A stretch of 63,195 nucleotides of DNA, filler included. It is 4 parts of 4 records of this genome, joined end to end, with 100 filler letters (N's around TTAATTAATTAA, not from the genome) between each part and the next. Parts side by side here need not be neighbours in the genome. Positions count along the whole stretch, not along the records: positions 15,148 to 46,404 come from SRR20825006_1156; 3 more parts are not named here. One strand, written 5' to 3'. This document shows positions 1 through 63,195 of the stretch, piece by piece (position 1 is the stretch's first letter; every line of letters begins with the position of its first letter). Both the position numbers and the translations under genes were made by a program. The notes under the pieces are model-generated. The model had not been told where the DNA came from. It was given only the letters and a program-made list of their open reading frames with translations, and searched no databases.

Positions 1-87
1 CACAATGACCGACATTGAATAATCAATGTAGGCAGATTTCATCTCATCCTCAATATTAATGGGAATTAACTTTTCTCCTTCCGCCAT
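1..87 (-). CDS. gyrA: DNA gyrase subunit A, N-terminal 29 aa (runs off the window edge)
   Basis: Not in the ORF track. The reverse strand from ATG at 87 reads MAEGEKLIPINIEDEMKSAYIDYSMSVIV, the GyrA N-terminal signature. Divergent from clpC. Confidence 0.93.
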   Translation of the reverse strand, partial: MAEGEKLIPINIEDEMKSAYIDYSMSVIV

Positions 88-348
88 GCTTATTTATTAT
101 AGATTTTTTGTGGTTAAATTATCATGGCAATATACAGAAAATAGCAGCCTTTATAACCCTTTGCGAATACTTTATTAAAAATTTTATCAACATTACAGGT
201 ATTATCAACAATGCGATAATAAAGCTTTGTTAAATACCCAGAAAACATGAATTATTCCGACATTTACCACTACTTTATCGAATTAGGGTACGGTATTTGA
301 CCACCATAACAATACTTTTATTAATTTTAATTGCTGAAAAAGAAACGT

Positions 349-2907
349 ATGGACGACAATTTTTCCCCCCGCGTAAAGGACGTTATAGCATACAGCAAGG
401 AAGAAGCCCTTAGACTGGGCCATGATTTTATTGGCACGGAACACCTTATGCTAGGTCTTTTAAGAGACGGAAATGGCAAAGCCATAAATATATTGGATGC
501 ACTCGATGTGGATTTGGACCACCTGCGCAGAAAGGTGGAAATTCTTAGCCCCGCGAATCCAAATACAGGAACGATGCAGAAGGACAAGAAAAATCTTCAT
601 TTGACCCGCCAAGCGGAAAGAGCATTGAAGACAACTTTTTTGGAAGCAAAGCTATTCCAGAGTTCTTCTATAAACACCGCTCACCTGTTGCTCTGCATCC
701 TAAGAAACGAGAATGATCCAACAACCAAGTTGTTGCACAAACTGAAAGTGGACTACGACAATGTCAAGGAACAGTTCAAATCCATGATCACCAGTGACGA
801 TGACTACATAGATACCCCACAAGCGGAATCTTTTCCCGGGGACACAGATGATATGGGAGATAGCAAAGAAGGCTCTTTCGGTTCCGGAGGCGCTGCACAA
901 AAAGGAAATAAAAAATCCAAGACCCCTGTTCTAGACAATTTTGGACGCGACCTTACCCGTTTGGCCGAAGAGAACAAATTGGACCCCGTTGTGGGAAGGG
1001 AAAAGGAAATTGAACGTGTTTCCCAAATATTGAGCAGACGTAAAAAGAACAATCCGCTGCTTATTGGCGAACCTGGGGTTGGTAAGAGTGCCATTGCCGA
1101 AGGTCTGGCACTGCGAATCATCAACAAAAAGGTTTCGCGCATACTTTACAACAAGCGTGTAGTGACCTTGGACCTTGCCTCTTTGGTGGCAGGTACCAAA
1201 TACCGTGGACAGTTCGAGGAGCGCATGAAAGCTGTGATGAACGAGCTGGAAAAAAACGATGATATCATCTTGTTCATTGATGAGATACACACTATTGTCG
1301 GCGCAGGCGGAGCAACTGGAAGCCTGGACGCCTCCAATATGTTCAAACCCGCCTTGGCAAGAGGTGAAATTCAATGTATCGGAGCCACAACGCTGGATGA
1401 GTACAGGCAATACATAGAAAAAGACGGTGCCTTGGAGCGTCGCTTCCAAAAGGTAATGGTAGAACCCACTACCGTGGAAGAGACCATCGAAATATTGATG
1501 AACATTAAGGGCAAGTACGAAGAGCACCACAATGTTAATTATACGGACGAGGCTATTTTGGCCTGTGTAAAATTGACCAACCGTTACATGACGGATCGTT
1601 TTCTTCCCGACAAGGCCATTGACGCCTTGGATGAAGCTGGGTCAAGAGTACACATCGTCAACATGGATGTTCCCAAACAGATCTTGGAACTGGAAAGCCA
1701 GCTCGAAGATGTTCGAGAACTCAAAAACAGCGTTGTCAAAAAACAGAAATACGAAGAGGCCGCCAAGCTAAGAGACGATGAAAAACGTTTGGAAAAAGAT
1801 TTGGCAACCGCTCAAGAACGCTGGGAAGAAGAAAGTAAACTTCATAGAGAAACCGTATCAGAGGACAATGTTGCCGATGTGGTTTCCATGATGAGTGGCA
1901 TCCCTGTTAACAGAATAGCACAGACCGAAAGCAACAAATTGGCCGAACTGCCCAATCTTATCAAAGGATTTGTAATCGGTCAGGATGAAGCCGTATCCAA
2001 GGTAGCAAGGGCAATCCAGCGTAACCGTGCCGGACTTAAGGACCCGAACAAACCCATTGGCTCATTCATTTTCTTGGGCCAAACTGGAGTTGGAAAAACC
2101 CAATTGGCAAAAATTTTGGCCAAAGAGCTATTTGATTCCGAAGATGCCTTGATCCGAATAGATATGAGCGAATACATGGAGAAATTCGCCATTTCAAGAT
2201 TGGTAGGAGCACCTCCCGGATATGTAGGTTACGAAGAAGGCGGACAGCTGACTGAAAAAGTACGCCGCAAGCCTTACTCTGTGATTTTATTGGACGAAGT
2301 GGAGAAAGCTCATCCCGATGTATTCAATATGTTGCTTCAAGTATTGGATGATGGCTTCCTTACTGATAGCCTTGGGCGTAAAATCGACTTTAGGAATTCT
2401 ATAATCATTATGACTTCCAATATTGGTGCAAGACAATTGAAGGATTTTGGACAGGGCGTAGGATTTGGTACCGCAGCAAAAAAGGCACAGGCCGACGACC
2501 ACCAGAAAAGTGTCATCGAAAATGCCTTGAAAAAAGCATTTGCACCGGAATTCTTGAACAGGATAGACGATGTAGTCGTTTTCAATGCCTTGGAAAGAGA
2601 GGATATCCACAAAATCATTGATATAGAACTGAACAAGCTCTACAAAAGAATCAAGGAAATCGGTTACGATTTAAATCTATCCGACAAGGCCAAGGACTAT
2701 ATTGCCGACAAAGGTTTTGACAAGCAATATGGAGCAAGGCCCCTAAAGAGAGCAATCCAAAAGTATATCGAGGATTCATTGGCAGAGGAAATCGTGAATT
2801 CCAAACTGGAGGAAGGTGACAGTATTTTTATGGACTTGGATGAGAGCAAAGAGGAGCTTACCATCAAAATTAAAAAAGCTGAAAAATCTCCAGAAGCTGA
2901 AAAATAA
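349..2907 (+). CDS. clpC: ATP-dependent Clp protease ATP-binding subunit, ClpC type
   Basis: Clp_N repeats, two AAA+ modules (GEPGVGKS, GQTGVGKT), a UVR-like middle domain (YEEAAKLRD) and GARPLKRAIQ. The ATG at 349 is preferred over the TTG at 331. Confidence 0.95.
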   Translation: MDDNFSPRVKDVIAYSKEEALRLGHDFIGTEHLMLGLLRDGNGKAINILDALDVDLDHLRRKVEILSPANPNTGTMQKDKKNLHLTRQAERALKTTFLEAKLFQSSSINTAHLLLCILRNENDPTTKLLHKLKVDYDNVKEQFKSMITSDDDYIDTPQAESFPGDTDDMGDSKEGSFGSGGAAQKGNKKSKTPVLDNFGRDLTRLAEENKLDPVVGREKEIERVSQILSRRKKNNPLLIGEPGVGKSAIAEGLALRIINKKVSRILYNKRVVTLDLASLVAGTKYRGQFEERMKAVMNELEKNDDIILFIDEIHTIVGAGGATGSLDASNMFKPALARGEIQCIGATTLDEYRQYIEKDGALERRFQKVMVEPTTVEETIEILMNIKGKYEEHHNVNYTDEAILACVKLTNRYMTDRFLPDKAIDALDEAGSRVHIVNMDVPKQILELESQLEDVRELKNSVVKKQKYEEAAKLRDDEKRLEKDLATAQERWEEESKLHRETVSEDNVADVVSMMSGIPVNRIAQTESNKLAELPNLIKGFVIGQDEAVSKVARAIQRNRAGLKDPNKPIGSFIFLGQTGVGKTQLAKILAKELFDSEDALIRIDMSEYMEKFAISRLVGAPPGYVGYEEGGQLTEKVRRKPYSVILLDEVEKAHPDVFNMLLQVLDDGFLTDSLGRKIDFRNSIIIMTSNIGARQLKDFGQGVGFGTAAKKAQADDHQKSVIENALKKAFAPEFLNRIDDVVVFNALEREDIHKIIDIELNKLYKRIKEIGYDLNLSDKAKDYIADKGFDKQYGARPLKRAIQKYIEDSLAEEIVNSKLEEGDSIFMDLDESKEELTIKIKKAEKSPEAEK

Positions 2908-2928
2908 TAATTGTGATAAATTAAGGAT

Positions 2929-2952
2929 AAGCCGGCAATAGCCGGCTTTTTT
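2929..2952 (+). terminator. Intrinsic terminator after clpC
   Basis: AAGCCGGC-AATA-GCCGGCTT followed by a T-tract. Confidence 0.85.
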
Positions 2953-3079
2953 ATGTTCAATCTACCCCATCCATACACTATAACCAACCATATAACACTT
3001 ATAAACCCACCACAATCCGTATCCATGTCAAAAAAATCATAATTCGGTCAAACCGCTTGCCCATTGCCGAGTAAAAAAT

Positions 3080-3087
3080 TATGTTTG
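3080..3087 (+). promoter_or_regulatory. Bacteroidota -7 promoter element (TAnnTTTG) for the BLUF gene
   Basis: TATGTTTG, 21 nt upstream of the ATG at 3109. Confidence 0.6.
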
Positions 3088-3108
3088 GAATTTATTCGCA
3101 ACTAACCA

Positions 3109-3549
3109 ATGACCTATACACTAACCTACGAATCGGAAATCGTAAAACCAATGGACAGCCATGAGATGGGCCTTCTATTAGAACAATCCCGCAACAACAA
3201 CAAACGCGACAATATAACAGGTTGCCTTATTTACTACATGGGTGGATTTATCCAAGTTCTCGAAGGGGAAAAGACAAAAGTTCTTGAATTATACGAAAAG
3301 ATAAAGTTGGATGAGCGCCACAAGAACGTACATATGTTTTCCGAAGATGACAATGTGGAAAGAAGCTTCCCTAATTGGGGGATGGCTTACTACCCTATTG
3401 ATGCCAACACAACGAACAAAAGTGAGTTTGAACAGTTCAAGAGAAACTTATTGCTTTTAGCTGATTTTACCGTACCAAAGCATCTTACTGCAAAATTATT
3501 CTGGGACAGGACAAAGTTTTTAATCACAAATCCACCAGAAGACCTTTAA
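3109..3549 (+). CDS. Short BLUF-domain blue-light sensor protein
   Basis: Y-x-S, SRNNN...ITGCL, FIQVLEG, DERH and RSFPNWGM: the conserved BLUF Tyr/Asn/Gln/Trp/Met set. Confidence 0.9.
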   Translation: MTYTLTYESEIVKPMDSHEMGLLLEQSRNNNKRDNITGCLIYYMGGFIQVLEGEKTKVLELYEKIKLDERHKNVHMFSEDDNVERSFPNWGMAYYPIDANTTNKSEFEQFKRNLLLLADFTVPKHLTAKLFWDRTKFLITNPPEDL

Positions 3550-3738
3550 GCCAAATCTTAAAATATTGTGCTAGAAAAAAGGTTTTTAAAATAGTGTTTT
3601 AAAACAGTCAAAGATTGTGCTAAACCATGTTTTATGACCAGGATGTACCATACATAAGATATTTTAGCGTTTAATCTATTATTTTTCCATCAGCCTCCCC
3701 TCCCCTCTAATTTCGTAGACGAGACACTATAATTACAT

Positions 3739-4164
3739 TTGGGGATGAAAATAACTTCTAAAAAGAAGACCGTAGTGGTACGCGAGTACCAGCTGGAGGT
3801 AGGGACCGTACAGGTTTATCAAAATTACATGGTTGCTTCCTTCAACGAGGGCGCCACAATTACATTGGAAAGAACATATCAAATCATCGGAATATCAGAG
3901 ATTCACTTTAGAGACCGAGATTTTGGCTATATCAGCTTAAGAAAAAACTCCTACGCAATCGACCCCACCGTTTACAACTACCTTAGAGGTCTTGATAACC
4001 TAAAGGCCTTTGCCATAGTTTCCAAAAAGGAGATAGACATGCATAATTTCAATATTGAAAAAATGTTCTATAAAAAGCCCATGGAATTCTTTATTGAGTT
4101 TGATAACGCCCTGGCATGGGTCCAAAAAAGACTTAAGATCAATATAGGGGACAAAAAATCCTAA
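3739..4164 (+). CDS. STAS/SEC14 (SpoIIAA-like) domain protein
   Basis: 141-aa ORF with YISLRKNSYAIDP, AFAIVS and FDNALAWV, typical of flavobacterial SpoIIAA-like proteins. The start may be the ATG at 3745. Confidence 0.6.
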   Translation: MGMKITSKKKTVVVREYQLEVGTVQVYQNYMVASFNEGATITLERTYQIIGISEIHFRDRDFGYISLRKNSYAIDPTVYNYLRGLDNLKAFAIVSKKEIDMHNFNIEKMFYKKPMEFFIEFDNALAWVQKRLKINIGDKKS

Positions 4165-5696
4165 TTGCCCTCATTCTGTTCAATTTCTGGTTGACGGAGC
4201 AAATCAGCATAGGCATCCCCAATACTATCTACCAAAATTGAGGCCTTTAAAGCTTCGTATCCTTTTTTGGAAGCTCCCACATCTCCTGCCAATCCGTGTA
4301 AATAAACACCAAATATTGCTGCTTCTACGGACGGATATCCCTGTGCCATAAGACCGGTTATCATGCCCGTTAGCACATCACCACTTCCAGCAGTTGCCAT
4401 ACCGGGATTTCCGGTAGTGTTCACATAACCTTTGCCATTATATATAGTAATCGTATGGGCGCCTTTGATCACAATCACCAAATTATGCTGCAGGGCAAAT
4501 TCTTTGGCCTTTTCCAACTTTTCAAAATCGGATTCCCAATGGCCAATCAACCGTTCCAGCTCCTTTGGGTGGGGCGTCAGCACAGATAATTGAGGAACAT
4601 CCTTCAACAGTTCTGGGTTCTTCGATAAAATATTCAACCCATCCGCATCGATGACCATAGGTAATTTAATCTTCTTTAAGAATGAAGAAAAAGCATCAAT
4701 CGTATCATCATCCTGTCCAATACCAACTCCTATCCCCACAACCGATGGTTCAAAAGGAATTTCTATCCTTGAAATATTCTTGTCCCTGGAACCAGTGAGC
4801 ACCATCACTTCAGGGACTGCTGTTTGCAAGGAATCATATCCGCACTTTGGAACAAAAGCGCTGACCAATCCGCTTCCCACACTCAAACAGGCATTGCTTG
4901 CCAATTGCACAGCTCCTATCTTGCCATAGCTTCCCCCGACTATAACCGAATGCCCGTAGGTCCCCTTGTGGGAGAACTTTAGCCGGGGGCGATACATGGG
5001 CAATACCTCGGGTCGCCCGATCAATTCAAAATCTGCTTCGGTATTGGCAATAAAATCTTGGTTCAACCCAATATCAAGTACTTCCCATTGGTTTAGATAT
5101 ACTCCTGTTTCCGGTAAAAAGAAAATCAGTTTGGGTAATTGAAAACTTAATACATAACTCGCCTGTATCACATAAGAAGTATTCCATGGCGCTCTATCCA
5201 CAGATAAACCAGAAGGGACGTCCACAGACAGCACAAATGCACGAGAATCATTGATATGTCCAATCAATTTTCCGACCCAATCATCGGGAACCCGGTTCAG
5301 TCCAATACCAAAAATGGCATCCACGACTATATCGTTAGGAGAAATCTCCGGTAAATCACTTTCTTTATTGATAAAATCAGGCCACACCTTAAGATCCTTT
5401 AACCGCTCCAAATTCAATAAGAAATCTTCTGAGCGCTTGTCACTATAATTCACCACATGGACTTTAATGGAATAACCATGTTCGTGCAACATTCTCGCCA
5501 ACGCCATCCCGTCCCCACCATTATTCCCGATGCCGCAGAACAATTGAATATTGACTTGGGTGCCCCTTAAACGTGAATGAAGCCATTCGAACAACTGGGC
5601 TGCCGCCCTTTCCATAAGCTCTTCACTCTTTATCTGTTCTTTTTGTATTGTGGATTTATCAGCTTGATAGATTTGATCTGCAGAGAAAATTTTCAT
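4161..5696 (-). CDS. nnr: Bifunctional NAD(P)H-hydrate epimerase/dehydratase
   Basis: YjeF_N motifs (CGIGNNGGDG, VDAIFGIG) and a kinase-like C-domain (HKGTYG, DADGLN, LTPHPKE, GSGDVLTG). Confidence 0.93.
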   Translation of the reverse strand: MKIFSADQIYQADKSTIQKEQIKSEELMERAAAQLFEWLHSRLRGTQVNIQLFCGIGNNGGDGMALARMLHEHGYSIKVHVVNYSDKRSEDFLLNLERLKDLKVWPDFINKESDLPEISPNDIVVDAIFGIGLNRVPDDWVGKLIGHINDSRAFVLSVDVPSGLSVDRAPWNTSYVIQASYVLSFQLPKLIFFLPETGVYLNQWEVLDIGLNQDFIANTEADFELIGRPEVLPMYRPRLKFSHKGTYGHSVIVGGSYGKIGAVQLASNACLSVGSGLVSAFVPKCGYDSLQTAVPEVMVLTGSRDKNISRIEIPFEPSVVGIGVGIGQDDDTIDAFSSFLKKIKLPMVIDADGLNILSKNPELLKDVPQLSVLTPHPKELERLIGHWESDFEKLEKAKEFALQHNLVIVIKGAHTITIYNGKGYVNTTGNPGMATAGSGDVLTGMITGLMAQGYPSVEAAIFGVYLHGLAGDVGASKKGYEALKASILVDSIGDAYADLLRQPEIEQNEGN

Positions 5697-5764
5697 TCAG
5701 CAATAAAAAATGGTTATTTGTGATATTTTCGCAAAAAACAACACCAATGATTTGATGAAGCACA

Positions 5765-5772
5765 CAAAAGTA
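5765..5772 (-). promoter_or_regulatory. Bacteroidota -7 promoter element for nnr
   Basis: TACTTTTG on the minus strand, 68 nt upstream of the nnr ATG. Confidence 0.55.
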
Positions 5773-5835
5773 CTACTTTTATCATCTCATTATAGGGCAA
5801 TGCAGATAAATCAAACGAATATTAACTTTATTTTG

Positions 5836-5889
5836 ATGAATCCTTTTTCATCTACTTTCACTATTACTACTACCACCCCTTTGGGGTAA
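5836..5889 (+). CDS. Putative thr operon leader peptide MNPFSSTFTITTTTPLG
   Basis: 17-codon ORF with 6 Thr and 1 Ile codons clustered (TFTITTTT). It ends 65 nt upstream of thrA. Confidence 0.75.
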   Translation: MNPFSSTFTITTTTPLG

Positions 5890-5954
5890 TCTGCTATATA
5901 TAATTCCGTCCGTTTTTTCAATCTATTTTCAATTTTTCACAACAATATTTTATC

Positions 5955-8399
5955 ATGAAAGTCTTAAAATTTGGAGGCACTTCCGTTGCCAATCCAGAGA
6001 ATATAAATAAGGTCAAATCTATCCTAAGCAATCAAAGTGAAGGGCAAATCGCCGTTGTGGTCTCGGCATTTGGAGGAATAACCGACCTACTGCTCAAAGC
6101 TTCCCGTTCTGCATCCGAACAAGATATCAGCTATACAGAAAGTCTTAAGGAAATCGAGGACAGACATATATCCACTATCAGGGAATTGATTCCCGTGAAA
6201 TCGCAAAGTGCGGCCTTGAGCAAAGTAAAGAGTGAACTCAATATTTTGGAAACTTTGTTGGAAGGAGCCTTTTTAATAGGCGAGCTTACACCAAAACTAT
6301 CCGACAAAATTGTAAGCTACGGGGAACTCCTTTCTTCCTTTATCATAAGTGAGTTCCTTAAATCCGAAGGATTGGACGCCGCTTTCAAGGACAGCCGTGA
6401 ACTTATCAAAACGGATAGCAATTTTGGCAAGGCCAATGTGTACTTTACATTGACCAACACACTATGCCAAGATTTTTTTGCCACTAACAAGAACCAAATA
6501 ACCATACTACCGGGATTTGTGGCCTCCAGCAAAAGCGGCGACCTGACCACTCTGGGCAGAGGTGGTTCCGACTATACCGCAGCTATTATCGCTGCTGCCG
6601 TAGATGCGGATATTTTGGAAATATGGACCGATGTCAGTGGCATGTACACCGCCAACCCAAAATTGGTAAAACAGGCCAAATGCGTAGCCAATATCAGCTA
6701 TCAAGAAGCAATGGAGCTATCCCATTTTGGTGCTAAAGTGCTTTATCCGCCCACCATTCAACCCGTACTGGGAAAAGAGATTCCCATTGCCATTAAAAAT
6801 ACCTTCGCCCCGGAAGAACCAGGAACATTGATTGCCAAAAACAATAATGGAAATGGAAAAACAGTACGTGGAATAAGCCATGTAGGAAACATTAGCTTGC
6901 TTTCATTGGAAGGTCCCGGAATGATAGGTATCCCCGGTATATCTAAACGGTTTTTTGAAACGCTTTCCGTAAAAAACATCAGTATCGTACTAATTACACA
7001 AGCATCTTCCGAACATTCCATTTGCGTTGGTATTGCAGATGAGGATGTGGATTTGGCTGCAGAAGCAGTTAACGAAACCTTTGAATTCGAGATATCAACC
7101 AAAAAAATCAAGCCTGTTATCGTTGAAAAGGATTTGACTATCGTGGCTCTGGTCGGTGATAACATGAAAAGTCACCAAGGTTTGAGCGGTAAAATTTTCA
7201 GCACTTTGGGGAAAAACAATGTTAACATCCGCGCCATCGCCCAAGGTGCTTCGGAACGGAACATTTCTGCAGTCATAAAAAAGGAGGATGTAAAGAAAGC
7301 GCTGAACTCGTTGCATGAGACCTTTTTTGAAGAAAACATCAAACAGCTGAACCTGTTCGTGATGGGTGTCGGAAACGTGGGTTCCAAGTTTTTGCAACAG
7401 ATACGTCAGCAGAAAAAATACTTAAAGGAAGAGTTAAAGCTCAACGTTCGTGTCATTGGCATCAGCAATTCCAGAAAAATGGCTTTTGATGAAAGCGGCA
7501 TTTCCCTGAAAGACTGGGAGAACATTTTGGAACAAGGAGAGCCGGCGGACAAAGATTCATTTTATGATCGCATCATTTCCCTAAACTACCGTAACAGCAT
7601 TTTCGTGGACAACACTGCAAATGCCGAGGTTTCCAAAAGCTATTCCAGCTACCTCAAAAACAGTATTTCAGTGGTCACCTGCAATAAAATTGCGTCATCT
7701 TCGGATTACGCCTATTACAAGGAACTGAAGCAATTGGCCAAACAATACAACGCCCCATATTTGTTCGAAACCAATGTAGGCGCAGGCTTACCTATCTTGG
7801 ACACCTTAAAGCACCTGATTGCCTCGGGAGACAAAATCAGGAAAATACAGGCGGTTTTATCCGGCAGTCTGAATTTTGTCTTCAATACTTTTGATGATTC
7901 CACTACCTTCCACGATGTGGTAAAACAGGCTCAGGAACAAGGCTATACCGAGCCCGACCCAACCATTGACCTGAGTGGTGTTGATGTGATGCGAAAAATA
8001 TTGATTTTGGCCAGAGAAAGCGGCCATCAATTGAATATTGATGATATTGAAAATGAAGCCTTTTTACCAAAGGAAAGCCTGGAAACCGACTCCAACAAAG
8101 CTTTTTTTGAAAGCTTGAAGAAATATGAGGCCGATTTTCAAAAATTGTACAAGGATGCGGCCGACTCGGATTGCAAATTAAAATATGTGGCCCAATTTGA
8201 AGATGGAAAGGCCAAAGTGGGGCTACAGCAAATACCAAAAGGACATGATTTTTATAACTTGGAGGGAAGCGATAATATCGTTCTTTTCTTCACCGATAGA
8301 TATGTAAACCAACCTTTGATCATTAAAGGAGCCGGAGCAGGTGCCGATGTTACCGCATCGGGTATCTTTGCGGATATAGTTCGAATCGGAAATTTCTAA
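5955..8399 (+). CDS. thrA: Bifunctional aspartokinase/homoserine dehydrogenase I
   Basis: KFGGTSV, TLGRGGSDYTA, ACT domains, GVGNVG, ETNVGAGLP and GAGAGADVTA. Confidence 0.96.
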   Translation: MKVLKFGGTSVANPENINKVKSILSNQSEGQIAVVVSAFGGITDLLLKASRSASEQDISYTESLKEIEDRHISTIRELIPVKSQSAALSKVKSELNILETLLEGAFLIGELTPKLSDKIVSYGELLSSFIISEFLKSEGLDAAFKDSRELIKTDSNFGKANVYFTLTNTLCQDFFATNKNQITILPGFVASSKSGDLTTLGRGGSDYTAAIIAAAVDADILEIWTDVSGMYTANPKLVKQAKCVANISYQEAMELSHFGAKVLYPPTIQPVLGKEIPIAIKNTFAPEEPGTLIAKNNNGNGKTVRGISHVGNISLLSLEGPGMIGIPGISKRFFETLSVKNISIVLITQASSEHSICVGIADEDVDLAAEAVNETFEFEISTKKIKPVIVEKDLTIVALVGDNMKSHQGLSGKIFSTLGKNNVNIRAIAQGASERNISAVIKKEDVKKALNSLHETFFEENIKQLNLFVMGVGNVGSKFLQQIRQQKKYLKEELKLNVRVIGISNSRKMAFDESGISLKDWENILEQGEPADKDSFYDRIISLNYRNSIFVDNTANAEVSKSYSSYLKNSISVVTCNKIASSSDYAYYKELKQLAKQYNAPYLFETNVGAGLPILDTLKHLIASGDKIRKIQAVLSGSLNFVFNTFDDSTTFHDVVKQAQEQGYTEPDPTIDLSGVDVMRKILILARESGHQLNIDDIENEAFLPKESLETDSNKAFFESLKKYEADFQKLYKDAADSDCKLKYVAQFEDGKAKVGLQQIPKGHDFYNLEGSDNIVLFFTDRYVNQPLIIKGAGAGADVTASGIFADIVRIGNF

Positions 8400-8402
8400 A
8401 CG

Positions 8403-9326
8403 ATGGAAAAAATTAAAGTATTCTGCCCGGCAACCATAGCCAACGTATCCTGCGGGTTCGATGTTTTGGGCTTGGCCTTGGATTCCGTCGGTGACGAGAT
8501 GACCGTTCGAAAAACTACAGAAAAAGGCATTCGCATCACCAAAATATTGGGGCAAGACCTTCCTCTTGAAACCGAAAACAATGTAGCCGGGGTAGCAGGT
8601 CTGGCCCTATTGGCCAAAAGCAGCTACCAAGGTGGTTTTGAAATCGAAATCGACAAGCGCATCAAACCGGGAAGTGGTATCGGCAGCAGTGCCGCCAGTT
8701 CCACGGGGGCCGTTTGGGCCATGAACGAGCTTTTGGGCAAACCATTTTCTAATTTAGAATTGGTGGAATTTGCCATGCAGGGAGAAAAATTGGCCAGTGA
8801 TGTGGCCCATGCCGATAATGTGGCCCCAGCAATTTATGGGGGCTTCACTTTGGTTAGGAGTTACGAGCCGCTTGACATTATCCCGATACCAACACCATCG
8901 GAACTGTATGCCACGGTAATCCATCCACAAATCGAGATAAAGACCTCGGATTCCCGAAAAATTTTGAAGACCACCATTTCCATGCAACAAGGCATTCGGC
9001 AATGGGGAAATTTGGGCGGACTTGTCGCAGGGCTATTCCAAAACGACTACGATTTGATCGGGCGCTCGTTGCACGACCATATTGTGGAGCCCATCCGGTC
9101 CATTTTGATTCCTGCTTTTGACGATATCAAAGCAAATGCCATAAAAGCAGGGGCTCTGGGAAGTGGAATCTCAGGTTCCGGACCATCCATTTTTGCATTG
9201 AGCAGAGGAGAAGAAACTGCAAAAAAAGTGGCGGAGTCCATGAAAGAAACATATCAAAACATTGGAGTGGATTTTGATATCCATGTTTCCAAAGTGAATA
9301 GCCAAGGCGTAAAGAAAATTGCTTAA
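8403..9326 (+). CDS. thrB: Homoserine kinase
   Basis: PATIANVSCGFD, GHMP motif KPGSGIGSSAA, HADNVAP and SGSGPS; lies within the thr operon. Confidence 0.95.
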   Translation: MEKIKVFCPATIANVSCGFDVLGLALDSVGDEMTVRKTTEKGIRITKILGQDLPLETENNVAGVAGLALLAKSSYQGGFEIEIDKRIKPGSGIGSSAASSTGAVWAMNELLGKPFSNLELVEFAMQGEKLASDVAHADNVAPAIYGGFTLVRSYEPLDIIPIPTPSELYATVIHPQIEIKTSDSRKILKTTISMQQGIRQWGNLGGLVAGLFQNDYDLIGRSLHDHIVEPIRSILIPAFDDIKANAIKAGALGSGISGSGPSIFALSRGEETAKKVAESMKETYQNIGVDFDIHVSKVNSQGVKKIA

Positions 9327-9330
9327 ATCC

Positions 9331-10626
9331 ATGAAATTCTACAGTCTAAATAACCAAAATATTCAAGCTACCTTCAAAGAGGCGGTCATTGCAGGAATAG
9401 CTCCTGATAAAGGACTTTATTTTCCAGAAAGTATCATACCGCTTCCTGCTGATTTTTTCGAGAATATTGAAAAACTATCCAACCACGAAATAGCCTTCCA
9501 AGCTATTCATCAATTTGTGAGCGAGGACATTCCAGACGAAGCTTTAAAAGACATTATCGCCAATACGTTGGATTTTGATTTTCCCGTAGTCGAAATCGAA
9601 GAAAATGTGGCCACTTTGGAACTTTTTCATGGTCCTACAATGGCCTTTAAAGATGTTGGGGCTCGTTTTATGGCCAACTGTCTTGGATACTTTTCACAAG
9701 GAGAAAAACAGGATGTTACCGTACTTGTTGCTACATCTGGGGATACTGGTGGTGCCGTTGCCAATGGCTTTTTGGGGGTTGATGGCGTAAAAGTGGTCAT
9801 TCTCTACCCTAGCGGAAAGGTAAGCGAGATCCAAGAAAAACAATTGACCACGCTTGGACTAAATATTGAAGCCATGGAAGTTGATGGCGTTTTTGATGAT
9901 TGCCAACGTATGGTGAAGACAGCTTTTCTGGACACCGAAATTACCGACCACAAAAAACTGACCTCGGCCAACAGCATCAATGTTGCAAGGTGGTTGCCAC
10001 AGTTGTTCTACTTTTTATTCGCTTACAAACAAGCGAAACCAAAAGGAAAGGAAATTGTCTTTTCCGTACCATCGGGAAATTTTGGAAACATTTGTGCGGG
10101 GATGGTCGCCCAAAAATTGGGCATGCCCGTCAAACACTTCGTGGCCTCCACCAATGTGAACGATGTGGTACCAAAGTTCATGGAAAGCGGGGTTTACGAA
10201 CCCATGCCATCCGTGGCAACCATTTCTAATGCCATGGATGTGGGGGACCCCAGTAATTTCGTCCGCATCAGACATTTGTATCAAGATGATTTGGAGACGC
10301 TGCAAAAAAGTCTTTCCTCCTACTCCTTTACAGATGAAAACACCAAAGCAATCATGAAAGAGGTGTATTCCAAAACTGGCTACGTGATGGATCCCCATGG
10401 TGCCGTCGGTTATCTTGGACTGAAGGAATATCAGAAATCCAACCCGAATACCTTTGGTATTTTCTTGGAAACCGCCCATCCTGTGAAATTTTTGGATGTT
10501 GTGCAGGACACCTTGGAAATCAGCCCAAAGATTCCTCCCCAAATCATGAAAGTGATGGACAAAGAGAAAAAATCATATAAAATATCATCTTACGAAGAGT
10601 TAAAACAATTTCTTCTTGATGATTAA
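9331..10626 (+). CDS. thrC: Threonine synthase
   Basis: PLP-lysine motif FHGPTMAFKD, plus ATSGDTG, SANSIN, PSGNFGN and TAHPVKF. Confidence 0.96.
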   Translation: MKFYSLNNQNIQATFKEAVIAGIAPDKGLYFPESIIPLPADFFENIEKLSNHEIAFQAIHQFVSEDIPDEALKDIIANTLDFDFPVVEIEENVATLELFHGPTMAFKDVGARFMANCLGYFSQGEKQDVTVLVATSGDTGGAVANGFLGVDGVKVVILYPSGKVSEIQEKQLTTLGLNIEAMEVDGVFDDCQRMVKTAFLDTEITDHKKLTSANSINVARWLPQLFYFLFAYKQAKPKGKEIVFSVPSGNFGNICAGMVAQKLGMPVKHFVASTNVNDVVPKFMESGVYEPMPSVATISNAMDVGDPSNFVRIRHLYQDDLETLQKSLSSYSFTDENTKAIMKEVYSKTGYVMDPHGAVGYLGLKEYQKSNPNTFGIFLETAHPVKFLDVVQDTLEISPKIPPQIMKVMDKEKKSYKISSYEELKQFLLDD

Positions 10627-12239
10627 TCCAACTTGGGCAGTTTAAAACTGTCCAAGGGACTGGGTTGTTTCATTATTTTTTCGATTTCCTCAGCCTTTCG
10701 CGGTGCCATCCCTGAAAGATTGACGGGACCATTTTCAGTAATCAAGATATCATCTTCGATCCTAACGGCGATGCCCCACCATTTTTCATCGCAATCACTG
10801 TTTTCAGGAATATAGATTCCGGGCTCTACGGTGATAACCTGGTTAGGTTTGAAAGTTTGATAAGTCCCAGGGTCGTGCACATCCAATCCCAAATAATGGG
10901 ATGTCCCGTGCGGAAAATAGGTCCTGGCCTCTTTGGCGTCCTTGATAATGCCTAAATCCATCAATCCCTTTGTCACCACTTGCAAGGCAGCATTGTGCGG
11001 CTCACGAAAGGAAGCACCGACCACACTTGCGGCAATGCCCGCTTCCTGCGCATTGTAAACGATATCGTAAATGGCCTTTTGCTCTGGAGAGAATTTTCCA
11101 TTGGCCGGGATGGTACGGGTCACATCGGCCGTATAACCATGGTATTCCGCTCCCAAGTCCATCAAAACCAAATCGTCGCCGACCTTGGTTTTATTATTTT
11201 CAATATAGTGAAGAATACAGCCATTGTGTCCGCCACCTACAATGGATGGGTAGCCTTCGTATTCGGCACCATATCTTTTATAAACGTATTCGTGCACTCC
11301 TTGGATCTCGGTTTCTGACATATTGGGGTGCATGGCCTTCATCACCTCAATTTGGCCAACCGCAGAAATTTCAATGGCCTTTTTCAACAGCTTCATTTCC
11401 TCTGGGGTCTTATCTTGGCGTAATTCTGCCATTACCTTTGGTAAAATACTGGAATCCAAATTGGTGGAACGTTGAATCACCAGCACCTTATTCTTGATTT
11501 CATCACGGATTTCATCATTATTGGCCTCTACAAAATCGTTTAAGATATCATCCTCTTGCAATTCTGGGTAACGCTCCATATACCGCTTTATGGTTTCCGC
11601 TACCTCACCACTGTTCTCAGAGTTTGCAGTTGCTATTCGTTTATAAAGGCTATTCCGTGTGGGATTATAATCCGAAGGGTAATTCGCCTTTATCTTAAAG
11701 GTTTTGATAAGATCAAATAAATCCGCTTTTCCGGATTTATCCCGATAATCATTCTGGAAATCCACAAATGAAACATTATCAAAGGAAGTAAAATCCAAGG
11801 GGAAGTTTTCAAATTCACTTCCATTGTAGACCATATCGAATCCCAATTGTTCCTTCACTCCTTCTACACCCAAGCGTTTTCCTGTCCATTGCTCTGCTCG
11901 CGCATCTCTTTCCTGTACATAGAAAATCTCATTGAAAGTATTGCCTGAAGCATCGGTCTGCTCTTCGGAAAAAATAACCAAGACTGCATTGGGCTCCTTA
12001 TAGCCTGTCAGGTAATAAAAATTGGGGTCTTGATGATACACATAATCAACATCATTGGCCCTATTTCGTTCGGCATTGGCAAAGAGGACCACAGCTGTAT
12101 TTGTGGGCAATTTTTTCCTAACAGCATCTCTTCTTTCCTTATGAAAATCGGCGGGCAAGTAGTCCGTTGGCAAATTCTGTGAAATTGCCATTGCCCCCAC
12201 CAACAAAGCGGAGAAAAGGCTCAATATAAATTTTGACAT
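10623..12239 (-). CDS. Xaa-Pro aminopeptidase (M24B) with a probable signal peptide
   Basis: AMP_N domain (QDPNFYYLTG) and metal ligands in DLGAEY, ADVTRT, HYLGLDVHD, TVEPGIY and VRIEDD. Hydrophobic N-terminus MSKFILSLFSALLVGAMA. Confidence 0.9.
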   Translation of the reverse strand: MSKFILSLFSALLVGAMAISQNLPTDYLPADFHKERRDAVRKKLPTNTAVVLFANAERNRANDVDYVYHQDPNFYYLTGYKEPNAVLVIFSEEQTDASGNTFNEIFYVQERDARAEQWTGKRLGVEGVKEQLGFDMVYNGSEFENFPLDFTSFDNVSFVDFQNDYRDKSGKADLFDLIKTFKIKANYPSDYNPTRNSLYKRIATANSENSGEVAETIKRYMERYPELQEDDILNDFVEANNDEIRDEIKNKVLVIQRSTNLDSSILPKVMAELRQDKTPEEMKLLKKAIEISAVGQIEVMKAMHPNMSETEIQGVHEYVYKRYGAEYEGYPSIVGGGHNGCILHYIENNKTKVGDDLVLMDLGAEYHGYTADVTRTIPANGKFSPEQKAIYDIVYNAQEAGIAASVVGASFREPHNAALQVVTKGLMDLGIIKDAKEARTYFPHGTSHYLGLDVHDPGTYQTFKPNQVITVEPGIYIPENSDCDEKWWGIAVRIEDDILITENGPVNLSGMAPRKAEEIEKIMKQPSPLDSFKLPKLD

Positions 12240-12350
12240 GCTTTTATTTTTTTTCAAAATACGAATTTTGGACATATAATGAGACGCTTGTTGATTCAGT
12301 TTTAGGAAAATCATAATATCCAAAAATAAGCGTATCCCTAATTAATTACA

Positions 12351-12358
12351 TAAATTTG
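12351..12358 (+). promoter_or_regulatory. Bacteroidota -7 promoter element for gcvT
   Basis: TAAATTTG, 21 nt upstream of the ATG at 12380. Confidence 0.65.
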
Positions 12359-12379
12359 CCAATCTTAAAAATAGAGTCA

Positions 12380-13468
12380 ATGAAAAATACTGCCCTTACC
12401 AAAACACATGAGGCCCTTGGGGCCAAAATGGTACCTTTTGCCGGTTATAATATGCCTGTTTCCTATGAAGGTGTGAATATTGAGCATGAAACCGTCCGCA
12501 AGGCGGTAGGTGTGTTCGATGTGTCCCACATGGGCGAGTTTTTGATAGAGGGCCCAAAAGCTTTGGAGCTGATTCAAAAGGTATCCACCAACGATGCTTC
12601 CAAATTGGAGATAGGTAAAGCGCAGTATAGCTGTTTGACCAACGAAACGGGGGGTATCGTAGACGATTTGATTATTTATATGATCAAGGACGAAACCTAT
12701 CTTTTGGTGGTAAATGCATCCAACATTGACAAGGACTGGCAACATATTTCCAAGTACAACGAAAGTATAGGTGCCGATATGCGCAACCTATCCGATGATT
12801 ATTCCCTATTGGCCATCCAAGGACCAAAAGCTGTGGAGGCCATGCAATCTTTGACTTCTGTGGATTTGTCGTCCATCAAGTTCTATAATTTTGTAGTAGG
12901 AGATTTTGCAGGAATCGAACACGTCATCATTTCCGCCACCGGATACACGGGTTCTGGCGGTTTTGAGATTTATTGTAAGAATTCAGAAGTACAACAGGTG
13001 TGGGACAAGGTTTTGGAAGCAGGTACTGATTTTGGCATCAAACCCATCGGTTTGGCCGCTCGTGACACTTTACGTTTGGAAATGGGGTATTGCCTTTACG
13101 GAAACGATATCGACGATACTACTTCCCCTTTTGAAGCTGGACTGGGCTGGATTACCAAGTTCACCAAAGATTTTGTGAACAGCGACAATCTCTCCAAAGA
13201 AAAGGCGGAAGGATCTAAACGTAAACTGGTCGCCTTCCAAATGGAAGAACGTGGGATTCCCAGAGCTGGTTACCCCATCTTGGATGCCGATGGCAACGAA
13301 ATCGGGAAAGTAACCTCAGGGACTATGTCTCCTTCGCTTTCCAAAGGAATTGGTTTGGGTTATGTGACTACAGCTCACTCCAAATTGGACACCCCGATTT
13401 TTATTCAAATCCGAATCAACAAAGTTCCTGCAACCGTAGTCAAATTACCATTCTACAAAAATACCTAG
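12380..13468 (+). CDS. gcvT: Glycine cleavage system aminomethyltransferase T
   Basis: [17 protein letters not shown] and [18 protein letters not shown]. Confidence 0.96.
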
Positions 13469-13475
13469 GTAGCCT

Positions 13476-14294
13476 TTGGATAAAAAAAAGATATTGATAT
13501 TAGGTGCAAGTGGATTTGTGGGCAATGCCATATACAAAGAACTCTGCTCCTATTTTGATACCTACGGTACTTACTATTCCAACCGCTCTTTTGCAAAAAA
13601 CAAGCAATTTATTCGGTACGACTTAGAGGAGGATGATATTTTTCAGGTACTCGAACAGGTTAGGCCCGATGTCATCGTCTCTGCTCTCCGCGGAAATTTT
13701 CCTGCACAGATACAGGCTCATCAACATTTGATGGAATATTTGATAAAAACCGATGCCAAGTTATACTTTATTTCATCGGCCAATGTATTCGATGCCTACA
13801 GCAAATTTCCATCCTATGAGCAGGACAAAACATTGTCGTTAAGCGTTTACGGTCGTCTAAAAATCAAAATTGAGAACATGATGATGCGGTTGCCCAAGGA
13901 AAAGACCGCCATTCTCAGAATCCCCATGGTTTTTGGAAACTTCTCGCCCAGAATCAAGGAAATCAAGGAAAATATAGAGAACAACGAACCTATTGAAGTG
14001 TTTCCTAACCTCATCATCAATGTGACCAACGACGATAGGCTTACCCAACAAATCCACTACCTCATCAATCGGAACAAAACGGGCATTCATCATTTAGGCA
14101 GCAGCGACCTTATCCAGCATGAGGAATTCATCAAAGAGGTTATTGCACATTTGGGAAATTATCATCCAATCTACAAAAGGGTCTACACCACCAACGAAGA
14201 CCGATACTTGGCCGCTTTGCCCAAGGATAACTTACTTCCTAAAAATTTACGAGTCAGCTGTCAGGAGATAATCGACCATCATCTTCCCGTATAG
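13476..14294 (+). CDS. RmlD-like (extended SDR) sugar-nucleotide-binding protein
   Basis: GASGFVG Rossmann motif, FISSANVFD and a YGRLK (YxxxK) motif. Confidence 0.75.
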   Translation: MDKKKILILGASGFVGNAIYKELCSYFDTYGTYYSNRSFAKNKQFIRYDLEEDDIFQVLEQVRPDVIVSALRGNFPAQIQAHQHLMEYLIKTDAKLYFISSANVFDAYSKFPSYEQDKTLSLSVYGRLKIKIENMMMRLPKEKTAILRIPMVFGNFSPRIKEIKENIENNEPIEVFPNLIINVTNDDRLTQQIHYLINRNKTGIHHLGSSDLIQHEEFIKEVIAHLGNYHPIYKRVYTTNEDRYLAALPKDNLLPKNLRVSCQEIIDHHLPV

Positions 14295-14340
14295 TTTTCT
14301 TTTCAGTGTTAAATTGGTTATCTTCTGAAAAAACATATTT

Positions 14341-14622
14341 ATGAAGAAGATGAACACCAATGAAATTGAAAAAGCCCTTGAAACATTATCTGGCTGGTCC
14401 CTAAAAGAGGAAATGATCGTTAAGTCCTTCACTTTTGAGGATTTCAAGGAGACGTTTTCCAAAATGACCCATATCGCGTTTGAATGTGAAAAACAAAATC
14501 ACCATCCGGAGTGGGAAAATGTGTACAACAGCCTCACTATAAAACTGAGCACTCACGATGCCGATGGGGTTACACAAAAAGACATTGACCTCGCTACATC
14601 CATTGAAAAAATTATTGGCTAG
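14341..14622 (+). CDS. Pterin-4-alpha-carbinolamine dehydratase
   Basis: NHHPEW and LSTHDADGVTQKD motifs. Confidence 0.92.
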   Translation: MKKMNTNEIEKALETLSGWSLKEEMIVKSFTFEDFKETFSKMTHIAFECEKQNHHPEWENVYNSLTIKLSTHDADGVTQKDIDLATSIEKIIG

Positions 14623-14661
14623 CTTGAAAGATAATCATCTTGACAAAGGTGCATTTTTTGC

Positions 14662-14669
14662 TAAATTTG
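14662..14669 (+). promoter_or_regulatory. Bacteroidota -7 promoter element for yebC
   Basis: TAAATTTG with a TTG (-33-like) at 14640-14642. Confidence 0.65.
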
Positions 14670-14693
14670 CCAGCATCCAGAATTTAAGAATAT

Positions 14694-15047
14694 ATGGGAA
14701 GAGCGTTCGAATTTAGAAAAGCACGGAAAATGAAGCGTTGGGCCGCCATGTCCAAAGCATTTACCCGAATTGGGAAAGATATTGTAATGGCTGTTAAGGA
14801 AGGTGGCCCGGATCCAGATGCCAATTCCAAGCTACGTGCCGTAATTCAGAATGCTAAGGCGGTCAACATGCCCAAGGACAATATTGAGCGCGCTATTAAG
14901 AGAGCTTCTGACAAAAACCAAGGGGATTACAAAGAGGTGTTGTTTGAAGGTTACGCCCCCCACGGAATCGCCATTTTGATAGAGACCGCAACCGATAACA
15001 ATACGCGTACGGTGGCGAACATCCGTAGTTATTTTAATAAATGTAAT
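14694..15047 (+). CDS. yebC: YebC/PmpR (TACO1) family protein, 3'-truncated by the gap
   Basis: [32 protein letters not shown] and TDNNTRT. Confidence 0.92.
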
Positions 15048-15147
15048 NNNNNNNNNNNNNNNNNNNNNNNNNNNNNNNNNNNNNNNNNNNNTTAATTAAT
15101 TAANNNNNNNNNNNNNNNNNNNNNNNNNNNNNNNNNNNNNNNNNNNN
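15048..15147. other. Artificial contig linker
   Basis: 100 nt of N with a central TTAATTAATTAA (stops in all frames). GC content and taxon change across it. Confidence 0.98.
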
Positions 15148-15148
15148 C

Positions 15149-16432
15149 TGGTGGTTCTGGGATCCGGTGGAAAATGCCTCGTTCATGCCGTGGTTGGCGG
15201 GAACTGCGTTGTTGCACTCCGCTCTGGTCATGGAAAAGCGCGAGGCATTGAAGATATGGACGATCCTTTTGTCCATCCTGACCTTTTCCCTGTCGCTTCT
15301 GGGTACTTTTCTGGTTCGCTCCGGTGTTCTGACATCAGTTCATGCCTTTGCCACGGATCCATCGCGCGGCATTTTCATACTTGTTATCCTATCTGTTTTT
15401 ATTGGTGGTTCGCTGGCGCTCTTTGCATGGCGTGCACCGGTTCTCAAGGCCGGAGGACTGTTCTCACCGATCTCGCGGGAAGGTGCTTTGGTCTTCAATA
15501 ACCTGGTGCTGACGGTTGCGACCGGAACGGTGCTGGTTGGAACGCTTTATCCGCTTTTGCTGGAAACACTCACAGGTGACAAAATTTCCGTTGGTGCGCC
15601 GTTCTTCAATCTGACTTTCGGCGTTTTGATGATCCCGCTTTTACTTGCAGTACCGTTCGGTCCGATGCTGTCGTGGAAGCGCGGCGACCTGAAAGCGGCT
15701 TCCGAGAGGTTGATTGTTGCCGCGGCTCTGGCACTGGTTTGCGGTGCAGCTTTCGTTTACGCGCATTCGGGTGGTCCGGTGCTGGCCGGTTTTGGCATCG
15801 CTATAGGATTTTACCTTATTTTTGGGGCGATCAGTGATCTGCGTTTCAGGGCTGGTTTTGGCCGCGTTCCGTTTTCAAAGGCCTGGCCACGCTTCAAAGG
15901 GCTGCCTCGCTCGGCCTTTGGCGCCGCGTTGGCGCATTTAGGTTTGGGCGTTTGCGTTCTCGGTATTATTGCCGTTTCACTTTACGAAACCGAAACAGTG
16001 CTTGATATGACGCCCGGCATGCAGGTCGAAGCGGGTGGATATCAGCTGACATATGAGGGCGTGAGCACGGTTCGCGGCCCAAATTACGTCGATGATCTCG
16101 GTCTTTTCAGTGTCGTCAGAAACGGCAAGCCGGTAGGCGAGATCTCGTCGGCGAAGCGCGTTTATGTGGCCAGTCAAACGCCTACCACCGAAGCCGGTAT
16201 CATGACGTTTGGTCTCAGCCAGCTTTATGTTTCGCTCGGTGATCCGAGCCAGTCTGGCGGCCAGATCGTTCGAATCTGGTGGAAGCCGTTTATTCTATGT
16301 ATCTGGCTCGGCGGCGTCATCATGGCAGTTGGCGGTTTCGTTTCGCTGACAGATCGGCGGCTTCGTATCGGTGCGCCTGTACGAAGACAGAAAACCTCGC
16401 CGGTGAAGGCAGTGCCGGAGGCCGCGGAATGA
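15149..16432 (+). CDS. ccmF: Cytochrome c heme lyase CcmF/CycK, 5'-truncated
   Basis: Frame opens with [11 protein letters not shown] (WxWD motif); also [12 protein letters not shown] and TTEAGI. Confidence 0.94.
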
Positions 16433-16893
16433 TGAAACGTATCTTTATCACTGCCTTGATGTTGATGCTTTCAGCTTTGCCTAGCTTTGCTGTGAATCCG
16501 GATGAAGTGCTGGATAATCCCGCGCTGGAGGCGCGTGCGCGTTCCATTTCTGCGGAACTGCGCTGCATGGTTTGCCAGAATCAATCCATTGATGATTCCA
16601 ATGCCGAACTGGCGCGTGATCTTCGTCTGCTCGTTCGCGCGCGCATTGAAGCCGGAGACAGCGATCGCGAAGTGCTGGATTATGTTGTCTCCCGCTATGG
16701 GGAGTTTGTTCTTTTAAAGCCGCGATTTACGGCGAATACGGTTCTTCTCTGGGGTGCACCGGTGCTTTTGTTCATTCTGGCCGTTTTGGTTGTTTTTCGC
16801 TTTGCACATGCCCGACGTCAGGCGGACAGGCCATTGACCCGCGCAGAAGAGGCGGAGCTTGAACGGCTTTTGTCAAAAACAGACGAGGATTAA
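16429..16893 (+). CDS. ccmH: Cytochrome c biogenesis protein CcmH/CycL
   Basis: Signal peptide, [14 protein letters not shown] and RYGEFVL. Overlaps the ccmF stop (ATGA). Confidence 0.93.
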
Positions 16894-17001
16894 CAATCCG
16901 TCATCTTGCGGACAGCGTTCTGTAACGTCATCTGATCTATATTGCCTTTATCCGAATTGAAGTGACGATCTGAAATGGTCTCAAAGGAAAAGGTAATCCT
17001 G

Positions 17002-18537
17002 ATGTTCGATCAGTCCATTGGACAGAAAAAACTCAAACCCATTCTCAAAGCCTCTGCTGCGGTTGGCATGGCCGCTGTGCTGTTTTCGGCTGGTGCGCCG
17101 CTTGCCGTGCCGCAGGCATATGCTGATCCGGTTCATGTGCAGGCACCGGAAGTTCCCGGCTTTGCCGATGTAGTTGATGCGGTTTCACCCGCCGTCGTTT
17201 CTGTTGTCGTCGAGAGCGACATGCAGCCCGTTGCCCAGAATGATCAGAACTTCGGTTTCGGATTTGGCGGGCGTGGGTTTGACAGTCTCCCCGATGACCA
17301 TCCTCTCAAGCGTTTCTTCAAGGATTTCGGTGCGCCGAACCCTCCTGCCAAGCCGCAAGAGCGGAAAGGCCGTCCGCGCCCGATCGCTCAGGGATCCGGC
17401 TTCTTCGTTTCTGAAGATGGCTATCTGGTTACCAACAATCATGTCGTGCGCGAGGGTGATAAATTCTCGGTCGTGATGGATGATGGTACGGAATACGACG
17501 CAAAGCTCGTCGGGACCGATCCGCGCACGGACCTGGCCGTTTTGAAGGTCGACTCTGATCAGGACTTCACCTACGTCAAGTTTGCTGATGACGCCAATCT
17601 GCGCGTCGGTGACTGGGTTGTTGCAGTCGGTAACCCGTTCGGTCTCGGTGGTACTGTGACGGCAGGTATCGTTTCGGCCATGGGGCGCGATATTGCCTCC
17701 GGCCCCTATGATGACTACATCCAGATTGATGCGGCCGTGAATCACGGTAACTCCGGTGGCCCGGATTTCAATCTGAATGGTGAAGTTGTTGGCATTAACA
17801 CGGCAATCTTTTCGCCATCCGGCGGCAATGTCGGTATCGCCTTTGCTATCCCCTCCCATCTGGCGCAGGATATCGTTACTGACTTGATTGATGATGGTCA
17901 GGTACAGCGCGGCTGGCTTGGTGTTCGTATTCAACCGGTCACTGAGGACATTGCAGAATCGATCGGCCTGGCCAAAGCTGAAGGCGCATTGATCTCCGAG
18001 CCAACGGCCGATAGCCCCGGCGCCAACGCTGGTTTGAAACAGGGTGATGTGATTACCGCTGTTAATGGTGAGGTTGTTGAGGATGCCCGTGCTCTTTCTC
18101 GCAAGATTGGCATGATGGACCCCGGACAAACTGTTGAGCTTTCTGTCTGGCGTGATGGCAAGTCACAAACGATTGACGTGAAGCTGGGTGAATTTCCGAA
18201 CGAGGAAGAACTTGCTGCGGCTGAAGGCTCCAGTGGACCGGCCCAAAGCGCATTGATGGCGCAACTCGGCTTTGAAGTTCAGCCTGCAGATGACGGCAAG
18301 GGTGTTGTTGTAACGGCCGTTGATCCGAATTCGGATGCCGCCGCCAAGGGGTTGAGCGAAGGGCAGAAGATCCTGAGTGTGAACAACAAGGAAGTCTCTT
18401 CAGGCGAAGATGTTCTCAAACAGGTGACAGCCGCCGCTGACAACGGCCGTTCGCAGGCACTGTTCCAAGTTGAGACAGAGAACGGAAGCATGTTCACCGC
18501 TCTGCCAACGTCGAACGGTTCTGAAGAAGCTGAATAA
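17002..18537 (+). CDS. degP: DegP/HtrA periplasmic serine protease with two PDZ domains
   Basis: TNNHVV, DLAVLK and GNSGGP catalytic motifs; PDZ motif RGWLGV. The start could be 16975. Confidence 0.92.
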   Translation: MFDQSIGQKKLKPILKASAAVGMAAVLFSAGAPLAVPQAYADPVHVQAPEVPGFADVVDAVSPAVVSVVVESDMQPVAQNDQNFGFGFGGRGFDSLPDDHPLKRFFKDFGAPNPPAKPQERKGRPRPIAQGSGFFVSEDGYLVTNNHVVREGDKFSVVMDDGTEYDAKLVGTDPRTDLAVLKVDSDQDFTYVKFADDANLRVGDWVVAVGNPFGLGGTVTAGIVSAMGRDIASGPYDDYIQIDAAVNHGNSGGPDFNLNGEVVGINTAIFSPSGGNVGIAFAIPSHLAQDIVTDLIDDGQVQRGWLGVRIQPVTEDIAESIGLAKAEGALISEPTADSPGANAGLKQGDVITAVNGEVVEDARALSRKIGMMDPGQTVELSVWRDGKSQTIDVKLGEFPNEEELAAAEGSSGPAQSALMAQLGFEVQPADDGKGVVVTAVDPNSDAAAKGLSEGQKILSVNNKEVSSGEDVLKQVTAAADNGRSQALFQVETENGSMFTALPTSNGSEEAE

Positions 18538-18557
18538 TCGTCTGGAAATCAGACAAC

Positions 18558-18588
18558 GGCGCGCGTTCAACAGGCGCGCGCCTTTTTT
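18558..18588 (+). terminator. Intrinsic terminator after degP
   Basis: GGCGCGCGT...GCGCGCGCC stem followed by TTTTTT. Confidence 0.75.
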
Positions 18589-18669
18589 GACCGGAGTGTC
18601 AAAATGCCCATGGAACAAACCGGAAGAGCCGCTTGTGCGGACGATCTGAATGGCGATATGGTCTCCACC

Positions 18670-19350
18670 ATGCGCATTCTTGTAATTGAAGACGATCTTG
18701 AAGCTGCCGCCTATCTGACCAAGGCCTTTCGCGAGGCCGGCATTGCCTGTGAGCACGCCGGTGACGGCGAGAGCGGGCTTTTTATGGCCTGTGAAAATGA
18801 CTATGACGTTCTGGTCGTCGACAGGATGCTGCCGCGTCGTGATGGAATTTCCGTTATCTCTGCTTTAAGGGCGCGGGGCGTACATACACCGGTTTTGATT
18901 CTGTCCGCACTTGGTCAGGTTGATGACCGTGTAACAGGCTTGCGGGCAGGGGGCGATGACTACCTGCCAAAACCCTATGCGTTCAGCGAACTTCTGGCGC
19001 GCGTTGAAGTTCTAGGCCGGCGCAAAGGCACACCGGATCAGGATATGATCTATCGCGTTGGCGATCTTGAGCTTGACCGTTTGTCACATGAGGTGCGGCG
19101 AGCCGGCCGGGAAATAACATTGCAGCCGCGTGAATATCGGCTTCTTGAATATCTGATGAAGAATGCCGGACAGGTGGTAACCCGCACCATGCTTCTGGAA
19201 AATGTCTGGGATTATCATTTCGATCCCCAGACAAATGTCATTGACGTTCATGTTTCCCGGTTGCGTTCGAAAATCGAGAAGGATTTCGACAGGCCACTGC
19301 TGAAGACGATCCGCGGCTCCGGTTATATGATCAAAGATGATGGATCATAG
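18670..19350 (+). CDS. OmpR-family response regulator
   Basis: MRILVIEDD, VVDRMLP, DDYLPKPY and a winged helix (NVIDVHVSRLRSKI). Confidence 0.93.
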   Translation: MRILVIEDDLEAAAYLTKAFREAGIACEHAGDGESGLFMACENDYDVLVVDRMLPRRDGISVISALRARGVHTPVLILSALGQVDDRVTGLRAGGDDYLPKPYAFSELLARVEVLGRRKGTPDQDMIYRVGDLELDRLSHEVRRAGREITLQPREYRLLEYLMKNAGQVVTRTMLLENVWDYHFDPQTNVIDVHVSRLRSKIEKDFDRPLLKTIRGSGYMIKDDGS

Positions 19351-19362
19351 GGCTTGATTGTG

Positions 19363-20784
19363 ATGGCAAGGCTGCGGCTTATGTTCAAATCCACGGCCGT
19401 CAGGCTTTCGGCCGTTTATATTCTGCTCTTCGGGCTTTGTGCCGCTGTGATGGTTTTCTATGTTACAGCGGTGTCTGAAGGTCTTGTGATGCGCCAGATG
19501 CGCAACTCGCTTGACCGGGAAATTGCCCAGCTTGACCTTGCTTTCGATACCGGCGGTGTTCGTAAACTGTTCAATATTGTCGAGCGTCGCGCGCGCCAGC
19601 CCGGCGCAAATCTGTATGTTCTGGCCAGCCCACAGGGTGAAATATTGGCGAGCAATGTGGCTTCCATTCAACCCGGTGTTATCGGGAATTCAGGGTGGGT
19701 CAAAAATTCTTTCCGCTACGAACGCTTTGCTGAAGAAGACCGGCCTTCGCGCCAGAATATCGCGACCGGCTATGTCATCGTTCTCGATAACGGTATGCGT
19801 TTGTTGATAGGCAGGGATCTGGGAGACCCGGAACGGCTTCATATCGTTGTGCGGCAGGCACTGCTGCTTGCACTTTTGATTATGGGCGTAGGAGCGCTTA
19901 TCATCTGGTTTGCGATCGGGCGCAATGCGTTGAAGCGTATGGATCGCATGTCACGTGCCAGCGCCCGCATCATGGCGGGTGACCTTGCGCAACGGCTTCC
20001 GGTTACAGGTTCTGGCGATGAATTTGACCGGCTCTCCAACTCTCTAAACCAGATGCTTGAGCGGATTGTGAAGCTTAATGAAGGTCTGCGTCAGGTCTCC
20101 GACAATATTGCGCATGATCTGAAAACGCCTTTGACCCGGCTTCGGAACAAAGCTGCTGATGCCGCAATCATGGGTGATGGTGACGAGCGCCGCGCGGCCC
20201 TTGACGGTATCATCGCCGAATCGGATCAACTGATCCGTACTTTCAACGCACTTCTGATGATTTCACGGGTTGAGGCGGGTTCGATGGCTGCTGAAATGTC
20301 GCCCGTAAATCTTTCTGCAATCGTTGAAGACAGCGTGGAGCTTTATGGCCCTGTTGCCGAAGAAGCCGGATTGATGCTCTCCTGCGATGCGACGGCTGAT
20401 GTCACGATCAACGGTAATCGTGAACTGATCGGCCAGGCGCTGTTCAATCTGCTCGACAACGCCATCAAGTATGCTGTTCACGGTGAAGGGCCGCGTGAGA
20501 TCCGACTTCAACTCAGATGTGAAAAGGATCAGGCGGTCTGTGTCGTCGCGGACAATGGTCCCGGGATACCTGCCGATCAGATGGATGACGTGAAGAAGCG
20601 CTTCGTCCGGCTGGATGAAAGCCGTTCGAAACCGGGCACGGGGCTTGGGCTTTCGCTGGTTGAGGCTGTAGCCAGCATGCATAAAGCGCGCTTCGAACTG
20701 GCCGAGGCCCGTAACCATTTCCCTGATTTGAACGGACTTGCCGCCATACTGACCTTCCCCCTTTCCATGACAAATCAATCCTGA
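19363..20784 (+). CDS. HAMP-containing sensor histidine kinase (intact)
   Basis: Two TM helices, HAMP, H-box IAHDLKTPL, N-box NLLDNAIKY, DNGPGI and GTGLGL. Confidence 0.93.
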   Translation: MARLRLMFKSTAVRLSAVYILLFGLCAAVMVFYVTAVSEGLVMRQMRNSLDREIAQLDLAFDTGGVRKLFNIVERRARQPGANLYVLASPQGEILASNVASIQPGVIGNSGWVKNSFRYERFAEEDRPSRQNIATGYVIVLDNGMRLLIGRDLGDPERLHIVVRQALLLALLIMGVGALIIWFAIGRNALKRMDRMSRASARIMAGDLAQRLPVTGSGDEFDRLSNSLNQMLERIVKLNEGLRQVSDNIAHDLKTPLTRLRNKAADAAIMGDGDERRAALDGIIAESDQLIRTFNALLMISRVEAGSMAAEMSPVNLSAIVEDSVELYGPVAEEAGLMLSCDATADVTINGNRELIGQALFNLLDNAIKYAVHGEGPREIRLQLRCEKDQAVCVVADNGPGIPADQMDDVKKRFVRLDESRSKPGTGLGLSLVEAVASMHKARFELAEARNHFPDLNGLAAILTFPLSMTNQS

Positions 20785-20889
20785 GGCGTCTGGCTGCCGT
20801 CTGACGGCTTGCATTGGCTTTGAAACGCTTTATTCAGGACATGGCCAGATCACAGGCCAAACCGAGAGGATGGAGGAGCAAAACCGGTT

Positions 20890-23862
20890 ATGGATGAATG
20901 CGCGCAACTGGATCTTTCCGCGCTGAGAAAGGCGCCTGTCTTCCCTTTTGAGCAGTCACTTTATGAAACTGCCCTTGGCGAAATTGTTGAAGCTGCGAAG
21001 GCCCAAGCGCTTCCTGATGTTTTAAGCAGAACCAACGGTTTTCTGCCACAGTTTCTAGCCACAGTATTTTCACTTTCGCCTTATCTTTTCGACTGCTTCC
21101 GAGCATCTCCGATGCTTCTGGATGAAATTGACAAGCCACTTCTGCCGCAATTGGAGAGGCAGATCGAGATTGCGCGCAATGCGTGGCGACCAGATGACAA
21201 GACAACGCCAAAAACCGACAGCGCGATTATGCAAACGCTTCGGCTGGCCAAGCGTCGGGTTGCGTTTTTAACCGCACTGGCGGATCTGGCTGGCCTTTGC
21301 CAGGCCGAGCAGACCACGGATGTTTTAAGTCGCTTTGCTGAAGCTTGTGTCTCTGCGACCGTGGATCATCTGTTGTTCTCTGCCGGAGCTGATGGCCACC
21401 TTGTGCTTGGCGATCAGGAACACCCCTCGCAACGCTCCGGCGTCGTGGTTCTGGGCATGGGTAAGCTTGGCGCATGCGAACTCAACTATTCCTCCGATAT
21501 TGATATCGTGGTTTTTTTTGAACCTGAAGCGCCGATGGTCAAAGACAGCGACCAGGTGCGCTCTCTGTTTCCACGCCTGATGCGCCGTCTGGTTCATATT
21601 CTGCAGGAGCGTACCGGCGACGGCTATGTCTTCCGCACTGATTTGCGTTTACGGCCTGATCCAGGATCAACAGCCCTTGCGATACCGGTGGAAGCCGCTC
21701 TTCTCTATTATGAGAGCAGGGGGCAAAACTGGGAGCGTGCTGCCTATATCAAGGCTCGGCCAATTGCCGGTGATTTTGAAGCCGGCGAAGCTTTCATGCG
21801 TGAAATGATCCCTTTCATTTTTCGCAAATACCTTGATTATGCAGCGATCTCGGACATTCATTCCATCAAGCGTCAGATACATGCCCACAAGGGGTTTGGT
21901 CTCGTCGCTGTCAACGGTCACAACGTCAAACTGGGTCGCGGCGGAATTCGTGAGATTGAGTTTTTCGCCCAGACACAGCAGCTTATTGCCGGCGGAAGAA
22001 TGCCGCATCTGCGCTGCCGTCGCACTGTGGATGCGCTGCAGGCTTTGCTTGAAGCCCGCTGGATCGATGCGGAAACCTGTGACCAACTAACGACGGCCTA
22101 CTGGTTTCTGCGCAATGTCGAGCACCGCATCCAGATGGTGCGTGATGAGCAAACCCATATTCTGCCTGATGAGGATGCCGAGTTGCTGCGGATCGCACGG
22201 ATGAGCGGCTATGAGACCTGTGAGACGTTCTCTTCCGCTCTGCTGGATACTTTGCATACAGTCGAAACATGCTATGCGCGGCTGTTCGAGCGTGAGCATA
22301 CCCTTTCCGGCGAGACGGGTAATCTGGTCTTTACCGGAGAAGATGATGATCCGGGTACTCTGGAGACGCTGAAGAAGCTGGGGTTTGAAAGACCGACGGA
22401 TATCGCCCGGATTGTGCGAACCTGGCATTACGGTCGTTATCGCTCCACACAGTCAACCAAAGCGCGTCAGCGTCTGACCGAAATTATGCCGGACCTGCTC
22501 AAGGCTTTCGGTGAAAGCCGCCGGGCGGATGAAGCTCTTTCGCGGTTCGACCGGTTTCTTGCCGGTCTGCCTGCCGGAGTCCAGCTTTTCTCGCTTCTGA
22601 AAAATAATATCGGTATGCTTCGGCTGATCGTCGAGATCATGTCAGCCGCACCGCGTCTTTCGGAAATCATTGCTGACAGGGCACATATTGTAGACGGTAT
22701 GCTGGACCCGGCATTGATGACCGAATTACCGACCCGCGATTATCTTTCACGGCGTCTGGATGCCTTTATGAGCGGCGCCGTGCTCTATGAAGAAAGGCTG
22801 GACCGGTTACGTATTTTTGCCGCTGAACAGCGTTTCCTGATCGGTATCCGGCTGATGACGGGCGCGATCAATGGTTTTGCCGCAGGCAGGGCCTTCACGA
22901 CGCTTGCTTCTCTTGTGATTGGTGAAGCGCTTGATGGCGTACTGGATGAGATGAAGTCAGTGCATGGCGAGGCAGAGGGGCAGCGTGTTGCTGTTCTGGC
23001 GATGGGCAAGCTCGGCAGTGCGGAACTGACCGCAGGCTCTGACGTTGATATCATCGTGCTCTATGACTGTTCCGATCCGCTTGGTCAAACGTCCGGTCCC
23101 AGACAACTGGAGGTGCCGCGTTATTTCGCGCGCCTGACACAACGGCTTGTTGCTGCACTTTCCGCACCGACGGCTGAGGGTGTCCTTTACGAAGTTGACA
23201 TGCGTTTGAGACCCTCAGGAAACGCCGGACCGTTGGCAACACGGTTATCCGCTTTTGAAAAATACCAAAAGAAAGATGCCTGGACCTGGGAGCACATGGC
23301 TCTGAGCCGGGCGCATCCATTATGCGGTGATCAATCGCTGATGGCTGATACCTGCGCGATTATCCGGGAGATCATGGTTTTGCCGAGGGATCCTCGGAAG
23401 CTGGCGGAGGATATCTCTGCCATGCGGATGCGCATTGAACGTGACAAGCCAGCCAAAAGTACATGGGATCTGAAACTTATTCCTGGCGGACTGGTCGATA
23501 TCGAGTTTCTGGCTCAGTATTGTCATCTTGCCGCTCCGGAGGCAGCAAAATCGGCGCCGGATAACGCGCTTTCAACCGATGATGTTCTGGCCTTTTGTGG
23601 TGCGCAGATCATGGAAACCGGAGATATTGAGGCGTGTCGCAAGGCCCTTGCACTTTATACCGATATCGCGCAATTGACACGGGCCTGTCTGACGGAGGGG
23701 TTTGATCCGGAAAATGCGCCGGCCGGTCTTCTGGAGCGGGTCTGCCGTCTGGGGGATTGTCCCGATGCCAAGGCGCTGGAAGCGCTGATCCTTGATATGT
23801 CCACCGGGATACGACGCATTTTCGAGCGTGTATTGCCAGCGTCGAATGCCCCCGACGCTTGA
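20890..23862 (+). CDS. glnE: Glutamine synthetase adenylyltransferase/adenylyl-removing enzyme
   Basis: Two nucleotidyltransferase halves: MGKLGACELNYSSDID and MGKLGSAELTAGSDVD; RTDLRLRPD and EVDMRLRPSG. Confidence 0.96.
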   Translation: MDECAQLDLSALRKAPVFPFEQSLYETALGEIVEAAKAQALPDVLSRTNGFLPQFLATVFSLSPYLFDCFRASPMLLDEIDKPLLPQLERQIEIARNAWRPDDKTTPKTDSAIMQTLRLAKRRVAFLTALADLAGLCQAEQTTDVLSRFAEACVSATVDHLLFSAGADGHLVLGDQEHPSQRSGVVVLGMGKLGACELNYSSDIDIVVFFEPEAPMVKDSDQVRSLFPRLMRRLVHILQERTGDGYVFRTDLRLRPDPGSTALAIPVEAALLYYESRGQNWERAAYIKARPIAGDFEAGEAFMREMIPFIFRKYLDYAAISDIHSIKRQIHAHKGFGLVAVNGHNVKLGRGGIREIEFFAQTQQLIAGGRMPHLRCRRTVDALQALLEARWIDAETCDQLTTAYWFLRNVEHRIQMVRDEQTHILPDEDAELLRIARMSGYETCETFSSALLDTLHTVETCYARLFEREHTLSGETGNLVFTGEDDDPGTLETLKKLGFERPTDIARIVRTWHYGRYRSTQSTKARQRLTEIMPDLLKAFGESRRADEALSRFDRFLAGLPAGVQLFSLLKNNIGMLRLIVEIMSAAPRLSEIIADRAHIVDGMLDPALMTELPTRDYLSRRLDAFMSGAVLYEERLDRLRIFAAEQRFLIGIRLMTGAINGFAAGRAFTTLASLVIGEALDGVLDEMKSVHGEAEGQRVAVLAMGKLGSAELTAGSDVDIIVLYDCSDPLGQTSGPRQLEVPRYFARLTQRLVAALSAPTAEGVLYEVDMRLRPSGNAGPLATRLSAFEKYQKKDAWTWEHMALSRAHPLCGDQSLMADTCAIIREIMVLPRDPRKLAEDISAMRMRIERDKPAKSTWDLKLIPGGLVDIEFLAQYCHLAAPEAAKSAPDNALSTDDVLAFCGAQIMETGDIEACRKALALYTDIAQLTRACLTEGFDPENAPAGLLERVCRLGDCPDAKALEALILDMSTGIRRIFERVLPASNAPDA

Positions 23863-23873
23863 TTCAAACGATT

Positions 23874-25736
23874 TCACCCGGCCGGGGAGCTGGTGGCTGA
23901 CCGACGCCGGATAACGCCGCCGGTTGCCTGGTCCTGGGCCATAGGAGTACTGGCTTCGAACGTTTCGGCCAGTGCCTTCAAGGCATTGCCGCCGTTGTTA
24001 ATGCATTGTGCGTATTCAGCGACCTTGGTCGCGGCAGGCGAATCACAGTCAGTTTCAGCGAGCAGAAGTTCTGAAAAGCCGAGAACGGCCGTAAGTCCGT
24101 TCCGCAATTCGGCAGAATGTCGTGCAAGGGAGTCTTTATCGAAACCTGTGCTTACGGCTGTATGGCGGTTGCGCAGTACGAAATTCAGCGAGGAGGCCTC
24201 CTGTTCCAGCTTGCGACGCGAGGCAGCCAGAGCGTTTACCTTCTCGCGCAGCCGAACCTGTTCAGCCTGCAGCCGCATCTGAGTGGTTTTGAATTCCGTG
24301 ATATCCGTGCCAATCGCCAGCGTCTCGCCGGTCTCAATTCTGGTTTCAGAAACTTTCAGCCAACGTCCGTCAGCTGTCTTGATTTCGCAGGCAGTGGCGC
24401 CATTGCACTTACGACGAACCAAACGCTGCCCGTGATCGCCTGCTTCTTCGATCTCACTGCGGTCAATGCTCCCGGTCGAAGCTTCCAATGCATGAGCTTC
24501 ACAAAAAGCCTTGTTGGCGGTGAGGAGCTTTCCGTTTGCTTTCCAGACGGCCAGGGCATGTGGCAAAGCATCAAAAGCAGACTGTAAACAACCGGCGGAA
24601 CGCAGTGCGTTTTGCTCGCGGCGATGACTGTCGCAAGCACGAATTGCCGCGCCTGAAAGCGTCATAATGCCGTTTCTTGAGGCTGCGACGGCGCGAATCT
24701 CGAATCGTGCATAAAGACCGTCATGTTGTTTCAGGCGCAGATTATGCTGCACAAGTCCTTCAGCGGAGGGGCGCATATGCCGGGCCAGGCCACTCCGATC
24801 ATCCGGGTGAACCCGGGTAAGGAGCTGACGGTAGGAATAATACCCCACTTTTGCTCCGTCACCCAAAACAGCAGCTGCCGAACGATCCAGAAAGGCACTC
24901 TTTTCGGTCGGTGAAAATGCCCAGAGCCCGGTTTCACCATTTGCCAACATAAGCCCGCGCGTCTCGGCTTCTGCCTCCATCGCCTCGGCTATGGACCCGT
25001 TACGGGCCAGTTGCGTATAATAGGCGTAGAGGACGACCAGCAGCAAAACGGCAGTGGCGGCGAACAACGTTACATTGAGATTGAACTCAGCGCGCCAGAG
25101 ATTGTGCATTTGCTGAAGGGAGTGAAGCGCAATAACGAGACCGCCATCATCTCCGACCAACCGTGGCACAACCTGATAGGCCGTCCCGCCAATCTTGATT
25201 TCGCCCGTATCGTTGGTTCTGCTGAATTCATGCGGCACCATCAATCCGGGAAAAGCTGCCGAAAGCGAACGCCCGATCAATGACTGGCTCTTGCCGGTTG
25301 CCGCGAAAACGATCCCTGAAGTGTCCACCAGAACAAGATCGGTATCGGAACCCATGCCGGTTTGCGACAGCGTGTTCTCCAGCGCGCTTGTCGCGCTCTT
25401 CCGGTCAGCATCGGTAAAAAGGGAAGGTTGCTCATCCAGTGCTGAAACAGCCAGTGTCGCGACCGATTCGGTGGTCTGTCGAACAGCGGATTCCATCCGG
25501 CTGTGGCTGGCAAGAAGCGAAAAACCACGCGCCAGTGCAACGCATATCAGAAACATGATGATGAGAACGGGGATTGCCTTTCTGAGTACCATTTCGACGC
25601 GGTTCTTTTCCAGCGTCACCGGCAGTCGCCATGCAGCTACATGCCGAGCCTCTCCAGCAAAAACCTGCTCCCCGCCAAATTGAGAGCGCAACTTCCCGTT
25701 GACTGTGGGCAGATCCCACATGTCCGATCTCTTCAT
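23874..25736 (-). CDS. pleC: PleC-like membrane PAS protein with a degenerate DHp helix and no HATPase domain (pseudokinase)
   Basis: Occupies the Rhizobiaceae pleC position between glnE and pepN. PleC-like segments IPVLIIMFL, NVTLFA..LLVVLYAYYTQ, two PAS domains and DGRWLKVSE..GTDIT. The H-box reads ARHSAELRNGLTAVLGFSE and the ORF stops about 80 codons later. Confidence 0.8.
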   Translation of the reverse strand: MKRSDMWDLPTVNGKLRSQFGGEQVFAGEARHVAAWRLPVTLEKNRVEMVLRKAIPVLIIMFLICVALARGFSLLASHSRMESAVRQTTESVATLAVSALDEQPSLFTDADRKSATSALENTLSQTGMGSDTDLVLVDTSGIVFAATGKSQSLIGRSLSAAFPGLMVPHEFSRTNDTGEIKIGGTAYQVVPRLVGDDGGLVIALHSLQQMHNLWRAEFNLNVTLFAATAVLLLVVLYAYYTQLARNGSIAEAMEAEAETRGLMLANGETGLWAFSPTEKSAFLDRSAAAVLGDGAKVGYYSYRQLLTRVHPDDRSGLARHMRPSAEGLVQHNLRLKQHDGLYARFEIRAVAASRNGIMTLSGAAIRACDSHRREQNALRSAGCLQSAFDALPHALAVWKANGKLLTANKAFCEAHALEASTGSIDRSEIEEAGDHGQRLVRRKCNGATACEIKTADGRWLKVSETRIETGETLAIGTDITEFKTTQMRLQAEQVRLREKVNALAASRRKLEQEASSLNFVLRNRHTAVSTGFDKDSLARHSAELRNGLTAVLGFSELLLAETDCDSPAATKVAEYAQCINNGGNALKALAETFEASTPMAQDQATGGVIRRRSATSSPAG

Positions 25737-25754
25737 TTGTTTGGTTCCCTCGTG

Positions 25755-25852
25755 TGATTCGCGAAGCCGCTCTTGCGAATCTACCCTAGTGAATCAAACG
25801 TGATTCGCCTTGTCCAGAGCTAGATGGAAAGCTTTTGTTAACCATATATCAA
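25755..25852 (-). promoter_or_regulatory. Cell-cycle-type promoter of the pleC-like gene: four GANTC sites plus a CtrA-like box
   Basis: GANTC at 25756, 25777, 25791 and 25802 (two in TGATTCG context). TTAA-CCATATA-TCAA at 25838-25852. Confidence 0.6.
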
Positions 25853-25963
25853 AAAAGGATTTTTTGTAATTTTAGAATTTGGTGATTTAGTGCTTTCGCC
25901 GCTTTTAGGCAGCGAAAGCGCAGAGTGCAAGGACTCAGAACGGTTGCATTTGCAAGTCGCGTT

Positions 25964-28612
25964 TCACTTTTTCAACATGCGATCGATGATGTCCCGCAGG
26001 TTGCGCGACAGGTCGCTATGGCCCGCTATGCGTTCAAGTTCACTCAGGGCCTTTTTGCGCCGCCCCGGCTCCAGAGCGGCGAAAGAGCGCATCGCGGTCA
26101 TCAATCGGGCCGTCAATGTCGGGTTTCGTTTGTCCGAGGCCAGAATGAAATTGGCAAAAAAGCTGTAGGCGGCGCCGTCCGGTCTGTTGAACCCCGTCGG
26201 GTTGGATGAGGCAAAGGCACCTATAAGTGCACGCACACGGTTTGGATTGCCGATATCAAAGGCGCTGTCGGACATCAGGCTTTTCACGCGTTCGAGTGCC
26301 TGTTCGCCTGCAACAGTCGCTTGCGTGGTAAACCACTTGTCCAGAACCAGAGGTTCGTTGGCAAAGCGTTCGCGGTAGTCCGCAAGCGCAGCTTTGGTTT
26401 CTTCAGCTTCAGTGAACTGATGCGCGAGAATGCGCAGGGCTGCAATCCGATCAGTCATGTTGGATGCCTGATCATAGGCCGCTTTCGCCGGTCCGGGATC
26501 TCCTGTTGCTGCCGCCAGGTAGGAAAGCGCCGTGTTTCGCAAGGCACGCTTTCCGGCACTTGCCGCATCTGCGTTGAACGGGATTTCATCGCCCGGTGTC
26601 TCGGCAAGTGTTGCGAAAGCCTTCTGGCCTGCCTTTGCCACTTCGTCTCGGACTGCATTTCGTGCGCGGTGTATGGCGTCCGGATCAATGGCCTCACCGA
26701 TCTTACGCCCGATATCCAGCTCAGAAGGTAGCGTTAGCGCCAGTGCCCGAAAGGCCGGTTCAAGCGTGTCGTCTTCGGCAAAGCTTGTCAGTGTCTCGGT
26801 CAATGCCGTCTCAACGGGCATCGGTTCTCCGGACTGGCTGGCCCGTGTCGCTGCTGCCAGTGCGTCGAGCGCCAGTGTGTTGACAGCATCCCAACGGGCA
26901 ACCAGGTCACTTTCGTGTCGGGCAATCCGTACCAGATCTTCCTTTGGAACCTCGTATTCGACCTTAACAGGTGCCGAAAAGTCGCGATTGAGCGATATCG
27001 CGGGTTTCGCCCCAATCCCCTCAAATATGAAAGTTTGGCGTTCCTTGGTCAGGTGCAGAACATCGCCACTGCGTTCTCCGCCGCTCACGTTGGTTGGCGT
27101 CATGTCATCGCCATTGGGGCCGATCAGCCCGGTCCTGAGTGGAATGTGCAGTGGTTTTTTGTTTGGTTGTCCTGGCGTCGCCGGTGTGGATTGCTCAAGC
27201 GTCAGAGAGAGTGTGCCAGTGTTTTCATCATATTCGCCGGATGCGTTAATTTCCGGCGTTCCGGCCTGATGATACCAGAGTGAGAAATGCGTCAGGTCGC
27301 GTTCCGTCGCGTCTTCAAAGCATTTCAGATAGTCTTCGATGGTGACAGCGCCACCATCATGGCGCTCAAAATAAAGGTCAAGCCCCTTGCGAAAGTTCTC
27401 CTGGCCCAAAAGCGTGGCAATCATCCGGGAAACCTCGGAACCCTTCTCATAAACCGTTGTCGTGTAGAAGTTATCGATCTCCAGATACTGGGTTGGCCGG
27501 ACGGGGTGTGCCAGCGGACCGGAATCTTCGGGAAACTGGTGGGCGCGAAGGAATTTTACTTCTTCCACGCGGGTAACCGGACGCGAGCGCTGATCAGCGG
27601 AAAATTCGTGCTCACGGTAAACCGTCAGCCCTTCCTTCAGACTCAGCTGAAACCAATCGCGGCAGGTGATACGGTTGCCAGTCCAGTTGTGGAAGTACTC
27701 GTGTGCGACAACAGCTTCGATGCGTCCATAGTCATCGTCGGTTGCGGTTTCCGGGTCAGCGAGAATCAGCCTGTCATTGAAGATGTTGAGGCCTTTGTTT
27801 TCCATCGCTCCCATGTTGAAGTCGGAGACGGCCACGATCATGAAAATGTCGAGGTCGTATTCGCGACCGAAGCGCTCCTCATCCCATTTCATCGCGCGTT
27901 TTAGAGAGTCCATGGCGTATCCCGCCCGGTCTTCCTTGCCGTGTTCGACATAAAGTTTCAGCGTAACATCGCGGCCGGACATGGTCATAAAGCGGTCTTC
28001 GATCACGCCCAGATCTCCGGCGACAAGGGCGAAGAGGTAGGCAGGTTTTGGGAAAGGATCATGCCATTTGGCCATATGGCGCCCGTCGCCAAGGTCTTTT
28101 TCTTCAATCAGATTGCCGTTTGAAAGCAGAAGCGGGTTGGTGACCGCATCGGCAATAATGGTCACAGTGTAGACGGCCAGCACGTCAGGCCGGTCGTAGA
28201 AATAGGAAATTCGCCGAAAACCTTCCGCCTCGCATTGCGTGGAGTAGATGCCGTTGGTGCGATAAAGGCCGAGCAGCTGTGTGTTGGCTGACGGATTGAT
28301 CCGCGTTTTCACCGTCAGTGTGAATGCCTCATCGGCGGGCAGATCGTGAATGATAAGCTTGTCATGCCTCTGCTCATAACGTTCCGGCAGAAGGGGCTTG
28401 CCGTCCAGAGCCAGACCGGAAAGGGACAGTTGATCACCATCGAGCGCAAGCGGCGCCGTTTTGTCCGAGCCTTCGCGACGCCGAAATCTCATCTGGCTGC
28501 CCACCGTGGTCAGACTTTCACCGAGCTCGAAGTTCAGCTCGACTGTTTCCAGAATGAAATCGGTAGGCCGGTAGTCTTCCAGGTAAACCGTTCGGTCATC
28601 GTCAGCGCGCAT
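25964..28612 (-). CDS. pepN: Aminopeptidase N (M1)
   Basis: GAMENKGLN and HEYFH...LKEG zinc motif; YEKGSEV. Start at MRADDDRTVYLEDY with a GAGG RBS. Confidence 0.96.
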   Translation of the reverse strand: MRADDDRTVYLEDYRPTDFILETVELNFELGESLTTVGSQMRFRRREGSDKTAPLALDGDQLSLSGLALDGKPLLPERYEQRHDKLIIHDLPADEAFTLTVKTRINPSANTQLLGLYRTNGIYSTQCEAEGFRRISYFYDRPDVLAVYTVTIIADAVTNPLLLSNGNLIEEKDLGDGRHMAKWHDPFPKPAYLFALVAGDLGVIEDRFMTMSGRDVTLKLYVEHGKEDRAGYAMDSLKRAMKWDEERFGREYDLDIFMIVAVSDFNMGAMENKGLNIFNDRLILADPETATDDDYGRIEAVVAHEYFHNWTGNRITCRDWFQLSLKEGLTVYREHEFSADQRSRPVTRVEEVKFLRAHQFPEDSGPLAHPVRPTQYLEIDNFYTTTVYEKGSEVSRMIATLLGQENFRKGLDLYFERHDGGAVTIEDYLKCFEDATERDLTHFSLWYHQAGTPEINASGEYDENTGTLSLTLEQSTPATPGQPNKKPLHIPLRTGLIGPNGDDMTPTNVSGGERSGDVLHLTKERQTFIFEGIGAKPAISLNRDFSAPVKVEYEVPKEDLVRIARHESDLVARWDAVNTLALDALAAATRASQSGEPMPVETALTETLTSFAEDDTLEPAFRALALTLPSELDIGRKIGEAIDPDAIHRARNAVRDEVAKAGQKAFATLAETPGDEIPFNADAASAGKRALRNTALSYLAAATGDPGPAKAAYDQASNMTDRIAALRILAHQFTEAEETKAALADYRERFANEPLVLDKWFTTQATVAGEQALERVKSLMSDSAFDIGNPNRVRALIGAFASSNPTGFNRPDGAAYSFFANFILASDKRNPTLTARLMTAMRSFAALEPGRRKKALSELERIAGHSDLSRNLRDIIDRMLKK

Positions 28613-28814
28613 GTTGATCCTCATTGTTTGCAGGGCAGGGTGCCCACTCAACTCAACCCATCAGGGAGGTCTTATTCGGGGCATAACAAAACGCCGATCG
28701 CCGCGGAAAGCAAATTGTTCCGTGATTTTTGAGCAAGGCCTGCCAATTGTGAAAAAATGCGCGTAAGAAAGCTCCTGTGCCTCTCGCCACACCCCGATTT
28801 GACAAAGTTTTCTC

Positions 28815-29762
28815 ATGCCTGCCGATCCCTATACCAGTCCCCTGCGCGGGATAGTGCTCAAGCTGATATCGATTATTGCCTTTCTGTGTATGCAGACATT
28901 TATCAAGCTTGCTGGCAACGAGATCGCTCCGGGCCAGGTCACATTCTTTCGTTCACTGTTTGGTATTGTCCCTATCATCCTCTATCTGGCGTGGCGACAT
29001 GAGCTGAAAGGGGCTTACAAGACGGAGCGGCCTTTCGGTCACCTCCTGCGCAGCCTGATCGGCATCACGTCCATGGGCATGGGTTTTTACGGGCTTATGC
29101 ATCTGCCGTTGCCGGAGGTGATAGCGCTGGGCTACGCCACGCCGCTTCTGTCGGTGGTCTTTGCTGCGATTGTGCTTGGCGAGATTGTGCGGATTTACCG
29201 CTGGTCGGCAGTCGCGATTGGACTTTTGGGTGTGATGATCATTTCCTGGCCCAAGCTTACACTGTTCAGACAGGGGGGAATGGGATCGGAGGAGGCTTTC
29301 GCCGTTGTGATGGTACTGGTTGGCGCCGCACTTGGTGCCATGGCGATGATTCAGGTTCGCCGGCTTCTCGTGACCGAAAAAGGTCCGACAATCGTGCTTT
29401 ATTTCTCCACCTTTGCAGCGCTCCTGTCGCTTCTGTCATGGCCGTTCGGCTGGCAGCCACTATCTGCGGAGGCCGCCATGTATCTGGTCGCTTCGGGTCT
29501 TTTCGGCGGTGCCGGACAAATCCTGATGACGGAGTCCTATCGTTTTGCCGATGCCTCAACAATCGCACCTTTTGACTACAGCTCTATCATTTTTGGCATT
29601 CTGATCGCATTCTTCATATTTGGCGAAATTCCGACGCTGAATACGGTGGCGGGATCGGTTTTTGTCGTCGGCGCCGGAATTTTTATTATTTTTCGCGAGC
29701 ACAGGCTGGGGCTGGAGCGCCGTCGGCTGCGTCGTACCACGTCATCACAGACGCCAAATTGA
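28815..29762 (+). CDS. DMT/EamA family transporter
   Basis: About 10 hydrophobic helices in two EamA repeats; LGEIV..RWSAV and ASTIAPFDY. Confidence 0.88.
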   Translation: MPADPYTSPLRGIVLKLISIIAFLCMQTFIKLAGNEIAPGQVTFFRSLFGIVPIILYLAWRHELKGAYKTERPFGHLLRSLIGITSMGMGFYGLMHLPLPEVIALGYATPLLSVVFAAIVLGEIVRIYRWSAVAIGLLGVMIISWPKLTLFRQGGMGSEEAFAVVMVLVGAALGAMAMIQVRRLLVTEKGPTIVLYFSTFAALLSLLSWPFGWQPLSAEAAMYLVASGLFGGAGQILMTESYRFADASTIAPFDYSSIIFGILIAFFIFGEIPTLNTVAGSVFVVGAGIFIIFREHRLGLERRRLRRTTSSQTPN

Positions 29763-29934
29763 TGGGCGAATTAGTTTTTGTGGATTTAAAATTATAAAAC
29801 CACAATGAAATCATGTGTTTGTTCGCCATGCTTATGAAGTTGAAGCTTCATTCGAAGTCAGTTTGGAAATGAGGCGAACTTCAGGTTTGGGAAACTGGAA
29901 ACGGGTGGATCCAGCTTCCGCCCATTGGGGCTGG

Positions 29935-31230
29935 TCAGGCCGGTTTTTCCGTATCCTCTTCGGTTTCGGTGTAAACATTCGGCTCATACTCTTCTTCATA
30001 TTCGAAGCCGAAACTGCCCGAGGGATCGGTGCCGCGCATCGGGACGGCAACGGGTTGGAAGTCAGCGCGTTCTTCAGGTGTTACCATCGGGTTACCCTGC
30101 CAGACACGCCATGCTGCAAAGGCGGCATAGGCGAAAAAGCCAATCGCCAGATAGACCATCAGTCCGCGTGGGCCGCCCACTTCCATCGCCGCACCGCCTA
30201 CCAGTGGCCCGGCAATTGTGCCAAGGCCGTAAAGGATCATCAGCGAGCTGGAAATGGTGACATATTCACTCGGGTCTGCCCGATCATTGGCATGAGCCAC
30301 ATTCAACGCGTAGATCGGATAGAGCATCGAGCCGACCAGAAACGCGGTCCCGTAGAGCAGGTAAAGTGTGTTTGACGACAAAAAGAACATCACTGCTGAA
30401 GCCAGCATGCCGGTCAGGCCACATGCGATCATGACATAGCGGCGGTCCGTGCGGTCGGAAATTCGCCCGATCGGAACCTGTCCCAACGCACCACCGGCAA
30501 GCACAAATGCAAGCAAGGTTGCGCCCTGTGCCGTCGTGAAACCGCTTTCGGTCGTATAAACACCACCAAGGCTGCCCCAGGCACCGGCCAGAACGCCTGC
30601 CAGAACTGCACCGGCGAAGGCGGCAGGTGAGCGGCGGTAAAGCTTGCCGATTCCGAACTGGGCTTGCGCAATGGGGGCAGGCGACTGTGCCGTGGAAAGC
30701 GCCGTCGGCAGAATGGCGATAGCGAAGACCATGCCACAGACGATGAAAAGCGAGGTATTCAACGGGTCACCGAGCGGCACAAGGTATTGACCGCCAATCG
30801 AGCCGCCGAGGGAGACGACCATGTAAAGCGCGAACGCCGTGCCGCGTGTTTCATTGGTTACGCGTTCGTTCAGCCAGCTTTCAATCACCAGATAGCAGCC
30901 AGCTACGGCAAAACCGGCAACAGCGCGGAATATGATCCACGCCTGCCAGAAGACAACCAGTGAGCTGACGAGAATGGCAACGGTCAAAAGCGTGATCAGA
31001 GCGCCGAAAACGCGCACATGGCCTACCCTCAAAACCAGTTTCGGGGTGATGATGCATGACAGTGTAAAGCCAACGGTGTAGCCCGTTGCTGTCATCGAAA
31101 TCAGAAACGGAGACCAGCCTTCGGCCACGGCACGCACGGGAAGCAGATAGTTCATCAACCCATAGCCGATCATCATCAGCAGGGTTGAGGTCATCAGACT
31201 TGTCACGGGGATCAGGCTGGCGAACATCAT
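29935..31230 (-). CDS. MFS transporter (YcaD-like)
   Basis: About 12 TM helices, IESWLNE, GRISDRTDRR and AHANDRA; acidic C-terminal tail. Confidence 0.88.
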   Translation of the reverse strand: MMFASLIPVTSLMTSTLLMMIGYGLMNYLLPVRAVAEGWSPFLISMTATGYTVGFTLSCIITPKLVLRVGHVRVFGALITLLTVAILVSSLVVFWQAWIIFRAVAGFAVAGCYLVIESWLNERVTNETRGTAFALYMVVSLGGSIGGQYLVPLGDPLNTSLFIVCGMVFAIAILPTALSTAQSPAPIAQAQFGIGKLYRRSPAAFAGAVLAGVLAGAWGSLGGVYTTESGFTTAQGATLLAFVLAGGALGQVPIGRISDRTDRRYVMIACGLTGMLASAVMFFLSSNTLYLLYGTAFLVGSMLYPIYALNVAHANDRADPSEYVTISSSLMILYGLGTIAGPLVGGAAMEVGGPRGLMVYLAIGFFAYAAFAAWRVWQGNPMVTPEERADFQPVAVPMRGTDPSGSFGFEYEEEYEPNVYTETEEDTEKPA

Positions 31231-31485
31231 GCCTCCAATTCAAACATAGTTTCCGCCTCTGTCGGTTCGGCTTTTCTCTTGAAACCGGTCCGCAAAGAGG
31301 GTCTGACGGGGTGCCGCGATTTCGACAGTCAATTCCAAGCAGCCGTAGCCGTTCCGTAGCTGTGGTTCAAGCAGGGAATTGTCACATCTTTGTTTCCATA
31401 ATTTGGCAGTGGGGATGCCTGTCCTTTTATTTCTGCCTTCCGGTAATGTGCTTGGCGTCTGGCTGGTCTCTGAATATAGAAAAAT

Positions 31486-32328
31486 GTGATGACTTTATCA
31501 GTAGAACAAATTGCCGGTGATTCCTCATTTTTACCTGCGCTCGCCTCATTTGGCGCGCGGATGAAAGATGTCTATGACGAACACCAGAGGCTTGCGGGCA
31601 ATTTCAGCTTTCACCGCCGCTGGCTGATCAGTCAGGCCGCCATGGCGCTTTATTGGGATTCGGGAGAAGCACTGACCGTTTCAAGGTTGGTTGCTGTTCT
31701 TAAGCCATTCGAGGTTGCGAGCCCCAATACCATTCGCGATTTCATGGACGAGCTTGAAGCATGTCGTTTTATTATTCCTGATCCCGAATTTACCAGCCTC
31801 CGTCCGCGATATTGGAGACCTTCGTCTCTCGTTGTCGATGTCGTGTCGAAATGGTTTTCTGCCAATCTGGCTATACTGGACGGACTTGACGGTGGAGACC
31901 GCGCTCCCCGTTTCTTGTCCGAGCCGGAGCTTCTGTCGCGCATTCAGCCGCGTCTTGCCTGGCATTGCCTGGAAGATCGGCGGTGGCGTATTCCTCCAAA
32001 ACGCATTGCCTTCCTTCTGACTTCGATTTCAGGTGGTCTCGTTATGGATCACATTGCCATTCTGGTCGGCAATGCACCGCGTGTCGGCAACCTGTTTATG
32101 ATCCCGACGATTGATGCGCACGCCATTGCCTCGCAGATCCGCATATCCAGAACACATTTGCAGCGAACCTTGAACAAGGTAATGCAAGCCGGAGCGCTGG
32201 GCTGGCAGGGACAGGCATTTGAAAGCGATATGTGGGTCGATAGCACTTTTATTGAAGAGTATTGCGGCTGGCAGGCGGTTAAATCGCATTACCTCGACGA
32301 AGCATTTGAAATGGTTTGCTGGAAATAG
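31486..32328 (+). CDS. Uncharacterised rhizobial protein with two putative winged-HTH segments
   Basis: 280-aa ORF with HTH-like segments VASPNTIRDFMDELEACRFI and ISRTHLQRTLNKVMQAG. Confidence 0.6.
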   Translation: MMTLSVEQIAGDSSFLPALASFGARMKDVYDEHQRLAGNFSFHRRWLISQAAMALYWDSGEALTVSRLVAVLKPFEVASPNTIRDFMDELEACRFIIPDPEFTSLRPRYWRPSSLVVDVVSKWFSANLAILDGLDGGDRAPRFLSEPELLSRIQPRLAWHCLEDRRWRIPPKRIAFLLTSISGGLVMDHIAILVGNAPRVGNLFMIPTIDAHAIASQIRISRTHLQRTLNKVMQAGALGWQGQAFESDMWVDSTFIEEYCGWQAVKSHYLDEAFEMVCWK

Positions 32329-32533
32329 CTCAAACAACATTGCCAGTTAAGCCAATCGGTGCATGAAGGCAGAATGTTGTGCATTATATCTCGGATTCCA
32401 GGCCGATGTAGTTTAAAAGACCATTTACCTTGTGTCGCTAAACTAAAACCACTTCGGGTTGCTGCGCGGATTTTCTGTGCATTTTATGATTGCTTTTTCG
32501 GGTGTTTTCCTGAGCGCATAGGGTCTTTAACGG

Positions 32534-33697
32534 ATGATGATGATGACGTTGGAAAAGCCGCATATGCGAGAACAGGCTCCTGCGGTTCGGCAGGCCATAG
32601 ACACACTCCCCGAATCGGTGCTTCTGACTGATAGCGCAGGTCTGGTTGAGCTTGCGAATGATGCAGCGCTTCATCTGTTCGACGCCGAAGCGTCTGAACT
32701 TGTTGGCAAGCCGCTTGCGCAGTGGTTTTCACAAGAGGATGCGGCTGCGCTCGACACGGTTATGCTCAATGTCAGTGACAGTGAACCGGGATGCCGTCTG
32801 GAAGAGATTTCTGCAGCTATAGATCGTCCGCCGATGAAGCGGGTTCGGCTTTCAATAGCGAGAATGCGCCATCGCAAGGGGCTGTGTGTTGTCGTTCACC
32901 GGGTCTTCGCCAGTGCAAATATGCATGGAAATACCAGGTCTCCTGTGAAAACAGAAACGACAGGATTTTCACAATTCGAGAGTTTCAGCTCGGGAAACCA
33001 GCCTGGCGTGAAGATGGTCCAGTCCGGTTTGCCGGCCGCTGATCAGTTTAAGGTCGAGCAGAAACGGCGACATGCGCATATGCCCAGGGTTCTCGATACA
33101 TCCGAAGACTGGCTTGCTCCGAAAGTGGCATCTGAGGTTGAATTGGTTTCAGGTCGTCAGCCGGATGGGGCGGCCAGTCCCGTCAAATCGTTCAATCGTG
33201 ATTTGTACGCGGTTTTTGAAGGTGAGCGCGAACGTAAGCAATGGGCTGACGACGAGCCGGAGGTTTCGCCGGTCGCCTGCCTCGAACGCTCCGTTTCAGG
33301 TCGCCGTCAGCAGGCCGTTTCTGAAACCGTACGCATTGTGATGACAGTGGACGAGGGGATAGCGGATACTCCTCTTGATGAAGAGCATCTGTTCCGGCTG
33401 TTTGATACCTTGGTGGAGCGTCTGATCGCAGTAAGTCCGCCTTACTGTGACGCGAAAATTGAGATGTCTCGTGCAGAATCAAGTGGGTTTACGGTACGCT
33501 TCAACGATATCGGTCGTGGTTTGACCGAAGATGAATTGCGTATTCTGTCAGACCAACCGGATTTGGCGGTGTTGCCGTCGCATACGCTTTTGCTGGAAGC
33601 TCAGCGTTTCGCCTCAAATCTGGGTATCGACCTGAATTACCGGACATCTGTTGAGGCCGGGACATCGATTGTGGTTGTCTGGAGGAATTTGCACTGA
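32534..33697 (+). CDS. PAS plus degenerate HATPase_c protein, PdhS/CbrA-like remnant without an H-box
   Basis: N-terminal PAS (AIDTLPESVLLTDSAGLVELANDAALHLF). The C-terminal fold keeps G1 (NDIGRGLT) and the terminal GT, but not the N-box or G2 box. Confidence 0.65.
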   Translation: MMMMTLEKPHMREQAPAVRQAIDTLPESVLLTDSAGLVELANDAALHLFDAEASELVGKPLAQWFSQEDAAALDTVMLNVSDSEPGCRLEEISAAIDRPPMKRVRLSIARMRHRKGLCVVVHRVFASANMHGNTRSPVKTETTGFSQFESFSSGNQPGVKMVQSGLPAADQFKVEQKRRHAHMPRVLDTSEDWLAPKVASEVELVSGRQPDGAASPVKSFNRDLYAVFEGERERKQWADDEPEVSPVACLERSVSGRRQQAVSETVRIVMTVDEGIADTPLDEEHLFRLFDTLVERLIAVSPPYCDAKIEMSRAESSGFTVRFNDIGRGLTEDELRILSDQPDLAVLPSHTLLLEAQRFASNLGIDLNYRTSVEAGTSIVVVWRNLH

Positions 33698-33906
33698 TTT
33701 CTGTGCGTTGCCACAGGTTGGATATGAAAGTCAGGCCCTTTGACAACAGGTTATCGGCTTAAATTTGATCTGGTTCGCTGCGTGAATGGAATACCGTGGC
33801 AAGAAACGCGCCGCTTACGAGTGCCTGAACCTGCTTTGAGCCGGGAATAAATTTTCAAATGCAAAGCGCAACGACTTGTACGCCCACACTGGTCGTTTTT
33901 TGATGA

Positions 33907-34098
33907 TCAGGCGCCAACGGCACGCATAGTTGGGCGGAGTGCACTTGCATCATGATGACGGCCAGAGGAGCAAAAGCCCTTTGCAATCGCGCGATCGATG
34001 CCACGCTGGCCATGATAGCCATTGGTCGACCGTCCAAGTTCGAGCGAGAAGCGATTGTTCAGCATCAGAGAAGCATCCATGTCTTCATAGGGTTTCAT
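33907..34098 (-). CDS. Possible 63-aa small protein of unknown function
   Basis: ATG-started ORF with host-like codon choice in an otherwise empty ~540-nt gap. No recognisable motif. Confidence 0.3.
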   Translation of the reverse strand: MKPYEDMDASLMLNNRFSLELGRSTNGYHGQRGIDRAIAKGFCSSGRHHDASALRPTMRAVGA

Positions 34099-34234
34099 TT
34101 GCCTTGGATCCTGTGTTTAAACATCCTCCCAAGACATGACCCAATATCGTTGATGCAAACGTTTTAAGCAATCACGTTTGCCGTGATGCAGCCATGCGCA
34201 GGGTGCATGTCAGGCGCTTCGGCGCTGGAACCTG

Positions 34235-35080
34235 TCAGTCAAGATTTCGGCGAAACGACTGCAGATCCTGCCATGCAAGTTTTTTGTTCGCTGGGGCTGC
34301 CAGAAGTTCAGATGGTGAGAAAGAGACCAATGTCGGTACAGTCTGGCCGGAAATCTGAAGGTTTTGCCATTGGCCGCGCAGTTCAAACACGGTCTTCTTG
34401 CGGTCAATCAGCAGGCGGCTTGCAAAATTGCCCATCAGGAGCAGGGCTTTTGGTTCAGCAAGTGCAATCTGGCGGGTCAGGAACGGAACACAAATGTCTG
34501 CTTCCGAGATTGTCGGGCTGCGATCTCCCGGCGTGCGCCAGGGGATCGCGGTCGTGATACCAACGTCATCACGCGATAAGCCGATTGCGGCAAGCATACG
34601 CTCGAATAACAGGCCTGCACGGCCCGATAGTGCCTGTCCGGCTCGGTCATCATCTCCGGTCGGAAAGCCGCAAACAGCAAGTATTCCACTTTCCGGCATC
34701 GCTTCAAGGCAGATTGTCGAGCGGGCATTGTGCTTGAGATTGCATCCGGAAAAAGAAGCCAGAACATCTTTCAGAGAGGCAAGCGAGCGTGCACTTTCAG
34801 CAGCAAATCGTGCATCTGAAACCGCCTTTTCATCCGGGATCGTTGTTTGGGAACTGATCGTAGACGGCGCGGATTGCGGTGATGTTTTGGCCGCATCAGA
34901 TTTTCCCGACTGGCTGTCAGCTGCCGGGTGTGTCTCGTTTGAAGTGGCTGTCTTTTGGGGCGCGAGCTGTACGAGCCGGTCTGACGGTATATCATCGACA
35001 AGCGTATCAATTCCCGCCTCTGCATAAAAATGCAGAAGCGCGGCTGTTTCCCGTGCCGTAAGTTCACTCGCCTTGATCAT
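34235..35080 (-). CDS. Uracil-DNA glycosylase family-4-like protein with divergent motifs
   Basis: LLHFYAEAGID N-terminus, FSGCNLK, GRAGLLFERMLAAIGL, PWRTPGDRSP and KKLAWQDL. Confidence 0.82.
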   Translation of the reverse strand: MIKASELTARETAALLHFYAEAGIDTLVDDIPSDRLVQLAPQKTATSNETHPAADSQSGKSDAAKTSPQSAPSTISSQTTIPDEKAVSDARFAAESARSLASLKDVLASFSGCNLKHNARSTICLEAMPESGILAVCGFPTGDDDRAGQALSGRAGLLFERMLAAIGLSRDDVGITTAIPWRTPGDRSPTISEADICVPFLTRQIALAEPKALLLMGNFASRLLIDRKKTVFELRGQWQNLQISGQTVPTLVSFSPSELLAAPANKKLAWQDLQSFRRNLD

Positions 35081-35123
35081 GTCCGGTTCATAGCATGGCC
35101 GGTGAGCCGCGCAAATGCTGTCG

Positions 35124-35912
35124 TCAAATGCCGTGGATTGCGCCGCCATCGCAACGAATCAGGCTGCCGGTTATATAGCTCGCCGGTTTGGAGCAAAGAA
35201 ACGCGGCGACATTGGCAAATTCCTCAACGCGACCGAGCCTTTGTGCCGGAATTGAGGCCAGCGAAGCTTTGCGCACTTCCTGCAGGCTCTTGCCGCTACG
35301 TTCTGCATTGGCGTGATCCAGTTCGTCAATTCGGTCCGTGTGGATACGTCCCGGCAGCAGAAGGTTCGTTGTAATGCCTTCAGCGGCGATTTCGCTTGAA
35401 AGCGTCTTGTTCCAGCCGACGAGGGCAGAGCGCAGCGTGTTTGAAAGCGCCAGATTGGGGATTGGTTCGACAACGCCGCCGGAAGCAATGGTCAGAACGC
35501 GCCCCCAACCCTTCTCCTTCATCATTGGAATGACGGCATTGGTCAGCGTTATCAGCGGCAAAACCATGCTGTTGAAGAAGGTGTTGAGTTTTTCCGGGGT
35601 CATTTCGGAAACAGTTCCCGGTGTCGGGCCGCCGGTATTGTTGACCAGAATATCGATGCCGCCGAGCTTTTCATCTATGGCCTTCAGGAGTGTTTCGGTA
35701 AAATCGGGTGCAGCGATATCAGCGACAACGAAGTCTGCCTTGCCGTTCGTGGTTTCATTGATGCTCTTGCAGTTGGCAGAGAGGCGATCGGCTGTGCGTC
35801 CGCACAAAAGCACATGCGCACCTTCCTTCGCCAGCGCTTCGGCAACGCCTGCACCCAGTCCGCGCGAAGATGCCAGAACCACGGCTCTCCTGTCTGCAAT
35901 ACCAAAATCCAT
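35124..35912 (-). CDS. SDR family oxidoreductase
   Basis: ASSRGLG, DILVNNTGGP, SNTLR and PGRIHTDR. Confidence 0.9.
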   Translation of the reverse strand: MDFGIADRRAVVLASSRGLGAGVAEALAKEGAHVLLCGRTADRLSANCKSINETTNGKADFVVADIAAPDFTETLLKAIDEKLGGIDILVNNTGGPTPGTVSEMTPEKLNTFFNSMVLPLITLTNAVIPMMKEKGWGRVLTIASGGVVEPIPNLALSNTLRSALVGWNKTLSSEIAAEGITTNLLLPGRIHTDRIDELDHANAERSGKSLQEVRKASLASIPAQRLGRVEEFANVAAFLCSKPASYITGSLIRCDGGAIHGI

Positions 35913-36154
35913 AAGAGAAATCCTTGTTTGAAAAAGCCGCGCTTGAAGAGAAAAGCGGCACGTCTTGATTTGGTGCTACAATAAACGTGGCGGGCGTCGC
36001 GTTTCAATCAATAACAGACGCACAGATATGTGCCTGATCAAACGCAGCTGTGAAAAGTTGAGATAAAGGGCTGGCGGCGTTAGGACTATTTACAGAGCAC
36101 CGGTTTTTGCACAATAGTGTAAGAAAGTAACCTATAGGGAATGTGAGGAAAAGC

Positions 36155-37813
36155 ATGACAGAAGCTTTGCCGGAACGCGAAAGCATGGATGTGGATGTTG
36201 TGATTGTCGGCGCAGGTCCGGCTGGCCTTGCAGCTGCGATCCGGCTCAAGCAACTCAACGAAGATCTTGTTGTTGTTGTGCTGGAGAAGGGGGCGGAAGT
36301 CGGAGCCCATATTCTGTCCGGCGCGGTGGTGGACCCGATTGGGATCGACAAGCTTCTTCCCGGCTGGCGGGAAGAGGAAGGACACCCGTTCAAGACGCCG
36401 GTTACCAAAGACAAGTTCCAGTTCCTTGGCCCGGCAGGTGCGCTTTCGCTTCCCAATTTCCTCATGCCGCCGTTGATGAACAATCACGGTAACTACATTG
36501 TTTCTCTTGGCAATGTCTGTCGCTGGCTGGCCGAAAAGGCCGAAGCGCTGGGCGTGGAGATTTATCCCGGCTTTGCGGCAACTGAAGTTCTTTATGATGA
36601 AAATGGTGCCGTTACCGGTGTCGCGACCGGCGACATGGGCGTTGAACGCGATGGTACGCCGGGGCCGAATTTCACGCGCGGCATGGCGCTTTACGGAAAA
36701 TATGTGCTGATCGGTGAGGGCGTTCGCGGTTCGCTGGCCAAGCAGTTGATTGCAAAGTTCAAGCTTGATGATGGACGCGAACCGCAGAAATATGGACTCG
36801 GACTGAAAGAGCTGTGGCAGGTGAAGCCGGAGCACCACCAGCCTGGGCTCGTTCAGCACTCGTTTGGGTGGCCGCTTGATGGCAAGACCGGCGGCGGCTC
36901 ATTCCTGTATCATCTGGAAGACAATCAGGTCGCCGTCGGTTTTGTCGTGCACCTGAATTACAAGAACCCTTACCTGTTTCCATTCGAGGAGTTTCAGCGG
37001 TTCAAGACGCATCCGGCCATTGCACCGACATTCGAAGGCGCAAAGCGCGTTTCCTATGGTGCCCGTGCGATTTCGGAAGGCGGGTATCAGTCTGTACCGA
37101 AACTTTCCTTTCCCGGTGGTGCGCTGATCGGCTGTTCGGCCGGTTTCGTCAACGTGCCAAGGATCAAAGGTTCGCATAACGCTGTACTTTCGGGCATGAT
37201 GGCGGCGGACCGTGTAGCCGAAGCGATTACGGCAGATCGCGCCAATGATGAAATTGCAGAAATCGAAAGCGACTGGCGTGACAGTGCCATAGGGCAGGAT
37301 CTGAAGAAGGTTCGCAACGTCAAACCCTTGTGGTCGAAGTTTGGAACAATGGCCGGAATTGCCATCGGTGGACTGGATATGTGGATCAACACGCTTTTCG
37401 GCTTTTCCGTGTTCGGCACGATGAAGCACGGCAAGACAGATGCGGCCTGTCTGGAGCCAGCCGATAAGCACCAGCCCATCGACTACCCGAAACCGGATGG
37501 TGTGTTGACCTTCGATCGCTTGTCATCTGTGTTTCTGTCCAACACAAACCATGAGGAAGATCAGCCGGTCCATCTCAAGGTTCAGGATATGGATTTACAG
37601 AAAAACTCTGAATGGGCCGTTTTTGCCGGGCCTTCCAGTCGGTACTGTCCGGCTGGAGTTTATGAATGGGTAGACGAAGATGGCGAGAAGAAATTTGTCA
37701 TCAATGCCCAGAACTGCGTGCACTGTAAAACCTGTGATATCAAGGATCCGAACCAGAACATCAACTGGGTGCCACCACAGGGCGGTGAAGGACCGGTCTA
37801 TCCGAACATGTGA
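36155..37813 (+). CDS. Electron transfer flavoprotein-ubiquinone oxidoreductase
   Basis: GAGPAG FAD motif, HILSGAV and a C-terminal Fe-S motif CPAGVYE...NCVHCKTC. Confidence 0.96.
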   Translation: MTEALPERESMDVDVVIVGAGPAGLAAAIRLKQLNEDLVVVVLEKGAEVGAHILSGAVVDPIGIDKLLPGWREEEGHPFKTPVTKDKFQFLGPAGALSLPNFLMPPLMNNHGNYIVSLGNVCRWLAEKAEALGVEIYPGFAATEVLYDENGAVTGVATGDMGVERDGTPGPNFTRGMALYGKYVLIGEGVRGSLAKQLIAKFKLDDGREPQKYGLGLKELWQVKPEHHQPGLVQHSFGWPLDGKTGGGSFLYHLEDNQVAVGFVVHLNYKNPYLFPFEEFQRFKTHPAIAPTFEGAKRVSYGARAISEGGYQSVPKLSFPGGALIGCSAGFVNVPRIKGSHNAVLSGMMAADRVAEAITADRANDEIAEIESDWRDSAIGQDLKKVRNVKPLWSKFGTMAGIAIGGLDMWINTLFGFSVFGTMKHGKTDAACLEPADKHQPIDYPKPDGVLTFDRLSSVFLSNTNHEEDQPVHLKVQDMDLQKNSEWAVFAGPSSRYCPAGVYEWVDEDGEKKFVINAQNCVHCKTCDIKDPNQNINWVPPQGGEGPVYPNM

Positions 37814-37914
37814 CGCCGGAACAGTTTTAGATGGTCCGGGGCGCTTAACGCGCTTCCCGGAACCATCATATGCGTTTAGGCGTTGGTTCGCCGAAACCAA
37901 CCTGAAGGCATGTC

Positions 37915-38820
37915 ATGCGTCTTAAAGGCATATTCAACCGCGATGGCGGTACGTTCAAAACCACAGATATGGAAGCGTTCTGCAACCTTGCAACCGGTGT
38001 TTTCGAAAGAAACGGACATGAGTTCACCTGTGAAATTGTCAGTGGTGACAATGTCGCAGATGCACTGAAACTGGCCGCCGGTGATGATCCCGGTGACGGT
38101 GTTGTTATCGGTGGTGGTGACGGCACGATATCCATGGCAAGCGGGAGCCTTCAGGGATCAGATAAGGTTCTTGGCGTTCTTCCTGCGGGAACCATGAATC
38201 TGTTTTCGCGCAGTCTTGGCCTTTCGCAGGATCTCGAAGAGGCATTGCATCAACTTGCAAGCGGAAAGCTGGCGCGCGTCGATGTTCCAATGATGAATGG
38301 CCGACCGTTCATCCATCAGTTTTCCGCCGGTCTTCATGCTGCCATGGTCAAGAACCGCGAGCGGCTCGATTATCAGTCCCGCCTTGGCAAAATCTCCGCC
38401 AGCACCCGCGCATGGTTTGACGTATTGCGTATGGTGCCCGAGTTTGAGCTGTTTTACCAAACACCTGAAACGCATGGTGAAGGTGTTTTCTCCATGGCAC
38501 TGATTGCCAATAATCGTATCGACACGAATATGCTGCCCTTTACTGATCGGCCAAATGGCGGTGTCCTCGGCGTTTATCTCGTCAAAGCCTTGGCCGGTGA
38601 AACGGTGACCAGCATTGCGCTCGATATTCTGTCGGGCCAGTTTCAGGACAGCGATGCTGTGATTCGCCTTGAGACGCCGGAAATCGTCCTTAAATTCGGT
38701 GCAACGGCCTCAGATCAGGCTCTTGATGGCGACATGATCGATCCGGAAACGGATGTGATGATCAAGCAGAATCCGGGCGCGCTCAATGTCATCGTGCCTG
38801 CTGAAAGCCGACTGAGTTGA
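37915..38820 (+). CDS. Diacylglycerol/lipid kinase family protein
   Basis: GGGDGT, LPAGTMNLF and LDGD. Confidence 0.88.
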   Translation: MRLKGIFNRDGGTFKTTDMEAFCNLATGVFERNGHEFTCEIVSGDNVADALKLAAGDDPGDGVVIGGGDGTISMASGSLQGSDKVLGVLPAGTMNLFSRSLGLSQDLEEALHQLASGKLARVDVPMMNGRPFIHQFSAGLHAAMVKNRERLDYQSRLGKISASTRAWFDVLRMVPEFELFYQTPETHGEGVFSMALIANNRIDTNMLPFTDRPNGGVLGVYLVKALAGETVTSIALDILSGQFQDSDAVIRLETPEIVLKFGATASDQALDGDMIDPETDVMIKQNPGALNVIVPAESRLS

Positions 38821-38836
38821 TGAAGCTTTCCAGAGA

Positions 38837-40333
38837 TTACTGGAAAGCCGTTTCATAAAAGCTTCTGAGCTTACGAGAATGCAGGCGTTCCGAGGGCATC
38901 TCCGAGAGTTTCTGCACGGCCTTTATGCCGATCTTCAGATGCTGACGTACCTGTGTGGTGTAAAATGCCGTTGCCATGCCCGGCAGCTTCAGTTCACCAT
39001 GCAGCGGTCTGTCCGAAACACACAGCAGCGTTCCATAAGGCACACGGAAGCGGAAGCCGTTGGCGGCAATCGTTGCGGATTCCATATCAAGAGCGATGGC
39101 GCGGGATTGCGACAACCGCTTGACCGGACCACGCTGATCGGAAAGCTCCCAATTGCGGTTATCAATGGTCGCGACCGTACCTGTGCGCATGATTCGCTTC
39201 AGTTCGTAACCTTCATAGCCGGTCACTTCGCCGACGGCAGATTCCAGCGCTTGCTGGATTTCGGCCAGTGCGGGGATCGGCACCCAGACCGGTAAGTCGT
39301 CATCCAGCACGTGGTCCTCACGCACATATGCGTGAGCGAGTACATAATCGCCAAGCTTTTGGCTGTTTCGCAGGCCCGCACAATGGCCCAGCATCAGCCA
39401 GGCATGTGGACGCAAGACTGCGATGTGATCGGTGATCGTCTTGGCGTTGGAGGGGCCGACGCCGATATTGACCATGGTGATGCCGCTGTTGTCAGGCCTC
39501 TTGAGGTGGTAAGCGGGCATTTGCGGCATACGCGCGGATTTTCGGCCGCCTTCCGGTTCGCTCTCACCTGGAAGCGTGACATTGTTACCTGGCTCGACGA
39601 AGGCAGCATAGCCGTCGCCTCCAGATGCCATGACTTCGCGGGCATAATTGCAGAATTCGTCGACGTAGAACTGATAATTGGTAAACAGCACGAAATTCTG
39701 GAAATGCGCTGCGCTGGTTGCGGTGTAGTGGCTCAGACGCGCCAATGAATAGTCGATCCGCTGGGCGGTGAACGGAGCGAGCGGTCTGGGCTCACCGGCT
39801 TCGGGTTCGTATTCGCCATTGGCAATCAGATCGTCTGTGGTGTTGAGGTCCGGTGTGTCGAAAATATCGCGCAGTGGTACGTCGGCGAGTGCAGCCAGAT
39901 CCGCTTCGATATGGGTGTTCTCGCCAAAAGCGAAATGCAGCGGGATTGGCGTGGTCGATTCCGATACCGTCACTGGGCTGCCATGGTTTTTGATAAGCAG
40001 GTCGAGCTGCTCGATCAGGTAGTTCTCAAACAGAACCGGATGGCTGATCGTGGTTGCGTAAGGGCCGGGGGAGGCCACGTGACCGAAGGAGAGGCGCGAG
40101 TCGGTCAACCCGTAACTGCCGGTCTCGATCATCACCTGCGGATAACAGGCGCGGTAGCGGCCTTCGATTGGTGCGCCGCCCGCCAGTGCCAGAAACGCAT
40201 CAATGATGAAGCGCGTATTGCGCAGATAAAGCGCCTGCAGCGCTTTGACGGCTTCGCCTGCATCAAAGAAACTCTGCGGCTCCGCCGCCTGGGGTGTAAT
40301 GATATTGGCGCTGATCGGTTCGTTCTTGTTCAT
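38837..40333 (-). CDS. amn: AMP nucleosidase
   Basis: LFTNYQFY, PQMPAYHL, GVGPSNAKTITDH, MLGHCAGLR and DMESATIA. Confidence 0.96.
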   Translation of the reverse strand: MNKNEPISANIITPQAAEPQSFFDAGEAVKALQALYLRNTRFIIDAFLALAGGAPIEGRYRACYPQVMIETGSYGLTDSRLSFGHVASPGPYATTISHPVLFENYLIEQLDLLIKNHGSPVTVSESTTPIPLHFAFGENTHIEADLAALADVPLRDIFDTPDLNTTDDLIANGEYEPEAGEPRPLAPFTAQRIDYSLARLSHYTATSAAHFQNFVLFTNYQFYVDEFCNYAREVMASGGDGYAAFVEPGNNVTLPGESEPEGGRKSARMPQMPAYHLKRPDNSGITMVNIGVGPSNAKTITDHIAVLRPHAWLMLGHCAGLRNSQKLGDYVLAHAYVREDHVLDDDLPVWVPIPALAEIQQALESAVGEVTGYEGYELKRIMRTGTVATIDNRNWELSDQRGPVKRLSQSRAIALDMESATIAANGFRFRVPYGTLLCVSDRPLHGELKLPGMATAFYTTQVRQHLKIGIKAVQKLSEMPSERLHSRKLRSFYETAFQ

Positions 40334-40446
40334 GGCGTCCACCCTGCAATTCATTCATTGGTGAAATCGGAATACAATCCGTTTCCACACCTTTTATCGT
40401 GTTTATGTCATTCTATATGGGAGAGGTATAGAGAAGGAGTTTTTCC

Positions 40447-41145
40447 ATGACCACACCGATTGATCTTTATTATTGGCCAACGCCGAATGGCTTCAAAGTG
40501 AGCATCTACCTGGAGGAGGTAGGCGCCCCTTACAAGGTTCACTATGTGAATATCGGCAAGGGTGACCAGTTCAAACCAGAGTTTCTGAAGATCTCCCCCA
40601 ACAATCGAATGCCTGCTATTGTCGATCCGGAAGGCCCCGGCGGCCAGCCGATCTCGGTCTTCGAATCCGGTGCGATTTTGCAGTATCTCGGTCGCAAGTT
40701 TAAAAAATTCTATCCCGAAAACGAGCGCGAACGCGTGGCCGTGGAGGAATGGTTATTCTGGCAGATGGGCGGTTTGGGCCCCATGGCTGGTCAAGCTCAT
40801 CACTTTCGCAATTATGCGCCGGAAAAGATCGAATATGGCATCAATCGCTATACCAATGAGGTGAACCGCCTTTATGGTGTCATGAACAAGCGCCTTTCGG
40901 ATGTTGAATACCTCGGAGGAGAGTATTCCATCGCTGATATGGCGTGTGTCGGTTGGGTGAAGTCCTACGAAGCACAGGGGCAGGACTTGAATGATTTCCC
41001 ACATCTGAAGCGCTGGTTTGAGGCTGTTATGGCGCGTCCTGCTGTTCAGGCCGGGATTGCCGTTGGCAAGGAAGAGACCGCTAAGATGAACCTTGCTGAC
41101 GACAAGAATGCGCAGAGCGTTCTGTTTGGTCAGAAAGCGCGATAA
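40447..41145 (+). CDS. Glutathione S-transferase, nu class (YfcG/YghU-like)
   Basis: TPNGFK, SPNNRMPAI and FESGAILQYL. Confidence 0.92.
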   Translation: MTTPIDLYYWPTPNGFKVSIYLEEVGAPYKVHYVNIGKGDQFKPEFLKISPNNRMPAIVDPEGPGGQPISVFESGAILQYLGRKFKKFYPENERERVAVEEWLFWQMGGLGPMAGQAHHFRNYAPEKIEYGINRYTNEVNRLYGVMNKRLSDVEYLGGEYSIADMACVGWVKSYEAQGQDLNDFPHLKRWFEAVMARPAVQAGIAVGKEETAKMNLADDKNAQSVLFGQKAR

Positions 41146-41251
41146 TCAGCTTCTTTAATCTGGAGTTCGTGCAGAGCTTGACTGGTCGTGAGGCGAACTT
41201 CAGATTCGAGCAATAATGGCGGCCATGCTTTTCTGGCGTCTCGCTGCTGGA

Positions 41252-42364
41252 TCAGCCGATTTCAGCCAGAACCTGAGGCAGCGTTTCTGCCAATATCTCC
41301 ATTTCACGGCTGGGCGCAGCGCTGATGCGGATGCAGCGGTCAAGCGGAGCAACGCCCGGCATCCGAATGAAGACACCGCGTGTGCCGAGACCTTTGACAA
41401 TGGCGCGGGCATAATCGCCGTCACGGCCACAATCTACGGCCACGAAATTGGTCGCCGAGGGGAGTGGCTTCAGGTTATTGGCCTCAGCGATTTTGCCGAT
41501 TTCATCGCGGGATTCGCGGATCTGGGCAATGACTGCTTGCAGATAAGCCTGATCGGCAAGGGCGGTCTCGGCTGCCACCATGCTCAGGCGTGTCATGCCA
41601 AAATGGTTGCGGATCTTGTTGAACCCGGCAATCGTGTCCGGTGTACCGATGGCATAACCGACACGCGCGCCTGCAAGACCATAGGCCTTGGAGAATGTCC
41701 TGAAACGTAGAACATTCGGCATGTTGATCAGCCGGTCAATTGTTGGAAAGGCATCGGCCGGACCGCACTCACAATAGGCTTCATCCAGTATCAAAAGGCA
41801 GGTTTCAGGCAGCGCTTCGGCAAAACGCACAACGTCGTCACTGGGCCACCAGCTGCCCATCGGATTGTCCGGATTGGCGAAGTAGACAACGGTAGCATCG
41901 TGCTTCCGAACGGCATCGAGCAGTCCGTCAAGGCTTTCATGATCGCCGTCATAGGGAACGGTAATTATACGGCCACCAAAACCATTGACGTGGTAAGCGA
42001 ATGTTGGATAGCCGCCCAGCGGCATCACAACGGGCGTGTCCCGCTCTATCGTCAGGCGTGCGGTCATGCCCAGAAGGCCATCAACGCCTTCCCCGACGAT
42101 GATGCTTTCAGGTTTGCAGCCAAGATGGGCCGCAAGATTCTGCCGGAAAGTGAAATGTTCTGAATCGCTATATTTCCAGACATCACCGGCGGCAAGCCGC
42201 GTTGCTTCAATAACCGACGGAGCGGGGCCAAACGCACTTTCATTGGCACCGATACGTGCGCGGATTTCAATCCCTGTCTGACGCTCCAGTGCTTCCGGTC
42301 CAACGAATGGGACCGTTGCTGGCAGTGATTTGACAAGGTCGGTAAAGCGGCTGAAAGCGTTCAT
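41252..42364 (-). CDS. PLP-dependent class I/II aminotransferase (HisC-like)
   Basis: GANES, ANPDNPMG, LDEAY and RTFSKAYGLAGARVGY. Confidence 0.9.
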   Translation of the reverse strand: MNAFSRFTDLVKSLPATVPFVGPEALERQTGIEIRARIGANESAFGPAPSVIEATRLAAGDVWKYSDSEHFTFRQNLAAHLGCKPESIIVGEGVDGLLGMTARLTIERDTPVVMPLGGYPTFAYHVNGFGGRIITVPYDGDHESLDGLLDAVRKHDATVVYFANPDNPMGSWWPSDDVVRFAEALPETCLLILDEAYCECGPADAFPTIDRLINMPNVLRFRTFSKAYGLAGARVGYAIGTPDTIAGFNKIRNHFGMTRLSMVAAETALADQAYLQAVIAQIRESRDEIGKIAEANNLKPLPSATNFVAVDCGRDGDYARAIVKGLGTRGVFIRMPGVAPLDRCIRISAAPSREMEILAETLPQVLAEIG

Positions 42365-42428
42365 GGGTCATTCTGCTATGCGGTTAATCTGGAAGCGCTC
42401 CAACATAGTCATCAAGCGTTCAAATGCA

Positions 42429-42450
42429 AACGGCGCCTCTCGGCGCCGTT
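42429..42450 (-). terminator. Hairpin/terminator downstream of DUF1127 gene 1
   Basis: AACGGCGCC-TCTC-GGCGCCGTT; short T-run on the minus strand. Confidence 0.6.
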
Positions 42451-42479
42451 GACAGTTCTTCGCATGGGAAGCAGGTAAA

Positions 42480-42623
42480 TCAGCGGAATGCGCGTGATGC
42501 AACACGATCGATGTCGCCGGGAATAAGGCCAATATCTTTCAGTTCATAATCGGTCAAACCGCGCAACTGTGCGCGGGTGCGGCGATAGCTCAACCACTGC
42601 CGTGTCAGGCGGATGGGGGACAT
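42480..42623 (-). CDS. DUF1127 small protein (47 aa)
   Basis: MSPIRLTRQWLSYRRTRAQLRGLTDYELKDIGLIPGDIDRVASRAFR with a GAGG RBS. The ORF-track start at 42941 is an over-extension. Confidence 0.9.
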   Translation of the reverse strand: MSPIRLTRQWLSYRRTRAQLRGLTDYELKDIGLIPGDIDRVASRAFR

Positions 42624-42804
42624 GGGTGTTTCCTCGATTTTTAGAAGTTCAGACTTTTCTTTTGTCTGAGCATATATCGGGAAATGTGATGTGGTTGGAG
42701 TGCAAAGTTTAAGCAACTGATATGCAATTATGCAGGAGGATGCATAAAATATGAGCGACGTTCCTCGTATGCCTGTTTTCCCGGCTTTGCTGCGCTTCAG
42801 GCAC

Positions 42805-42837
42805 AAAAAAGCCCGGCGCGTTATGCGCTGGGCTTTT
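42805..42837 (-). terminator. Intrinsic terminator after DUF1127 gene 2
   Basis: AAAAAAGCCCGGCGC-GTTAT-GCGCTGGGCTTTT, potentially bidirectional. Confidence 0.8.
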
Positions 42838-42873
42838 GGTTGCAGGCCTGGCCTGCCGTCATCGAAGGCTGGA

Positions 42874-43017
42874 TCAGAATGCAGCCTTGCGTGCGACGCG
42901 ACGGATATCTTCGCGGTTGATGCCAAGATCGGCCAGTTCACGGCCAGACATGCGGTCGAGTTCGGAAACGGTCTGACGGTATTTCATCCAGTTATTGAAA
43001 GAACGGGTAACGTTCAT
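42874..43017 (-). CDS. DUF1127 small protein (47 aa), absent from the ORF track
   Basis: MNVTRSFNNWMKYRQTVSELDRMSGRELADLGINREDIRRVARKAAF with an AGGAG RBS upstream. Confidence 0.92.
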   Translation of the reverse strand: MNVTRSFNNWMKYRQTVSELDRMSGRELADLGINREDIRRVARKAAF

Positions 43018-43134
43018 TTTGAGATTCTCCTGCTTCTATTTCTGCCGGACGTGCTGTCCGGCGTCTCGTTGACTGTTGATCCTGATATAGGCTTTGTCGG
43101 TTCGTTGAGGCAGTAGGTTTAGAGTAAAGCGGAT

Positions 43135-43149
43135 ATGCGCTCTCTGCAT
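43135..43149 (-). promoter_or_regulatory. LysR-type palindrome ATGC-N7-GCAT upstream of DUF1127 gene 2
   Basis: ATGC-GCTCTCT-GCAT (T-N11-A), centred 53 nt upstream of the first T of the -10 TATATC. Confidence 0.6.
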
Positions 43150-43241
43150 GGCACCGTAAATCTCATGGATTAGGCGCATACCAAAGCACCTGTCCGAAGC
43201 TGACATGCGTGGCGTGTTCCGTGTTTTACTGTGAGTTAGGC

Positions 43242-43364
43242 AAAAAAATAACGCTCACCGGGGGAGGAGGATCCGGTGAGCGTCATTTGCTTTGATTGAC
43301 GACTGGGAGGAGGAGCGTCGTCAATCGATCGAAGTGCGTTGGGAGGAGGAGTACGCATCTTCGA
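43242..43364 (-). ncRNA. Cuckoo / alpha-r14 family sRNA with three CCUCCUCCC hairpins
   Basis: Three stem-loops (43329-43364, 43294-43326, 43251-43283), each with CCTCCTCCC in the loop on the minus strand. The last is followed by a U-tract. The 5' end may extend to about 43411. Confidence 0.9.
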
Positions 43365-43468
43365 ATTTCGTTCCCGGAGGCCGGGCTCAGCAGCGTTTCC
43401 GCCGCTTCGTTGATTTTGTTATACCGGCTGTGAACGAAAAATTGGAGTGCCATCTCGTCATATAAGAC

Positions 43469-43483
43469 ATGCATTTTTTGCAT
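43469..43483 (-). promoter_or_regulatory. LysR-type palindrome ATGC-N7-GCAT upstream of the cuckoo sRNA
   Basis: ATGC-ATTTTTT-GCAT, centred 53 nt upstream of the first T of the -10 TATAAC (43423-43418). Confidence 0.6.
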
Positions 43484-43535
43484 ATCGTGACGCAGCCCTT
43501 TTAAATCGGTGTTTTTCCAGTCCGTGGAAGTCTGT

Positions 43536-46118
43536 TCAGTTGTTGTTGCGCATGAAATTTGTGAAATGACCGGCGCTCATTGGGCGCGAGAAGAAATAAC
43601 CCTGGCCCTCGCGGCATCCCAGATTTTTCAAAATATCGACATGTGCCTGGCTGGTGACGCCTTCACAAATCACTTCAATGTCGAGTGATCGGGCGATGTT
43701 CATGATCGTCTGGATGACCAGTGAACTTTCCGGCTGGGTGGTGATCGGCTCGACAAGCTGGTGCGCGATCTTCAGGCGGTGAGGGCGAACATTCATCAGG
43801 CCTACAAGAGATGCATAACCTGAACCGAAATCATCGAGGTCAATACTGATGCCGTGGTGCTTGATTGTCTGTATTGTGTCCAGCAGGGCCGTTCCTGCCT
43901 GCTCAAAGGAAATTGATTCCAGCAACTCAAAATGAAGCCTGTCTGCTGGCAGCGCGCAGTCTAATATCTGCGACATAAGTTCCGGCATCCTCAGGCGTTC
44001 CGCAGACACATTGACGGACAGGGCCGGGATCTCGATACCCCTGTCTCGGCAAGAGACGAAAAGATCGACCGTTTGATTGAAAATGATCTCGTCGATTTTC
44101 TGTATCACGCCGATATGCTGAGCCGTATCCATAAAGCTGTCTGGCGAAAGAATTCCGCGCACGGGATGGCGCCAGCGGGCAAGGGCCTCTACACCAATGA
44201 CCTTCATCTCATGCATATCGAAAATAGGTTGAAAGAATGCTGTAACCTGGCCTTTTTCAATCGCTTCGAGAAGCTCGTCGCCAAGTCGCTTGCTGGCCAG
44301 TGTCTTTGCCTTGAGATCCTCAGTAAAAGAGACAATCCTGCCACGGCCGTGCTTTTTGGCCTCATAAAGAGCAATATCCGCCTTGATCAGAAGATCGCCG
44401 GGTGTGTCGGAAGTATCTTTGGCGATTGCTATGCCGATGCTTGCGCCGATGCGGCATGGACGAGAATCGATTTCCACGGGCCGTGCAAAGGCGTCGATGA
44501 TACTTGTGGCCAGATGGTCGGCGTCAGTCGTTGGTGGCAGGATCGCGATGAACTCATCGCCGCCGGTACGAGCGAGAAAGTCGTTTGGTCCGAGGTGATG
44601 CGAGAATGTTTCGGCAGCAAATTTCAGTACATCATCACCGAAGAAGTGTCCCATAGTGTCGTTGATGGATTTAAAGCCATCCAGATCAATGATCATGATC
44701 TTCGTACCATCAGGCAGGAAGCCTTCGCTTTTCATGGCATCCAGCCGTTCTTCGAACTGACGCCGATTGGGAAGCCCTGTCAGTGAATCATGATAGGCGA
44801 GTTCTTCCAGCTGATACCAGGCTTCTTCAAGAGCTGCATTTTTTGATTCGGCAATGGCCTTTGCTTCGGATAGCTCATTCTGAAGTTTGACGTCTGCGGT
44901 GATATCCCAGTTGATTCCAACGAACTTCTGACGGCCATTTGCATCGCGAAATGCATTGCCGGCGGAGCGGATGTGCTTTTCAATGCCGTCGGGCGTGATG
45001 ATGCGATATTCGCTGGTGAAGCCATCATCGCTTGCGGTATCCTGCCAACTGAACTGGCGAAAGCGCGGCTGGTCGTCTGGATGCAGACAGGCAAGCCATT
45101 CCTCAAATGTCTGATGTCCGCTCTCACGGTTCTTGCCGTAGATCCGCAGTATCTGCTCATCCCATGTCTGAGTGTTGGACTCCACATCATGCTGCCACAT
45201 GCCAATTTCAGATGTCTTGAGTGCCACATCAAGTTGCCGGGACAAGTTTTCGATCTCGGCTCTTGAGTGTTCAAGATCGTTGCTGTCTCGCAGATGGGCG
45301 CGTGCAAGAATGATGAGGCCGATAAATGGCGCGGTATAGCCGCATAGCAGCATGATAACGATTATTTTAAGTGTCAGGATCCAGTTGTTGGGGCCGCTTT
45401 CAAGCATCTTTGGTGACAGGCTGATTGTCCAGGTCGCGTTGCCTGCATTCAGTTGCCGCTGCACTGGAGCCGCATCGCTATCGGTAATATTGCCAGTAGA
45501 TGCCATTGCAACAGCTTCCGGTCCGGAACCCATCGAAACCGAGAAACGTGCAGCCTGTTCCAGTTCGAGAAAGCCCACCGCCTCCAGAATAGGTTGGAAC
45601 CCGATAACAATATCAAGGATGTCGTTCCCATTGATAAAGCGGTAGACCAGTACTTCTATTCCATTCTCAAGTGTGAAGGGACCAAGGAATGAGGGGCTTG
45701 CGGCAGTAGTACCATTTTGTGGAATATCCACTGATGACGCCGAGAAGCGTTTCGGAAACACCATGGTTTGTCCGTTGTGGCGGACAATAACTGCTTTCAT
45801 CCAGGGTGTGGCCGTCAAAAGTCTATTGACGTCACTTTCAAATTGATCGGGCTGGGTACGTGCGGCCAGCTCCAGACTGACCGCCATCGACGACCCCAGA
45901 TTTTCAATCTGGGTCAAAACAGTTTTAAGGGCCTTTTCGAAACCGGCAAGCTGAACTTCTGCTTGTGCCCGCCGCTCGGCACGCAAGGCATCGCGAACTG
46001 CAAGTCCGCCGAATATGGTGCCTGTTGCAAGTGCGATAAGGAACAACGCCATCATGATCGCGAAGACCTTGGTGACGGTTCTTCTTGTGCGTTGGCGTGT
46101 TTTCAGTGCGCCAGCCAT
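43536..46118 (-). CDS. Membrane PAS-GGDEF-EAL diguanylate cyclase/phosphodiesterase
   Basis: Two TM helices, PAS (LHPDD), DSLTGLPNR, GGDEF, EAL, DDFGSGY and EGV; all motifs intact. Confidence 0.93.
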   Translation of the reverse strand: MAGALKTRQRTRRTVTKVFAIMMALFLIALATGTIFGGLAVRDALRAERRAQAEVQLAGFEKALKTVLTQIENLGSSMAVSLELAARTQPDQFESDVNRLLTATPWMKAVIVRHNGQTMVFPKRFSASSVDIPQNGTTAASPSFLGPFTLENGIEVLVYRFINGNDILDIVIGFQPILEAVGFLELEQAARFSVSMGSGPEAVAMASTGNITDSDAAPVQRQLNAGNATWTISLSPKMLESGPNNWILTLKIIVIMLLCGYTAPFIGLIILARAHLRDSNDLEHSRAEIENLSRQLDVALKTSEIGMWQHDVESNTQTWDEQILRIYGKNRESGHQTFEEWLACLHPDDQPRFRQFSWQDTASDDGFTSEYRIITPDGIEKHIRSAGNAFRDANGRQKFVGINWDITADVKLQNELSEAKAIAESKNAALEEAWYQLEELAYHDSLTGLPNRRQFEERLDAMKSEGFLPDGTKIMIIDLDGFKSINDTMGHFFGDDVLKFAAETFSHHLGPNDFLARTGGDEFIAILPPTTDADHLATSIIDAFARPVEIDSRPCRIGASIGIAIAKDTSDTPGDLLIKADIALYEAKKHGRGRIVSFTEDLKAKTLASKRLGDELLEAIEKGQVTAFFQPIFDMHEMKVIGVEALARWRHPVRGILSPDSFMDTAQHIGVIQKIDEIIFNQTVDLFVSCRDRGIEIPALSVNVSAERLRMPELMSQILDCALPADRLHFELLESISFEQAGTALLDTIQTIKHHGISIDLDDFGSGYASLVGLMNVRPHRLKIAHQLVEPITTQPESSLVIQTIMNIARSLDIEVICEGVTSQAHVDILKNLGCREGQGYFFSRPMSAGHFTNFMRNNN

Positions 46119-46404
46119 TCTCGGTCCCCGGTTCCGATTTTCGATGCCGTGCGGACGAGTTTGCCTGTTGGCTGGTTCCTAGGGCTGTCCGTTCTGGCGC
46201 ATGTTGGTGGTTTGAAGGAAAGGCGCTGTGGTCCGTTGAAAATGCTGGACCCTTTACCCGGACACTCCATTTCTCACCGGTTTTCTCACTTTATAATTTT
46301 TTGTACTGACGGCATAGTCTGCCTTTATGATGCCGTCAAACGCCTTGTTGGCAACGAGGCTGGCGCATCGGCCCGAAAATCGGTTCCGATTTTCGGAAAG
46401 CACG

Positions 46405-46504
46405 NNNNNNNNNNNNNNNNNNNNNNNNNNNNNNNNNNNNNNNNNNNNTTAATTAATTAANNNNNNNNNNNNNNNNNNNNNNNNNNNNNNNNNNNNNNNN
46501 NNNN
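46405..46504. other. Artificial contig linker
   Basis: N-run with a central TTAATTAATTAA. Confidence 0.98.
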
Positions 46505-46561
46505 TAGAGCACATCATTCGTAATGATGGGGTCACGTGTTCGAGTCACGTAAGCGGCACCA
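46505..46561 (+). tRNA. tRNA-Thr(CGT), 5' end lost at the contig break
   Basis: TAGAGCA (D-arm end), anticodon arm CATCA-TTCGTAA-TGATG, T-arm ACGTG-TTCGAGT-CACGT, acceptor 3' strand AAGCGGC-A-CCA. Confidence 0.92.
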
Positions 46562-47206
46562 CCTCTCATCCCCCCTCAACACCCAAACGCTTTCGGTTGA
46601 GGGGCAGCGGCCTTTGAGGCCGCCGGGTACGTCTGCGCTGGTGAGCAGTTTGATCTCATAGCGTTCGCCGTAATGCTGCGCGACCTCGGTGCTGCTGACG
46701 GAAAAGGGCGGGCCGCTCATCTGGCTTTGGTCATATTCATAGCTGATCAGCAGTTGCGGTGCTGCGGCTGTGAGCGCGCTCAGGTGCGCCGTATATCGCG
46801 CGCGGGTTTCCTTGGGCAGCGCCACCAGCGCCGCGCGGTCATAGACCGCATCAACGGGCCCAAGAAGCTCAGCGTTCAGTTTGAAGATATCGCCCACATA
46901 AATGTCGATATGCTTGGCACTATAGTGCGTGAGTGCGCCGCGCTTTGTGATGCTGGGCTGTATGCCAAGTTCAGTAAAAAGCTGGTCGATCGCCGTGCCC
47001 ACAAGTTCCGCCCCTGCAACGTGGTAGCCACTTGCCAGCAGCCATGCGATATCGCGCGTTTTACCACACAGCGGCAAGAAAACACGGCTGCCTTTTGGCA
47101 AGCGCAAGCTGCCAAAATAGCTGGCCAGAAACCGGTTCGGGCTGCCTTCATGAAAAGCGATCTCGCCGGTTTGCCATTTATCCACCCAGAAACTTTCTTC
47201 CATCAT
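46532..47206 (-). CDS. Thiopurine S-methyltransferase (bacterial TPMT)
   Basis: FWVDKWQTGEIAFH, VFLPLCGKTRD, YDRAALVALP and GPPFSV. The start is placed at 47206 or 47203, downstream of the MerR-type promoter. Confidence 0.92.
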   Translation of the reverse strand: MMEESFWVDKWQTGEIAFHEGSPNRFLASYFGSLRLPKGSRVFLPLCGKTRDIAWLLASGYHVAGAELVGTAIDQLFTELGIQPSITKRGALTHYSAKHIDIYVGDIFKLNAELLGPVDAVYDRAALVALPKETRARYTAHLSALTAAAPQLLISYEYDQSQMSGPPFSVSSTEVAQHYGERYEIKLLTSADVPGGLKGRCPSTESVWVLRGDERWCRLRDSNT

Positions 47207-47242
47207 GCCACCAATCAATTGTTCATTTTTGCGAGTGTGATT

Positions 47243-47273
47243 AGGATACAAGTTCAAGTTAACTTGAGGTCAA
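47243..47273 (-). promoter_or_regulatory. MerR-type promoter with a 19-bp spacer and dyad operator, driving TPMT
   Basis: -35 TTGACC (47273-47268), 19-nt spacer holding the palindrome TCAAGTTAACTTGA, -10 TATCCT (47248-47243). Confidence 0.88.
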
Positions 47274-47280
47274 GCACTAA

Positions 47281-47715
47281 ATGAAAGCACAAGAAAATCT
47301 GGATATCGGGCAGGTGGCCAAGCGCTCTGGCCTGCCAGCCTCCACCCTGCGGTATTATGAAGAAAAGGGCCTTATTCGGGCCATTGGGCGCCACGGGCTC
47401 CGGCGGGTGTTCAGCGCGGGCGTGGTAGACCAGCTGGCGCTGATCACGCTTGGGCGCAACGCGGGTTTCTCGCTTGATGAGATTGGGGGCATGTTTGCCG
47501 CTCGCCCGCTTATGGAGATTGACCGCGCGGCCTTGCGCACAAAAGCAGATGAGCTGGAGGTGAAAATCAAACAGTTGAGCGCGGTGCGCGACGGGCTGCG
47601 CCACGCCGCAGACTGCAAAGCCCCGAGCCACCTTGAATGCCCCACCTTCCGGCGGTTCATGCAGCTTGCGACAAAGCGCAATAAAGCGCGCAAGGGGCCG
47701 AGGCGCACGGCCTGA
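47281..47715 (+). CDS. MerR-family transcriptional regulator
   Basis: LDIGQVAKRSGLPASTLRYYEEKGLI HTH and a C-terminal CKAPSHLECP motif. Confidence 0.92.
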   Translation: MKAQENLDIGQVAKRSGLPASTLRYYEEKGLIRAIGRHGLRRVFSAGVVDQLALITLGRNAGFSLDEIGGMFAARPLMEIDRAALRTKADELEVKIKQLSAVRDGLRHAADCKAPSHLECPTFRRFMQLATKRNKARKGPRRTA

Positions 47716-47732
47716 AAGTCAGGCAACAATAA

Positions 47733-47771
47733 ACTACACCCCCGCGAGCGGTGCGCGCGCGAGGGTGTAGT
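47733..47771. terminator. Hairpin between convergent genes
   Basis: ACTACACCC...GGGTGTAGT outer stem with a GC-rich inner stem. Confidence 0.55.
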
Positions 47772-47788
47772 GAGGAGAGGAGAGTGTT

Positions 47789-48223
47789 TTAGCTCGCTTC
47801 CGCGTAGCGCTTGAAGCTGTTGAGGATGGCTTGCCAGCCGTCCCGCTGCACCTCAACCGGGTTCTCACTTTCCGCATCAAACACGGTTTTCACCGTGGTG
47901 GTGCCACCTGCTTCCTCAAATGTGGTGGTAACAACGCGGCCGTCCGGCATGGTGTAGGTCATGCTTTTCTCGGGTGTTACCTCGTCATAGATGGCTTCAA
48001 AATCAAAACCGAAGCTGCCGTCTTTCGCTTCCATGCGGGCGGTATATTTGCCACCAACACGAAGATCGTTTGAGGCACTTGGGCAGCACCAGTCATCTGA
48101 CGCGAAGTTCCATTTGGTGATGTGGGCCGGGTCTGTCCATGCGGCCCAAACCTTCGCTGCCGGGGCGGCGATGTTGGCTTCAATGGTAATGGGTGTCGTG
48201 CTCGGGTTCGGGCTCGGGTTCAT
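47789..48223 (-). CDS. SRPBCC/AHSA1-like domain protein
   Basis: KVWAAWTDPAHITKW, DLRVGG, MEAKDGSFGFDF and GWQAILNSFK. Confidence 0.9.
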   Translation of the reverse strand: MNPSPNPSTTPITIEANIAAPAAKVWAAWTDPAHITKWNFASDDWCCPSASNDLRVGGKYTARMEAKDGSFGFDFEAIYDEVTPEKSMTYTMPDGRVVTTTFEEAGGTTTVKTVFDAESENPVEVQRDGWQAILNSFKRYAEAS

Positions 48224-48234
48224 TGTTCTGTCCC

Positions 48235-48738
48235 TTATTTATTGAGTACTTCGAGAAGCTCATCGAGCCGCTCAAGCGTGGATTTCAGGCCTTCTTCCAT
48301 GCCCATGCCGATCACGGTTTCAAGGTCCTTGAGCGAGCCATATTGCACAAGGGTCTCTACCACGGTGCGCTCGCCTTTATCCTTGAACTGTGCATCCCAT
48401 GTTGCGCGTGGCAGGTCTGGGTTGATGGTGCCGGTTTCGTCAGAGAAACCGTCAAGCCCGGTGTAACCGTTGATCGCGTTGATGGTCTCATAGTCCATGC
48501 GGCACCAGTATTCTGTGCCGGACGGGTCCACCATGGCATAGTGCCAATGCCCGCCTTCACTGAAGTCCATGGACTTGGTTTTGGTGGTGAAGGGTTTGGG
48601 CGCGAACCACCGGTCAAGAAGCTCGCTTTTGGTGTAGCAATCCCACACCATCTGGCGCTTTGCGTCAAATTCACGCGTGACGGTGATGGTGTTTTTTTCC
48701 TTGTCGGCGACAAAGTCAAATTGAAGGTCAGGTCTCAT
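48235..48738 (-). CDS. SRPBCC/AHSA1-like domain protein
   Basis: ITVTREFDA, LLDRWFAPKP, MDFSEGGHWHYAM and GMEEG...LDELL. Confidence 0.9.
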   Translation of the reverse strand: MRPDLQFDFVADKEKNTITVTREFDAKRQMVWDCYTKSELLDRWFAPKPFTTKTKSMDFSEGGHWHYAMVDPSGTEYWCRMDYETINAINGYTGLDGFSDETGTINPDLPRATWDAQFKDKGERTVVETLVQYGSLKDLETVIGMGMEEGLKSTLERLDELLEVLNK

Positions 48739-49054
48739 TTTTTTCCGCTTTCATTTCGGCCAACAGGCCATCAAGTTGGTTGAAACGGTCCTCCCAAAGC
48801 TTTCGAAATTGTTCTAGCCACATGTCTATCTCGCTCATTTTTTCAAGCTTGAGTTTGTAGTAAATCTCCCGCCCCGCCTTTTCCTGTGAGAGCAACCCGC
48901 ATTCATTGAGGATGCGGATATGCTTTGAGGTTGCCTGGCGGGTCATCTCGAAATGATCCGCCAGCGCGTTGGGGGTCATGGCGTTGATGGCTATCAGCAC
49001 CATGATTGCCCGTCTCGTGGGGTCGGCAATCGCCTGGAATATATCTCGTTTCAT
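48728..49054 (-). CDS. ArsR/SmtB-family regulator
   Basis: DIFQAIADPTRRAI, TRQATSKHIRIL and GREIYY. First gene of an ArsR-SRPBCC-SRPBCC operon. Confidence 0.92.
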   Translation of the reverse strand: MKRDIFQAIADPTRRAIMVLIAINAMTPNALADHFEMTRQATSKHIRILNECGLLSQEKAGREIYYKLKLEKMSEIDMWLEQFRKLWEDRFNQLDGLLAEMKAEKNET

Positions 49055-49072
49055 GGGTCAAATTCACTTTAT

Positions 49073-49116
49073 GCAACCAATTGGTTTCTTATGAATACAT
49101 GAAACCGTTTGGTTGC
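49073..49116. promoter_or_regulatory. Double palindromic operator, probably ArsR autoregulatory
   Basis: GCAACCAATTGGTTTC and GAAACCGTTTGGTTGC. Each is AACC-N4-GGTT and they are mutually inverted, 12 nt apart. Confidence 0.7.
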
Positions 49117-49180
49117 GCAATAGGTTTTTTCATCTAATTCGCGGATTGTACGAATTGTTAGGCTGGCTTACAGTCCCGCC

Positions 49181-49603
49181 ATGATCAAAATCACCGAGCA
49201 TATCCAGATTGATGAGGCTGAAATTCAGCTCAGCGCCAAGCGGGCATCCGGCCCCGGCGGGCAGCATGTGAACAAGGTTTCCACGGCTGTGGAGCTTCGC
49301 TTTGATGCCAAAGCCAGCCCGGCGATCAGCTCTGAAATGCTTGTGCGCTTGCGCGGCATCGCGGGCAGCCGCATGACGCAAGCGGGCGTGATTGTGCTGA
49401 CGGCGGAGAATAGCCGCAGCCAGATTGATAACAAACGCGCGGCCACCAAACGGCTGGTTGATCTTTTGAAAGCGGCGACCAAGAAGCCAAAGTTCCGGGT
49501 GGGTACCAAACCCACGAAGGGCTCAAAAGAGCGCCGCCTGACGACCAAAAAAACCATGGGCGAGCGCAAGAAGATGCGCGGCAAGCTCAGAAGTGTTGAC
49601 TGA
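49181..49603 (+). CDS. arfB: Alternative ribosome rescue peptidyl-tRNA hydrolase
   Basis: ASGPGGQHVNK (GGQ), RSQ.N and a basic C-terminal tail. Confidence 0.94.
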   Translation: MIKITEHIQIDEAEIQLSAKRASGPGGQHVNKVSTAVELRFDAKASPAISSEMLVRLRGIAGSRMTQAGVIVLTAENSRSQIDNKRAATKRLVDLLKAATKKPKFRVGTKPTKGSKERRLTTKKTMGERKKMRGKLRSVD

Positions 49604-49627
49604 GGACCGGGGCGGAGACAAAGGGGG

Positions 49628-50275
49628 CTAGTCTGTATCGTCAGTGAACGAGCTGGTCGCGCCGTCTGAGCCCCTTTGTGAGATTGCCATCACAATGTGG
49701 AACAACTCGTGTTTGGCCTGCTGCGCGTTTATTTCTCCTGTCGCAGCCGCATAGGATAGGCCCTCTGCCGCGCCGAGCATGGCGCGTAGGCTAGCGGGCG
49801 TGATCGCCTGGTTTGTAAAGGGTCGCAGCGCTTGCCGACATCTGTCCATGAAGGCGATTTCACACTCGCGCTTAAGTGTTTCAAGCTCATGGGCGCCCGC
49901 AAGCGCCGCTATCACTTCCGGGATTTCCCGCCCCTGAGCCAGCACACAGTCAACGTAAGACGAAGCAATCACGTCCGCCTTGCTTTCAAGGCTCGCCTCA
50001 CTGGTATCAAGTGCTTCTTCCATAAGGGCGATCTGATGAGTGTCAAACTCATGATAGAGCGCGGCAAGAAGCCCTGGCCGCGTTCCAAAATGGTCATAGA
50101 CAACTGGCTTGGTGACGCCCGCACGCTCTGACAAGCGACCAAGAGTGAGGGCATCCGTACCTTCCTCTCGAACCAGAAGCCACGCTGTATCCAGTAGTTG
50201 CCGGTGCCGGTCCTGCCGGGAAAGGCGCTTACGCCCCTGACCGCCAGATTTTTCTGCATTGTGAGTACTTGACAT
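49628..50275 (-). CDS. TetR/AcrR-family regulator
   Basis: LTLGRLSERAGVTKPVVYDHF HTH. Confidence 0.92.
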   Translation of the reverse strand: MSSTHNAEKSGGQGRKRLSRQDRHRQLLDTAWLLVREEGTDALTLGRLSERAGVTKPVVYDHFGTRPGLLAALYHEFDTHQIALMEEALDTSEASLESKADVIASSYVDCVLAQGREIPEVIAALAGAHELETLKRECEIAFMDRCRQALRPFTNQAITPASLRAMLGAAEGLSYAAATGEINAQQAKHELFHIVMAISQRGSDGATSSFTDDTD

Positions 50276-50322
50276 TTTAATATACCATTAGTAACTTACT
50301 ATTAGTAACCTACGAATAGTAT
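50269..50322 (+). promoter_or_regulatory. Sigma70 promoter overlapped by three tandem 14-bp palindromic operators
   Basis: TTGACA (50269) - 17 nt - TAACTT (50292). Units TATACCATTAGTAA / CTTACTATTAGTAA / CCTACGAATAGTAT. Confidence 0.65.
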
Positions 50323-50368
50323 ATAGATGATGCCGTTCAATCGCAACGACAATCAAGGAGTACCGGAC

Positions 50369-50986
50369 ATGCATGTTCTTATCGTTACCGCGCACCCGAA
50401 CCCGCAATCCCTCAGCCATGGGGTCGCGCAGCGGATCGCCGATGGCTTTGCTTCCCGCGGGTCGTCGGACACGGTCGAAATCGTTGACCTTGCCAGTGAG
50501 GGCTTCGACCCCCGATTTACTGCGGCGGATATTGCGGTGCACCGACAGGAAGCAAGCCCGCCCGCAGATGTTGTTGCTGAGCAAGCGAGGCTTGATAGAG
50601 CTGATAAGTTGGTGCTGGTTTATCCAGTGTACTGGTGGTCCATGCCCGCCCTGCTCAAGGGGTGGATAGACCGGGTATTTTCCAATGGTTGGGCATTTGA
50701 TTTCAGCCTTGAAAGCAAACTTGTCAAAAAACTACAGAAGTTGACAATTCATCTGGTGGCGGTTGCTGGCGCGGATGCCAACACCTACCGGAAGCGCGGA
50801 TATCAGGATGCCATGACGACACAGATTGATCATGGCATATTTGACTATTGCGGGGCATCGGTCGTAACCAACGACTTGCTTGTGAATTCAGAAACAACCA
50901 ATGCCGTTATCCATCTTGATCGTGCATTTGAGCTTGGGCAGAGTTTTTCCCCGTTAAGCGCCGCAAGCGTCAACATTGCCAGCTAG
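50369..50986 (+). CDS. Flavodoxin-like NAD(P)H dehydrogenase (quinone)
   Basis: MHVLIVTAHP and YPVYWWSMPALLKGWIDRVF; AGGAG RBS. Confidence 0.9.
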   Translation: MHVLIVTAHPNPQSLSHGVAQRIADGFASRGSSDTVEIVDLASEGFDPRFTAADIAVHRQEASPPADVVAEQARLDRADKLVLVYPVYWWSMPALLKGWIDRVFSNGWAFDFSLESKLVKKLQKLTIHLVAVAGADANTYRKRGYQDAMTTQIDHGIFDYCGASVVTNDLLVNSETTNAVIHLDRAFELGQSFSPLSAASVNIAS

Positions 50987-51102
50987 CTTTCCTTGAGCAG
51001 CGCAAAGCCTTGACGTAGCCGCCGCTTTCCCCCATTACCCCCGGAGAATTCACTGCCCGGCGCAAGCGTGGGCAATGCGGCATATTGCAGGAGGTGAGGC
51101 AG

Positions 51103-52530
51103 GTGACAGACTGGCCTATTTATGCGCCGATCAAGGGTGCGCTCGTGATTGTTGGTTTTGGCTCTATCGGGCAGGGTGTGTTGCCGCTTATCCTCCGGCA
51201 TTTTGATATTGAGCCCACACGCATCACCATCATCAGCGCTGATGATAATGGCCGGTCGGTCGCGGAAGAATATGGTGTCTGTTTTGTGCATCAGGCCATC
51301 ACGCCGGATAACCTCAGTCAGATATTGTCTCCGCTTTTCACACGTGAGGGCGGGTTCCTTGTGAACCTGTCGGTTGATGTGTCCTCGCTCGCGCTGGTGC
51401 GCTTCTGCCGTACGGTGGGCGCCTTTTATCTTGATACCTGTATCGAGCCGTGGAGCGGCGGTTACACCGACCCGGACAAGGAGATGTCTCACCGCACCAA
51501 TTACTGGCTGCGGGAAACATCCCTCAAGCTGGCATCGGAGTTGGGCGCGGGGCCAACGGCGGTGATGGCGCACGGTGCCAACCCGGGCCTTGTGAGCCAT
51601 TTTGTCAAACAGGCGCTGGTTAACATTGCGGGCGATGTGGGCGTGGGCGCGGAAGCCCCGCGCACACGCGCTGACTGGGCCGCGCTTGCGTCAAAGCTGA
51701 ACGTGCAGGGCATTCATATCGCGGAGCGTGACACGCAGGTGTCTGACACCGCGAAAGTGCCGGGCGAGTTTGTGAACACATGGTCGATTGACGGTTTCCT
51801 CTCTGAAGGAATGCAACCGGCGGAGCTAGGCTGGGGCACATTTGAGGATGCGCTGCCGGAAGACGGTGGGGAGCACGAAGAAGGCTGCGGTGCGGCCATC
51901 TACCTGAAGCGCCCTGGTGCCAATACCCGCGTGCGCACCTGGACCCCGCTTGCGGGCCCGATCCTAGGGTATCTGATCACCCATAATGAAGCGATCTCCG
52001 TCGCCGATTATTTCACCGCCCGCGAGGATGACGGCACGGTAACTTACCGGCCTACTTGTCACTATGCCTATCACCCCTGTGATGATGCGGTGCTGTCACT
52101 GCATGAATTTGTCGGCAATGGTTTTGTGCCGCAGGCAAACTTTCGCCTGATGGGGGATGAGATCACGAAGGGGCTTGATGAGTTGGGTGTGCTTCTCTAC
52201 GGACACGCAAAAAACGCTTACTGGTTTGGTTCCCAGCTAGATATCGATGAAACGCGGACGCTGGCGCCGTACCAGAACGCTACCGGGCTGCAGGTGAGCG
52301 CGGCGGTACTCGCGGGCATGGTGTGGGCGCTTGAAAACCCGAATGAGGGCATGGTGGAAGCGGAAGCCATGGACCACGCACGCATTCTCGAGGTGGCAGC
52401 ACCCTACCTTGGCCCTGTGGTGGGCAGCTATACGGACTGGACCCCGGTGACGGGCCGTAATGAGGACCTGTTCCCCGCCGATTATGACGCGGATGAGCCC
52501 TGGCTTTTCAAGAATGTAATCTGCCGCTGA
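51103..52530 (+). CDS. hss: Homospermidine synthase
   Basis: GFGSIG, NLSVDVSS, YLDTCIEPW, HGANPGLVSHF, NTWSIDGF and QNATGLQV. Confidence 0.93.
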   Translation: MTDWPIYAPIKGALVIVGFGSIGQGVLPLILRHFDIEPTRITIISADDNGRSVAEEYGVCFVHQAITPDNLSQILSPLFTREGGFLVNLSVDVSSLALVRFCRTVGAFYLDTCIEPWSGGYTDPDKEMSHRTNYWLRETSLKLASELGAGPTAVMAHGANPGLVSHFVKQALVNIAGDVGVGAEAPRTRADWAALASKLNVQGIHIAERDTQVSDTAKVPGEFVNTWSIDGFLSEGMQPAELGWGTFEDALPEDGGEHEEGCGAAIYLKRPGANTRVRTWTPLAGPILGYLITHNEAISVADYFTAREDDGTVTYRPTCHYAYHPCDDAVLSLHEFVGNGFVPQANFRLMGDEITKGLDELGVLLYGHAKNAYWFGSQLDIDETRTLAPYQNATGLQVSAAVLAGMVWALENPNEGMVEAEAMDHARILEVAAPYLGPVVGSYTDWTPVTGRNEDLFPADYDADEPWLFKNVICR

Positions 52531-52550
52531 AGTTTGCGCACGGGCGTGGC

Positions 52551-54023
52551 TCAGTCGCGCCAGAAGTGCGGGTCCAACAGCAGGAGAAGCGTGAAAATCT
52601 CCAGCCGGCCAAGTAGCATGGCAAAACAGAGTATCCACTTTGCCGTATCGGGCAGCGGGGCAAAGTTGCCCGCGGGGCCAATGATGGGCCCAAGCCCCGG
52701 CCCCACGTTGGTGATGGCCGTGGCGCTTGCGGTCAGCGCGGTGACAAAGTCGATACCCAGCATGGCCAGCAGTATGGTGAAAACCGCGACAGACGCCATA
52801 AACACCGCCAGAAACGCCAGCACAGACATGGGCAGCTCGGGCGGCAGGCGGCTGCCATGGTAGCGCATCACCACCACGCGGTTTGGGCTCCTGAGCTTGG
52901 AAAGCTGCTCCCGGATCGTGACCCAAAGCACCTGAAAGCGGTATATCTTGATGGCGCCTGACGTTGAGCCTGCGCAGCCGCCCACAAAGGTGAGCATGAA
53001 AAACACCGCCGCAACCGCCGGGCCCCAAGTGGTGTAATCAGCAGACGCAAATCCCGTGGTGGTGACAACAGACACCACGTTAAAAGCCGTCAGCGTCAGC
53101 GCGGTAAAAAGATACATATCTTCCTCATACACCAGCCAAAGCGTCATCGCCGCGATAACGACTATCAGGAACTTGAGGAAGGTGCGGATCTGCGGGTCGG
53201 CCAAAAAAGGTTTGCGGTGCCCGCGCACCATCTTGATATAGCTGATAAATGGCAGTGCACCGGCCAGCATAAACAGCGTGCCCGCCCATTGGGTGGTCGG
53301 ATGGGTGAAATAGCTGAAGGAGGCGTCATGCGTGCTGTAACCACCGGTGGAAACAGTCGTCATGGCATGGTTGATGGCGTCAAAGCCGTCCATGCCGGTG
53401 ACCATGAAAGCGATGGCCGCAAGAAGCGTGATACCTGCATAAACACTCATGATCCATTTCACCATATCGGTGGCCTGAGGCATGATTTTTTCAGACTTGT
53501 CCGAGCTTTCGGTTTTAAAAAGCTGCATGCCACCAATGCGCAGGAACGGCAGCATGATGATCGCCATGACGATGATGCCAACCCCGCCAATCCATTGCAG
53601 GAGGGAGCGCCACAACAATAAGCCCGGCAGCAAGCCGTCAAGCCCGGTCATTACCGTTGAGCCCGTGGTGGTGAGGCCCGAGACGGTTTCAAACACCGCA
53701 TCCGTGAAGGTGAGCCCGATCTCTGGTGAGAGGCCAAGGCCCAGAAGTGGCAGGGCCGCAAACACAGGCAGCACGAGCCATGAAAGCGCGGTGAGGATAA
53801 ACGCCTGCCGCACGTCTAGGCTGAAAGGCTGGTTGTCGCGGGTGGCAAAAGTGGCCATGAGGCCAATGATAAGGCAGAATGTGGCGGAGAAAATGAACTC
53901 AAGCGGCATCTGCTCCGTGATCACTTCTTCAACGATGGCTGGTATGGCCATCATCACCGCAAGCGCTGTGAGCATAAGCCCCAGCACATGGATGATGGGG
54001 TTGAATTTAACCGCGAGTGTCAT
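52551..54023 (-). CDS. trkH: TrkH family potassium uptake membrane protein
   Basis: Pore loops SGLTTTG, VSTGG, VTTTG and NVGPG; LGRLEIF. Confidence 0.95.
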   Translation of the reverse strand: MTLAVKFNPIIHVLGLMLTALAVMMAIPAIVEEVITEQMPLEFIFSATFCLIIGLMATFATRDNQPFSLDVRQAFILTALSWLVLPVFAALPLLGLGLSPEIGLTFTDAVFETVSGLTTTGSTVMTGLDGLLPGLLLWRSLLQWIGGVGIIVMAIIMLPFLRIGGMQLFKTESSDKSEKIMPQATDMVKWIMSVYAGITLLAAIAFMVTGMDGFDAINHAMTTVSTGGYSTHDASFSYFTHPTTQWAGTLFMLAGALPFISYIKMVRGHRKPFLADPQIRTFLKFLIVVIAAMTLWLVYEEDMYLFTALTLTAFNVVSVVTTTGFASADYTTWGPAVAAVFFMLTFVGGCAGSTSGAIKIYRFQVLWVTIREQLSKLRSPNRVVVMRYHGSRLPPELPMSVLAFLAVFMASVAVFTILLAMLGIDFVTALTASATAITNVGPGLGPIIGPAGNFAPLPDTAKWILCFAMLLGRLEIFTLLLLLDPHFWRD

Positions 54024-54118
54024 GGTGCTCAGTTGTTCCTGATACCTGCCTCATAAAACGCCTGACTAGGGTGTAACCGGCTAGGTCACTTGTCAAATTT
54101 TTACTGGTGGATCAGGGT

Positions 54119-55153
54119 TCAAGATGCCGCTTCCGGGAACTGTGCGCGCAGGCGCTGGTTGATGACCGCGCGGTTTTCCCAAAGCTCTTTATACCAGTCC
54201 ACCCGCTTGTGGATATGCTGCATCAGCATACGGTTTTCGCGCACATAACGGTTGGCATTGCGGGCCATCCGCTGGCGGTAAGCAGTATCCGTAATCAGCT
54301 TCTCAAGCCCCACAGCCCATTCGTCTGGCGTGTCGGCGATATAGCCTGTTTCACCGTGGACGATGGTGTCTTTATATATGGTTGGGCTCGCGATTGTTGC
54401 CGCACCGCAGATGCTGGCTTCAAGGAACTTCACGTCGCTTTTGCAGGCCGTGAAGGGTGTTTCATTCAGTGGCATCAGAACGATGTCATTCTCCAGGACG
54501 GCATTCAGATAATCGTCATAATTCGGCGTTTGCAGCAGGCGTTTATTGCTTGTCGCAAGCGTGTGGAAAAAGTCCTGATCCTGCAAAACAGTAACCTGCA
54601 CTTCGTTGTGTTTGGCGATAACAGCGTTGAAAGTATCCATAAGAGGCGCCCATGCGTCACGCCTGTTGAGCGCGCCGAACAATAGCCGGACATTTGAGGA
54701 TTCTTGTTTTGGGGTTAATGGATACCGGTAGATTTGATTGCCAAAAGCTGCGGTGAAGGAGTTTTGCTTTTTGAAAGTTTCCGCGAGCATAGGCACGCTT
54801 GTTTGTACACCGTGACAGGCTTCAAACATTTCAAGCCCCATTTCAGACATAAAACGCTGCCTAACATTCGGGGGCAAAAGGTCAGGGTGATCATCAAACT
54901 CGTGAACGATAAGCAGGTCGCGCTCAAACGCCAGTCTTAAAATCTGCATGGCGGTATTGCGGTCAAAAATGGCGCGTTGAATGACGATGATGCGAATGCT
55001 GTTTTTGGGCCATAATCGGGGGATGGAGACATTTTTGGAATATGTCTGCACCTGACACCCAACGGCCGCGAGCGCGTCGTTCGGATCCTGCACGCGCACA
55101 TGCATATAGTCTGGGCTCATAGCGCAGCTAACGATGCTTAGATTTTGCGGCAT
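54119..55153 (-). CDS. GT-B (GT4-like) glycosyltransferase
   Basis: HEFDDHP, KSDVKFLEA, HGETGY and R..MARNA.RYV C-terminal GT1-type domain. Confidence 0.75.
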   Translation of the reverse strand: MPQNLSIVSCAMSPDYMHVRVQDPNDALAAVGCQVQTYSKNVSIPRLWPKNSIRIIVIQRAIFDRNTAMQILRLAFERDLLIVHEFDDHPDLLPPNVRQRFMSEMGLEMFEACHGVQTSVPMLAETFKKQNSFTAAFGNQIYRYPLTPKQESSNVRLLFGALNRRDAWAPLMDTFNAVIAKHNEVQVTVLQDQDFFHTLATSNKRLLQTPNYDDYLNAVLENDIVLMPLNETPFTACKSDVKFLEASICGAATIASPTIYKDTIVHGETGYIADTPDEWAVGLEKLITDTAYRQRMARNANRYVRENRMLMQHIHKRVDWYKELWENRAVINQRLRAQFPEAAS

Positions 55154-55338
55154 GAGAAAATCCCGACTAGGTTCAAGGCATTAGTTTCCATGCCATAGGC
55201 TGGAGGTGCGAAATTGTCAAAAAAATATTCTCCCTCATTTTATCGCGACCTATAATAAGGTGTAGTGCACGAGCAGTGTTGACGGCGAATTTTGGCTTTG
55301 TGCTTTTATGAGTACTTTTATGGGAATAGGTGTAAATT

Positions 55339-56091
55339 TTGGTGGTTTCCTTTATTGTGGCAGGCGTGCAAAAAGCAGGGACTACAGCGCTATTTTCCTT
55401 TCTCTCCAAGCACCCCGAAATCTTCCTGCCGGCGCGTAAGGAAGTTCATTTCTTTGATAATGAAAATCTGGATTGGAGCCGGCCATCCTATGACGCTTTT
55501 GAGAATATTTTTGCTTCTAAAACAGAGGCTCAGATAGCAGGCGAGGTTACGCCAATTTATACTTATTGGCCCACTTCTGCCGAGCGGATTCAGGCTTATA
55601 ACCCGGCGATGAAAATTATCGTCTGTTTGCGCAATCCCGTAAATCGAGCGTTCTCACATTGGGGTATGGAAGTGACAAGGGGCTGGGACAGTCTGCCTTT
55701 TCCAGAAGCCATTCGAAATGGCCGCTCCCGGGTAACAGGGGAAATTGGGCCCCAGTACAACGTCCATCGAGTATTCAGCTATGTGGAACGGGGTTTTTAC
55801 GGCCCGCAGATCAAGAGATTATTGCGGTTTTTCCCACGCGAACAGTTGCTCTTCATTCGAAACACGTGGTTGCGTAACGACATGAACAAAACACTCAATA
55901 AAATCACGGACTTCTTAGGAACTAGCAGATTTGACACCTATCCTGTGGCAAGACGAGTTGTTCCTGTACCCAAGACCGTACAACTGGCGCCTTTAGCAGA
56001 AGCAGATCGTCAATATCTGAAAAACCTCTATCACGAAGATATCGAACTGACGGAAGCTCTGACAGGGCTGGACCTTTCAGACTGGAAATAG
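55339..56091 (+). CDS. PAPS-dependent sulfotransferase
   Basis: 5'-PSB loop GVQKAGTT, KEVHFFD, GEVTPIY and 3'-PB motif LRNPVNRAFS. Confidence 0.9.
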   Translation: MVVSFIVAGVQKAGTTALFSFLSKHPEIFLPARKEVHFFDNENLDWSRPSYDAFENIFASKTEAQIAGEVTPIYTYWPTSAERIQAYNPAMKIIVCLRNPVNRAFSHWGMEVTRGWDSLPFPEAIRNGRSRVTGEIGPQYNVHRVFSYVERGFYGPQIKRLLRFFPREQLLFIRNTWLRNDMNKTLNKITDFLGTSRFDTYPVARRVVPVPKTVQLAPLAEADRQYLKNLYHEDIELTEALTGLDLSDWK

Positions 56092-56097
56092 ACGATA

Positions 56098-56424
56098 CTA
56101 GACGTGGAAGCTTTCGCCGCAACCGCAGCGGCCTTTCTCATTCGGGTTCGAGAATTTGAAACCGGTTGAGAACATGCTGTCTTCCCAGTCCATCTCGGTG
56201 CCCAGAAGGAAGAGCAGCGATTTACGGTCTACAAAAACCTTCACGCCCTTGTCTTCCACCACTTCGTCTTCCGCTGAAGGCTCTTCAACATAGTCAACCG
56301 TATAGCCAAGGCCCGAGCAGCCATGGGTGCTGGTGCCAAGCTTGATACCAACAGCGGTCTCGTTTTTCGAGAGAAGCGCACGGATACGGTCCGCCGCTTT
56401 ATCTGTGATGTTGATAACTGCCAT
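56098..56424 (-). CDS. A-type Fe-S carrier (IscA/SufA, HesB family)
   Basis: GCSGLGY and CGCGESF. Confidence 0.94.
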   Translation of the reverse strand: MAVINITDKAADRIRALLSKNETAVGIKLGTSTHGCSGLGYTVDYVEEPSAEDEVVEDKGVKVFVDRKSLLFLLGTEMDWEDSMFSTGFKFSNPNEKGRCGCGESFHV

Positions 56425-56462
56425 TTTTAAAGCATCCTCAGTTTCATACTATACAGGTGGGG

Positions 56463-57026
56463 CTACAGAAGCCCCAGTTCAAGCCGTGCTTCATCTGTCA
56501 TTTTCGACATATCCCACGCGGGCTCCCACACCAGGGCAACGTCACAGCCGTTTACACCCGGCACTGTGTTGACTTTGAGCTCAACCTCGCCCGGCATGCT
56601 TTCTGCCACGGGGCAGTGGGGGGTGGTGAGCGTCATGGTCACGCGCACGCGCCAGTCGTCGTCGATATCCACGCCGTAAATCAGGCCAAGCTCATAGATA
56701 TTGACCGGGATTTCCGGGTCGTAAATCTCCTGAAGCGCAGTGACGATATTGGCCTCAAGTGCTTCTTTGCTCTCAGGCGTTTCACCAACAGGTGCGGCGT
56801 CTGTGCTTACGGATTCTGCGGCCTCTGTTTCAGCGGCGTCAGCGGCTTTCTTCGCGGCGTCGCCCTCAAGAAACTTATTGAGGAAATAGCCACCTTCCTG
56901 CGGGCTCACGCCGGTATCAACACGGGGCCGCTCCACGGCGGCTTTTGGCATGTTTTCCTCCGGATAGTCCGCCGCTGTGGGCGCGCTTACATCCAGTACG
57001 TCTCGTTTGTTTTCGTTATCCATCAT
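56463..57026 (-). CDS. sufT: SUF system Fe-S assembly protein (DUF59/SufT) with an N-terminal extension
   Basis: YDPEIPVNIYELGLIY, MTLTTPHCP and EARLELG. Confidence 0.88.
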   Translation of the reverse strand: MMDNENKRDVLDVSAPTAADYPEENMPKAAVERPRVDTGVSPQEGGYFLNKFLEGDAAKKAADAAETEAAESVSTDAAPVGETPESKEALEANIVTALQEIYDPEIPVNIYELGLIYGVDIDDDWRVRVTMTLTTPHCPVAESMPGEVELKVNTVPGVNGCDVALVWEPAWDMSKMTDEARLELGLL

Positions 57027-57877
57027 CCAAAGATGTCCACAACTTTCTTGAGGCCCGCGATAAGGCGGTCCACATCAGATTTATCGTTATAAATACCAAA
57101 GCTTGCCCGCACGGTGCCGGGCACACCAAAACGGTCCATCACCGGTTGCGCACAGTGGTGCCCAGCCCGCACGGCGATGCCCTGCCGGTCGAGGATGGTG
57201 CCAATATCATGCGGGTGCGCATGCTGCATGGTGAAGCTGATCAGTGCGCCCTTGTCTGGCGCTGTGCCAATAATGCGCAGGCTGTTGAAGGCGGAAAGCT
57301 CTTTGGTGGCGTAGGCGAGCAACTCTTCCTCATGCGCGGCGATATTCTCGAACCCAAGCGCCGTGATATAATCAAGCGCTACCTTCATGGCGATGCCGCC
57401 AGCGATATTGGGCGTGCCAGCCTCAAACTTGTGCGGCAGGTCGTTATAAGTGGTTTTCTCGAACGTTACGGTCGAGATCATGTCACCACCACCCTGCCAT
57501 GGCGGCATGGCATCAAGGTGTTTTTCCTTGCCGTAAATCACGCCAATGCCGGTGGGGCCGTATGCCTTGTGGGCAGAGAAGGCGTAAAAATCAGCGTCAG
57601 TATCCTGCACATCAATCTTCATATGCGGCGCGGCCTGGCAACCGTCGATCAGCACCAGCGCGCCCACGTCATGCGCGAGACGGGTGATTTCCTTCACCGG
57701 GTTTTTGACGCCAATGGAATTGGAAATATGGGCCACGGCCACCATTCTGGTGCGCTCATTCAAAAGGCTCGCATAAGCTTCCATATCCAGCGCGCCATCA
57801 TCAAACATCGGAATCACGCGGATCTTGGCGCCTTTCTCCTCAGCCAGCATCTGCCACGGCACGATGTTGGAGTGATG
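57023..57877 (-). CDS. sufS: Cysteine desulfurase, 5'-truncated
   Basis: HHSNIVPWQ, FSAHK and RAGHHCAQP (group II SufS signature). Confidence 0.95.
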   Translation of the reverse strand, partial: HHSNIVPWQMLAEEKGAKIRVIPMFDDGALDMEAYASLLNERTRMVAVAHISNSIGVKNPVKEITRLAHDVGALVLIDGCQAAPHMKIDVQDTDADFYAFSAHKAYGPTGIGVIYGKEKHLDAMPPWQGGGDMISTVTFEKTTYNDLPHKFEAGTPNIAGGIAMKVALDYITALGFENIAAHEEELLAYATKELSAFNSLRIIGTAPDKGALISFTMQHAHPHDIGTILDRQGIAVRAGHHCAQPVMDRFGVPGTVRASFGIYNDKSDVDRLIAGLKKVVDIFG

Positions 57878-57977
57878 NNNNNNNNNNNNNNNNNNNNNNN
57901 NNNNNNNNNNNNNNNNNNNNNTTAATTAATTAANNNNNNNNNNNNNNNNNNNNNNNNNNNNNNNNNNNNNNNNNNNN
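57878..57977. other. Artificial contig linker
   Basis: N-run with a central TTAATTAATTAA. Confidence 0.98.
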
Positions 57978-58000
57978 AAATCGCTCCACTGGAGCGATTT
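57978..58000. repeat. Perfect short palindrome, REP-like
   Basis: AAATCGCTCC-ACT-GGAGCGATTT, exactly at the contig start. Confidence 0.5.
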
Positions 58001-58179
58001 TGCGGCAGAGCCGCCGCCTCGAAGTGTCGCACGTGGCTTTGAACGGTTGCACCACAAAGGGCTTGATACTATCTTCCGCGCGCGTCGAGCCGGCCGGTTG
58101 AGGCAGATTCCCTTATGGGATCGCAGTTTGGGCGGGCTCGGGAAATTGTCCACAGGGGATGGACCGGCAGAGAGACCAA

Positions 58180-58962
58180 ATGGATTCGTTTGAGCTAAAC
58201 AAGATCATCGGCGCCGTGCTCGGCACCCTGTTGTTCGTTATGGGTGTAGGGTTCCTGGCTGAAGCCATCTATCACCCGATCGAGAACCGCGGCCCCGGCT
58301 ATGCCCTGCCCGAACCGGAAGTGGCCGAAGCCGGCGCGCCGGTGGAAGACGTGCCCGTGACGCCGCTGCCGGTGCTGCTGGCCAGCGCCAGTGTCGACAA
58401 TGGCGCCGCCGCCGTGCGCAAGTGCCAGAGCTGCCACACCTTTGGTGAGGGCGAGGCGGCCAAGCAGGGCCCGAACCTTTATCACATCGTCGGCGCCCCC
58501 AAAGCCCATATGGAAGGCTTTGCCTATTCGGACATCCTGCTGCAGCAGCAGGCCGAAGGGCAGACCTGGACCTATGAAAACCTGGACGCCTTCCTGACCA
58601 ATCCGCGCGATTATGCGCCGGGCACCAAGATGGCCTTTGCCGGCGTGCGTTCGCCCGAAGAGCGCGCCGATATTCTGGCCTATCTGCAGACCCTGACGAG
58701 CGATCCCGTGCCGTTCCCGGAACCGGAACCGGAAGCTGCGCCCGCAGAGGAAGCCGCGCCGGCCGACGGCGAGGTCACTGAAGTCGAGACGATCCCTGAA
58801 GAAGTGGTCGCACCCGACGAAGCCAGCGAAGAGACCGTGACCACCGAGCCAGGCGCCGCCGTGGAAACGCCGACTGCAACCGAGTCGGACACCCCGGTAG
58901 AAGGCACGCCTGTACAGGAAACCTCGCCGGCCAGTCCGGAAGCGCCAGCCGCCAGCCAGTAA
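58180..58962 (+). CDS. cycM: Membrane-anchored cytochrome c (CycM type) with a long acidic tail
   Basis: MDSFELNKIIGAVL N-terminal anchor, CQSCH, GPNL and PGTKMAFAG. Confidence 0.9.
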   Translation: MDSFELNKIIGAVLGTLLFVMGVGFLAEAIYHPIENRGPGYALPEPEVAEAGAPVEDVPVTPLPVLLASASVDNGAAAVRKCQSCHTFGEGEAAKQGPNLYHIVGAPKAHMEGFAYSDILLQQQAEGQTWTYENLDAFLTNPRDYAPGTKMAFAGVRSPEERADILAYLQTLTSDPVPFPEPEPEAAPAEEAAPADGEVTEVETIPEEVVAPDEASEETVTTEPGAAVETPTATESDTPVEGTPVQETSPASPEAPAASQ

Positions 58963-58990
58963 GGCTGTGCATTTTGGATGCTGAATTTTC

Positions 58991-59020
58991 AAAAGCCGCG
59001 CCCAAAAGGTGCGGCTTTTT
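58991..59020 (+). terminator. Intrinsic terminator after cycM
   Basis: AAAAGCCGCGCC-CAAAA-GGTGCGGCTTTTT. Confidence 0.8.
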
Positions 59021-59041
59021 CCATATCAAGGACCACTATTG

Positions 59042-59980
59042 ATGTTGCTGCTGCACCTTTCCGATGTTGATGAAGCGAGTTGGGCCCGGGCTTTTGCTGA
59101 GGCGCTGGCCCCCTACCCCGTGGTGCGACGTGGCGACAATTTCGATCCGGCGGACATTCGCTACATCTTTGTCTGGAAGCCTCAGGCCAATGCCTTTGAC
59201 GGGCTGAACAACCTCAAGGCCGTGCTGTCGCTCGGCGCTGGCGTGGATGCCTTGCTCAAACATCCCAATCTGCCCGATGCGCCGATCGTAAGGTTCGTGG
59301 ATGAAGATCTGAGCCAGCGCATGAGCGACTATGTGGTGGCCCATGTCACCATGCATCATCGCCAGTTCACGCGTTTCATGGCTGACCAGAAGGCGCGCCG
59401 CTGGAACCAGTATTATCCCCCCGCCGCGGGCGAAACCACGGTGGGCATTATGGGCATGGGGGTGTTGGGTCAGGATGCGGCGAAGCGCCTGAAACCGCTC
59501 GGATTTAACCTCAGAAGCTGGAGCCGTACGCCCAAGGCCATGGCGGGCGTGGAGGGATTTGCGGGTGACGCCGAGTTCGATCGTTTCCTTGCCAGCACCG
59601 ATATTCTGGTCAATCTGCTGCCGCTGACGCCGGAAACCACGGGCATTCTCAATCGCGGCACCTTTGCCAAATTGCGGCGCGACCGGCTGGCCGGCGGCCC
59701 GGTGATCATCAATGCGGCGCGGGGCGGGCACCAGAAGGAAGCCGACATTGCCGCCGCGCTTCAGGACGGAACGCTGGGGGCGGCGAGCCTGGATGTGTTC
59801 GAGACCGAGCCCCTGCCGCAGGACAGCCCGCTCTGGGCCATTGAGAACTGCTACATCACCCCGCATATCGCCGCCATTTCCAGCGAGCAGAGCGGCGTGC
59901 GCTATTTCACGCGGGTGCTCACCGGGCACGAAGCGGGCAAGGCGCTGCCAAATGTGGTGGACCGCGCGCGGGGATATTAG
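59042..59980 (+). CDS. ghrA: Glyoxylate/hydroxypyruvate reductase A (D-2-hydroxyacid dehydrogenase)
   Basis: LGAGVD, GMGVLG, LPLTPET, INAARG, LDVFETEPLP and ITPHIAA. Confidence 0.88.
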   Translation: MLLLHLSDVDEASWARAFAEALAPYPVVRRGDNFDPADIRYIFVWKPQANAFDGLNNLKAVLSLGAGVDALLKHPNLPDAPIVRFVDEDLSQRMSDYVVAHVTMHHRQFTRFMADQKARRWNQYYPPAAGETTVGIMGMGVLGQDAAKRLKPLGFNLRSWSRTPKAMAGVEGFAGDAEFDRFLASTDILVNLLPLTPETTGILNRGTFAKLRRDRLAGGPVIINAARGGHQKEADIAAALQDGTLGAASLDVFETEPLPQDSPLWAIENCYITPHIAAISSEQSGVRYFTRVLTGHEAGKALPNVVDRARGY

Positions 59981-60063
59981 ATCGACACATAAAATTCACT
60001 GGTCAGGGGCCAGTGTGTCGTTCAAGCAGGCTGGACAGAAGCAAAGGGAGCCGGTCGAGGGGC

Positions 60064-60759
60064 ATGACCGATACAGCGCAGCAGGAAAAACCGGGGCTCT
60101 ATGAACGGCTCAAGGCCGCCACGGGGCATCCAATGGCCGAGCCGATCCTGGCGCTGATCTGCTTTCTCGAGGCGATGATCGTTCCGGTCTTTCCCGAGGT
60201 GATGCTGGCCCCGATGATCCTGGCCGACCGGCGGCGCGCCTGGCGGCTGGCCGCCATCTGCACCGTCTCTTCGGTGGTGGGTGGGATTTTTGGCTACGCG
60301 ATCGGCTATTTCCTGTTCGACACCATCGGCAAGGCGATCGTGGAGTTCTACGGCGCCGGCGCAAGTTTCGAGCAATTGCGCGACAGCTTCGTTGCCAATG
60401 GCCCGTTCATGATCATGGTCGGGGCCGTTACGCCCATTCCCTACAAGATCATCACCATCACCAGCGGGGTGGCGGGGATCGATATCTGGACCTTCATTCT
60501 CTACGGGTTTATCGGCCGTGGCCTGCGTTTCTTCGTGCCTTGCGGCCTGTTCTACTTTTTCGGGCCGGTGGCCAGTACCTTTATCGAGAAGCACAAGAAA
60601 TGGGCCGGCTGGGTGATGCTGGCAGCGGTCATCGGCGGGTTTGCCGCCGCGCCGCTGCTGTTTCCCAAGCATGGCACCGAAGTGACCGATCAGGTAATCG
60701 AGCGGACCACCGGCACCGATGTCATTCCCGGTTCGATGGCGCCGGTTCAGGCCGAGTAG
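60064..60759 (+). CDS. YqaA/DedA (SNARE-associated) family membrane protein
   Basis: FLEAMIVPVFPEVML, SVVGGIFGYAIG, TPIPYK and GRGLRFF. Confidence 0.88.
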   Translation: MTDTAQQEKPGLYERLKAATGHPMAEPILALICFLEAMIVPVFPEVMLAPMILADRRRAWRLAAICTVSSVVGGIFGYAIGYFLFDTIGKAIVEFYGAGASFEQLRDSFVANGPFMIMVGAVTPIPYKIITITSGVAGIDIWTFILYGFIGRGLRFFVPCGLFYFFGPVASTFIEKHKKWAGWVMLAAVIGGFAAAPLLFPKHGTEVTDQVIERTTGTDVIPGSMAPVQAE

Positions 60760-62096
60760 CGCTGCCGGAGCAGGCCATAGATCGCGCGGATCGCCTGATC
60801 GGTGCCGCCGGCCGGACGACCGGGGCGTGCGTCGGGGGCCCAGCCGAATATGTCGAGATGCACCCAGGCGCCAGCCTTGCTCACGAAGCGCTTGAGGAAC
60901 AGCGCCGCGGTGACGGACCCGGCATGGCCGCCGCTGGCCGCGTTGTTCAGATCGGCAATGCGGGAGGACAAGAGGCTGGCATAGGGTGACCAGAGCGGCA
61001 TGGGCCAGAGCGGGTCTTCGGCCGCAAGGCCTGCGGCAACCAGGCCAGCCGCCACGCCATCGTCGGTCGAATAGAGCGCGGGCAGTTCGGGGCCCAGTGC
61101 GACGCGGGCGGCGCCGGTGAGGGTGGCCATATCGATCAGCAGATCCGGCGCTTCCTCATCGGCGAGAGCCAGGGCATCGGCCAGGATCAAACGGCCTTCA
61201 GCGTCGGTATTGCCGATTTCCACGCTGATGCCGGCGCGCGAGCGCAAGACGTCTCCGGGGCGAAAGGCATTGCCGGCAATGGCGTTCTCAACGACAGGCA
61301 GCAGCACCCGCAGGCGCAGCGGGAGACCGGCATCCATGATGGCATGGGCGAGCCCGAGCACATTGGCCGCGCCGCCCATATCTTTTTTCATCATCAGCAT
61401 GCCGGCGGCCGACTTGATGTCGAGACCACCGGTATCGAAGGTGACGCCCTTGCCGACCAGGGTCACCTTGGGGTCGGTTTCCTTGCCCCAGCCCAGGTCG
61501 ATGAGGCGCGGTGCCTGGGCGCTGGCGCGGCCCACGGCGTGGATCATGGGGAAGTTCTGCTCGAGCAGATCACCGCCCTGGATGACGGTGACGCTCATGC
61601 CGTGGCGGGTGGCCAGATCGCGCGCACGGGCTTCGAGGGCATCGGGGCCCAGGTCATTGGCGGGGGTGTTGACCAGATCCCGCGTCAGGCTGGCGGCCGC
61701 GACCTGCCGCTCGACTTCGCCGGCATCGGCCGCTTCGGGCAGGACGAGACGCGGGGCCGGCGGGGCGGTGCGATAGGTCTCGAAACGATAGGCGCCGAGG
61801 CGGAACGCGATGGCGGCCAGGGTCGGATCGCCAAAATCGCCCTGCAATTGATAGTCGCCCTCGGGCAGGCCCGCGGCCGCCAGGCCGGCCACGAAGACGG
61901 GACGCCCCTGGGCCGCGCCGGTGCCGAACAACCAGGCCGCAATGGCGCCCTCGGCGTCGGGCATTGCCAATAGACGGCCTTGCTGGCCGGTAAAGCCATT
62001 GGCCTGGGCCCAGGCCCGCTGCCCGTCGTCCAGCGGCCCGGCCTCCACCCCGTTCTCGGGAATGAAAATGAGCGGGATGGCGGCATGGTCGGTCAT
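60747..62096 (-). CDS. Leucyl aminopeptidase family (M17) protein
   Basis: LVGKGVTFDTGG, MKKDMGG, NTDAEGRL and ATLTGA. Confidence 0.94.
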   Translation of the reverse strand: MTDHAAIPLIFIPENGVEAGPLDDGQRAWAQANGFTGQQGRLLAMPDAEGAIAAWLFGTGAAQGRPVFVAGLAAAGLPEGDYQLQGDFGDPTLAAIAFRLGAYRFETYRTAPPAPRLVLPEAADAGEVERQVAAASLTRDLVNTPANDLGPDALEARARDLATRHGMSVTVIQGGDLLEQNFPMIHAVGRASAQAPRLIDLGWGKETDPKVTLVGKGVTFDTGGLDIKSAAGMLMMKKDMGGAANVLGLAHAIMDAGLPLRLRVLLPVVENAIAGNAFRPGDVLRSRAGISVEIGNTDAEGRLILADALALADEEAPDLLIDMATLTGAARVALGPELPALYSTDDGVAAGLVAAGLAAEDPLWPMPLWSPYASLLSSRIADLNNAASGGHAGSVTAALFLKRFVSKAGAWVHLDIFGWAPDARPGRPAGGTDQAIRAIYGLLRQRYSA

Positions 62097-62166
62097 GGCA
62101 GAACTCCGTTGTGTCCCCCCTGTCTAGCCGGGACCACGCGCCCGCACAACGCCGCAAGGTCGCGGT

Positions 62167-62187
62167 TTAACCGGGCGTTAGGGTTAA
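62167..62187. promoter_or_regulatory. CtrA-like box
   Basis: TTAA-CCGGGCG-TTAG followed by GGTTAA, upstream of the TPR gene. Confidence 0.55.
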
Positions 62188-62242
62188 TGATCTATTGCTC
62201 TGGGAAGAGTTCATATGGCCGGTTCGCGGCCCGGAGTGCAAT

Positions 62243-63013
62243 GTGTTCAACCCAAGACGGATCAGCGGATTGTTGCGCCCCCTGCTCCTGGCAGGTGTTG
62301 CAGCCCTTGTGCTTTCGGCCTGCGCATCCAATCGCGGCCAGATGGCCAGCACGGATTATGCCGGCATGAGCGCGGCGCAAAGCCACGCCAATCTGAGCGA
62401 GTTGACCGCGCGCTATCGGGCCAATCCGACGGACCGTGCCACGGTCATCCACTATGCAGCCGCCCTGCGCGCGGCCGGGCAACCGCAACAGGCCGCCGCG
62501 GCGTTGGAGCAGGCCATGCCGCACCATAGCGGCGATGTGGCGATCAGCGTGGCCTATGCCAAGGCGCTGACGGCAGCCGGGCGGTTCGAGCAATCCATCG
62601 AGGTGCTGCGCAATGTGATCCGGCCCGATGCGCCGGACTGGAACGCGCTGCTGGTGCTGGGCGCCACGTTCGACCAGACCGGCCGGCATGAAGACGCACG
62701 GAAAGTCTATGTGCAGGCCGGGGTGATTGCGCCGGGCGAGGCTTCGATCGAGACCAATCTGGGTCTCTCCTATGCCATGACCAATGATCTGGTGGCCGCC
62801 GAACAGCACTTGCGCCGGGCGGTGCAGATGCGCGGCGCCAATACGCAGACGCGGCAGAACCTGGCGCTGGTGGTGGGCCTGCAAGGCCGGTTCGACGAGT
62901 GCCGGGCCCTCTATGCCGCCGAGCTGCCGCCCGACCAGGTCGAGGCCAACATGGCCTATGTCCGGGCGCTGCTTACCCAGCAGAACCGCTGGGACATGAT
63001 CGAGAAGAGCTAA
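62243..63013 (+). CDS. TPR lipoprotein (TadD/CpaO-like)
   Basis: GTG start after GGAG, lipobox LSAC, TPR repeats, NLGLSY and RQNLALVVGLQGRF. Confidence 0.82.
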   Translation: MFNPRRISGLLRPLLLAGVAALVLSACASNRGQMASTDYAGMSAAQSHANLSELTARYRANPTDRATVIHYAAALRAAGQPQQAAAALEQAMPHHSGDVAISVAYAKALTAAGRFEQSIEVLRNVIRPDAPDWNALLVLGATFDQTGRHEDARKVYVQAGVIAPGEASIETNLGLSYAMTNDLVAAEQHLRRAVQMRGANTQTRQNLALVVGLQGRFDECRALYAAELPPDQVEANMAYVRALLTQQNRWDMIEKS

Positions 63014-63195
63014 GGGCGCAACTTGCCGGATGCATCTTCTGCCCGAGGCGCAAAAGTGTCCGGTCCGATGTCAAAGAGCGTTCCGCATGTCACCAGGCAT
63101 GCCGAAGGTCCGCACGGTCCCTCAACCTGCGGTTTTGAATAAAAGAGCGGTGTCCCGAGACGGTCTTCGTCCCTGAAACTAAAAAACTGAGACGA

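Follow-up and report, generated by a model that had tools for sequence, protein, structure and literature searches.

In Alphaproteobacteria, PleC has a central switching role in the DivK-CtrA circuit of the cell cycle. DivL functions even when its ATPase domain is missing, RetS-type regulators act on another kinase via DHp-DHp contacts, and the isolated DHp of EnvZ has phosphatase activity. In Sinorhizobium meliloti, pleC (SMc02369) is reported to be essential (PMC4254191), in agreement with what a sequence-only reading of the DNA analyzed here had stated, and in Agrobacterium tumefaciens it is reported to be dispensable (PMC3577659). In Caulobacter crescentus PleC, an engineered His-to-Ala substitution (H610A) is described as removing both kinase and phosphatase activity (PMC3510030), and PleC variants without the histidine kinase domains are described as still co-localizing with PodJ, for which PAS-AB is needed (bioRxiv 10.1101/2021.07.20.452843). 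The titles and abstract openings returned by our literature search describe no natural PleC pseudokinase.

Here we analyzed a window of 63,195 nucleotides (the whole stretch of DNA under study) that encodes a PleC-like protein. The gene shares the pepN-pleC-glnE position, the N-terminal architecture and a GANTC leader with PleC of the Rhizobiaceae (S. meliloti SMc02369; A. tumefaciens) and of C. crescentus. In contrast to intact PleC, the window protein has no ATP-binding (CA) domain, carries Ala for the phosphoacceptor His and no Pro at His+5, and its cytoplasmic half evolves 5-10 times faster. The His-to-Ala change is identical to that of H610A, but the engineered protein has an intact CA domain, whereas the natural form lacks both CA and the Pro at +5. 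RetS offers a possible mode of action, in which a sensor modulates a second kinase by pairing with it, but RetS has no sequence relationship to the PleC-like protein and still carries kinase-like and receiver domains.

DivL, a Tyr-for-His pseudokinase of the DivK/CtrA circuit, likewise does not autophosphorylate and is described as acting by partner binding (PMC4211667). The loss of His fits the DivL type. However, DivL keeps its CA domain as a sensor and is a separate, ancient paralogue, whereas here the loss is recent, affects PleC itself, removes CA entirely and, unlike in DivL, proceeds to the DHp in one subclade of the Martelella group. ChrS_CA-fs of Corynebacterium glutamicum, which has also lost CA, is reported to have a phenotype unlike that of the deletion, to act as a pseudokinase and to heterodimerize with its paralogue HrrS (PMC9491836). 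It belongs to another histidine kinase family, keeps its His, and is a laboratory-evolved rather than an evolutionarily conserved form (PMC9491836). A genus-level lineage that keeps pleC without the catalytic core would mean that rewiring of this circuit does not require PleC to act as an enzyme.

Genomic context and orthology

The PleC-like gene lies between glnE and pepN:

20890..23862, + strand: glnE, convergent neighbour (NF010706, 1407 bits)
23874..25736, - strand: PleC-like coding sequence (P0001), 620 aa, ATG start (ORF list and translation, positional orthology, relatives)
25964..28651, - strand: pepN, co-directional and upstream (TIGR02414, 1193.8 bits)

The ORF list and the translation confirm the uninterrupted 620-aa frame seen in the sequence-only reading, and the coordinates give the same stop-to-stop distance, with 11 nt between the PleC-like stop codon (23874-23876) and the glnE stop at 23862. 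Profile matches recovered the neighbours that had been named, namely a ccmF fragment, degP, an OmpR-type response regulator (RR), a histidine kinase (HK) and glnE on the + strand, and pepN on the - strand. The order pepN-pleC-glnE-HK-RR-degP is recurrent among the 80 Rhizobiaceae and Martelella loci compared and is the same in the window; pepN flanks the pleC position in all 80 and glnE in 78. The slot between pepN and glnE holds an intact PleC of 760-800 aa in Rhizobium, Agrobacterium, Sinorhizobium, Shinella and Neorhizobium. In an annotated S. meliloti record the PleC match has pepN on one side and the HK/RR pair on the other, and ccmF lies further out.

The best matches of P0001 outside its own clade are proteins named PleC by their sources (among the matches listed, 120 of 503), and P0001 aligns with intact PleC at 27-33% identity across ~90% of its length. 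Judged by synteny and similarity, the gene is a vertically inherited positional orthologue of pleC, as had been proposed. Database labels for the CA-less proteins vary (PleC, PAS domain protein, hypothetical protein), and the NCBIfam PdhS model matches P0001 at the DHp only (17.6 bits, against a cut-off of 2000). Three antisense ORFs within the gene (129, 156 and 162 aa) had no Pfam match, and an Rfam search of positions 23000-26500 gave no match at E <= 1.

Domain architecture of the predicted protein

The AlphaFold2 model of P0001 (mean pLDDT 79.4) shows TM1 and TM2 on either side of a periplasmic alpha/beta domain, followed by PAS-A and PAS-B, a helix of 48 residues, a DHp hairpin made of two helices and, last, a disordered tail, which bears out the TM-periplasmic-TM-PAS-PAS-coiled-coil architecture read from the letters:

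25512..25583, - strand: TM1, approximately residues 52-75 within a long model helix (40-101), hydrophobic stretch IPVLIIMFLICVALARGF, conserved as in intact PleC
25092..25511, - strand: periplasmic alpha/beta sensor domain, residues 76-215, pLDDT mostly >90, identity at matched divergence equal to that of intact PleC
25008..25091, - strand: TM2, residues 216-243 within model helix 208-265, with the NLNVTLFAA...YAYY block
24633..24941, - strand: PAS-A, residues 266-368, model strands and helices 272-367, supported by Foldseek, PAS_3 and PAS_PdeA
24300..24566, - strand: PAS-B, strongly relaxed, residues 391-479, from the model and weak PAS_7, PAS_8 and PAS_4 matches
24156..24299, - strand: signalling helix or coiled coil, a single model helix, residues 480-527
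24054..24134, - strand: DHp helix 1, residues 535-561, with Ala542, Asn546 and Gly547, from alignment, codons, a weak HisKA match and the model helix
23949..24038, - strand: DHp helix 2, model helix 567-596, with EYAxxIxxGGxxL common to PleC
23904..23915, - strand: C-terminal motif V608-I-R-R611, part of a clade-wide tail motif G-x-[VIL]-[VIM]-R-[RK]

The NLNVTLFAA...YAYY block of TM2 is invariant in 70 of 70 aligned proteins, and the RLQAEQxRLREKV block of the signalling helix is kept within the clade. PAS_3 and PAS_PdeA matches occur in 12 of the 16 clade rows (PAS families overall in 9-12 of 16), and in the Foldseek comparison the PAS-A region resembles the FixL tandem PAS structure. In P0001 itself the Pfam PAS matches are sub-threshold, and so is HisKA (17.6 bits, cut-off 26.9; the match covers residues 543-591 and begins just past the His position). 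The profile scan thus returned the anticipated pattern of PAS plus weak HisKA without HATPase_c, with every retained match below threshold. No PDB chain matched the P0001 sequence at E <= 0.01. A homodimer prediction with two copies of residues 480-620 scored 0.35, against 0.39 for the control, a result that favours neither binding nor its absence.

In the tail, R610 is invariant in all 16 clade rows, DHp-less forms included, and the motif is also present in P0122, P0123, P0127, P0130 and P0135. In alignment A1, MAFFT places this short motif at the CA-domain strand that follows the N-box, of which the tail may be a relic.

Loss of the catalytic core

The H-box of P0001 reads LARHSAELRNGLTAVLGFSE. 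In an alignment with 16 intact PleC proteins, all with SHELRTPLNAI, Ala542 (codon GCC, 24111-24113) occupies the phosphoacceptor column, as the sequence-only reading had it. This column holds His in all 16 intact rows; among the 11 CA-less rows it holds Ala in eight and Gly, Ser and His in one each. The Pro at His+5, present in 16 of 16 intact rows, is missing from 11 of 11 CA-less rows (Gly547 in P0001). The reported change from Thr to Asn in the RTP motif is real in so far as Asn546 (His+4) occurs in the window, but it is found there only, all relatives having Thr, and T and N are given as the two usual residues at this position (PMC3510030).

The absence of HATPase_c, also claimed earlier, extends to the whole clade: Pfam detected the domain in none of the 16 rows (~13 distinct proteins), whereas the control, S. 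meliloti PleC (P0089), scored 96.8 bits for HATPase_c and 77.6 bits for HisKA. Weak HisKA matches persist in nine of the 11 clade rows that still hold the DHp segment. No CA remnant is left, the PleC-like and glnE stops being separated by 3-15 nt in each of the four CA-less loci. Because both the CA domain and the phosphoacceptor His have been lost, the PleC-like protein is predicted to be unable to autophosphorylate. The earlier description of the gene as a pseudokinase therefore stands, and applies to every close relative. More broadly, these features of the sequence speak against activity as a kinase and, for the most part, against activity as a phosphatase.

Every close relative, from Martelella spp. 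and others, lacks the ATP-binding domain, and the CA-less architecture recurs in three independent assemblies (L001-L003) and in seven Martelella-named protein records. In the 70-row tree a very long branch with SH-aLRT 100 separates the CA-less forms from the intact ones, and the 30-row tree gives the same split with the same support. One of them, P0122, in which the His persists, branches as sister to the remaining 13 CA-less forms (support 99), and the DHp-less forms, which still retain the gene, are a nested Martelella subclade. We infer that CA was lost in a common ancestor of the Martelella group, the organism of the window included. The probable order of loss is CA first, then replacement of His by Ala, Gly or Ser, and then deletion of the DHp in a Martelella subclade; CA loss would precede His loss because the basal P0122 still has its His.

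Some truncated hits of ~530-640 aa (P0100, P0137, P0145, P0227 and P0242) were considered as further CA-less lineages and rejected. We read these five as contig-end or frameshift fragments (P0191 was left out) because they combine the canonical SHELRTPLNAI H-box with abrupt or garbled ends.

Selective constraint across domains

DNA was available for four CA-less loci (the window and L001-L003). The NG86 dN/dS of the PleC-like gene is 0.12-0.32, against 0.03-0.13 in the flanking genes, values that are rough because dS is saturated (1.1-2.6). Despite this saturation, the reading frame of ~620 codons is open in all relatives, and the H-box and tail codons vary synonymously between loci. As judged from these patterns, the protein is held by purifying selection and is not a decaying pseudogene. 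It evolves as a whole at 2-3 times the rate of intact PleC, and it also diverges 2-3 times faster than the flanking genes. We note that an overall rate 2-3 times that of intact PleC is also compatible with slow loss of function.

The rate is unevenly distributed. In pairs matched for flank divergence, which are not phylogenetically independent, the N-terminal half shows the same identity as intact PleC, with dN of 0.19 against 0.15-0.16. For PAS-B, the coil and the DHp, dN is 0.25-0.30 against 0.02-0.06 in intact PleC, i.e. 5-10 times higher, and still far below dS. The rate comparison shows that constraint on the N-terminal peptide, the two TM helices and the periplasmic domain is as tight as in intact PleC, and that in PAS-B, the signalling helix and the DHp the greater part of it has gone while some remains. 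Helix 1 of the DHp is the best-conserved and most PleC-like cytoplasmic segment. PAS-B is the most relaxed domain, with 35-62% identity against 89-94% in matched intact pairs. In Caulobacter, PAS-B is needed together with PAS-A for PodJ recruitment, and its relaxation here counts against a job in the polarity module.

Proposed function and alternative explanations

We lean, with some reserve, towards the view that the protein is a selected, kinase-dead PleC remnant with a non-catalytic action. Such a remnant would be membrane-anchored and presumably dimeric, and would work via protein contacts rather than phosphotransfer. The sensor and TM half and PAS-A might keep an ancestral kinase-independent job, e.g. 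positioning or contact with a partner in the PodJ/PleC polarity module, while PAS-B, the signalling helix and the DHp would have relaxed once no kinase core remained to drive. In the forms that retain a DHp hairpin, helix 1 still resembles that of PleC, with T/N at His+4 and with G and F/Y at +11 and +12; the hairpin may offer a docking site for DivK or PleD, or may act as a decoy or modulator by pairing with kinases of the DivJ/PdhS type. However, DHp-based docking cannot be the clade-wide function because one Martelella subclade has deleted the DHp, and this weakens the reading of the protein as a DivK binder via its DHp as a conserved function. The short basic motif at the C terminus would be another candidate for a contact site.

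As far as substitution rates can tell, the unchanged periplasmic and TM constraint shows directly that this half does more than regulate a kinase core. More speculatively, PleC in general may have a conserved kinase-independent function in its N-terminal peptide, TM and periplasmic part, with control of DivK moved to other PdhS-family kinases in this lineage and the basic tail serving as a new output or contact element; we regard this fuller account as possible but doubtful. If it were true, the Martelella group would be a natural separation-of-function experiment, with the sensor half fully constrained under its ancestral cell-cycle promoter. The lineage supplies natural alleles of three kinds (CA-less forms that keep the His, CA-less forms that have lost it, and DHp-less forms) that could serve as probes of the sensor half alone.

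The protein might instead still be an enzyme, a DHp-only phosphatase of DivK~P that depends on neither His nor CA. This is unlikely. In its favour, helix 1 is the cytoplasmic segment best conserved and closest to PleC, and in CrdS and EnvZ the His is reported to enhance phosphatase activity without being required (PMC3510030). Against it, the same substitution in Caulobacter PleC H610A is described as leaving neither kinase nor phosphatase activity (PMC3510030), and the Pro at His+5, whose replacement by Ala is reported to reduce CrdS phosphatase activity strongly (PMC3510030), is gone from every CA-less row. Moreover, dN of the DHp is ~9 times that of intact PleC, and a subclade without any DHp retains the gene.

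A sub-functionalized copy, with an intact pleC or PdhS-type kinase elsewhere in the genome and a side function here, is quite unlikely. Our view covers 63 kb of the assembly of the window and ~20 kb per relative, and Rhizobiales are reported to have several PleC/DivJ homologues (PMC3577659). Yet the PleC-like gene is itself the positional orthologue, and a recent duplicate is opposed by an exhaustive search of 50% cluster representatives, in which the full-length proteins nearest to the CA-less clade were generic Rhizobiaceae PleC (nearest intact PleC at 31% identity, E 1.1e-65). No Martelella name appeared in the 107 non-clade rows (among the matches listed, 120 of 503), nor among the 37 plasmid records matched by tblastn with S. 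meliloti PleC, a collection that may lack Martelella plasmids.

Another very unlikely reading is that the gene has no role of its own and is slowly decaying as a pseudogene. Stepwise loss of output, from CA to His to, in one subclade, the DHp, and protein divergence 2-3 times that of the flanking genes would suit decay, but the frame is open in every relative at saturated dS, dN is far below dS, the N-terminal half is constrained like intact PleC, the deletions are in frame and leave the conserved tail, and the leader is conserved.

Phosphotransfer of the Hpt/ChpT type through His540, two residues before Ala542, is barely credible. The earlier suggestion of such a shifted site did not hold up, since His540 is present in the window and its nearest relative only, and is missing in all Martelella forms, P0009, P0122 and P0123. 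Its offset would put it on another helix face, and the alignment revealed no conserved His in the clade DHp of the kind that ChpT/Spo0B-type proteins carry on their bundle. Finally, an artefact of assembly or of a contig end, the outcome named beforehand as fatal to the pseudokinase reading, is almost certainly not the source of the truncation because every close relative lacks the ATP-binding domain: although the window consists of contigs joined by N linkers, the gene lies mid-contig (the nearest linkers, at 15048-15147 and 46405-46504, are 8.7 kb and 20.7 kb away), the glnE stop is only 11 nt away, and L001-L003 and the seven Martelella-named records share the architecture.

Upstream leader

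A conserved leader precedes the start codon:

25756..25845, - strand: leader with four GANTC sites (25756-25806), CTGGACA (25811-25817) and TTAACCAT (25838-25845)

In an alignment of the window, L001-L003 and four intact-pleC loci, the leader is conserved across CA-less and intact forms. Among 81 loci, 49 have 3-7 GANTC sites per 165 nt, against 0.25 expected. The leader also contains the motif TTAACCAT, a putative CtrA half-site. A perfect TTAA-N7-TTAA upstream of the gene was found in six of 77 intact loci and in neither the window nor L001-L003, and a consensus promoter and terminator scan of 23600-26100 gave nothing exceeding shuffled expectation. The Caulobacter pleC promoter is reported to depend on its GANTC sites and on CcrM-dependent GcrA binding (PMC3667746), and S. 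meliloti CtrA is reported to occupy the pleC promoter in ChIP-seq (PMC4433202). Because the ancestral leader, with its GANTC sites and TTAACCAT, is intact, expression of the PleC-like gene is probably still cell-cycle-linked.

A pleC-position gene without a catalytic core

The gene under study encodes P0001, whose C-terminal part reads LARHSAELRNGLTAVLGFSE. An AlphaFold2 model of P0001 (70-sequence alignment as input; mean pLDDT 79.4, pTM 0.43) bore out the proposed TM-periplasmic-TM-PAS-PAS-coil architecture. A Foldseek comparison with the PDB matched tandem-PAS sensors (FixL, E 4e-12) and also a WalK model, and a homodimer prediction gave no verdict either way.

Features of the gene and of the AlphaFold2 model
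23874-25736, minus strand: PleC-like ORF without an ATP-binding domain, uninterrupted, 620 aa, ATG start
24111-24113, minus strand: GCC codon of Ala542
TM1: long helix
Residues about 105-206: periplasmic alpha/beta domain
TM2: after the periplasmic domain
Residues 272-367: PAS-A
Residues 394-478: PAS-B
Residues 480-527: single long helix
Residues 535-561 and 567-596: two-helix hairpin
After the hairpin: disordered C-terminal tail

The 16 intact (full-length) PleC proteins aligned with P0001 all carry SHELRTPLNAI. This alignment sets Ala542 of P0001 against the phosphoacceptor His, Asn546 against the Thr of RTP (His+4) and Gly547 against Pro+5. The Pfam scan gave the weak profile that had been predicted: HisKA (17.6 bits against a cut-off of 26.9) and all PAS matches in P0001 fell below threshold, and HATPase_c, the ATP-binding (CA) domain, had no match. 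The control S. meliloti PleC (P0089) scored 77.6 bits for HisKA and 96.8 bits for HATPase_c in the same scan. Only 11 nt separate the stop codon from that of the convergent glnE, too few to code for a CA domain. The sequence-only reading of the open frame, the H-box substitutions and the missing domain was thus confirmed in every particular. Judged by its sequence, P0001 cannot autophosphorylate, because it has neither a CA domain nor the His.

To place the gene, we sampled at least 80 loci from a scan of one genome per species. The pleC-position gene has pepN upstream in 80/80 loci sampled and glnE downstream in 78/80, followed by an HK/RR pair and degP. The window has the same order, as the sequence-only reading had held. 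In 77 of the loci (Rhizobium, Agrobacterium, Neorhizobium, Shinella, Sinorhizobium, Ciceribacter and other Rhizobiales) this position encodes about 760-850 aa. In an annotated S. meliloti record (L081), whose gene table is incomplete, pepN and the HK/RR pair lie on either side of a PleC match, and ccmF follows farther out. The proteins outside its own clade that P0001 matches best have 765-800 aa and share 27-33% identity with it; the sources of many call them PleC. Among the best 120 of 503 matches, all those outside the clade have HATPase_c except P0068 and P0100. Locus order and similarity together identify the window gene as a pleC orthologue. The available text of PMC4254191 reports pleC (SMc02369) as essential in S. 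meliloti, in agreement with the earlier claim, and that of PMC3577659 reports it as deletable in A. tumefaciens.

Some of these records have peculiarities of their own. L081 (CP090106.1) is a 3.72-Mb S. meliloti replicon titled pSymB, yet it bears the chromosomal pleC locus, and its PleC match lies in three pieces without a listed gene. The sequence of P0100 (532 aa), a Sinorhizobium-like PleC, turns to nonsense after the signalling helix. A frameshift, from a sequencing error or in a recent pseudogene, probably accounts for this, and not a conserved short form. P0191 (612 aa) is PleC-like but distant. Its H-box is canonical and its sequence stops shortly past DHp helix 2, in ...GGRTVRA; it may be a fragment or a CA-less form of separate origin.

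A clade of CA-less proteins at three stages of reduction

The nearest relatives of P0001 are all Martelella proteins or the product of locus L001, from a record titled Martelella mediterranea strain 175.2 (54% GC; 622 aa, 66% identity); P0002 (65% identity) is the L001 protein with a later start. The Martelella proteins (M. mediterranea, radicis, lutilitoris, endophytica, sp. AD-3 and mangrovi) have 588-621 aa at 42-48% identity. Forms of 542-547 aa in M. soudanensis, sp. FLE1502 and M. limonii also lack the segment of the DHp, the HisKA-type helical hairpin. P0122 (630 aa, 39%) and fragments, among them P0123, P0127, P0130 and P0135, came from an exhaustive search of 1.84 billion cluster representatives. 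HATPase_c was found in 0/16 aligned clade rows, which represent about 13 distinct proteins (L001-L003 duplicate P0002, P0003 and P0011), and of the 11 rows in which the DHp segment is present, 9 match HisKA weakly.

Trees of 70 and 30 rows (shared columns, quick LG+G4 searches without bootstrap, midpoint rooting only) set the CA-less proteins apart from intact PleC across a branch supported at SH-aLRT 100, at a distance of about 2 substitutions per site. P0122, placed as sister to the remaining 13 (support 99), keeps His in the phosphoacceptor column (THAMRTEL), with Glu+1 and Pro+5 lost; in the rest of the CA-less rows this column reads Ala (8 rows), Gly (P0009) or Ser (P0123). Forms without the DHp nest within the clade as a subclade of their own. 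With a root on the intact side, the CA domain would have been lost first, then the His, and then, in one branch, the DHp. A His two residues upstream of the Ala, suggested earlier as a shifted site, does exist in the window but is confined to it and L001/P0002 among the aligned rows. Stop-to-stop distances to glnE are 3-15 nt in 4/4 CA-less loci (median 6 in 72 intact loci), so the CA-coding DNA is cleanly gone.

Proteins flanking the gene in L001 (NZ_SMAR01000008.1) are 84-94% identical to those of the window. L001 is only about 73-76% identical to M. mangrovi and M. limonii (glnE, pepN), and P0003, a protein named M. mediterranea, groups with the core of Martelella, so strain 175.2 may share a separate species group with the window's organism.

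Histidine pseudokinases themselves are already known: DivL is one, and a paper reportedly describes another, PsmA, in Streptomyces. Kinases that lack the CA domain yet show activity are known from laboratory work (ChrS; excerpts of PMC9491836). Our search of the full-text literature, judged by titles and the start of abstracts, found no natural, clade-wide PleC that lacks its catalytic core and is seen at three stages of reduction.

Selection on the remaining protein

CA-less PleC is under purifying selection. The frame is open in all CA-less loci although synonymous sites are saturated between them (NG86 dS 1.1-2.6). The dN/dS values, rough because of this saturation, are 0.12 for the window and L001 and 0.23-0.32 for other CA-less pairs; flanking genes have 0.03-0.13 (NG86). 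The CA-less proteins diverge 2-3 times faster than expected.

Protein identity at matched flank (glnE, pepN) identity
Flank 85%: CA-less 66%; intact PleC pairs mean 88% (min 81)
Flank 73-74%: CA-less 42-46%; intact PleC pairs mean 67% (min 62)

This divergence is uneven along the protein. We compared CA-less and intact pairs per domain at matched flank divergence; these rates rest on four CA-less DNA loci, and the pairs are not independent. Conservation of the N-terminal peptide, TM1, periplasmic domain and TM2 matches that in intact PleC (36/70/42/82% for the window and L002 vs intact means of 32/59/42/78%). PAS-A (53%) is under the matched-pair minimum (mean 69, min 61), and identities drop to 35% vs 89% in PAS-B, 52% vs 81% in the coil, 63% vs 91% in DHp helix 1 and 43% vs 85% in helix 2. 

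dN of the window and L001 against four intact pairs of equal flank divergence
N-terminal half: CA-less 0.19; intact 0.15-0.16
PAS-A: CA-less 0.19; intact 0.07-0.08
PAS-B: CA-less 0.30; intact 0.03-0.06
Coil: CA-less 0.25; intact 0.02-0.04
DHp: CA-less 0.28; intact 0.03

The sensor/TM half is constrained as in PleC, and the signalling stalk is relaxed but still under some constraint. In the H-box helix and the tail, loci use different synonymous codons; the conservation left in the cytoplasmic end is at the protein level. R610 is invariant in 16/16 clade rows, DHp-less forms included. It lies in a basic motif, G-x-[VIL]-[VIM]-R-[RK] (23904-23915 in the window), 3-9 residues from the C-terminus, which may resemble basic C-terminal protease-recognition tags.

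Proposed mode of action

We infer that CA-less PleC would act without catalysis, through contacts of its sensor half and PAS-A. DHp helix 1, where retained, may also take part. It is still PleC-like, with T/N at +4, G and F/Y at +11/+12 and Asn replaced by Thr at +7; presumably +7, +8, +11 and +12 are partner-specificity positions. In the accessible part of bioRxiv 10.1101/2021.07.20.452843, PleC continues to co-localise with PodJ when its HK domains are absent, for which it needs PAS-AB. A CA-frameshifted ChrS differs in behaviour from the deletion and pairs with HrrS, according to excerpts of PMC9491836.

The main rival is residual phosphatase activity. CA-less forms retain the T/N residue described as essential for HisKA phosphatases, and the His is dispensable for phosphatase activity in CrdS and EnvZ, but PleC H610A lost both kinase and phosphatase activity, and Pro+5, important in CrdS, is gone (literature points from the portion of PMC3510030 available). 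Moreover, the DHp evolves about 9 times faster than in intact PleC and is missing altogether in one subclade. A second, intact pleC might also exist elsewhere in these genomes. Against a recent duplicate, the full-length proteins in the exhaustive cluster-representative search are no closer to the CA-less clade than generic PleC, the best 120 of 503 matches include no Martelella-named full-length protein, and 0 of 37 plasmid records with a PleC-like match are from Martelella.

The leader upstream of the start codon

The window, L001-L003 and intact-pleC loci can be aligned over roughly 130 nt upstream of the start codon, which indicates that the ancestral leader is kept in CA-less loci.

Leader features upstream of the start
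25756-25806: four GANTC sites
25811-25817: CTGGACA
25838-25845: TTAACCAT

With a strict anchor, 49/81 loci have 3-7 GANTC (CcrM) sites per 165 nt, where whole loci predict 0.25. The 8-mer TTAACCAT, which we take to be a CtrA half-site, occurs at -102 to -114 in the window, 3/3 CA-less loci and 28/77 intact loci (expectation 0.0085 per 430 nt). The four GANTC sites form two invariant inverted repeats, GAATCA-N-TGATTC and GATTCG-N13-CGAATC, in intact and CA-less loci alike. Nothing favours an RNA structure because the arms never vary, and Rfam had no match in the pleC leader. In Caulobacter, PpleC activity is reported to require its GANTC sites, and GcrA binding there to require CcrM (excerpts of PMC3667746). 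In S. meliloti, ChIP-seq found CtrA on the pleC promoter and depletion brought no measurable expression change, as far as the available text of PMC4433202 goes.

Assembly and window composition

N44-TTAATTAATTAA-N44 linkers at 15048-15147, 46405-46504 and 57878-57977 join the window's four contigs. The CA-less gene lies in the second (15148-46404, 54% GC), 8.7 kb and 20.7 kb from its ends. An assembly artefact can be rejected: the gene is mid-contig, and independent assemblies of relatives have the same short gene.

GC varies across the four pieces (42%, 54%, 55% and 64%), as it might if the source were a draft or binned assembly with more than one organism. Positions 1-15047 (42% GC) code for clpB, a BLUF protein, yjeF, a fused aspartokinase-homoserine dehydrogenase with thrB and thrC, pepP and gcvT, and appear unlike the Martelella-like piece in gene content and GC. 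A linker cuts yebC at the end of this piece, and the second begins within ccmF. The contig of the CA-less pleC also codes for other PAS proteins.

43536-46118, minus strand: PAS-GGDEF-EAL protein
32534-33697, plus strand: PAS-only protein, 387 aa
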